Assembly (NCBI RefSeq): GCF_003704095.1
Contig: NW_020844981.1
Location: forward strand, 62,001-126,000
DNA: 64,000 bases
DNA from: Pocillopora damicornis
Lineage: Eukaryota
Direction: 5' to 3'
Part shown: in pieces, positions 1 through 64,000 of the stretch
Layout of the letters: each line of letters begins with the position of its first letter
Numbering within the stretch: the first letter of the stretch is position 1
The notes under the pieces: generated by a model
What the model was told of the DNA's origin: nothing
The model's input: the letters and a program-made list of their open reading frames with translations, nothing else
Databases searched by the model: none
Program-made: the position numbers and the translations under genes

Positions 1-358
1 TGTCGGTCCAGAATCAATGCTTGCCTTGATGATATGTCGAGACACTTGTGGAGGTGTAACACTTTCATCTTCATTTGAGGAAACGTGCCTTGAATGATAG
101 TCTTACCTCTTAACCTCTTTATAAAATATCTAAACTCCGTCTCCGCCACAGAAGAGGCGCCAGACAAGTAAGTGCCACACTGAAACGGGGCCAGCAGATC
201 CCACTTACCCATCCTCGAGGATGAGTGAAAACTAAATGACAACTAAGAATTATCTGAAAGATCTCATTGTCGTGTGCGGTGTCAGGATTTCCCAGTAAAA
301 CCTATTGTCTCCACACTAGTTTCTAATTAACCTCTTCATGTATTTTCTGTGATTATAG

Positions 359-825
359 AAGCTGCAACAGCTCTGAACAACATCGAGAAAAAGCTCGGAG
401 TAATTCATACGATTAACGCCTCCAGAATACTTCGCTCAAAGATTCCTCAGTTTCCAAAATACAGTGATGTCACCCTCTACCAACAGCTCCTGGCAACCAA
501 CCGAATCTTAACGAAGCTCGATGGCGCTAAAGTCTTGGCGATTGATCGGGCAGAGAGGAGATTTCGCAACGAAGAGGAGACAGGAAGCTCAATCTCACAA
601 GAGGTGGATTCCCTAAGAGATGAATTAGCCTCCGCGGAGGAGGAACTCAGCGAGGAGACGGATCGGGAAATGGAAGACGAGAGAGAGGCACAAGAGAAGA
701 TACAAGAGGCTTTGGAAAGGAACAAACTTGTTGCAAAGAAGACGGCATTTGCTCTAACGGCTATTGAGAACTACTTGGAAAAGCTTCAGACAGACGAGGC
801 TAAGCTTAAGCGGTTCCGATTTTAG
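359..825 (+). CDS. Probable terminal exon of an unidentified gene; acidic/charged coiled-coil protein ending KLKRFRF
   Basis: 158-codon ORF with E/K/R-rich heptad-like composition, preceded by a pyrimidine-rich tract and TATAG acceptor (ending 358). No family recognised. Confidence 0.5.
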
Positions 826-1814
826 CCATTTAAGAACGTGATCAGAGGCAAAACACGTTCCTTACTCTAGCCTCCTTACTCTTACACAAGTAATGAGTAA
901 AATTTAAAGACCCTTCGTTCAAATTGATTGGTTTCAGTGTATCCATTGTTCTGTGACTAACACATCAGGGTTGATGTAAAAATAGTGCGTGCACTTTCGC
1001 GCTCTTTCTTCAGAGAACCTTTCTCGAAACAGCAGTGTCCAACTTAATATTTGATAACAGTACCTACAACCCTCGCTTGTGAGTTTTGCTTGTACAATAA
1101 GTTCAGTATAATTCAGAGGAGGCAACTACACCGCTGACACCCAAGTGCTACAGAGTGGTTTATTTCCAATTTATATACATTGTCTTTACAATAGAGTAAA
1201 CCATTCGCACTAAAATTGTCCTTGTTCAACCATACCTTCCCTTTCACAATCCATAATTTCTCGCTTATTATAACCAATAAAGTTCTTGTGTTAACATCAC
1301 ACTCTCTCTTGCGTAAGAATCTCGGAAAGCAGATATAATTTACGAATGAATCCTTGTGAAGTTTACGTACACGTAGTGGGTTATTGTTAAAATGAATACT
1401 GTACATGTGTATGAATATAATCTTTCACTTTAGTTTAAAAATTCATATTTAAATTTCGATTCGAAACTTTTCTCTTATTTCATGACCTGTTCTTGTGCGA
1501 CTGTACATGGGATAATAGCAAAATAAAAGCGCTTTGCTGTTGCAATAGCACACAGCCACTTGAAACAGGGTTTTTAGTCTCGCTTATGTCAGAGTTTCTA
1601 CAAATATAACTTCCGGTGACATTTTCTGTTGCGGACAGCGCATGAGTGTTGGCGTGCAGCCCATGATACAAGTTCATAAAACCTTTAAGTGATCAGTTTA
1701 CATTTGGCAGCAGATGTGTGAGTGTAAGTAGGTGAAAAGAAACGTACTCAGGCATAACTACTTTAGCAAATTGTCGCACGGATAGCTATTCTTCGGATTC
1801 GCTAAAAAATATGA

Positions 1815-9796
<7,982 letters not shown>

Positions 9797-10648
9797 CGTA
9801 ATTACAAATAATAATTCCTTCTGTGAAAAGTATCAGTACAATCCGTAGATCTATTAATCTATCGTATTTGGTGATCAAAAATAGTACATTCTTGAATCAA
9901 ATGCTATCAAGAAACTCAACAACGACAATTAAACTGAACTGGACGCCGAGGGATTTACTATTCCCGCCAATTTTTCCCCAGTTGAACTATGGGAGAAAAA
10001 AATTTATTTCGAGGGGGTGGGAGTGAGGTGTATCTAGCTGAGTGACAAAGAAGACTAAGTTATCCAAATTCTTTTTTTAAAAGTTTATCACTGATTTGCA
10101 AAATGCTCGAAAAATTTCATATGATTTGCTGCTGCTTGTACCAACTCTTTTCAAACGACAAAAATTAAGAGAGATAAGGAAATATTTGGACACTTGTTCG
10201 TGGTAAACAAGTTGCCAGCGTGGCGCTCGATATTAGAGCGAATTTGATTGGTTACATGTCAGTGTACCAATCCTCTTCCATGTTTTATCCCATGAACGCC
10301 TGGGAGAAACTAAAGTTCGGTAGGAATAATAACATTGAATATGGTCGTCCTATGATAATTCAGTCTCTGGACTCAGGGTAAACTAACCGTAATTGAATGA
10401 CTAGGTGTAAATATCGCCAGTGTTCAAGGTTGTATAAAACATGAACTGCCCGACTGAAGCACTGTTTCCTTGCGGCAAAGGAGACAAATAGCACTGTTTC
10501 GAAATTACCTGTACTTCCATTGGCTTCAAACTCAAAATTAGTTTTGTTTACCAAAGATGTGCTTTGTTTGTGTAAACGAAGTGAACGTGTGAAATTACAC
10601 TGTTGAAGTAAACATCTTGGAAGGACCTAGTGGGGTTTTATAGTAGCC
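9797..10648. promoter_or_regulatory. Divergent (probably bidirectional) promoter region between CDC7 and VPS13B
   Basis: 852 bp between the two ATGs; E2F-like TTCCCGCCAA at 9961-9970; opposed CCAAT boxes near 10246-10251 (GATTGG) and 10267-10271. Confidence 0.65.
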
Positions 10649-13600
10649 ATGTTAGAGAGTTACATCACCCCAGTTTTGATGAGCTACGTCGACAAGTACA
10701 TAAAGAATTTGAAGCCTTCAGACCTCAGTTTGTCGCTATGGGGCGGAGATGTAGTGTTGTACAATTTAGAACTACGGCTGGATGTTTTGGAAAAGGTGAG
10801 AAAGATTGTTACCTCAGTTCTAGTTTTAATGAACACCTCTCTTTCTAATAAGCCTAGAATGATCAAGATATTTATTGTAAGCATACTAATGTTTTAGAAA
10901 ATGTGGTCGTTCTTAGTGGTTTAATAGATAATGAATGGTTAATTGCTTGTCTCATGAAGTGAGGCAAATCAGTTGTATTGATCACGACATTTTCAAAAGC
11001 TATACTACTAGTCTTTGTTGTCGAAATGCACGTAAGACAACATGTAAACATGTAAACTTTCAACCTTGTCACCTGACAAGAACTAGTTGTATGGCAATTG
11101 AATACATCACGATCATCATGATTAGCCTGACTTACATTGTAAAATAAGCAATGACACCTTTATTTACATAATTATGTTCTTCCAGGAATTACACCTGCCA
11201 ATAACATTTCTCAGTGGGAAGATACACAAGCTACAGATCCATATCCCATGGACAAAGCTGGGATCAGAGCCAGTTGAGATCACCATCAGCACATTAGAGT
11301 GTGTTGTCCAGTTGAAATATCCAGATCATAGCCCAAGTGATCAATCAAGCAAGGCCTCTGAGGCAGCTTCAGCCAATAGTGAAAATGAAAAAGAAGAGCT
11401 TGAGAAGGTAATGGAGGGCAAAGAGGAGGTCCCTCCTTCTGGGTATGTTCAAAGCCTTATCAACCGAGTGATCAACAATGTATCAATATGTGTTAACAAT
11501 GTTATATTGAAATACTTGGAAGATGACATTGTCTTGTCCTTAAACATCAAATCAGCCGAAACATTCAGTGTGAACAGCAACTGGGAGAAGGCTTTTGTTG
11601 ATGTTGTTGCTCCTGACTTTTTGCTTCAGAAAGTATGCAATATTTCTGATCTGACCATCTGTCTTGACAAGCGAAATTCCAGTGGGAAAATAGAACTCTA
11701 CCAAGATCCACTATTGTACAAGTGTGGTCTACGCTGTCGAATGATGTTGAAGTTTGACAGCCTTCTCAGACCCATTGAAACAAAGTTTAATGTGTATTGT
11801 GAATCTGCAGACATTTCGCTTACAGATCAACAGCTTCCAATGGTTATTAGATTGGCTACTCTATGTCTCAGTCTTTATGTTGGAACTCTAGATTTACCTG
11901 GTTCTGAGTACAAACCGCACCCAGCAAAAAAAATTGTTGAGCAACAAGCCATTTCCAATCCAAATCTGAGTTTTACATCAGAACCACAAGAAGTCTCTAC
12001 TCAGACAGGCAATCAGCAAAACCCAAATGATGAAGACTGGGTCAACTGGGTGTGGTCTTTTGTTCCTAATCTCACAGATGATCAGTCAGCACTGCTAGCA
12101 ACACCTCCACCAACACCTCTACTGCTAGCAGGATTCTATGTTTCTCATGTGACAATTACTATTAAGTTGACAGGAAAGGTCAGTGATGGGAATTTTTTTG
12201 GTGGACAGAGATTTGAATTCAAGCCTATGTTGAGTTTTGAATTGTCAGGAGGAGCAGCTGAAATGGTATTGAGAGGAGATGAATTTTTTGACGCTCAGGT
12301 TGGTGTGTCATCCATCATTGGGTGGAATATTGGTAACTGTGTTTGTCGAAGTTTGGATGTGTCTTCAACAAAAGAAGGAATTGAAGCAGATGATAAGGTA
12401 CAATCTTCAAGACAGTTATTAACTAAGGTTTTAAAGAACCACACAGAAATGTAATTACTATCATTGTAATGATAAGACAAAATTTAATATATTTCAATCA
12501 GTATTCTAGAAGAAATTAATGAACATGATGACTGTAAAGCTAAAATTGTTTTGTTAAATTAATTAATCGAGGTCAAAATGATTTTGAACCAATTGATGTG
12601 TACATGTATTTTCCTTTGTTTCTGATGAAGCATCATTATCCGTGAACAAAGAAGAACACAGTTAAAATGAATTCCATTGCAACATATGCTCTACTCTTCC
12701 ATTTTATGGTGCAGTGACAATTGGTGAAGAATCTCTTTATCTTGTAGCATAGTGTACATTTGTATCATCACAGGCAGACCACACTATGTGTTTGTGGTTA
12801 GTAATTGTTGACATAAGACAGACAACATCTGAGGGTTATGAATAAAGCTCTGAAAATTTGACTGGCAGCCATTAAAGGAATTTGAAGCATGCAGACCATT
12901 TCAAATTTACCAATCAGCAATTGACTTTGTTTTGAACTGCAGTGGACTTCCATGGAAGTTGCAGCACCATGTGGTTAATTTGAAATGGCCTGCATGCTCC
13001 GAATTCCTGTGGTCACTAAGTTTGGCAACAATCATATTGAAAATGCTGTATTGATGATTTCAGCATTGATTTTCTTGGAAAATGTTGAAGGAATGAAGCT
13101 CAAATTTGGTGAAGAGATGGAGCAACATCATCTCTAACTGTTGCCAGTTAGGAGAGATTTTCAATAGCTCGGAGTGTAATTAGAAATAAGCTTCTTCTTT
13201 GTAATCTTTTTCTAGGAAGATGTTTTTATCACCATTGCAAGTCATAGGGAAGATTCCTCTGATTCATCAGGATTTCTGACAGGTTCCTTGTTTGACAATG
13301 GAGAAAGATCTTCTCTAGCAATTCCTGATCTGACATTCAATGCAGAGGAATTCTTAAAGATACACAATGAGAAACTTGCCCTCAGGAGATATGGGGCTTT
13401 TTTTGCTGACTATTTGTACACAATGGAAATTGAACCAGAGAGTGATCAGGATGCTGGGGAAAATCAGTTAGAAGGGTTAGAAATTTTTGGTGAAATACGA
13501 CTTGTGAGGGAGATGTCTTTCAAACGGTTGATTGTGGGCCCAACACATTTACAGCTGTCAACAAGTATGATGCATAGATTGGAGCTTGTTTTGAAGCTGG

Positions 13601-16600
13601 CATTTGATGATATTGTTCCAAGAAAAGGTATGACCTACACAGTGTACATATCTCTTTGTACAGAGTAGTTTAAAGAGGTCATATGTATACATCACATGTA
13701 CATCTTACCTTGCATTTACTCAAGTCCTGATGTCTGCATATGACCAAATATTCCATGGTAATTTTTACTATTGACAACAGTCATTTGAAAAAAAAATAGA
13801 CCTCCCCATTTTAACTTTCATGATCATAACTATTTTCAAACCTCTGTGAAGTTGACCCTTGATGAGGAAATGGCCTGGCTGATTACCTAGGGTAAACACA
13901 GGATTTTTTTGATAGAAACTTGAATAACCAGAAGAAGAATCTTGCTGAGTAAGATGTTGAGCAATATATCATGAGCACACAACAAAGAAAAAATTCTAAG
14001 TGTTTGACAATGAGTCAGATCCCACAGCTTTGTGCTTTGATGTGGCATGGTATGAGGTCAACTCCTCAGGAAAGATTTCTTTCTTGAGTTCAGAATCTTC
14101 TGTGAATGGTTTCAGCCATGAAAAAGGAGTTTGATTTGAGCTTGGTACTTGATTATATGCTTGAATGCTACCAGTACGTACTGCAATGTAATATGTTCAG
14201 TCTATTTTTTATAACTAATGCAGTTTTATTTTGTTGACATTGTAGAAAAATGTGAGCCATACTATGATGAATTCATTGAGAAACAGCTTCTGGCAGGCAA
14301 CATTCCAGCTCGTAATTCCAGCATCACCCTGGTGTCGTTTACTGCTACTCTACCAGCTGCTGACCATGGAAAGATGTCCCAAGGTCCTCTACTGCACCGC
14401 ACAAACAGCAGCACAGAGCTACACACTGTCTCCTCACAGTTGTCATTACAGAGCATTCCTGATGTAATTATGAAATATGTTACCTAATTAAAGCTGTCTC
14501 AAAAGTTTACTGTGCATGTAGATCTAAAAACTGGGGAACTCTTAGAATTGAATTTTGAGTTGTGGGATTTGTTTACCCATGCCAGTTAATCTTTTGGATT
14601 TCATTGTTCATTGTTTTGAACGTCATGACATTGATAGTGATAGATATTAGGTGTTGACATAGGGCCTGAGGAGTCTTAAAAGAATCTTTTTTCTTCAAAG
14701 GAGTCTTCAGAGATTTATTTTTGATAATGCTCAGCACTTGCTTCACATTTCCTCCCTTAACTATATAAAAAAAATTCCTTCAATAAAATTGGGTGATGCA
14801 AGAGGAGCAACTTGGTACTGTTATTCCTCTTTGTTAGTCCATTTCATGTTTTTCCCACTTTCTTACAATTTCCAAGATATTTTTTACACAGCTTTGGGTG
14901 TTTATTAAGCCAGAGAGGGAGTGATTGACTGATGTGGTGTTCTATTAGATGAGAGTATCTTTCTTTCCAGGTTGAAGATACTGATATTGTTCCCGAGGTG
15001 GTCTGTATTGTTCAGATCAGTAGAATTGATGTCCAAGTAACAGAACCAATGTACCCAACAGAGCTTACTAAACTGACTGTAGCAAATGCAGAATACCCTG
15101 CTGGCAAAGCCATGCTCATGTGTACATACTCTGATGTGTCTGCCCAGGTTTGTAGTTTTAGTGCAAACAGCAATAAATTTATTTGTAAGATCTTATTGCT
15201 GATTCTGTCCAAGAAATTTACCTCAAAGGCCTCCTTGTTCTTTTAGATTTTGGTTTTTTTTTGTTGCCACCATGGTTGGAAAATTGCTTAAATATATTTA
15301 ATCGTCATTGTCTGTAATTACAAGGCCGCCCCTCGCTTAAAATAATTAATTGAATATACAAATGCTTGTTTATCAGTTTCCAATCTGAGAACACAATCAT
15401 GTTTTGCCTTTCAATCCTCCTTTTGTAGCTTTTTGGCATTCAAGTCAGTGTAACGCAGCTTCACTCTGATGTAATAGACATGCCTATGGTTAACATCATT
15501 CCAGCATTCAGTGTGGCTGGATCATTAAGATTTTGCATTTTGCCTGAATCGTGGTAGGCCTTTCTTATCTTTATATTTTTGTCACAATAGTTTTTCATAA
15601 TGTACAGTAAATATTACAGACATAATCGAAAGTAAAGTGGAAATATTTAATCTAAATCTGTACTTAAGGTTCTTGAGTTTCTCAAGTTGAATCACTTAAC
15701 AATTGTTTACCACACTCCGTGTTAAATAGTTTTTTTCCAACACAGTTGCTCTTCCAAACGGTCTGTTAGTGAATAGCATCCTGAACCTGCAGGGTCAAGC
15801 AATTAAGAAATGGAAGAAAGTAGTACATCACTCCACCATTTCTAATGCTCAGCTATTTTGAATTTGAACAACTAATCTAATCTAAATAGTCCAATAGTCT
15901 TTATTTCCAAACTATCAAAGAACATATGTTATGATACAAATCACATTGCTACATTGACTAATACATCAACTGCAATAGAGCTAAGTCATACTTAAAAATC
16001 AAGAAATTAATGATTGAGTTTTTAAAGTGCATGGTGTTTATGTTAGGGCCACAACTATACCTTTTCCAGAGGATATAGCTGGGTGATTTAAAAGGTGGCA
16101 TGATTGTTGACAGTGCTTTACCTGTAGAATAGGAGATGGTTTCAAAGACTGGTATAAGATACAGAAAAATTTAGTTGGTCTGTCTTGATCAGACAGAGCC
16201 ATATTATTTCACAATACAAGTAGATAGGCCAGCCTATAGAAGTACAAGTCATGTGCATAAAAAGCCTTTCTCTAATGTGATTGTTGTGTTTTTTTCGTAG
16301 GGGTGGAGCAGACCTTCTTAAGAAAGAGGCTCACATAGAAGTCCCAAACTTTCAGACTATTTTGACGAAGCCTCAGTTTGTACTCATGTCTCACATTGCT
16401 GACTCTTGGGCAAGCAGCATGACAAAAGAAGGAAAAATGGCTCCAATTCCCAGAGCAATTGTTGGTTGTGTGTTCTATCCCAATGGTAAGCATACCTGGA
16501 TATGTTGTTGGTCAGGTAGTTACAAAAAATAATTTATTGTTGCCACTCAAGATAGTAAGTAATTCAGCCTGCAATAGTACTGGTGTTCTTCTCTGCTGTA

Positions 16601-19600
16601 GATCAGTTTAGTATAAGTGTAAACCCTTCATACAACACTTCCACTACACTCAACTTGAGTACTAATCAATGATTTTTTTAATTTCAAAATGTCAGATCAA
16701 GACTCAGGAGGCATACAGCCTGAGTTGCAATTTAAAGTTTCAAACATCCAAGTGCAGTTCTGTGAGACTCAGTCTGTTGTTGGTGCAAGTGGTTCAGTGG
16801 GATCTGTTTTTGCCTCTCTCAAGTCTTGTGAGTATTGTCTTGCAGTGTTGTTAACTCTGGAACAAAGTATTACTCACCATAATTTCAGTTTTGTGGTATG
16901 GCGGACTATATTGGGCAAGAAATGGGACTTTCTCTATTCATTGAAATGAAAATCTTCAGCCTCACCCATTTTGACACTAATTTTACACTTAGTCATTTCT
17001 GACCTTGGCAAGGTGATAAATACTGTGGAACTCTCATAATGTCTAGAGGTGTTTCTCACTTGTAGTCTGAGCTTCAGGCAAAAAATTCTCACACAAGTTT
17101 CCACGTTTAGATCTCAATTAACCTATGAATATCTTTCCTGTACTCGTTATTTCATAAGGTTCCTCACACACTCTAAGCTTTTAGGACCTGTATAGCATTT
17201 AAGTTACCTGAAAATGAAATAAGATGTTGTTTTTTTGAAGGTGAGTCTGGCACTACTGAAACAACGCCTTTAGTTAAGGGTCCATCTGACACCTCAGAAA
17301 TGTACACAGGCAATCTGTTTAGGTCAGCGCATCTGCAGGAGAACTTTGTTGAAAGTACAGGACCGGTTCTAACCTTTACTGTACAGTTACCACAGGCTGC
17401 CATTAGGAGTGGTGACCCTGTGGCACAACCAGGTAAATTTTAATTTCATCGATACGTTTATTTCTTAGCTTATTCATAATCCTTCGTGTCCGGGAAGGAG
17501 CAGTGAAAAAGTGGAACAACTCAAATCAGCAGATTGCCCTCGCAAGCCGTTTTCATTCTCGTAGAGATGACATAACTGCAGTCTCTTCTTTTTGTTACTG
17601 CAACTTAGGGAAATGTAGCTGAATATTCTTGCTTCATCTGTCACATATGCTTTCACACACAACCGACAACCCGCAACTCCCTCGTTGCTCCGCCAATTTT
17701 CCTATTGAAATTAAACTACATAACATTTATCCACCTTGGTAATCAACTTAGTCAATCAGTCACTTACAAACCTACTTTCTTGTTTGTTTGTTTTGTTTGT
17801 TTGTTTTTTTTTTTACTGCAACTTAATATCTTTTATTTTCCTCAACAGTTCCACCGAGTGGTGATCAGTTGAGCGGTTTGGTCCTGTTTCATCTGAAGGG
17901 TATCACGGCTTCCCTTGATCCTTTGCTGTACAAGTGGATTTGTTACAAGTCTCCTGCACCAAAAGTAACACCCCGTCACAAAGCAGAACGAGAGAGGACT
18001 AAGACTACTCGGCAGCAGTCTCTTCCCAAAACCCCATCAGCCACCACCCCCAGAAAGAAATCATTTGCAAGAGGTAGGTACATAAAAGGTGTTTCATGCT
18101 ACTTAATGAGGAATGTATTAAGAACTAGTCTCTGAAAGAATCAAGGAACTGAGAAATGAAAATTTGCAACCCCGCCTTAAAATTTTGAGTGCTGTCAGAC
18201 ACTTAGGGGGATGCACAAAAATGCCCTTTTAAAAGTTCTTGTTGCCATGGTAACAAAGGCTATTTGTTCGCGGCCTAGTGCATAGCCCCTGAATGCCGAA
18301 CTGCTTGAAAAATTTTAAGGAAGGGTTGAAAAGTTTCTTCTCTCAAGTTGTTTGATTCTCATAGAGAATATTTGTAAATTTTCGGGGAAAAATTTGCCAT
18401 TTTGTTTTCGTTCGAAAACTCACTTCTACAAGTACGTCGGTTTTTTTTTCCATCATTTAAGACATCCTCAAAATTATCGCTGCTAAAAATGGAAACAACA
18501 GTATCGAAAAAGGCGTCAAATGCATCGCGTGCAAACACACCGTCTTCTTGAATGAAAGCGATCTTCTCAATAATGACACCGTTCTTTTAATAAATTCACA
18601 ATACTTGTTAAAAATACTATTTTAATAGATTGCAAGGAGGGCCTCTAGAAATTACGGGGCTCATATGTTTGGCGAAGAGCATCAAATACAAAACGAAAAG
18701 TAAACGGGAATGCTGGTGTGGGTGAAGATATATTGCTTTGGTTTATTTGTTGGAGGCGAAAACTTATGACTTTTCAGAGCGCATTAGCACTTTGAGGGAC
18801 TAAGAAGCGTGCGTCTGTAGACTGTTCCTCCATCCTTTGACAAATAATCTTATAAAGAAGCAATTTTAATCAACATCTTAGCAGCAGAACTCCACCTTGA
18901 AGAGACTGCTTTTATTTTAAAAACTGAGTTGTGCTTAATTTGCTGTCCGGAGGAGAGCAGAAACAATATGATAGTTGTCATTGAAAACCATTCTGATATC
19001 CAAAACAACTGTCTTTCAGGGTATGGTTCGGTTACCTCTCCAGCGAAAGAAGAAAAAGCAGGTAGCAAACAAGACGAAAGTCCACAAAAACAGAGTCCAC
19101 TAAATGAAAGCTCACAAGAAGTAGTGGATGGACGAAAGATGTTTGAGAATTGGTTATTTGACAAGCTTTCCTTTTTGACAGCCATGGAACTCCAAGTTAG
19201 TAGATGTCTCTATACAAAGGATGTCAGGTTGCAATTTTTTGATGTGCACTTAATACCTGTTTTCGAGAGAAACTGTATATTTTGGTTTCTAAGAGAGTGT
19301 ATGTTTCTCGAGACAGATTCTAGGTAAGTTTTAAGATATCAAGGGAAACAACCTTTTATCCAAATCAGTACCATTTTTCTCTACTCAGAATGAACATTTC
19401 TTCCATTAATGGACTGATTAGGTATTTATCTCTTTGAATTCAAGAAAGTTCTCACACTCCCTCTTGTTTTCAAAGGTGACGGCTTGATTGTGTTATTTTT
19501 ACGAACTTTAAAAGAGATCTAGCCTCGGGCTTCTGTCAGGTGCTGGATGCGTGCTTCTCCTAAAAATTGATCACGTCTAATGAATGAACCTTCGAGCGAC

Positions 19601-22600
19601 ACTTAGCGTGAAGAAGTTGCACAGATATTACATGAAATTCTCTGAACTAGTTGAATGTGCTTTAATCCTTTTTCCTTACAATGTCACCCGCAAATCAAAC
19701 GTTAAGGTCACTCTGATAAGTGACATTAACCCCAAGTAAAGAAGCTCTTGATTGTGAAACAAATTCCCCTGCCAGAACCTTATGAAATATATGAAGAACA
19801 GTTTGGAGAAAATACATAGTTAGATTATTTTATTGAGGATAAGGGAGAGCAGCAAATACTAAGCCTTAACTCACGTTTCAGGTTCATATGAAGAGTGCTG
19901 TATTATTCCTGCCAGAGAAGCACATTGCTCACGAGTTTGAAACCAACGATATTGCCTCTACATTTTCCACCCAATCCTTAAAAACGACAAACAATTCATT
20001 TCCACCCACACTGGTCATTTGCCTCCCAAGCTTTAAACTTCTTAGTGCAAACCACGAACCCATGTCCGTTAGGCAATCCCTGCCAGTGAAGAGACATCAC
20101 AAAGACGCTACACGACGAGAAACGCTACCGTGGACATTAGAAGCAGAAAATCTAGCGGTGTACTCCGTGTACGTGAAGAAAAGCTCATCACTGAATGGAG
20201 AGGATCTTCAACCCGTTGTACATTATTTATTGTCAAAAGTGTCATCCACCGCCGTACTTGCATCTGCTCGAACATCATCCGTGCCAAGTTCCTCCCCACT
20301 GGCCCCGCTCCAGTTTCTCAAGCCGAGTAGCGCGAGTGGGAGAAGGGTTTCCATGCTTGGATTTTGTGTTCACACAGATTTTCAACCAATTGAAGTCAGC
20401 TGCTGTGGGAAGCAGGTGAGACTGGTTTAAGTTGAGTTGCATTTAGATTGACCGTCGCTAAACCAAAAAGCGATATCATTGCGACGGCTTATTAGAACAC
20501 AATGAAGTATCACAAGGGGTCATTGAGAACTTGAGGTCAACTTATCTTATTGACAAGAGGCGCTTTACACATCAAGCGTGGTTGATGTTGGTTATGCCTG
20601 TGATTTGCTAAGGGGATTACGTGAGTTTGCCAGATCCTGAACCAATGCAAAAGGGTCACAATGGGGTCAACCAAAAGCCATAAACGGCCAAAAAATTTAT
20701 CCGATAGGCGTAAAAATTAACAATTTATAACCGATATTTCGTAAAAAAAAGTTAACCGCTAAAAAATTGGAAGGATTCTAACCGTTAGCCGTCCAACCGT
20801 AAGCCGTAAGCCGTAAAAGCCATCACCTCATTGAGACCCTCATGCAACCTCGTATTTCTTACTTTCGACAAGGAAATTGGAAGCGTGTCATTCGTAATTG
20901 TTTTAAGACTGCTTTTACTCTTTTTTCGCTTTCTTAGATGCAGTTAGTCGCCAACTTGTTGGAGGGTGTTCTCACAACCTGCTCTTCAACCCCAACATCT
21001 TCCTCTTCCGCCGACACCACTTCCGGTATTCCTACTTCCGTCACCCATCCCACCGCTCCAGCTATGAAACGGACAACCTCTCTTGCTTCATCATCCTTTC
21101 AAGACCAAGTAGAGAGTGAGATGGCACCAACCGAAACCGTGTCATCAACGACCTTTTCACAAGTCCAACAGGTATGCCAAAAGCAAAAGGGGGGTGGGTT
21201 GACTGGGCATGTCTGCTGAGGTCCTTAAACCCTGACCATGTTAATGGCAAAAAACTAAAATGTAATGTGTAAATTGAGGAATGTCGGCTTCATACGGCCG
21301 CTACTAATATACTTAGACAGTATATTTGGTTTTTTTTTCTGTAGAAAGCAAAAGCACCCGCTAATCTTTTGCAATAACTAAGTAGTCGTCTTTTATAATA
21401 TCATGGTCTTTCTTTTACTTCTTACTTCTTTCAGCCTTCCAACGCCATTCGAGTTTCCCTGTGGTTGCAATGGACTCTTCCTCGAGTCGTTGCTAATCTA
21501 TATAGTCGATCAGCGGTCGATCATTCGGCTGTATGCGTCAGTGCCGAGTTAGAGGACCTAACAGCTTCAGTTGATTTCAGTGACACCATACTTCAAATGC
21601 AGTGCAAGATCGGAGCTTTCAATATTTCACACTTCACACACAGGTGTCTTTTTCAGATGTTTATGTGGTACAATAATGTATCTTGTTAGTGTTGATCACA
21701 ACTTAAGGCGCACGACGGAATTTAGGTGATGTACATATGTAACAGACTGGGTTTGAAATGACGAACAAAGTTTTCTGACGGCACGAGGATAGTGATCGTA
21801 GGCGGACATCTGGGAAATTGGCAGAGACCAGTTTTAATGATAAAGTAGTAGTTTTCTAATTTACGTACTATGCCAAAGTTACAAAAGTGTTCCAAGATAA
21901 TGCAAAAAACTCCATGTCTTAGTTTTAACACAAACCGAAGTTGCAAAATATAGGTGTGAACGTCCGCTAAGACTGATTTTGAATTTGTTTTCATTTAAAA
22001 AGCTCTGATGGTTTCTGGGAACTTGGTCATTTCAACGGCATATTATTATCCTGTAATGACATCATCTCGTCCAAATCACTATTCACGTCTGCAAGGCGTC
22101 CGTCCAGCGGTCGCCGGGAAAATCCAGGCCCAGGAGCGCACGGATTTCTCACGATCATGTACAAACGCTCCTCCCTTCACTTAAAGAGACGCAGATCTTC
22201 TTCTGTGGAGAGGACTGGTAAAGAGGAAGACCAATATAAAGACCAGCACGAAGTGCACGTCAATATTCAGCCGTTTGATGTCGTGTTGTGGTGCCCAGCT
22301 ATCGTTTCGGCTCTTAACACGTTTGATGTAAGCTTGTTAGAGAAGTTTCGTTATTTGTCTGAAGACAAGAATGACGCCGAGAAGACAGAAAATATGTTCA
22401 TTCCTAAGAACGACGAAGAAGCGGAAAAAGCTGAAAGTCTCACTGTTAATGTTGAACTCTTACCACTTCTTTTTGTCAACATGAGAAATCTAAGATTATT
22501 CATTCCGGGTTTATTCGCTGGGAAGGATCCAAACTCGGCACAGGAATCGGGAAGAATTCATTCTCAAGAGGACATGGCTGTAGTTCAACTTTCAACAGTC

Positions 22601-38400: not shown

Positions 38401-41398
38401 ATTCAAGCGTTGTACGACGTGAACGTGGCAGAAATATCAGAGGAAGAAGGTGAGCGGGGAGAGCTAGCTACTGAGATGACAACTGAAGTTCCTCAAGGGT
38501 GGAGTAATGGCTTTGACTTGAACTCTTTAAGGGAGGTGTGTGTCAACTTGCCTGGGAGGGGACAGGTTCTATTGACTGTAACTCAAGAAAGACTTTGTAC
38601 CTGCGTTAAGGTCCAACCGTTGGAAAAAGATCGTGCGAGGGACAATACAGTTCAAAGTGTATCGCCTGTCTCACCAGTTATCCATGCTGATTTATTCATT
38701 TGTCAGGTAGGGGTGACGATTATAGATGAAGTTACGAACTTCCGAAATCCTTACGAAGTTTTCCGAATAACTGCTGAAGGTGTCTCCGTGAAACATTCTG
38801 CGGAAGAAACTTTGAGGGATAGAGGTCATAATTTCCGGGACTTGTCTTTGTGCGTTGGAGCAGTTCAGGTCGATAATCAATTGCAAGACGACATGTACGA
38901 GTTTTCAGTGATTCTAACACCAAGCAATGCTCCAATGACGATTAAGAGAGTGCCGTCGCAGCGAAGACCTGGTCATCGCTCAAGAGCTAAGCCGCTGGTC
39001 AGTATCAAAATTGTGTATGAGCCTGGTCCGAGCGCAGAAGACATATTCCTTAGCTCTGTATGTGTTACTCTTCAACCGCTGACAATGTACATCGAGGACA
39101 CTTTTCTTTATCGTCTAGGGGATATGGCCGTATCATTTCTGCCTCCTCTTCTTTACCACTCGTCAACGTCAGTTAGTCACTTGGAGGGTGATCGACATAA
39201 AATTCTAAATGCAGCTTGTTCAAATGTTCGACCAATCTTAATGGGCGAGCTGAAAATAACTCCCGTAACGTTTAGCGTCACTCTCCACGGCTCTGCCAAG
39301 CTCTTTTTGTCTGTTGATGATTCTCCTCTATCTCTTGGCCAGTTTCACATGTCTCCGGTTTATCTCCCAAGTTCTGCCCTCGTTCAGAAGCTCACTTATC
39401 ATTACGTGACCGCAGCGCTATTCAAGGCGGGCTGGGTATTGGGTTCTCTTGAACTTCTCGGGAATCCCGCAGGTTTAGTGAGAAGCTTTAGTCAAGGGGT
39501 AGCTGATTTCTTTTATTTACCTTATGACGGGCTGACTCGCGGGCCTGGCGCGTTCGTGTCGGGCATGTCCCGAGGCATGTCGTCTTTCGTTAGGCATCTT
39601 TCCACCGGTGCATTGACGTCCATCACGAGTCTTGCGTCAAGTATGGCTCGGAACCTGGATCGACTAAGTATGGATCGCGAATATCTCCGACTGCTAGAGG
39701 AGCAAAGATGCAGAAGACCAAAGAAAGTGCTAACAGGTACAATTTAGTTGTTTTTTTTTCTTCTTCCACTTTATGTTAAACCTAAGGACTGTCTTCTGTG
39801 AAGCAGCAGTTAAACTAGTACAATGAAACCTCCAATACGAAAACTTCTACAGGATTAGAGAGAGTGATCCTTGCTTAGAGATGTGTCTTCGAAAAGGTAA
39901 CAGGTACAGAAGTCAGTGCAGTGTTTAACTCACTTGCCACCACCTTTTGTGTCCCATGGTCGGTTTTATTACTGTTAAGGTATCTCAAAAAAGGAGTTTT
40001 ATTGTCCTTTTTGTCATTCTCTCGAGTAATGTTATTGATCCACGCCCCAAAGGGGGGCTCATGCCTTAACAGGATTTGATAATCAAGCACTGGGTTACTG
40101 AATCTCAGAGACAAAGCACGACAAAGTGGGTCGTGAGAAGTTTCATAAGTTTGGCGCTTGTTTGGTGTATTGTTCGAACGTTTCTCTTCAAAGCCAAGGT
40201 GGCCGTAAGCCTAAGATTTATCTTTTGCAGGATTATCGAAAGGGCTTGGAGGATTCGGTCTCAGTCTCCTAGGCGCTGTAGCGGGTATAGTAGATCAGCC
40301 CATCCAGGGAATACGGCAAGCTAATGATGTAAGAGAAGCGGCTAGTGGTGTCATTACTGGTGTAGGAAAGGGCCTAATAGGTGTGGTTACCAAGCCACTG
40401 GGTGGCGCCATGGAGCTGGTGTCACAGACTGGGCAGGGAATCCTACAGGGGGCTGGTTTAACAGAGCTGCCAAATCGACTCTTCGATCCTGGAGAAAGGT
40501 TGGCGTTTTCTGCTAAGAACAGCCATTTGAAGTACTTCTGGTAAGGCGTCTTGTGTTTCTCTCGATTTTTCAGTTTCATAGGAGTTCTGTATCCCGCTTA
40601 TTTTCGTTAAGTTCAGCCGTATATTTTACTACAAGGTTTATATTTGCAACAATTGTAACAATGATTAGTGTTTTTATGGCAAGGAGCATTTTTTATACTG
40701 ACGGTATTCCATAGAGATCACTTTATTTGGCTTTTACTTTTCTTGCCTATCGTTGCATACTTACACCATGGCATCGTTGCACTGTTGCAGAGAAGCTGTT
40801 ACCAAACTGCTTTAACTGACTTAAAGTTCAAAATCAAAGCATTTGCAGCAGCTTTATCTCTCATTGGGAAGATGAGTTTGGAAACCTACTTTATCTAAGA
40901 ACCATACATTCATTTTATATTATAAGGAAAATGCTGCACAATCAGGAAGATCTTGATCTTCTTCTTCACTTGGAAGCGACTGTTGTGACGTCATCTGGGC
41001 ATGACTATGATGGAACTGTGCTGCTGACCAGAGACACGTTATTCATTGTGGGCCAGGCCGCAGATACCATCCAGCAAACTCTCTTTATTAAGGACATTGA
41101 CTTGCAAGAGGATGAAGAAGACAATAGGAGTGTTGCCGTAGTAAATCAAGTAGTTATTGCAAAGGACGAGAGCGAAGAGGCGGATGGAGTGCATGACAGT
41201 GGTGACCCAGACCGCTTGAGGCAGTTCCTTAAAGATGCGCGGGCTCAGGCATTAGAGCAAATGGCTACCTTGGATAGCTCTGACAGTAATTTGACTTCTC
41301 CCGGTCAGAAGTTCGTTTTGCTTGTTGACCCTATGTTAAGAAGAACACTTTTGTTACAGTTTCAATCGGCTAAGAGGAACTTAATTTCAGACCCGTAG
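10649..41398 (+). CDS. VPS13B: Vacuolar protein sorting 13B (COH1), bridge-like lipid transfer protein; about 37 exons, about 4,000 aa
   Basis: Chorein N-terminus MLESYITPVLMSYVDKYIKNLKPSDLSLSLWGGDVVL is diagnostic of VPS13B; internal QNPALEWN and WQLGHF-like segments; C-terminal FKAGWVLGSLELLGNPAGLVRS...LPYDGLTRGPGAFVSG...GIVDQP...GVVTKPLGGAMELVSQTG. Approximate exons: 10649-10795, 11186-~12397, 13216-13627, 14246-14463, 14971-15147, 15429-15553, 16301-16485, 16696-16827, 17240-17431, 17848-18073, ~19020-19195, 19882-20415, 20938-21171, 21435-21643, 22003-22869, ~23436-23631, 24371-24909, ~25462-25657, 25811-26101, ~26930-27087, 27786-28045, ~28236-28420, ~28587-28786, 29263-29457, 30029-30276, 30755-30979, 31459-31701, 32353-32466, ~32918-33083, 33561-33638, 34170-34492, 35325-35446, 36044-36256, 36742-37041, ~37780-39736, 40231-40540, 40927-41398. 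Confidence 0.95.
12876..13008. mobile_element. Small foldback/MITE with inverted arms of about 37 bp in VPS13B intron 2
   Basis: AGGAATTTGAAGCATGCAGACCATTTCAAATTTACCA pairs with TGGTTAATTTGAAATGGCCTGCATGCTCCGAATTCCT. Confidence 0.7.
20651..20841. mobile_element. MITE with TIRs of about 16 bp and a 6-bp target-site duplication (ATGCAA)
   Basis: ATGCAA|AAGGGTCACAATGGGGT ... ACCTCATTGAGACCCTC|ATGCAA; internal (A/G)CCGT(A/T)A repeats. Confidence 0.8.
23685..23993. mobile_element. MITE of about 310 bp with degenerate TIRs
   Basis: GTATTTACCCAATTAACGC ... GCGTTTAATTGAGTAAATACGGT. Confidence 0.65.
25029..25240. mobile_element. MITE of about 210 bp with TTAACCCTTT...AAAGGGTTAA-type ends; related copies at about 26212-26424, 35620-35830 and partial 19725-19810
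   Basis: Shared termini and a shared internal ATTGTAAGGAGAAATT block among the copies in this window. Confidence 0.7.
26443..26688. mobile_element. Penelope-like retroelement end (inverted pseudo-LTR) with two degenerate hammerhead cores and a 13-bp TSD
   Basis: Inverted arms of about 90 bp centred near 26594; motif (C)TAACGAAGGGCTAACGCTCGAAACGTC on both strands; direct repeat TAACCATCAGAGA at 26430-26442 and 26689-26701. Confidence 0.75.
32495..32740. repeat. Short interspersed repeat rich in CCAATC/GATTGG; related fragments near 37510-37640 and 47585-47700
   Basis: TTTTCAATCGAGTGTCGAAAG...GTGATTGG...ACCAATCAC...TCTGATTGGCCG pattern recurs in the window. Confidence 0.5.
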
Positions 41399-42144
41399 CT
41401 TCCCTGTCCACATGAAAGGGCTCTTTTGCCAGCTGGACGAAATCTTGAGACACATCTGTTTTTGTGGAGAAAATAACCGCGAAATTAAACGCCGCGCTAA
41501 CCCTAAGCCAACCATCCCCAGTCAAATGAAATTTTTTGCGTGTAACTTTTAAAGTGATAATTTACACTCTTCAAAGTAGGGTTCATTTTAAACATCTACG
41601 AATCATCTCTTGTGTAAACCCCCTGGTGAAAAACTCAAAAAGTAAGACAATTTGAAAATGTTAGGCTTTTTCTTGTTTATTTTTTATAGCTGGATACATA
41701 TGGCCTTCTTAGCAAAAATATCGCCAATTCACGGGAAAACACTTCTGAACAATTTGCTTGCCGTTCGCTATCATGAAGTGTTAAATAATTCCTGTAAGAG
41801 AATTATAATTGTATAAGATGAGGTATAATCACAGGGTATGATTATTGCCAGGGTATTGGAAATGGAAAACATTTCCAACAGGAATTTGTTCCTAGGGAAT
41901 ATAACTTGTCTCGATTTTATAGCACAGATATTATTGTTAAGAAGTGTGGCTTACACTTGCTATCATATTTAAGTGCACTATCCTAGCTGATTTAGGAATA
42001 ATCAAGGTTCTTGGTGGGGAGAAATTGTTGAACAATATTTAAACGAATCGCTTTAGGTTTATATATATATATATATGCATAGAAGTAATTTGTAAACAGA
42101 GGATTAGAAATGTTTGTACCACAGATGTACAGAACAATCATTCA

Positions 42145-42150
42145 AATAAA
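42145..42150 (+). terminator. Candidate VPS13B polyadenylation signal
   Basis: AATAAA about 750 nt after the stop codon, followed by a GT-rich stretch. Confidence 0.4.
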
Positions 42151-44014
42151 GTTGTCTGAATTTGATTACATGGATACTTATGAAAATTTACGCACTGCAG
42201 TACAGTGCGTTCAAAAAACCTGTCGAAAAAAGGGGAGAGACCACTTTAATAGCAATAAGTGGTTACGCTATTAATAGTACCGTTGAAATGATGAATCGTC
42301 CGGACCTGGACTTTTAGGAGTATAAAGTTGTCAAGAAAGACTAATAAAAGTAAAGCTATTTTGTAAACAAATGGCTGGTACCTTGAACATGGATTAGTAC
42401 ATACATATCGCACAAGGATTCTATCTTTTAGCGCGTTCTGATTGGCCAACTCGGAGGTACGGAAAATCCAAGAGTATGTTTACAGTAAACATGGAAGTGC
42501 ATTAACACTTCGACTTTCGCCCCAGTTGCCGATATCTTGCTAGTGTCATGATAATTCTTACCATTTAACTTAACTAGATTTTAAAAGTAAACTGTGGAAG
42601 CAAAGTGTTCTTCCTTACTTTCTTTGAGGAGACAAAGCTAGTTGAAGGCAAATCCCAAAAGCTCATATAAAGACATTTCAGGCCACTTCAATATAGGGTT
42701 GACATCATTATATTAGTTTTTAAGGACAAAAATTCTTTTAAGATTTAAGTTCTTACGTCTCAATGGTAGAAAAAAGCACCGCAAACAATAAAGAGAGAAA
42801 CGGCGTGACCCTCAGGAAAAAACATTCCTTGGCAGAGATCCTTATTTTCTGGACGCTCCTCTATTAGGGGCAAGGAATATTTCCTAAATTTATACAATAT
42901 TGAAGCAATAAGCACATCAAGAAGTTTTGCAACTAGATTTTTAGCTAACTCTGCCAGTTGACTGAAATACCACACACGGTCCCCCTTGCAGATTTTTTTC
43001 GGCCATTGTGAGACACCAAATAAGAGCCAACATGTACGAAAAGGGAACTGATGTTCAAGAAGCCGATACTGATCCTGTTTTGTTATTTAAAAAAATAGGC
43101 AATTCTCTTCCTCATTCACTTAAATTCACAACTGACACTTATGCTGCTGTGTTAGAATTAACTTCGACTAGGTCCCAGTGATTTCGTGTCGCAATCAAAT
43201 ACGTCAAGCGACATGTAAAAACTTGCGCGGTAACACGCATTTAGCGTGCAACACAAAATCATTATTCGTCAAGACCACCGTTCAGCATTGAAACAATCCT
43301 TTCTTTTAGCATGTACTGATTTAAAGAACCGCAACAATATGACGAGATATTTATGGCTTAAATGTTGTGTGGTTTTCTGAAAAGTTGATTTCTTGCAATA
43401 TGTGTTGAGTGAATCCTCCTCCCCAGGCCCTCGAACGATTGGCTTCTGCTCATGAACGCTCCTCTGACAGAAGAGAATTAAAAACTAGCGTTTCCAAATG
43501 TCTCGCTAATATAACAGGATGATCAGCTTTGTAAATTATTTACAAAGCTGATCATTCAGCTCCCCTATTCCAAGCCTTGAATTTGAAATTATTGTCCCAG
43601 CTGCTAATTTGTGTGTTTTTTCAGGCGATGATCTTACAGGGTGAGCTCTAAAATATTTATGTACATGTTATACCCCATGTAATGGATGAATATTCAAAGA
43701 AACAGTGATTGTTGGCTTTTACTTGAGTTATTGTCAAGATTATAAAAAACGTTTATTTTAATGCTTAACTCTAGTGCACTTGAGCTGCGCAGAGCACGAC
43801 ACTGGGTTAAAAACCTGAATTACCGATTTATTTCAATGATTGACTCCCTGTTTGAACGTAATGTACAAGTACACTTGATTCCAAAAGAAAAGATTTCTAC
43901 CTACTTACCGTCATGGGTCAAATGCATTGAAACTTAACCGTCAAGTGTCAAGATAGGAATATTTTAACCGTCAACCGTCAAAGGTATCCTCCTTTTCAGA
44001 CCTTTAAGGAGGAA

Positions 44015-44903
44015 CGGGCCATTGGTTGGCCTGAGAACGAAAATAACTGTGAAAATGACAGTCCCAATTACTTTGTGCCAGAGACAAATGATCGCATTTT
44101 ATTGGCTGTCTGATGTGAGTGACGTAGGACGTATGCAGGGGAAAAACTCAAAGGACGAACAGAGAAAACTGAATTTATTTTTAAAGAAAGACACTGAAGA
44201 CTGCTGATCATGGTAAGTACTGTCTGTTTCAAAACAAGTGATACTATGCTATGTATTCACTACTGTTGTCTTTACTTAAGTAAGACTTTGGAGATTAAAG
44301 CGTCCCATCATGTCCCGATCATATCGCTGATGCGACTTGGTTGAAGGGAATTCTGATATCTGCGATAGAAAATGAAAAGTCAAGAGTTCGTAAAAACAGT
44401 TACAAACAGTGTGTACGAAATCCACGTTTTGAAATCCATTTACAACTACTAGGTTCGATCAATAAATAGCTTTAAACCAGCGCTAGTTAACTGGGTAATT
44501 ATTTTAGTGAGTTATGGAATACAAAATGCCCGCCTCTTCAGGGTCAATCTCTGTAAAACCTTTTTCTTCGACCTAACTTGAGCAGAATTCGATCTGTAAA
44601 GAGGAAGATTGAAAATCGAATATCTTTTACAGGAGCGTAACTGAGACCATTTACATTTCCTATGATTGGAAGGAAGATGAGATGCAAGTCACCCGAATAT
44701 TATGTGCATGTTCGATCTTTGGTACATTTATTTCAGTTTCTAAGTCTTACTTTCATTACTGATGATGGATTTGAACATGAAAAGATAAAACAATTTCCTT
44801 TATTTTACAGGAAACGACAAGCCTCAGTGTTTATTGCTTTTGAGCGGTTGGATTTTCATCAAGCGATCAATCACAGTACAATTGAAGCTTTTTCCTGTAA
44901 AAG
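44015..44903 (+). promoter_or_regulatory. Probable promoter and 5' leader exons of TPR-CHAT gene A (paralogous region about 52950-53821 in unit B)
   Basis: ATTGG boxes at 44021 and 44101; strong donor ATG|GTAAGT at 44212; exon TTTTACAG|44811-44903|GTAAGC; acceptor CTTACAG ending at 47861, 14 nt before the ATG; all splice sites are kept in unit B. Confidence 0.55.
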
Positions 44904-45934
44904 GTAAGCTATCTATGTGCGATGAATGAATGTTTTCATTTTCTAGTGGGTGTAACCTGCGTGATGAAGACAAAGACTTAATATGAAACACAGGTGGGCT
45001 TTTACGGGCGTCGTTGTGTAAACCGACGACCTTCCTACCAAAGTGTTACCATTAAAGGTATTCATTTCGATAAGAATGAAACATCGAGACAATCAGGGGT
45101 CACTACAGAGGTTTCAGGTTAACAATCTTTTAGGACCAATTAACAATTGATATCTCTCTCACGGATTTGGAATTTAATATTACTGCACTGAGCGATCATT
45201 CGAATAATGATAGAAATTCTTCACAGCTAAAGCTAATTTTTATATTCGAAAAAGTAGCAAACAAATTTGATGCCAAATGCTTACATCCTTTTTAGCTCTC
45301 AAAATTCTCAAATTTCTCTGAAGAAAGTTTAATGTTTATTGATGTTTATATCTATATTTGATTAATCAGAAACTGGAAAAGTCTCACTTTCCGAGGCTAA
45401 GCCAAAAAGGTGCGTTACGTTGTTAGTTGAGAGCACGAATTTGAAACAAAAGAAGCAATCAACTTCTTTTTATAGATGCAAATTACGTTGTTAGTTTCTC
45501 TCACTATTGTGGTCTGTTATCTATTACCTTTAAACCAGTCACAAAACTTATTTTTCAACGGAAGGGAGGGGAGGGGGCTGCACCTTTGTTTCATTGGAAT
45601 ATACCAGGANNNNNNNNNNTAAACCCACGTGGATATCCCTCGCCGTTATCGCCAATTTGTGACGACATGAAGGAAAATGAAAAGCCCTGAGGAAGGTACC
45701 TAACGAGAACAATGAAAATAGGACCTTATGAAATTTGAATGGATCAAATTCAAGAAAGATCTGAAATTAAAGTTTAATGTTCGGGTCGTTAAACTAATGT
45801 GGCAAAAACTAGACTAGATCTTAATCAACTGCTGAGAAGATGGCGACGGATGAAATACTCAGTTTAAAATCACGTAACGTCACAAAACCCAATATCCAAA
45901 CTTACATGGAATACAGCTGTATTTACATTCCGTG

Positions 45935-46262
45935 TAATTACTAAACGACTATTGGATGAGGTTTTTGTGATATTCGGAAGAATCAAGGTTGAGGTAGGGG
46001 TTGTCAGCCGAGCCAAAGGCTAATGCTGATAACCCTAAAAGAGATCTTGATTATTCTCGATATCACAACAACCGAATCTAATTATTGTTTTATTATACAT
46101 TGAACGAAAAAAAAAATGGTTGCGTCATGGTGACTTTAAGTGTCCTTGACATGATAATTGTGTAATCTGCAGCTAGATGACGTCTCAGGCGCTGAATTCA
46201 TGCAATCACTGTGCGTTTTCGGTCAATCAGAAAAGAGGTAGTGAGTTGAATGCATAATAATA
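45935..46262. repeat. Interspersed repeat, also at about 54830-55170 (duplicated with the unit); distant relative near 34860-35170
   Basis: Shared GCTGATAACCCT...CCGAATCTAATAATTG...CAATCAGAAAA...GTATAATAAT blocks. Confidence 0.5.
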
Positions 46263-47875
46263 TTCATTAAATAACGATCGAATGAACGGTCGAATGATTC
46301 AGTGTCAGTGGGTAAGTGAGTAGCGTTCCCTTTCTGAGTCCAAACAGGACGAATGAAGTTTGCCGTGATTCATTGGCCGGGGAAAAAGTCGAGGCTCCTA
46401 CCTTGAGCTGTAGGGATTTTAGTTCGAAATTATGGCGATTACTCTTGCATGCTGAACCAGTGCTGGTGTCTAAAGATTTGATCGAGCTGTTTATTTTTCT
46501 GTATTCTACAATATCTCAAATTCTTGGCTTCAGGCAATCAATATATTTACTTTTCGTTTCCTAGATTGCGTGACAAAGACAACCACTGATACCGAAATGC
46601 AAATATCGCAAATTCAAACCGGAAATCTTTCCTGACTGCAAATAACGCCTTTGTATAAATAATTGATTACATAAAAACTGAAATTCTGTGTGCCTCTTTT
46701 AGTGAAGTTCCAAAATCAGCCAATCCACTACAAACTTAATTTCAAAGCAATGATAACAAACAAATGACCGGAGAATTCAGAGAAAAAAAAACAATACCAA
46801 GAAATTATTTGCAATCGTACAGGGGTTGATTTTAGTGTTAAGTACGAATGATTGTCACATTGGCTATAAAGGTCGCACCGCAATGGCTTGGCACTTTCTA
46901 AAAGACTATTTACATTTCAAATATGAAAGCAAGTCATGCTTTGTTGATCTGGAGTGAATTACACAGTAACAAAAGTTGGGTTACCAAGTTTCAGCGAGCG
47001 CGAATTTTACTTGTCCATGAAAAACTGAAACGATATGGATGGACAGCTTGTGGTATCAGAATGAAAATTGGTGACAGACGGGAAGAAGCAGTGGATTGGA
47101 GAAACTAAGGAACAGTATGCACATCGGGTGGTTACTACACTTGCATCAGTAACAAGAGATTCTGTAGAAATCGCAGTGCATTTGTCATTTTGATTAACTG
47201 CATTAGCATGCTTTGGGAGTTGATTGTAATGATATATCCTAAGCACTTCAAATTGTTCATAGAATGTCTTGTTTGAAATATGTGTCTTACACAAATCCTA
47301 TTGCTAATGTAGATTGAAAGCCTCGCACCAGAAACCTCATTCGAGACGTCTTGTAAGATTTCTGTGTTTTGACGGTCTCTGGAGGGTCTCACTTGGAAAC
47401 AGTTGGAAAACTTTGTAGCCCCGGATACTTTAGGTACTTTCGTCTTAATATTCATAACATGACTTTTCTTTGGAATTGGTTTCGATGAATGAAACAGTTA
47501 ATTGGAAAAATACAGGAAAACATGCTTGTTATGAATCATCTGGAATTTCCTTTCCAAAAATTATTGAGTAAACCGAGTAAGTTGAGTGATAAGAACACTT
47601 ATCGATTGAGTGTTGTGTCTGAAATCAAAACCAAAGTAATCTTAATAGCCAATCAGAAGAAAGAAAAATACCCTTTAAGAGCCAATGAGAACTCAAAGAG
47701 TATTCATTTAAAAGCATTTCCTTCAGAGCCTCTCGTCATTTACGTGTAAGGAAGAACTACTGACGAGCTAAGCCGTCAGCCGCGTTTTGCACACTGTAAA
47801 TTTTTTTTTAATTACTCGCTTCTTATGTATAATGTTTCCTTCACTTCTTTCAAACTTACAGCAAAGAAGACTGCA

Positions 47876-50800
47876 ATGGACAAAATAGAAGGGGTTTTAG
47901 ACACAGTACAAGTGGTCTTTATAGGTATGACGATCGCCAATTTCCTTCTAAACACTGGTCGCCTTTCACCAGCCATTGAGTTGTGTAAGGAATGTCTGAG
48001 TTTACTAGACAGTCGGGCGCTTGATGAGATTGGAGATGCAGTGGATTACCGAATCCTTGGAACTCTGCACCAATCGGTTGGTGATTATAACAAGGCTCAA
48101 GAATATTACAAGAAAGCACTTGCTATCAAAATGGAAATTGGTGACAGAGGGGGAGAAGCAGTGGATCACGGAAATCTAGGAACAATGTTCCAATCGCTTG
48201 GTAATTATAAAAAGGCACAAGAACATTACATGAAAGCACTTTCCATCAGAACACAAATTGGTGACAGAAAGGGAGAAGCAGTGGTTTACAGAAACTTAGG
48301 AACCTTGTTCCAATCGCTTGGTAGTTATAACAAGGCACAAGAATATTACAAGAAGGCACTTGCTATCACAATAGAAATTGGTGACAAAGGGGGAGAAGCA
48401 GCGGTGTACGGAAATCTAGGAACAATGTTCCAATCGCTTGGTAATTATAAAAAGGCACAAGAATATCACGAGAAAGCACTTTCCATCAGAACACAAATTG
48501 GTGACAGAAAGGGAGAAGCAGTGGTTTATAGAAACCTAGGAACCATGTTCCAATTGCTTGGAGATTATAACAAGGCACAAGAATATTACAAGAAGGCACT
48601 TGCTATCACAATAGAAATTGGTGACAAAGGGGGAGAAGCAGCGGATTATGGAAATATAGGAACAATGTTCCAATTCCTTGGTAATTATAAAAAGGCACAA
48701 GAATATCACGAGAAAGCACTTTCCATCAGAGCACAAATTGGTGACAGAAAGGGAGAAGCAGTGGTTTATAGAAACCTAGGAACCTTGTTCCAATCGCTTC
48801 ATAATTATAACAAGGCACAAGAATATTACAAGAAAGCACTTGAAATCACACTGGAAATTGATGACAAAGGGGGAGAAGCAATGGCTTACGGAGACCTAGG
48901 AACAGTGTTCCAATCGCTTGGTAATTATAACCAGGCGCAAGGATATCACGAGAAAGCACTTGCTATCAGACTGGAAATTGGTGACAGAAAAGGAGAAGCA
49001 GCGCAATACGGAAACCTAGGAACAGTGTTCCAATCGCTTGGTAATTATAACAAGGCGCAAGAATATCACGAGAAAGCACTTGCCATCAGACTGGAAATTG
49101 GTGACAGAAAAGGAGAAGCAGCGGATTACAGAAACATAGGAACAGTGTTCCAATCGCTTGGTAATTATACCAAGGCACAAGAATATTATAAGAAAGCACT
49201 TGTCATCAGAATGGAAATTGGTGACAGAAAGGGAGAAGCAGTGGATTACGGAAATCTTGGAACGGTGTTCCAATCGCTTGGTAATTATTACAAGGCACAA
49301 GAATATTACAAGAAAGCACTTTCTATCAGACTGGAAATTGGTCACAGAAAAGGAGAAGCAGCGGATTACGGAAATCTAGGAACAGTGTTCCAATCGCTTG
49401 GTAATTATAAAAAGGCACAAGAATATTACATGAAAGCACTTGCTATCGGACTGGAAATTGGTGACAGAAAAGGAGAAGCAGCGGATTACGGAAACCTAGG
49501 AACCGTGTTTCAGTTGCTCGGTAATTATGCCCAGGCCCAGGAATATTACAAGAAAGCACTTGCTATCACAATGGAAATTGGTGACAAAGGGGGAGAAGCA
49601 GCGGATTACGGAAAGTTGGGAACAATGTTCCAATCGCTTGGTAATTATAAAAAGGCACAAGAACATCACGAGAAAGCACTTTCCATCAGAAAACAAATAG
49701 GTGACAGAGCAGGAGAAGCAGAGGATTACAAGAACCTTGGAATAGTGTTTCAATCGCGTGGTAATTATGACAAGGCACAAGAATATTACAAGAAAGCACT
49801 TGCTATTAGATCGGAAATTGGTGACAGAGAAGGAGAAGCAACGGATTACGGAAATTTAGGAAGACTGTTTGATTTACTCGGTGAACATGACAAGGCTCAA
49901 GAACATCTAGAGAAAGCACTACGAATTAGTAAGGAAATTTGCAACAGAAATCTAGAAGCAAGTTGTTATGCAAACCTTGGAGCTTTTTTTCTGTCACTCG
50001 GAAAATACCCTAGAGCAGATAAATATCTAGTACAAGCATTAGCAATAGCAAAGGAAATTGGCGATAAACATGGAGAGGCAGCAGTTTACAGTAATTTTGG
50101 GAGAATTTCTCACCATCTTCATGATTATGAAAAAGCTCAAGAATATCACAAGAAAGCCCTTGCAATCTATGAGGAAATTGGCGGCAGAGATGGAGAAGTA
50201 GTCGAATACGCAAGTTTGGGGGTATGTTTCCAATCACTTGGCATATATAACGTGGCCGAAAAATACATCAAGAGGGCCTTATTAATAAGCAAGAATATTG
50301 GACACAACTTTAATGAATTTAGCTGCCTTTGTCAACTAGCACAGTTGAAGCTATCACAATTTAATCTCAAAGAAGCCATATCATATCTTTTTCAGTGCAT
50401 TGGAAAATTCGATACGTTGCGAGGTTTCCTTAAAGATAACGATCAGTTTAAGACTTCTCTTTTAGAGAAGCACGGCAATTTTCCATACAAGTTGCTCAGT
50501 AAATTGCTTTCTTCTACCGGAAAGACAAGAGATGCTCTTTATGTTGAGGAGCTGAGACGGGCAAGAGGCCTCGCCGACTTCATGGCAGCCAAATACTCTG
50601 TTGAAGAGTTGATCTCAGGCAACCCACAGTCATGGCATGGCATTCAAACCATCATTACAAAAGAAACAAACTGTACATGTCTTTACATTTCAGTTGAAAA
50701 AGAACACGCACGGTACTGGATTCTCAAAGCATCAGGAGCCATTCACTTCTCACGAAAGAAAGTGAGTCTGGAGAAACGTGTGGTGACCAGATTAGTTCCT

Positions 50801-51175
50801 GATTTGGATCAGTATTTCACAGAAAGCTTTCGCAGCCTTGGCATTCTACTTCAACAGAATTGCGAAGATCGTTCATTAGATGACACCGAATCAATGCTAC
50901 CTCACTATGACCAAGACAATCGCGGGCTCATGCGTGATTTTGATCCGAAAGATTTTAAAACGAATCTTCAGTCGTGTTACGAGATAATCATCGCTCCCGT
51001 GGCCAGTTTACTGAAGGAGCCCGAGATTTTAATTGTCCCTGAATCCTGTATGTACCAAGTCCCATTTGCAGCCATCAGTGATGATGGAGGAACATATTTA
51101 GTGGATACCTTCAGGATCCGTGTCGTTCCCTCTCTGACGACTCTAAAGCTGATTCGGGACAGTTCCCCCGACTAC
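47876..51175 (+). CDS. TPR-array + CHAT domain protein A (TTC28-like architecture), 3' end lost in an assembly gap
   Basis: No intron in the visible CDS; likely start MDKIEG at 47876 after a splice acceptor; about 20 TPR units of 40 aa; then ALYVEELRRARGLADFM linker and CYEIIIAPVASLL...ILIVPE...YQVPFAAI...YLVDTFRIRVVPSL, the typical N-terminal part of a CHAT domain. ORF-track residues after the gap are not trustworthy. Confidence 0.9.
48050..49970 (+). repeat. Coding minisatellite: about 16 near-identical 120-bp TPR units, followed by about 4 diverged units
   Basis: GGAAA(C/T)CTAGGAACAGTGTTCCAATCGCTTGGTAATTAT...GAAATTGGTGACAGA recurs at exact 120-nt spacing. Confidence 0.95.
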
Positions 51176-51275
51176 NNNNNNNNNNNNNNNNNNNNNNNNN
51201 NNNNNNNNNNNNNNNNNNNNNNNNNNNNNNNNNNNNNNNNNNNNNNNNNNNNNNNNNNNNNNNNNNNNNNNNNNN
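51176..51275. other. Assembly gap (100 N, true size unknown); further gaps at 45610-45619, 59926-60025 and 61345-61444
   Basis: N runs. Confidence 0.99.
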
Positions 51276-54200
51276 TTAAAAGGCTTCTTCATCTTAACCA
51301 CTTCTATGTTTAGTCAACTCTTAGGGTATGATCCTATCACATTTGGAATGAAAGTCTACCCTGAGCGAGTCTAAGATTTTGAAAAGGCTTTATAGATATA
51401 ACCACATATCAAAATAATCATATTTCACGACTTATTTCGGATTTGATGTTACAGTTTAAGATTTAGCGATGTTGGAATATAAGCTACATCCACAAGTTTT
51501 TCGTCCCGGAACACAAAATAGATAAAAACATATTTTGTATTATTATTCTACATTAAAATCACAGGACGAACGTGCATATAATAAAAGGCAGACGGTGCGA
51601 AACAGTAATAAGACTCTCTCTTATCATAACTACGTAAGTACTTCCAATCATCCAAGTAGTTAATTCTTAAAACGCAAGATTCTCGTCCAAATATGAAAAA
51701 TAAAACTTTGATTCAACACTTAAAGGTCAGGACCCCTTCCTGTTCACGCTGAGATGGCCCCATTAAAGTTTTTCTGTCATTCACTTCAATGTCGAACTAA
51801 CTTTTTTAGTTCTGTTTCTTCCAAATTGCTTTATTTTACTGCAAAGGAAGTCCACATGCTTCTAACTTTATTCATCTTGTTTTTTTTTCCAAGTAAGAGA
51901 ACCCAACCTCACCGACCTTTAAGGTTAGTATTACGTTTCCTCGCCATTTTTTTCATATTCATTGTTGTCAATTATTGTCAATTAATTTCTCCATTTAAAG
52001 CAAAATGAAATAAATAATATCAATCAATATAAGACTAAACTGTTGGCAATTGTAAGAAAAAGAATTGATTACGAATAAACTGAACAATAAAAAGACTCGG
52101 CAAAAGAAAAGATAAAAGACTATTTCGAATTTCAAAACGCCTTACTTACTAAAGGAAGAAACTTGCGCGGCAACACGCATTTAGCGTGCAACACAAAATC
52201 ATTGTTCATCAAGACCACCGGCCATCATTGAAATTATCCTTTCTTTTAACATGTAATTATTTAGAGGATCGCATCAATATGACGAGAGATTCAAAGCTTA
52301 TATGTAGTGTAGTTTTCCGAAATGTTGATTTCTTGCAATTTGTGTTGGATGAATCCTCCTCCCCAGGCCTTCGAACGATTGGCTCCTGCTCATGGACGTC
52401 CTCTCTTATCGTAGAGAATTATCCGGCCATTAAAATAGGATGGTCAGCTATGTAAATTAACGCACAGTTCATTTACAAAGCTGATCATTCAGCTCCCCTG
52501 ATCTCATGCCTTGCATTTGAAATTAGCGTCCCAGCTGCTAATTAGTGTGTATTTTCAGGCGATGATCTTACAGGGTGAGCTCTACAATATTTATTTACAT
52601 GTTATACCCCATGTAATGGATGAATATTCAAAGAAACAGTGATTGTTGGCTTTTACTTGAGTTATTGTCAAGTTTATAACAAACGTTTATTTTCATACTT
52701 AACTCTAGTGCACTTGAGCTGCGCAGAGCACGACACTGGGTTAAAAACCTGAATTACCGATTTATTTTAATGATTCACTCCCTGTTTGAGCGTGATGTAC
52801 AAGTACACTTGATTCTAATGGAAACGATATCTACCTAATGGCCGTCAAGCGTCAAATGCCATAAAATGTAACCGTCAAGTGTCAAGATCGGAACGTTTTA
52901 ACCGTCAACCGTCAAAGGTATCCTCCTTTTGAGACCTTTGAGGAAGAAAGGGCCACTGGTTGGCCTGAGAACGAAAATGACTGTGAAGATGGCAGTTCCG
53001 ATGACTTTGTGCCAGAAGCCAATGATCGCATTTCATTGGCTGTCTGATGCGAGTGACGAAGGACGTATGCAGGGAAAAACTCACAGGACTAAAAGAGGAA
53101 ACTAAATTTATTTTTAAAGAAAGACACTGAAGACTTCTGATCATGGTAAGTGCTGTCTGTCTTAAAACAACTGATACCATGCTATGTATGCACTACTGTT
53201 GCCTTTACATAAGTAAGACTTTGGAGTTTAAAGCGTCCGATCATGTCGTTGTGACTTGGCAGAAGGAAATTCTGATATCTGCGATAGAAAATGAAAAGTC
53301 AAGAGTTCGCAACGAACAGTTACAAACTGTGCGTACGGTTTGATGTTTTGAAATCCATTCTACCGGGCTCGATCGATAAATAGCTTTAAACCAGCTCTAG
53401 TAATTTGGGTAATTATTTTAGTGAGTTACCCTTTTATGGAATATAAAAAGCTGGCCTCTTCATAGTCAATCGCTGTATAACTTTGGACTATTGACCAACT
53501 TGAGTAGAATTCGATCTGTAAAGATGAAAAATGGAATACGAATGTCTATTACAGGAGCGTTACTAATTCCTTTTTTTTCCCTACCATTGAAAGAAAGACG
53601 AGATGCGGGTCGCCCGAATATTATGTGTTCGATCTTAAGTACATTCATTTCAGTTTTCTACGTCTTTCTTTCATTACTGATGATGGATTTGAACATGAAA
53701 AGATAAAACAATTCACTTTATTTTACAGGAAACGACAAGCCTCATTGTTCATTCCTTTTGAGCAGTTGAATTTTCATCAAGCGATCAACCACAGCACAAT
53801 TGAAGCTTTTTCCTGTAAAAGGTAAGCTATCTGTGTGCGATGAGTGAATGTTTTCATTTTCTAGTAGTGGGCTTTTACGGGCGTTGTCTAAACCGACGAC
53901 ATTTCTACCTAAGTGTTACCATTAAAGTATTTATTTAGATGAGAATGAAACATCGAGACAAACAGGTGTCACTACTGAGGTTTCAGGTAGACAATCTTTA
54001 AGTAACAATTAACAATTGATATGTCTCTCACGGATTTGGAATTTGAGATTACTGCACTAAGCGATCGTTCGAATGATGATAAAAATTCTTCACAGCTAAG
54101 GCTAATTTTTATACTCGAAAATTTAGCGAACAAATTTGAAGAAATGCTTGCAGCCTTTTCCGCTCTCAAAATTCTCGAATTCCTTCAAAGAAAGTTTAAG

Positions 54201-56838
54201 GTTTATTCATTGATGTTAGGATGATTTGATTATTCAGAAACTGGAAAAGTTTCACTTTCCAAGGCTAAACCAAAAATGTGCATGACGTTGTTTGTTGAGA
54301 GCACGAATTTGAAGTAAAAGAAGCAATAAACCTCGTTTTACAGATGCAGATTACGTTTTAGTTTTTCTTACTATTGTGGTCTGTTATCTATGTACCTTTA
54401 AACCAGTCACAAAACTTATTTTTTAACGGAAGGGAGGGGAGGGGGCTGCACCTGTGTTTCATTGGAATATACTAGGATGTGTTGGGGGGGGAGGGGAGTT
54501 GTAAAGGTACTCAAGGCCCACGTGGATGCCCCCCAGCCAATTTATCGCCAATTTGTGACATAATATAGGAAAATGAAAGGGCCCGTGTAAGGTATCTGAC
54601 GAGAACAATGAAAATAGGAACTGATGAAATCTAAATGGATCAAATTCAAGAAAGATCTGAAATTGATATTTGATGTTCGGGTCGTTAAACTAATGGTGAC
54701 AAAAACTAGATTAGATCTCAATTAAGTACTGAGAGGATGACGACGGATGAAATACTCTGTTTAAAATCACGTAACGTCACCAAACCCAACATCCAAACTC
54801 ACATGGATTACACCTATATTTTCACTCAATGAAATTACTGAACGATCATTTGATGAGGTTTTTATAATATTCAGAAGAATCAAGTTTGAGGTAGGAGTTA
54901 TCAGCCGAAGCCGAAGGCTAATGCTGATAACCCTTGAAGAGACCTTGATTATTCTGGATATCACAACAACCGAATCTAATTATTGTTTTATTATACATTG
55001 AACGAAAAGAAAAAATTGTCGCTTCGTGGTGGCCTTGAGTGTCCATGACATGATTATTGTATAATCTGCGGCTAAAAGACGTCCTAGGAGCTGATTTCGA
55101 AAATTCACGCGATCACTGAGCGCTTTCGGTCAATGAGAAAAGAGATAGTGAGTTGAATGTATAATAATATTCATTAAATGACAATCGAATTCTTTGTCCA
55201 CTAAACAGTCGAATAATTCAGTGCCAGTGGGCAAGTGAGTAGCGCTCCCTTTCCAAGTCCAAACAGGACGGATGAAGTTTGCCGTAATTCATTGGCCAGG
55301 GAAAAAGTCGCGGCTCCAACATTGAGAATTTTAGTTCGAAATTATGGCGAATAACTCTTTCGTACTGAACCAGTGACTGTGTTTAAATATTTCATCGAGC
55401 TGTTTATTTTTCTGTATTTTACAATATCTCAAATTCTTGGCTTCAAGCAATCAATATATTTTCTTTTTAGTTTCATAGATTGCGTGACAAAGAGAACCAC
55501 TGATACTGTAGCTGTTTCCCTAGGCCGACTAATTATAGCTTTGGAAATGTTTCCGAAATGCAAATGATCGCAAATTCAAACCGGAAATCTTTCCTGACTG
55601 CAAATGACGCCTTTACATATATAGACATGTGATTACATAAAAACCGAAATTCTGTGTGCCTCTTTTAGTGAAGTTCCAAAATCAGCCAATCCACTACAAA
55701 CTTTATTCTAAGACAATGATAACAAACAAATGACCAGAGAAATCACAGAAAGAAAAAACCAATAGTAAGAAATTATTTTAAGTCGAACAGGGGTTGATTT
55801 TTAGTGTTAAGTACGAATGAATGTCACATTGGCTTTAAAGGTCGCACCGTGATGGTTTGGCACTTTCTTAGAGATTATTTTCATTTCAAATTTGAAAGCG
55901 AGTCATGCTTTGTTGATCTGGAGTGAATTACACAGTAACAAAAGTTGGATTAGCATGTTTCAGCGAGCGCGAATTTTACGTGTCCATGATTAAAAACTGA
56001 AACGATAAGTATGGACAGCTTCTGGTATCAGAATGAAAATTGGTGACAGATGGGAAGAAGTAGTGGAGTAGAGAAACCTAGGAACAGTATTCACACAGCT
56101 TGGTTACTATACTGGCATCAGCAATAGGAGATTCTGAAGAAATCTTGCATTTGTCAGCTGATTAACTAAAGCAGTGTGCATTGGGAGTTGACTGTAGTGA
56201 CATATCTCAAGCACTTCAAAATTCTTCATAGAATGTCTTGTTTGAAATAAGTGTCTTACACAAATCCTATTGCTTACGTAGATTGAAAGCCTCGCACCAG
56301 AAATCTCATTCGTGACGTCTTGTAAGATTCCTGTTCCTTTTCCACGGTGTCTGGAGGGTCTCACTTGGAAACAGTTGGAATACTTTTAATCCACGGATAC
56401 TTTAGGTACTTTCCTTTTAATATCCATAACATGATTTTTCTTTGCAACTGGTTGTGATGAATGAAACAGTTAATTGGAAAATATAGGAAAACATGTTTGT
56501 TATGAATTATCCGGAATTTTACTTTCCAAAATTAATAAGAAACTAGGTAAGTTAAGTAATAAGAGCACTTTTCAATTGAGTGTTAATTGTGTGTGAAATC
56601 AAAACCAAAGTAATCTTAACAGCCAATCAGAATAAAGAGAATTACCCTTTAAAAGCCAATGAGAACTCAAAGAGTATTCACTTAAAAGCATTTCCTTCAG
56701 AGCCTCTCATCATTTACGTATAAGAAGAACTACCGACGAGCTAAGCCGTTAGCAGCGTTTTGCGCGCTGCAATTTTTTTCCCTTCTTATGTATAATGTTT
56801 CCTTCACTTCTTTCAAACTTACAGCAAAGAAGCCAACA

Positions 56839-59800
56839 ATGGACAACATAGAAGGGGTTTTAAACGCAGTGCAAGTGGTCTTGGTAGGTACGACGATCGC
56901 CAATTTCCTTCTAAACACTGGTCGTCTTTCACCAGCCATAGAGTTGTGTAAGGAATGTTTGAGTTTACTAAACAGTCAGCCGCTTGATAAGGATGGACCA
57001 ATTACCCACTCAATTCTCGTCCAACAGGGAAGGTTAAATTTATTACTAGCAACTACACTTTACACTCAATCGAAGTTTGTGGAGGCCAGAAAATTTTATG
57101 AGAGAGCAATAAAAATCATGAAAACGAATGACGACGAACGAGGAAAAGCAATTTGTTACGGAGGCTTAGCAAAATTACTTTATTCCTTTGGAGAATATGA
57201 CAAATGTAAAAAATATCTGGAGAAGGCCTGCGCGATTAGAAAGCAAATTGGTGACAGAGTCGGAGAAGCAGTGTATTACAGAGAACTAGGAGGACTGTCC
57301 ATATTGCGTGGTAACTATGACAAGGCACAAGAATATATCAAGAAAGCACTTGCCATCAGAACACAAATTGGTGACAGAAAGGGAGAAGGAATGGAGCAAG
57401 GATTCCTGGGAACAGTGTTCCAAATGCTCGGTAATTATGACCAGGCGCGAAAATATCTCGAAAAAGCACTTGCCATTAGACTGGAAATTGGCGACAGAGA
57501 AGGAGAAGCAGCCGATTACGAAAACCTTGGAACAGTGTTCCGATCGCTTGGTAACTATGACAAGGCACAAGAATATTACAAGAAAGCACTTGCTATCACA
57601 CTGGAAACTGGTGACATAAAGGGAGAAGCGAAGATTTACGGAAACCTAGGAACAGTGCTCCGGTTGCTTGGTGATTATGACCAGGCGCAAGAATATTACA
57701 AGAAAGCACTTGCTATCAGACAGGAAATTGGTGACAGAGTAGGACAAGCAGCGGATTACAACAACCTAGGAGCAGTGTTCCAATTTCATGGTAATTATGA
57801 TCAGGCACAAGAATATTACAAGAAAGCACTTGCCATAAGTCTGGAAACTGGTCTCCGACAAGGAGAAGCAGCGGTATACGGAAACCTAGGAACAGTGTTC
57901 CAATCGCTTGGTAATTATGACAAGGCGCAAGAATATTACAAGAAAGCACTGGCCATCAGAATGGAAATTGGTGACAGAAAGGGAGAAGCAGCGAATTACG
58001 GGTGCCTAGGAACAGTATTTCAATCGCTTGGTAATTATGCCCAGGCGCAAGAATATCACGAGAAAGCAATGGCCATCAGAATGGAAATTGGTGACAGAGC
58101 AGGAGAAGCAGTGGATTACGGAAACCTAGGAACAGTGTTTCAATCGCTTGGTAAATATAACATGGCACAAGAATATTACAAGAAAGCACTGGCCATCACA
58201 ATGGAAATTAGTGACAGAAGAGGAGAAGCAGCAGATTATGGATGCCTTGGATCAGTGTTCCAATCGCTTGGTAACTATAAGCAGGCACAGGAATATTACG
58301 AGAAAGCACTGGCCATCAGAATGGAAATTGGTGACAGAGCAGGAGAAGCAGTGGATTATGGAAATCTAGGAACAGTGTTTCGATCGCTTGGTAATTATGG
58401 CCAGGCGCAAGAATATTACGAGAAAGCACTAGCTATCACACTGGAAATTGGTGACAGAGAAGGAGAAGCAGCGGATTACGGAAACCTAGGAACAGTGTTC
58501 CAATCACTTGGTTATTATAACCAGGCGCAAGAATATCACGAGAAAGCACTGGCCATCAGAAGGGAAATTGGTGACAGAAAAGGAGAAGCAACGGATTACG
58601 AAAACTTAGGGGGACTGTTTGCAATACTCGGTGAACATGACAAGGCTCAAGAATATCTCGAGAAAGCTCTACGTATTAGAAAGGAACTCTGCAACAGAAA
58701 TGGAGAAGCAAGTTGTTATGCAAACCTTGGAGCTTTGTTTCTGTCACTCGGAAAATACCCTAAGGCAGATAAATATCTAGAGCACTCATTGGCAATAATG
58801 AAGGAAATTGGCGATAAAAATGGAGAAGCAGATGTTTATGGTCATTTTGGGATAATTTCTCATCATCTTCATGATTATGAAAAAGCTCAAGAATATCACA
58901 AGAAAGCCCTTGCAATCTATGAGGAAATTGGCGACAGAAATGGAGAAGCAGTCGAGTACACAAATTTAGGGAAATGTTTCCAATCGCTTGGCAGATATAA
59001 TGTGGCCGAAAAATACATCAACAGGGCCCTATTAATAAGCAAGAATATTGAACACAACTTGAACGAATATGGGTGCCTTCGTCACCTTACGGTGTTGAAA
59101 CTATCACAATTTAATCTCAAGGAAGCCATGTCGTATCTTTTTCAGTGTATTGGGAAATTCGACACGTTGCGAGGTTTCCTTAAAGATAACGATCAGTTTA
59201 AGACTTCTCTTTTAGAGAAGTACGGCAATTTTCCTTATAAGTTGCTCAGCAACTTGCTTTCTTCTACCGGGAAGCCAAGAGATGCTCTTTATGTTGAAGA
59301 GCTGAGACGGGCAAGAGGCCTCGCCGACTTCATGGCAGCCAAGTACTCTGTAGAAGAGCTGATCTCAGGCAATCCACAGTCATGGCATGGCATTCACAAT
59401 ATCATCACAAAAGAAACAGACTGTACATGTCTTTACATTTCAATTGGAAAAGAACATGCACGGTACTGGATTCTCAAAGCATCAGGAGCCATTCATTTCT
59501 CACGAAAGAAAGTGAGTCTGGAGCAACGCGTGGTGACCAAATTAGTTCCTAATTTGGATGAGTTTTTCACAGAAAGCTTTCGCAGCCTTGGCATTTTACC
59601 CCAACGGAATTGTGAAGATCGATCATTAGATGACACCGAATCGATGCCACCTCACTATGCCGATGACAATCACGGGCTCCTGCGTGATTATGATCCAAAA
59701 GATTTCAAAACGAATCTTCGGTCGTGTTACGAGATAATCATCGCTCCCGTGGCCAGTTTACTGAAGGAGCCCGAGATTTTAATTGTCCCTGAATCCTGTA

Positions 59801-60099
59801 TGTACCAAGTCCCATTTGCAGCCATCAGTGATGAAGGAGGAACATATTTAGTAGATACTTTCAGGATCCGCGTCGTTCCCTCTCTGACGACTCTAAAGCT
59901 GATTCGGGACAGTTCCCCCGACTACNNNNNNNNNNNNNNNNNNNNNNNNNNNNNNNNNNNNNNNNNNNNNNNNNNNNNNNNNNNNNNNNNNNNNNNNNNN
60001 NNNNNNNNNNNNNNNNNNNNNNNNNTCATGCTTATTGGCGATAACGTGACATTTGATTTTGAAAACTGGCCAGTGTCTAAAACATCCAAACAGCCATGA
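56839..60099 (+). CDS. TPR-array + CHAT domain protein B (TTC28-like architecture), catalytic core lost in an assembly gap
   Basis: Paralogue of gene A; start MDNIEG at 56839; about 18 TPR units; CHAT N-terminal part before the gap; after the gap MLIGDNVTFDF...stop matches the usual CHAT C-terminal strand (WA.F.LIG). Confidence 0.9.
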   Translation: MDNIEGVLNAVQVVLVGTTIANFLLNTGRLSPAIELCKECLSLLNSQPLDKDGPITHSILVQQGRLNLLLATTLYTQSKFVEARKFYERAIKIMKTNDDERGKAICYGGLAKLLYSFGEYDKCKKYLEKACAIRKQIGDRVGEAVYYRELGGLSILRGNYDKAQEYIKKALAIRTQIGDRKGEGMEQGFLGTVFQMLGNYDQARKYLEKALAIRLEIGDREGEAADYENLGTVFRSLGNYDKAQEYYKKALAITLETGDIKGEAKIYGNLGTVLRLLGDYDQAQEYYKKALAIRQEIGDRVGQAADYNNLGAVFQFHGNYDQAQEYYKKALAISLETGLRQGEAAVYGNLGTVFQSLGNYDKAQEYYKKALAIRMEIGDRKGEAANYGCLGTVFQSLGNYAQAQEYHEKAMAIRMEIGDRAGEAVDYGNLGTVFQSLGKYNMAQEYYKKALAITMEISDRRGEAADYGCLGSVFQSLGNYKQAQEYYEKALAIRMEIGDRAGEAVDYGNLGTVFRSLGNYGQAQEYYEKALAITLEIGDREGEAADYGNLGTVFQSLGYYNQAQEYHEKALAIRREIGDRKGEATDYENLGGLFAILGEHDKAQEYLEKALRIRKELCNRNGEASCYANLGALFLSLGKYPKADKYLEHSLAIMKEIGDKNGEADVYGHFGIISHHLHDYEKAQEYHKKALAIYEEIGDRNGEAVEYTNLGKCFQSLGRYNVAEKYINRALLISKNIEHNLNEYGCLRHLTVLKLSQFNLKEAMSYLFQCIGKFDTLRGFLKDNDQFKTSLLEKYGNFPYKLLSNLLSSTGKPRDALYVEELRRARGLADFMAAKYSVEELISGNPQSWHGIHNIITKETDCTCLYISIGKEHARYWILKASGAIHFSRKKVSLEQRVVTKLVPNLDEFFTESFRSLGILPQRNCEDRSLDDTESMPPHYADDNHGLLRDYDPKDFKTNLRSCYEIIIAPVASLLKEPEILIVPESCMYQVPFAAISDEGGTYLVDTFRIRVVPSLTTLKLIRDSSPDYXXXXXXXXXXXXXXXXXXXXXXXXXXXXXXXXXXMLIGDNVTFDFENWPVSKTSKQP
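57230..58730 (+). repeat. Coding minisatellite: about 12 similar 120-bp TPR units
   Basis: Same 120-nt periodicity as in gene A. Confidence 0.93.
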
Positions 60100-62725
60100 G
60101 AGAAGCGAATCCTTTGAAATGGACCAAGTAAAATTTGCAACCATCAATTGCCTTCCTGTGGAAAGAGGACGCCGTCTATGAAGGACAAGATTGATTAACG
60201 AAAAACTCTTCTGTGAACGCTTTGTGTAACAATCTGGAACAAGACAGTTCATAATTCAGTGTTTATTAGCCGGCAGTTAAGCTGTGAACAAAGTTCATAT
60301 GTCAAAACAAACAAAATCTGAGTACGTATTTTCCAAAAGCGATAACCAAACAAATATAAAGCAGTTTTTTTTCGCAAATAATTAGTTATTTAAGCGAAGC
60401 AAATTTTTTCCAATTTTTTTTTCCACTTTCTTGTATTTTCTTATAAAAGGATATGGTAATTAAATGTTTCGACAGCTCTTTTTGCAAAGAAATAAGTTTT
60501 AAAATCGCAATAAGGTCGATATAGCGCTCTCCTTGTCTCTTGTATCTATACGGAATATAATGCTTAAAATTTTTCCTTGAAATTGATTGCCTGAGTTATC
60601 AGTTTTTCACGGGCTAAAATTTTCAAATATTAAATGAACATTCGTTTCGACACAAAACATTCTCAAGACTATTCTAGTTTTAGGAGCAGTTTACAGTCTG
60701 TAATATTCTATTGCAGATATATGTGTATAGGTCTGTTTTGTAAACTTCTATGTTGAGTGACTTCCATTGGTGACCCTCTAGTTTAGTTTGTAAAGGTTAT
60801 TATTTTTGGTAAAATCGCTTTCAAGAATCTATGTTTAAGAGACAGGCCAGCCATTAATAAAGAGACATCTGTAACTTTAGCTATAAAAATTTTTTTTTCA
60901 GGACTCAATAAGTTTATTAGGGGCAGTTGTCATTGTGCGATGTTCAAGTTTACTAACGTTTAATTAAAAGAAATTATTTTACTTAAGGTCTTCTCATATC
61001 CTGCTGAAGATTTGTAGGACAGACTTATTTTCCTTTATTGACTCATTTAGGACTTAGATTCTTTTAGCCAGTCCCTCTCCGTTAGTTTGAACGTGACACA
61101 TGATGGCTGGTAGACTGGGACTGACGGAACTCCGCGTTCAATTTTGAAAAAAGTGTAACATTTTCTTCTAAATTTGTCTTTACTTTTAATTCACATTTTT
61201 TTCCATTTTATTACATAAATACTATCTCAATTATAAACTGACACGTTTTCAATTCCGTCTAGTGTAACTTGTAAATGGACTTTCCTTATTGTTAAAAGGC
61301 TTCTTCATCTTAACCACTTCTATGTTTAGTCAACTCTTAGGGTANNNNNNNNNNNNNNNNNNNNNNNNNNNNNNNNNNNNNNNNNNNNNNNNNNNNNNNN
61401 NNNNNNNNNNNNNNNNNNNNNNNNNNNNNNNNNNNNNNNNNNNNTTAAAAGGCTTCTTCATCTTAACCACTTCTATGTTTAGTCAACTCTTAGGGTATCA
61501 TCTTATCACATTGGAATGAAAGTCTACCCTGAGCGAGTCTAAAATTTTAAAAAGGCTTTAAAGATTTAACCACATGTCAAAATAACCATATTTCACGACT
61601 TATTTCGGAGTTGATGATAAAATACATTTTGTATTATTATTCTACGTTAAAATCACAGGACGAACGTGCATATAATAAAAGGCAGACGTGCCAAACAGTA
61701 ATAACACTTTCTCTTATCATAACTACGTAAGTACTTCCAATCATCCAAGTATTTAATTCTTATAAACGCAAGATTCTTATCCAAATGTGAAAAATTAAAA
61801 TTGACGCGACACTCAAGGGTCAGGGCACCTTCCTGTTCACTGTGAGATGGCCCCACACAGACATGATCCCATTAACTTTTTTGTCATTTACTTCAATTTC
61901 GAAGTAATTCTTCTTAATTCTTTTTTTGTTTCAACTAAATTGTTTTATTTTACTGCAAAGCAAGTCTATTTGCTTCTAACTTTATTCATCATCTTTTTCC
62001 ATAGTTTTTTTTCCAAGCGAGAGAACCCAACTTCACCAGCCTTTAAAGTTACTAAAAGGTTTCCTCGCCATTTTTCCATATTCATTGTTGACAATTATTG
62101 TCTATTAATTTCTCCATTTAAAGCAAAATGAAATAAATAATAACATAAAAAGTCGTTTAACTAATTCAACAAACTCAAAATATAAGACTAAACTGTTGGC
62201 AATTGTATGTAAGAAAATTGATTACGAATAAACATATCAATAGAAAAACTCGGTGAAAGCTAAGATAAAAGACTATATTCGAATTTTCAAAACGCCTTAC
62301 TTACTAAATGAAGAAACATGTAAAGGAGGTTTTACTTCCATGAGAAAAACTGGTCATTTTCATTTCGACTGCTTCGCGCTAACCCTCCTAGGTAACTCGG
62401 GCAACTCTTGAGCAACTCGGAAATTGCGTGCAATATAATAGCGCTGATCACTTAACTCCGTTTGACCAGCATTCATACATCTTGAACTTTTAAGATTTTT
62501 CCTTCGACTTCCGTATTTCTGTCTGTCAAAATGAGTTGAAATGCTGAATGTTAGTGTCCAGTTTTCTCAGTTTTCTTCATGCTGGTTGATTTTCTCGTTA
62601 CCAACACTACAAGGGAGGAAGGGAGGAATATTGCAATAACTGCAAGAGGGGCTACAGGACAGGATAAAATGATATGTGGCTTTTTCTAAACTGGCGCTGA
62701 TGCTTGGTCAGAATTGCGATATATT

Positions 62726-63277
62726 TCATTTAAACCAATCAAGATCATCATCTTCATCATCATCAAATAACGGCGGTGGCACAGCACGGGCCGGTGGAGA
62801 ATCCTGGGGAAAAAATCACACTTTATGTTAGTTTTATTCCACATATTTTCCAAACAATTCGATATTTTAAGCAATAGTGTTTTGGTCTCTTCTGATATGT
62901 CTTGGTCGGGAGTGGTTCACAAAATTTGAATAGTTCATGATTTCTAATCACAGCTAATACATACGAGTGTCAAATTGACTAAAGTAGCATAAAAATTCGA
63001 TACCCGCCACCCGCCGGGTATTTTACAGGTGGGGAGAAGGGGGGGGGGAGGGAGGAAAGGGGGGAGGGGGAGGGGGAGGGGAGTGGAGGGGAGGGGGCTT
63101 CCAGGCAGAGAGTTGAACGGATTCGAGAGGATGTTCAGTTAAACCAGAGTATAACATAAGTTGCCTCGGTTGAGTTCAAACACGCAATTATAAGCTACCG
63201 GCTTTTCCTCTTCTTTTTTCTTTGACAAAGATCCAAACGTAAATTCCACATCGTCATGTTCATCGTCACCAAACAGT
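62726..63277 (-). CDS. FKBP15: Last two coding exons of an FKBP15-like protein (acidic LF motifs, DW C-terminus); the gene continues beyond the window
   Basis: Exon 63277-63199 translates LFGDDEHDDVEFTFGSLSKKKEEEKP; exon 62803-62726 translates DSPPARAVPPPLFDDDEDDDLDWFK*. Good polypyrimidine-CAG acceptors and a phase-0 join. It resembles the vertebrate FKBP15 ending (PP.PLF-acidic run-DW) as I recall it. Confidence 0.65.
63028..63098 (+). repeat. G-rich purine low-complexity tract (G-quadruplex/triplex potential)
   Basis: Many runs of 3 or more G separated by A. Confidence 0.8.
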
Positions 63278-63552
63278 CTGATGAAGAAAAGCAAAAGAGT
63301 ATACATCTGTTAAAAGAAGACTTTCTCAGCGTCGAACTTAAGAAACTAGCCTTGTCTGGCTCAACGTCTTATCACATCACTCCTTCGTATTACTTAAATA
63401 TAGCACAAGAGTGGACATTCACGAAGGGCGCCTTCTTGTCCTCTGCCTCTCAATATAATTGGAATTTGAAGTGTATATTTTGAGGGAAGGACAAGGGCGG
63501 AACCTTAAAAAAAACCCTTGGAGCAGGGGCAAGAACCAACTATCAACTCAAG

Positions 63553-63738
63553 GGAGTTTCAAAGCTGACCTATCGAACGTTACACTTCGTCGGAGTGAAA
63601 TGACGATGTGGAAGTAACTCTGACGAAGGGCTAACGCTCGCAACGTCTACTTTGAAACTCTAAAAGGTGGCCAATAATTACCCTGTTATACTCTCCCACC
63701 GACGCAGCACCAACCTTTCTTTAGAAATTTATCCCCCA
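63553..63738 (+). mobile_element. Second, more decayed copy of the Penelope-type inverted repeat with a hammerhead-like core
   Basis: CTGACGAAGGGCTAACGCTCGCAACGTC at 63620-63647; tail TATACTCTCCCACCGACGCAGCACC...TTTCTTTAGAAA is the reverse complement of 26447-26497. Confidence 0.7.
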
Positions 63739-63806
63739 ATTTAAGGGAATCGAGCCCAGGTCACAACCAGCTCCCACTTTGCTTTCTACGTATTCCATGT
63801 GTCAGT

Positions 63807-63922
63807 GGGAGAAGCGCTGGTTTAACCGTGAGCGTGCTAGACTCCGGGTCGAGGGTTCGGGTCATTGTGTTGTACTCTCGGGCATGAAACTTTACTCTCA
63901 CGGTGCCTCTTCAATCAGGTGA
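63807..63922 (+). mobile_element. tRNA-derived SINE 5' fragment
   Basis: Degenerate A/B boxes (TGGTTTAACCGTG, GGGTTCG) followed by CATTGTGTTGT..TCGGGCA..ACTTTACTCTCAC.GTGCCTCT, typical of tRNA-head SINEs. Confidence 0.65.
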
Positions 63923-64000
63923 GAGGTGTCGGCGAAAGACACTGAACCCTTCAGTCAAGACTACCATCATATATTTCAACTAACAAGACATGTACTTACG

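What the first reader, a model, noticed from the sequence alone, without database searches (positions are those of the whole stretch)
48150..58730. Variation concentrated at fixed repeat positions, a TALE-like variable-residue pattern
Seen: the scaffold (LGT.FQSLGNY..AQEY..KAL.I..EIGD..GEA) barely changes, while the residues right after GEA differ. Gene A reads VDHG, VVYR, AVYG, VVYR, ADYG, VVYR, MAYG, AQYG, ADYR, VDYG, ADYG, ADYG, ADYG, EDYK, TDYG. Gene B reads VYYR, MEQG, ADYE, KIYG, ADYN, AVYG, ANYG, VDYG, ADYG, VDYG, ADYG, TDYE. The residue after GNY also varies (K/N/T/Y/A/D/G). Inference: the post-GEA positions lie on helix A, which lines the TPR ligand groove, so repeat order could encode binding specificity.
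Basis: partly seen in the sequence, partly recalled or inferred. Interest (0 to 1): 0.7.

Follow-up and report, generated by a model that had tools for sequence, protein, structure and literature searches.

The report
Coral repeat-protease genes, variable binding groove
These are two copies of a known, hugely expanded coral gene family that joins a spiral of protein repeats to a likely caspase-type protease; their repeat differences form no TALE-like two-letter code, but across the family the face of the spiral predicted to bind partners evolves fast, as expected of likely immune sensors.

Summary
The listed residues are exact (27 of 27). They lie in two tandem TPR-CHAT ('TTC28-like') genes of a Pocillopora-type coral, from a published family expansion (PMC12314368). 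The emphasis is wrong for these two genes. The four post-GEA positions hold 22% of the non-scaffold differences against 27% expected, and positions 32, 38 and 18 vary more. The commonest post-GEA variants are CpG transitions. The window's dN/dS signal is matched by 8 of 44 neutral gene-conversion simulations. Repeat order is largely kept between alleles. So there is no TALE-like code. The underlying idea does hold for the family: dN/dS at the six TPR groove positions exceeds that of the outer helix in 22 of 22 other arrays of this genome (pooled about 2, beyond every simulation), led by positions 12, 9 and 2. The family keeps a His-Cys dyad (52 of 59 copies) whose Cys most true TTC28 proteins lack, and it forms a clade apart from TTC28. 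Best reading: diversified peptide sensors coupled to a shared caspase-like protease, as in fungal NLR repeats; function is untested. The scan noted this pattern before on other DNA.

The parts
47825..51175 (+). Gene A: uninterrupted TPR-CHAT reading frame (1117 codons up to an assembly gap)
   Evidence: ORF list and translation; Pfam TPR_12 and start of CHAT
48032..50311 (+). Gene A TPR array: 19 units of 120 bp / 40 aa; homogenised core 48152-49831, four diverged terminal units 49832-50311; the six units at 48152-48871 alternate as a 240-bp dimer
   Evidence: TRF period 120; unit table; identity at lag 2 is 0.93 against 0.82 at lag 1
50312..50965 (+). Gene A linker between the TPR array and the CHAT domain; present in RNA contigs
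   Evidence: folds like the separase/Csx29 region before the protease core in an allele model
50966..51175 (+). Gene A start of the CHAT caspase-like domain (Pfam positions 4-74 of 289)
   Evidence: an RNA contig runs on past the gap edge into CHAT-coding letters (loose end)
51176..51275 (.). 100-N gap hiding the rest of gene A's CHAT domain, catalytic motifs included
   Evidence: alleles 98-99% identical in the linker carry the whole domain
56788..60099 (+). Gene B: TPR-CHAT paralogue, interrupted by a 100-N gap at 59926-60025; its last 23 codons and stop lie at 60028-60099
57142..59061 (+). Gene B TPR array: 16 units of 120 bp; homogenised core 57502-58581
   Evidence: AlphaFold2 model with mean pLDDT 89.6
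59716..59925 (+). Gene B start of the CHAT domain
43219..48034 (+). Upstream block duplicated with the gene (84% identical to 52159-56997): A and B are one tandem duplication of about 9 kb
   Evidence: self-BLAST
47051..47140 (+). Decayed single TPR unit with a stop codon upstream of gene A; its twin lies at 56023-56112

Best explanation
Genes A and B are tandem copies of the expanded coral TPR-CHAT family, whose 40-residue repeats are predicted to form a peptide-binding spiral that likely acts as a variable sensor for a shared, likely active caspase-type protease. SHOWN: the repeats are homogenised within genes and subfamilies; structural positions are purified; across the family the concave helix-A positions (12, 9, 2; less firmly 3, 13, 38, 5) change faster than neutral while the outer helix is conserved; the CHAT domain is nearly identical between A-type and B-type alleles and keeps its His and Cys. 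INFERRED: unequal crossing-over and gene conversion duplicate, delete and mix units; selection retunes the groove as one continuous surface to which each repeat gives several residues, not one code letter; ligand binding would release the protease from autoinhibition, as non-self RNA does for Csx29, probably in immunity or cell death. In A and B themselves the groove is currently close to neutral, and much of the post-GEA variation is CpG decay spread by conversion.
For: TPR_12 plus CHAT architecture; at least 136 linker and 138 CHAT matches in G000. The nearest unit lies in the same locus for 200 of 270 units. Pooled dN/dS over 16 other arrays (214 units): 3.0 at position 12, 2.5 at 9, 2.0 at 2 (likelihood ratios 83, 61, 34), against a simulated null whose largest site reaches 20.5 at the 95th percentile and 37.8 at most. 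The signal survives a CpG-aware model and, as a class, site-specific synonymous rates (dN/dS 2.0, ratio 19.5). In six held-out distant arrays position 2 gives 3.0 (ratio 26). Groove exceeds outer helix in 22 of 22 arrays. His plus Cys in 52 of 59 genome copies and 108 of 110 resolved homologues. The allele model matches Csx29 (Z 23.8, rmsd 8.2, 525 aligned) and separase (Z 22.1, rmsd 4.2, 322 aligned). CHAT identity between A-type and B-type alleles is 95-99%, against 87% in the linker. RNA contigs cover the linker in 4 of 4 runs laid and an intergenic control in 0 of 4.
Against: No ligand, substrate or activity was tested. For A and B alone the groove class is 1.0 and 1.25 or 0.7 with free synonymous rate. 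With site-specific synonymous rates, positions 12 and 2 lose significance in the family (ratios 3.8 and 0.2); 9, 38 and 5 remain. In the held-out arrays positions 9 and 12 are weak (ratios 2.1, 4.3) and 3 and 5 are below 1. Position 5 drops out under the CpG model. The null used 6 simulated replicates per array, one tract length and no multi-base mutations. The arrays are related and not fully independent. Among alleles of one 13-unit paralogue the groove is less variable than the outer helix (7 of 84 against 17 of 108 sites). Variable concave positions are a general property of TPRs (PMC1261162). 7 of 59 copies lack the His or the Cys. The catalytic region of A and B lies in assembly gaps.
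Confidence: 0.6

Rival explanations
1. Neutral repeat turnover: exposed positions drift, CpG sites mutate fast and gene conversion fakes positive selection; the variation means nothing for specificity. This is the likelier account of genes A and B taken alone.
For: CpG transitions run about 3-5 times faster here. 8 of 16 variant codons at position 2 are GCG>GTG, 5 of 10 at position 5 are GGA>AGA after TAC, and 4 of 10 at position 13 are TCG>TTG. Neutral simulations with conversion exceed the nominal threshold in 24 of 44 runs and reach the observed statistic in 7 of 44 (23.2) or 8 of 44 (17.8 on the same tree method). About 43% of informative site pairs are incompatible at every distance.
Against: It does not reproduce the family result: pooled groove ratio 136.7 against a null maximum of 11.7; groove dN/dS of 2 or more in 11 of 16 real arrays and 9 of 96 simulated ones. 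Equally exposed outer positions 19, 22, 26 and 33 are conserved (0.15-0.5). Positions 9 and 12 show eight or more residues, not CpG pairs.
Confidence: 0.25
2. TALE-like cipher: each repeat reads one unit of a polymer through the post-GEA residues, and repeat order spells the target.
For: Near-identical tandem repeats; 17 different post-GEA words in 27 units; positions 2 and 5 face the groove; alleles or assemblies differ in repeat number.
Against: Positions 2 and 3 hold only 25 of 225 differences. The groove is polar and nearly neutral (12 K/R and 6 D/E in 162 residues). The best structural matches are LGN-peptide complexes. The order of the 3' units is almost the same in four other A-type sequences. 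Position 3 is conserved in distant subfamilies (dN/dS 0.2).
Confidence: 0.05
3. TTC28-like cell-cycle scaffolds: duplicated canonical TTC28 with housekeeping partners and an idle CHAT domain, as PMC9145168 suggests.
For: Same domain order and 40-residue repeat; database names say 'TTC28-like'; the expansion and TTC28 group together against eight bacterial CHATs (97/93).
Against: A separate canonical TTC28 exists in G000 (L096) and lacks the Cys, as do 101 of 118 TTC28 homologues. The expansion (27 rows, 100/100) and TTC28 (18 rows, cnidarian to vertebrate, 100/99) are separate clades. The searched homologues lack the TTC28 C-terminal family PF26117.
Confidence: 0.1

Closest known systems
Coral TPR-CHAT domain-containing proteins / TTC28-like expansion (PMC12314368; PMC9145168; PMC6208414)
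   Same: Architecture, tandem duplication, hundreds of copies, variable TPR length; PMC12314368 already suggests that TPR diversity widens the range of partners (section 15 part 1).
   Different: Nothing in membership. The main text of PMC12314368 has no hit for 'nonsynonymous', 'catalytic', 'protease', 'gene conversion' or 'concave', so site-level selection and the kept dyad are additions made here.
Highly conserved TPR/ANK/WD repeats of fungal NLRs (PMC4986451) and brown algal NB-ARC-TPR proteins (PMC3341825)
   Same: Near-identical repeats, concerted evolution, repeat-number change, positively selected sites on the concave TPR face (passages).
   Different: No NACHT or NB-ARC switch here; the repeats are N-terminal and fused directly to a C-terminal protease; the repeats sit in one reading frame rather than one exon each, as in Ectocarpus.
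Bacterial TPR-CHAT proteases: Csx29/Craspase (PMC9729208), DdvA (PDB 8ROT), cyanobacterial TPR-CHAT
   Same: Fold, His-Cys motifs in register, about 35% CHAT identity to cyanobacterial proteins.
   Different: Csx29 is switched on through a CRISPR effector and RNA; no such partner here. The tree places the coral family with TTC28 rather than inside the eight bacterial rows.
LGN/GPSM2 and Pins TPR domains
   Same: 40-residue repeat with the NLG motif; best sequence and Foldseek matches among natural solved structures, all peptide complexes.
   Different: LGN repeats are old and diverged, carry GoLoco motifs (recalled) and no protease.
TAL effectors
   Same: Tandem near-identical helical repeats.
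   Different: TALEs read DNA one base per repeat through residues 12 and 13 (search listing); here variation is spread over about 15 positions and the fold is TPR.

Membership tests
Coral TPR-CHAT expansion | N-terminal TPR array (PF13424/PF13176) followed by one CHAT domain (PF12770) | tested here: met
   the CHAT domain is cut by gaps in the window and complete in alleles P0006 and P0001
Coral TPR-CHAT expansion | Tandem, multi-copy family in a scleractinian genome | tested here: met
   nearest named homologues are Pocillopora and Stylophora proteins
Active CHAT (caspase/separase-like) protease | Catalytic His and Cys in register | tested here: met
   A-type and B-type alleles carry both motifs; register from 8ROT and bacterial CHATs; not readable in the window's own gaps
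Active CHAT (caspase/separase-like) protease | Demonstrated proteolysis and substrate | not testable with these tools
   needs biochemistry
Canonical TTC28 orthologues | Nests within the pan-metazoan TTC28 clade | tested here: not met
   separate clades, 100/100 and 100/99; the true orthologue is L096
TALE-type repeat code | Variation confined to two adjacent residues per repeat | tested here: not met
   positions 2-3 hold 25 of 225 differences
TALE-type repeat code | One repeat reads one nucleotide; DNA-binding fold | tested here: inconclusive
   TPR fold, peptide-binding matches and a neutral groove argue against it; binding itself was not tested
Fungal NLR-type hypervariable repeats (works like) | High internal repeat identity with concerted evolution | tested here: met
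   core units 83% identical on average, closest pairs up to 94%; 200 of 270 nearest units in the same locus. The paper's own cut-off is 85% at protein level and was not applied
Fungal NLR-type hypervariable repeats (works like) | Positive selection on the concave face | tested here: inconclusive
   met for the family; not met for genes A and B alone
Fungal NLR-type hypervariable repeats (works like) | Repeat-number polymorphism between individuals | tested here: inconclusive
   A-type sequences with 19, 13 and 7 units and one in-register loss of a unit; assembly collapse is not excluded
NLR proteins | NACHT or NB-ARC NTPase domain | tested here: not met
   no such Pfam match among the 25 best shown for A and B, nor in P0006 or P0001

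The most novel reading that the evidence does not exclude
Corals carry a germline repertoire of hundreds of receptor-proteases: recombining TPR arrays whose groove residues 2, 9 and 12 are under diversifying selection, wired to one homogenised, catalytically intact caspase-like domain. The family is a sister of TTC28 rather than its copy, and would be the animal counterpart of bacterial TPR-CHAT defence proteases and of fungal NLR repeats.
Probability: 0.35. Interest if true: 0.72.

Novelty: new member of a known kind. Interest (0 to 1): 0.37.

Why it matters
How corals recognise pathogens and symbionts without adaptive immunity is open. TPR-CHAT genes are among the most expanded families in coral genomes, and the papers read here treat them as TTC28 copies of unknown role. 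The family-level result names the residues to swap (2, 9, 12) and the dyad to mutate, which makes the sensor-protease idea testable. The finding as written, a TALE-like code in these two genes, is not supported. It also shows that standard dN/dS tests on such arrays give false positives in more than half of neutral simulations.

Tried and rejected
Pairwise dN/dS per codon and M1a/M2a on the window's 23 core units suggested selection at 2, 13, 18 and 32; rejected as window-level evidence after the neutral simulations. My first dyad count read the first Cys of the CC pair; the catalytic register is the second, recounted. The first held-out extraction kept only one array because the profile score cut-off was too strict; redone by register (6 of 17 arrays were homogeneous enough; 11 dropped). 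Allele comparisons by position were noisy: unit losses and false gene starts misalign the A set, and the five groups disagree (groove above outer helix in 3 of 5). Linker identities involving P0176 are out of register and were ignored. A recent bacterial origin was considered; the tree does not support it, but it holds only eight plasmid-borne bacterial rows. The scan of prokaryote genomes gave one contig at 65% identity (L111), likely coral DNA in a bin; it is not in the tree. The structure tool returns no coordinates, so concave or convex was assigned by TPR numbering, not measured. A search for a paper on LGN groove residues gave nothing usable. The sequence look-up of earlier findings was empty. 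The absence of RNA contigs on the intergenic control is weak, because the runs were chosen for holding the gene. Repeat number was not tested on reads. No complex was predicted, since no partner is known.
Full report
WHAT IS THERE. The window is animal DNA: a multi-exon VPS13-family gene fills much of the left part (Pfam VPS13_N) and two long open frames follow, A at 47825 and B at 56788. Both encode an array of 40-residue TPR units (120-bp period), a linker and the start of a CHAT domain, and both run into a 100-N gap at the same codon. They are one tandem duplication of about 9 kb, upstream DNA included (84% identity). The best named homologues are 'TTC28-like' proteins of Pocillopora and Stylophora; a P. 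verrucosa protein is 99% identical to A over the last 290 readable residues. G000 holds at least 136 linker matches and 138 CHAT matches (lower bounds, not copy numbers).

CHECK OF THE OBSERVATION. All 27 post-GEA words are as listed and the scaffold is kept at 91%. In TPR numbering, fixed by the NLG motif and the alignment to consensus TPR, the word is positions 2-5. The model of B's array (mean pLDDT 89.6) puts helix A at positions 37-13 and helix B at 17-34, so the word is on helix A. But it is not where most variation is. Entropy is highest at 32, 38 and 18, then 3 and 2. Positions 2-5 hold 36 of 225 differences, which is 22% of those at the 15 non-scaffold positions against an even share of 27%.

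SELECTION IN THE WINDOW. I wrote a codon model (M0, M1a, M2a on unit trees). Two confounders matter. First, the consensus carries CpG at exactly these codons: GCG at 2, TAC|GGA at 4-5, TCG at 13. The commonest variants are the deamination products, and the fitted CpG rate is 3 to 5 times background; with it only 18 and 32 stay above 0.95 in A and B, while the 56-unit set keeps 2, 3, 13 and 32. Second, units recombine or show heavy homoplasy (about 43% incompatible site pairs at all distances). Neutral forward simulations with conversion and CpG decay passed the nominal threshold in 24 of 44 runs and reached the observed value in 7 of 44, or 8 of 44 at the like-for-like value of 17.8. As a class, the groove positions give 1.0 in A and 1.25 in B against 1.0 and 0.65 for the outer helix. 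So positive selection on the post-GEA residues of these two genes is not shown.

SELECTION IN THE FAMILY. From 40 fetched stretches I took 55 distinct TPR frames; 16 outside the A/B subfamily had eight or more homogeneous units (214 units). Pooled, dN/dS exceeds 1 at 12 (3.0, ratio 83), 9 (2.5, 61), 2 (2.0, 34), 3, 38, 31, 13, 5 and 24, while 18 is 1.0 and 32 is 0.5. PMC1261162 (passages) lists 2, 5, 6, 9, 12 and 13 as the concave ligand contacts. In 2000 resamples of simulated neutral arrays (6 replicates per array) the largest site ratio was 20.5 at the 95th percentile and 37.8 at most; the pooled groove ratio was 136.7 against a null maximum of 11.7. A CpG-aware fit keeps 12, 9, 2, 3 and 38 and drops 5. 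Letting the synonymous rate vary by site keeps 9, 38 and 5 and the groove class (2.0, ratio 19.5) but not 12 or 2 alone. Six distant arrays, of 17 examined in 40 further stretches, repeat position 2 (3.0, ratio 26), weakly 13, 12 and 9, and not 3 or 5. Groove exceeds outer helix in 22 of 22 arrays.

ORDER AND NUMBER. The nearest unit lies in the same locus for 200 of 270 units; A's first six listed units alternate as a dimer; only 2 of 9 B units are nearest to another B unit. This fits duplication in blocks and exchange among close paralogues. Yet four other A-type sequences keep the order of the 3' units almost unchanged, and 14 sequences of a 13-unit paralogue keep one order. A-type sequences with 13 and 7 units and one in-register loss of a unit exist, but assembly collapse could make them. 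There is no sign of rapid reshuffling.

THE PROTEASE. A-type and B-type alleles carry the whole CHAT domain with both catalytic motifs, and it ends in the same residues as B after its gap. By register with DdvA and bacterial CHATs the second Cys of the pair is the catalytic one. His and Cys are present in 52 of 59 genome copies with both motifs readable and in 108 of 110 resolved homologues. A model of allele P0006 (pLDDT 73.7) matches Csx29 and separase. CHAT is 95-99% identical between A-type and B-type alleles while the linker is 87%, which likely explains the twin gaps. The genome's true TTC28 (L096) lacks the Cys, like 101 of 118 TTC28 homologues, and the expansion and TTC28 are separate clades that group together against eight bacterial rows. 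RNA contigs cover the linker at low depth in four runs from three studies, one running on into CHAT; an intergenic control was empty. Contigs cannot prove transcription of an intron-free stretch.

MECHANISM. Shown: architecture, concerted evolution, purified core, fast groove in the family, kept dyad. Inferred: the groove binds extended peptides as LGN does (best matches; Asn at position 6 in 21 of 27 units; its backbone-binding role is recalled); several residues per repeat form one continuous surface; binding would switch on the protease as in Craspase (PMC9729208, passages); the role is probably immune or cell-death signalling. Ligand and substrate are unknown.

WHAT IS KNOWN. The expansion is published: PMC12314368 (passages and section 15 part 1), PMC9145168 (passages), PMC6208414 (passages). 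Positive selection on concave TPR positions of near-identical repeats is published for fungal NLRs (PMC4986451, passages), and diversifying selection on TPR exons for brown algae (PMC3341825, passages). PMC8195603 and PMC10236652 (passages) added nothing on this family. TALE features come from a search listing. Searches found no site-level selection analysis or dyad survey for coral TPR-CHATs; supplements were not read and subscription papers are not covered. Earlier notes of this scan describe the same pattern on other DNA.

VERDICT. A real but misweighted observation in ordinary members of a known family. The TALE analogy fails. The family-level groove selection and the kept dyad are modest additions that make a sensor-protease hypothesis testable. 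Interest 0.37.

Noticed in passing
window 51176-51275 and 59926-60025: Both genes break into a 100-N gap at the same codon, where the CHAT domain becomes 95-99% identical between paralogues; the homogenised protease domain likely defeats short-read assembly across the family.
   Followed up: partly
window 11174-41398 (approximate): Multi-exon VPS13-family gene (Pfam VPS13_N at 11174-12454); its exon at 11174 is strongly CpG-depleted (observed/expected 0.17) against 0.60-0.89 in the TPR-CHAT genes. The paralogue name VPS13B is recalled, not tested.
   Followed up: no
window 1815-2561 (-): End of a protein kinase domain (Pfam Pkinase, weak); looks like CDC7 from recall.
   Followed up: no
window 47051-47140 and 56023-56112: A single decayed TPR unit with a stop codon lies about 700 bp upstream of each gene, copied with the duplication.
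   Followed up: partly
window 61293-61344 and 61445-61496 (approximate): The same stretch of about 50 bp flanks both sides of the third 100-N gap, a likely scaffolding overlap.
   Followed up: no
L096:2543-7354 (-), G000:C3436: Canonical TTC28 of this coral, most of it in one 1604-codon frame, without the catalytic Cys; 17 of 118 TTC28 homologues, largely arthropod where named, still have a Cys there.
   Followed up: partly
L098:3380-6145 (-) and L099: Two divergent CHAT gene types: one TPR-CHAT with Tyr in place of the catalytic His on a long branch, and a pair of CHAT genes in short exon-like frames with both catalytic motifs.
   Followed up: no
L095, L094, L097, L087, L092, L075, L086: Seven family copies lack the catalytic Cys or His while the neighbouring Cys is kept; possible decoys or decaying copies.
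   Followed up: no
L111 (record CBDDTI010000257.1): A bacterial metagenome bin holds a contig 65% identical to the coral CHAT domain, likely host contamination.
   Followed up: no
all arrays: The synonymous rate also varies along the unit: higher around helix A positions 11-14 and lower over much of helix B. Linked diversity near selected sites, conversion bias or a model artefact could each explain it.
   Followed up: no

What the first reader, a model, noticed from the sequence alone, without database searches (positions are those of the whole stretch)
47876..60099. Tandem TPR-CHAT genes built like variable-sensor / constant-protease receptors
Seen: two paralogues, each with one long coding exon, joining a 120-bp-unit TPR array to a CHAT domain. 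The arrays differ in unit number (about 16 vs 12 core units) and order, and units within a gene are highly similar even at silent sites. Established: CHAT belongs to the caspase/separase clan; in bacteria TPR-CHAT proteases act in defence (gasdermin-associated proteases, Csx29 of Craspase); fungal NLRs diversify their specificity through near-identical TPR/WD40/ankyrin repeats. Inference: these could be a rapidly diversifying, ligand-gated caspase-like immune or allorecognition receptor family in an early-branching animal, rather than the generic TTC28-like proteins they are normally annotated as.
Basis: partly seen in the sequence, partly recalled or inferred. Interest (0 to 1): 0.85.

Follow-up and report, generated by a model that had tools for sequence, protein, structure and literature searches.

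The report
Tandem coral TPR-CHAT protease genes
Two neighbouring coral genes each join a long array of 40-residue TPR repeats to a caspase-like CHAT protease; they are ordinary members of a TPR-CHAT ("TTC28-like") family of over 100 copies whose expansion in corals is already published, and an immune-receptor role is plausible but untested.

Summary
A 9-10 kb segment is duplicated in tandem (43219-52158 and 52159-62317, 85-88% nt identity). Each copy carries one long open exon. Gene 1 (47876-51175) has 19 units of 120 bp; gene 2 (56839-59925 plus 60026-60099) has 17. The last four units are 1:1 between the genes; the core units are reshuffled, with a recent 240-bp amplification in gene 1.

Only the first ~70 of 289 CHAT profile positions lie in the window. 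The catalytic core falls in 100-N gaps that start at the same base in both genes. That shared break is an assembly-graph junction, not biology.

At family level the protease looks active:
- The genome has at least 138 CHAT matches.
- All 30 best full-length paralogues keep His-Gly and Ser-Cys-Cys.
- A model of an 89%-identical paralogue matches DdvA, separase and Csx29.
- Contigs from poly-A RNA libraries cover gene 1.

The coral TPR-CHAT expansion is published, including for a 234-Mb Pocillopora damicornis assembly that fits this genome (PMC6208414, PMC9145168, PMC12314368). The scan also flagged this family on two other pieces of this genome.

The immune or allorecognition reading stays a hypothesis. 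There is no NTPase domain and no gasdermin neighbour. Near-identical public versions are no more diverged in the TPR array than in the linker.

The parts
43219..52158 (.). Tandem duplication unit 1 (includes gene 1 and gap 1)
   Evidence: Self-BLAST: 43219-48025 aligns collinearly with 52159-56988 at 85-88% nt, and 51276-52162 with 61445-62317.
52159..62317 (.). Tandem duplication unit 2 (includes gene 2, gaps 2 and 3)
   Evidence: It is about 1.2 kb longer than unit 1 because 60026-61344 has no assembled counterpart in unit 1.
47876..51175 (+). Gene 1 coding exon up to the gap (1100 codons from the probable start). The 3' end is not assembled here.
   Evidence: ORF. Start inferred from P. verrucosa models beginning MDNIEG. 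A polypyrimidine tract plus AG at 47838-47861 suggests a 5'-UTR intron. Contigs from RNA libraries of 4 studies lie on 50016-51174 at 95-100% identity without joints.
48032..50311 (+). Gene 1 TPR array: 19 units of 120 bp (a01-a15 core, a16-a19 divergent)
   Evidence: Pfam TPR_12 615.8 bits in 15 stretches.
50966..51166 (+). Gene 1 start of the CHAT domain (profile positions 4-73 of 289)
   Evidence: Pfam PF12770, 30.2 bits against a cut-off of 24.
51176..51275 (.). Assembly gap 1. It hides the CHAT core, the 3' end and about 1.3 kb of flank of gene 1. Not filled.
   Evidence: The right flank starts with the same 53 nt as the flanks of gap 3.
56839..59925 (+). Gene 2 coding exon up to the gap (1029 codons from the probable start)
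   Evidence: ORF. Start by homology.
57022..59061 (+). Gene 2 TPR array: 17 units of 120 bp (b01-b02 cap, b03-b13 core, b14-b17 matching a16-a19)
   Evidence: Pfam TPR_12 518.1 bits.
59716..59916 (+). Gene 2 start of the CHAT domain (profile positions 4-73)
   Evidence: Pfam PF12770, 30.7 bits.
59926..60025 (.). Assembly gap 2. It hides the CHAT catalytic core of gene 2 (about 205 codons in complete paralogues). Not filled.
60026..60099 (+). Gene 2 last 23 codons and TGA stop
   Evidence: The reading ..MLIGDNVTFDFENWPVSKTSKQP-stop matches the C-terminal tail of the complete paralogue on C1433 and of the P. verrucosa proteins.
61345..61444 (.). Assembly gap 3, probably spurious: the same 53 nt stand on both sides
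   Evidence: 61292-61344 equals 61445-61497.

Best explanation
These are two tandemly duplicated, expressed, single-coding-exon members of the lineage-expanded coral TPR-CHAT ('TTC28-like') gene family, in a pocilloporid coral that is most likely Pocillopora damicornis.

Each protein has a short helical N-terminus and a solenoid of 17-19 units of 40 residues (TPR_12 type). A helical linker and a beta-rich subdomain follow, and a C-terminal CHAT cysteine protease of the caspase/separase clan ends the protein.

Shown:
- the architecture;
- the tandem duplication;
- array remodelling by gain, loss and reshuffling of units;
- purifying selection on the non-core part;
- an invariant His-Gly / Ser-Cys-Cys dyad in the 30 best full-length paralogues.

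Inferred mechanism, by analogy with Csx29, separase and the fungal TPR-CHAT gasdermin protease: the TPR solenoid binds a protein partner or ligand. That binding allosterically controls the protease, which then cleaves a still unknown substrate in stress, cell-death or immune signalling. Many paralogues with different arrays would give different partner specificities.

The identical break point of both genes is an artefact of short-read assembly.
For: Identity:
- Pfam TPR_12 at 616 and 518 bits and CHAT at about 30 bits, above cut-off.
- At least 138 CHAT matches and 136 linker matches in the genome.
- Named best hits are 'tetratricopeptide repeat protein 28-like' from Pocillopora verrucosa, P. 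meandrina and Stylophora.
- The 234-Mb assembly size fits the published P. damicornis assembly.

Protease:
- The paralogue on C1433 (89% aa identity) has a full CHAT domain of 190 bits with IHFAAHGD and VVLSCCYSARG.
- 30 of 30 paralogues keep these residues.
- His-Gly and the second Cys align with those of the CHAT protein 8rot.
- The AlphaFold2 model (pLDDT 83.8) hits DdvA, separase and Csx29 at E 1e-11 to 1e-9.

Constraint and expression:
- pN/pS is 0.35 over 448 codons outside the core array, and both frames are open for more than 1000 codons.
- Contigs from RNA libraries of 4 studies (poly-A, oligo-dT, random and cDNA) lie on gene 1, one of 482 nt with no difference.

Array dynamics.

Assembly artefact:
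- The last 54 nt before gaps 1 and 2 are identical in the two genes.
- 53-nt identical contig ends flank gap 3 and follow gap 1.
- The same break recurs on C1433.

Published context.
Against: - The catalytic core of both window genes is unread, so their own activity is not shown.
- The 3' end of gene 1 is missing from the assembly at this place.
- No substrate, ligand or partner is known for any animal TPR-CHAT protein. The human relative TTC28 is linked to cytokinesis, not proteolysis (as cited in PMC12314368).
- RNA evidence is from assembled contigs at low depth, and no silent stretch was laid as a control for DNA carry-over.
Confidence: 0.7

Rival explanations
1. One reading: a rapidly diversifying, ligand-gated caspase-like immune or allorecognition receptor family, in which the TPR array senses non-self and the CHAT domain executes.
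For: - The family is large, tandemly duplicated and lineage-specific (PMC12314368).
- Core units have recent common ancestry and replacements sit at fixed exposed positions, with pN at positions 4, 5, 7, 20, 34 and 40 running 1.4-2.2 times the mean pS.
- Public near-identical versions of gene 1 have 1 or 12 fewer units.
- The catalytic dyad is invariant.
- Fungal and bacterial TPR-CHAT proteases act in cell death and defence.
- 56 TTC28-like genes of P. damicornis changed expression after treatment with a bacterium under heat stress (PMC10668361).
Against: - No challenge, binding or cleavage data exist.
- There is no NTPase switch domain.
- The single gasdermin locus is unlinked.
- TPR units of near-identical public versions are as conserved (98.0-98.5% aa) as the linker (98.3-99.0%), unlike hyperpolymorphic allorecognition loci.
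- Each window gene has its own stable near-identical counterparts in other samples.
- The per-site pN/pS values are not a formal test. The differences in unit number may be short-read assembly collapse.
Confidence: 0.3
2. A housekeeping TTC28-type scaffold (mitosis, cytokinesis or cilia) in which the CHAT domain is not used as a regulated protease.
For: - Same domain order as human TTC28/TPRBK (PMC12314368).
- The fold search also hits ciliary central-apparatus proteins (ranks 31-40).
Against: - More than 100 copies with genus-specific expansion do not fit a housekeeping role.
- A separate canonical TTC28 orthologue is conserved in acroporid corals (PMC9145168).
- The catalytic dyad is invariant in 30 of 30 paralogues.
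Confidence: 0.1
3. One or both copies are decaying duplicates (pseudogenes), or the pair is an assembly artefact such as haplotypes placed in tandem.
For: - The 3' end of gene 1 is missing.
- Several family members elsewhere carry stop codons.
- The assembly is fragmented around these genes.
Against: - Both frames are open for more than 1000 codons, with pN/pS 0.35.
- 12-15% nucleotide divergence is far above haplotype level.
- Each gene has its own 97-99% identical counterparts in other public assemblies.
- RNA-library contigs cover gene 1, and two of them run on past the gap edge.
Confidence: 0.07

Closest known systems
Coral TPR-CHAT domain-containing proteins / TTC28-like expansion (Acropora, Montipora, Pocillopora; PMC12314368, PMC9145168, PMC6208414)
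   Same: N-terminal TPR array plus one C-terminal CHAT domain. Hundreds of copies, tandem duplication and very variable TPR length. The best named hits are Pocillopora and Stylophora TTC28-like proteins at 57-88% identity in the linker.
   Different: Nothing essential; this is a member. Added here: unit-level anatomy of one pair, the invariant dyad in 30 paralogues, and the assembly explanation for the shared break point.
Human TTC28 (TPRBK)
   Same: TPR array followed by a CHAT domain. Coral papers name it as the putative homologue.
   Different: It is single-copy with a reported role in mitosis and cytokinesis. Orthology to the window genes was not tested here, and acroporid corals keep a separate canonical TTC28.
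Csx29 (bacterial TPR-CHAT of type III-E CRISPR Craspase)
   Same: TPR region plus CHAT protease. The fold of the linker plus CHAT of the close paralogue matches at E about 1e-10 and TM-score about 0.5. It gives the principle of an allosterically switched protease.
   Different: Only 10-12% sequence identity. Csx29 is activated through Cas7-11 and target RNA, has a short TPR part and cleaves Csx30. None of these partners exists in the coral.
Fungal TPR-bearing CHAT protease that activates a gasdermin (Podospora anserina; PMC8851545, PMC12881547)
   Same: A eukaryotic repeat-plus-CHAT protease proposed as a sensor in regulated cell death.
   Different: It is encoded next to its gasdermin substrate. 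Here the only gasdermin hit is on another contig.
Separase and Myxococcus DdvA (CHAT anti-sigma factor, PDB 8rot)
   Same: Top structural matches at E about 2e-11. The His-Gly and Cys motifs align with 8rot by sequence at E 5e-5. Both have a helical repeat region upstream of a two-lobed protease.
   Different: Different N-terminal regions and regulators (securin for separase; a membrane anchor and sigma factor for DdvA). Both are single-copy.
Fungal NLRs with highly internally conserved TPR/WD40/ANK repeats (my own knowledge, not tested here)
   Same: Near-identical tandem repeat units, reshuffled by unequal recombination, with variation at fixed positions.
   Different: NLRs have a central NACHT/NB-ARC NTPase, which is absent here.

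Membership tests
CHAT domain (Pfam PF12770, clan CD peptidases) | HMM match above the gathering score | tested here: met
   30.2 and 30.7 bits against a cut-off of 24, but only profile positions 4-73 of 289. The 89%-identical paralogue scores 190 bits over positions 4-289.
CHAT domain (Pfam PF12770, clan CD peptidases) | Catalytic His (His-Gly) and Cys in the window genes themselves | not testable with these tools
   The core lies in the N gaps at 51176-51275 and 59926-60025, which may not be filled. In 30 of 30 full-length paralogues of the same genome both residues are present.
CHAT domain (Pfam PF12770, clan CD peptidases) | Caspase/separase-like fold | tested here: met
   Tested on the close paralogue only: pLDDT 83.8, with Foldseek hits to DdvA, separase, Csx29, SAVED-CHAT, gingipain and MALT1.
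Coral TPR-CHAT DCP / TTC28-like family | N-terminal TPR array (PF13424/PF13176) followed by a single C-terminal CHAT domain | tested here: met
   The gene 2 tail after the gap matches the family's C-terminus.
Coral TPR-CHAT DCP / TTC28-like family | Multi-copy, tandemly duplicated, lineage-specific expansion | tested here: met
   At least 138 CHAT matches. Tandem 9-kb duplication. A cluster of at least 4 close paralogues on C1433. A 38-row Pocillopora clade with one Stylophora protein outside it, on a quick tree.
NLR / STAND receptors | Central NACHT or NB-ARC NTPase domain | tested here: not met
   No NTPase family among the Pfam hits of either protein.
Gasdermin-associated CHAT proteases | Gasdermin gene in the neighbourhood | tested here: not met
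   One PF04598 match in the whole genome, on contig C3447, which carries no CHAT match.
Craspase Csx29 | Sequence-level membership or association with Cas7-11 | tested here: not met
   No Csx29 model was hit in PADLOC; the only CHAT hit was a weak SAVED_CHAT match at 19.5 bits. Sequence identity in the structural alignments is 10-12%. This is a eukaryotic genome.

The most novel reading that the evidence does not exclude
The coral TPR-CHAT family is a true animal counterpart of repeat-based sensor proteases. Arrays of near-identical TPR units would diversify by unit gain, loss and reshuffling, with selection at exposed helix-A and loop positions. They would gate an active separase/Csx29-like protease that triggers cell death or immune signalling on recognising microbial or allogeneic ligands.
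Probability: 0.25. Interest if true: 0.75.

Novelty: already known. Interest (0 to 1): 0.3.

Why it matters
If coral TPR-CHAT proteins are ligand-gated proteases, they would be a large class of innate immune or stress sensors in reef corals that works without an NLR-type NTPase. They would also be a eukaryotic parallel to bacterial Craspase and to the fungal gasdermin proteases.

This locus adds no new principle. The expansion, the variable TPR length and the link to caspases are published, including for a 234-Mb P. damicornis assembly that fits this genome.

Three results here are useful. The family keeps its catalytic dyad without exception in 30 paralogues. Arrays evolve by in-register unit turnover while the C-terminal four units stay fixed. 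The striking identical break point of both genes is an assembly junction.

Tried and rejected
- 'Homogenised protease module' as the cause of the identical break: rejected. The two genes share an identical 54-nt word at the break. Gap 3 has identical 53-nt flanks, and the same word follows gap 1. Between two complete paralogues on C1433, identity is uniform (89-98%) along the linker and CHAT core. A collapsed near-identical 3' segment (60026-61344) shared by the two window units remains possible but untested.
- Gasdermin linkage: none.
- PADLOC defence models: only generic TPR hits and a weak SAVED_CHAT hit.
- Sequence search of solved structures: only 8rot at E 5e-5.
- Per-codon pN/pS on 26 core units: descriptive only. 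Units recombine, and per-site pS ranges from 0 to 0.98, so I do not claim positive selection.
- Unit-number polymorphism. P0012 has the complete N-terminus but exactly 12 units fewer. P0008 lacks unit a09. P0016 has a08-a19 in the same order. All come from assemblies of unknown type, so repeat collapse cannot be excluded.
Only 49870-51175 was laid.
- The reads tool printed up to 30 letters of two contigs that run past 51174. I did not use or repeat them.
- For proteins 97-99% identical to the window genes, my scripts printed and compared only the parts that precede the gap position. The gaps were not filled.
- The careful tree search did not finish, so one search is the quick tree.
Full report
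**What is in the sequence.** The window is G000:C1616:62001-126000 of a 234.35-Mb assembly in 4393 contigs. Self-comparison shows a two-copy tandem duplication. Region 43219-48025 matches 52159-56988 at 85-88% nt, 48485-51175 matches 57235-59925 at 86.6%, and 51276-52162 matches 61445-62317.

Each unit holds one long open frame on the + strand. These are 47825..51175 (1117 codons to the gap) and 56788..59925 (1046 codons). Gene models of Pocillopora verrucosa relatives start MDNIEG, which is M18 of both window frames. The likely start codons are therefore 47876 and 56839. A polypyrimidine tract ending in AG at 47838-47861 suggests that only a 5'-UTR intron precedes the exon; this is inference.

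**Domains.** Pfam gives TPR_12 at 616 and 518 bits in 15 and 13 stretches. It gives CHAT at 30.2 and 30.7 bits (cut-off 24), covering only profile positions 4-73 of 289. No NTPase or death-fold domain is found.

**The repeat arrays.** Tandem Repeats Finder finds period 120 with no indels, 15.3 copies in gene 1 and 11.4 copies in gene 2. In register:
- Gene 1 has 19 units of 40 residues, at residues 70-829 of the ORF.
- Gene 2 has 17 units, at residues 79-758.
- The last four units pair one to one between the genes (88-92% nt) and are only 60-72% like any other unit.
- Gene 2 keeps two divergent N-terminal cap units that gene 1 has lost.
- The 15 and 11 core units are 81-94% alike and match out of order.
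- Units a02-a07 form a gene-1-specific amplification of a two-unit (240 bp) block at 91-94% nt.

Among the 26 core units pS is 0.246 and pN is 0.159. Across the 448 codons outside the core array, the two genes differ by pS 0.179 and pN 0.063.

Replacements concentrate at unit positions 4, 5, 7, 8, 20, 34 and 40. In my alignment to the canonical 34-residue TPR these are positions 2, 3, 5, 6, 18 and 32, plus one in the extra inter-repeat loop residues of the 40-residue unit. Packing positions (G1, Y6, L9, G10, F13, Y19, A22, A29, I32) are fixed. This fits exposed-surface variation but is not a formal test of positive selection.

**The gaps.** Both gaps start after the same codon (...SSPDY). The last 54 nt before them are identical in the two genes. 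Gap 3 (61345-61444) has the same 53 nt on both sides, and the right flank of gap 1 starts with those same 53 nt. Contigs therefore end at words shared by the two units. This is what a short-read graph assembler does; the published Pocillopora damicornis assembly used Illumina shotgun reads with HiRise scaffolding (PMC6208414). On contig C1433 another member of the subfamily is broken within 17 nt of the same edge. The shared break is an artefact.

After gap 2 the sequence 60026-60099 reads the last 23 codons and the stop that end complete paralogues. Gene 2 thus spans its gap. Gene 1's 3' end is not assembled at this place. I did not fill any gap.

**Family and catalytic residues.** The genome has at least 138 CHAT matches, about 50 of them near full length without stops. 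It has 136 matches to the linker plus CHAT start of gene 1. The nearest paralogues (88-89% aa) form a cluster on C1433.

One of these, in L043, is complete at its 3' end. It has a 190-bit CHAT domain with the motifs IHFAAHGD and VVLSCCYSARG. In an alignment of the 30 best genomic paralogues, His, Gly, Ser and both Cys are invariant. By sequence, His-Gly and the second Cys align with those of the CHAT protein 8rot at E 5e-5.

An AlphaFold2 model of the linker plus CHAT of this paralogue was built from 24 sequences (pLDDT 83.8, pTM 0.88). It shows a helical linker, a beta-rich lobe and the protease lobe. It hits DdvA, human and yeast separase and Csx29 at E 1e-11 to 1e-9. SAVED-CHAT, gingipains and MALT1 follow.

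**Expression.** Contigs from RNA libraries of four studies (poly-A, oligo-dT, random and cDNA) lie on 50016-51174 at 95-100% identity, without joints. One 482-nt contig is identical. Two contigs run on beyond 51174, so the transcript continues where the assembly has N. No silent stretch could be laid as a control for DNA carry-over.

**Relatives in other samples.** Named hits are TTC28-like proteins of Pocillopora verrucosa, P. meandrina, Stylophora pistillata and Oculina. This and the assembly size point to Pocillopora damicornis; that is inference.

In a quick tree of the pre-gap 287 residues:
- Gene 1 sits in a 10-row clade (support 99) of 98-100% identical public proteins.
- Gene 2 sits in a 3-row clade (support 100).
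- The C1433 paralogues sit in a third group.
- A single Stylophora protein lies outside the whole 38-row Pocillopora clade.

Both genes are thus stable, distinct loci within a genus-level expansion.

Public versions of gene 1 keep units a08-a19 in order (P0016), lack a09 (P0008), or have a complete N-terminus with exactly 12 fewer units (P0012). This is either real unit-number variation or repeat collapse in short-read assemblies. In these versions the TPR units are 98.0-98.5% identical to the window and the linker is 98.3-99.0% identical. The array is not hypervariable between samples.

**Comparison with what is known.** Cunning et al. 2018 already reported that coral-diversified TPR proteins in P. 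damicornis often carry a CHAT domain, and they proposed apoptotic signalling. Yoshioka et al. 2022 described the TTC28-like expansion in Montipora and a separate canonical TTC28.

The 2025 DNA Research paper counts 276-362 TPR-CHAT genes in several corals. It also reports tandem duplication in non-syntenic regions, copy-number differences between haplotypes and TPR lengths of 31-3832 residues. It discusses them beside the NLR-type immune expansions. A P. damicornis study found 56 TTC28-like genes differentially expressed after treatment with a bacterium under heat stress.

In fungi a TPR-bearing CHAT protease activates a gasdermin, and in bacteria Csx29 is an RNA-triggered TPR-CHAT protease. 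Here the single gasdermin hit is unlinked, and defence-system models give only generic TPR hits and a weak SAVED_CHAT hit.

**Verdict.** The genes are ordinary members of a published coral gene-family expansion. The 'variable sensor, constant protease' design is a fair description and is supported at family level. The immune or allorecognition function remains an untested hypothesis with some evidence against hyperpolymorphism. Other first-stage notes of this scan flagged the same family on two other pieces of this genome.

Noticed in passing
window 61292-61497 and 51276-51328: Gap 3 is flanked by the same 53 nt on both sides, and the right flank of gap 1 begins with the same 53 nt. These look like un-merged overlapping contig ends, so gap 3 is probably of zero or negative length.
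   Followed up: yes
window 60026-61344: This 1.3-kb contig (gene 2 tail plus 3' flank) has no assembled counterpart in duplication unit 1. It may be a collapsed sequence shared by both units, which would imply a much more similar 3' segment than the 85-88% seen elsewhere. Not tested.
   Followed up: partly
window 11174-41400 (+): A large multi-exon VPS13-like gene lies upstream (VPS13_N, 144 bits, on the exon at 11174-12454). It is an ordinary housekeeping neighbour.
   Followed up: partly
window 1815-2561 (-): An ORF whose end matches the C-terminal part of a protein kinase domain (22.5 bits, below cut-off). It is probably the last exon of a kinase gene.
   Followed up: no
window 56615-56689 and 47640-47720: A 33-bp tandem repeat containing CCAAT-box-like words (GCCAATCAG) lies 100-250 bp upstream of both start codons. 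It is a possible shared promoter element.
   Followed up: no
L046 3433-4091 (G000:C1433:166432-167090) versus L043 4595-5253: An orphan 659-nt CHAT-core fragment is 100% identical to the core of the complete paralogue about 30 kb away. It starts 17 nt after the same ...SSPDY edge. This is either a very recent duplication or one contig placed twice.
   Followed up: partly
G000:C1433:155000-198000: A cluster of at least four close TPR-CHAT paralogues (88-89% aa to gene 1). Two have an in-frame TAG inside the CHAT start, and the complete one has an assembly gap inside its TPR array.
   Followed up: partly
window 45610-45619: A fourth, 10-N gap lies in the upstream flank of gene 1.
   Followed up: no
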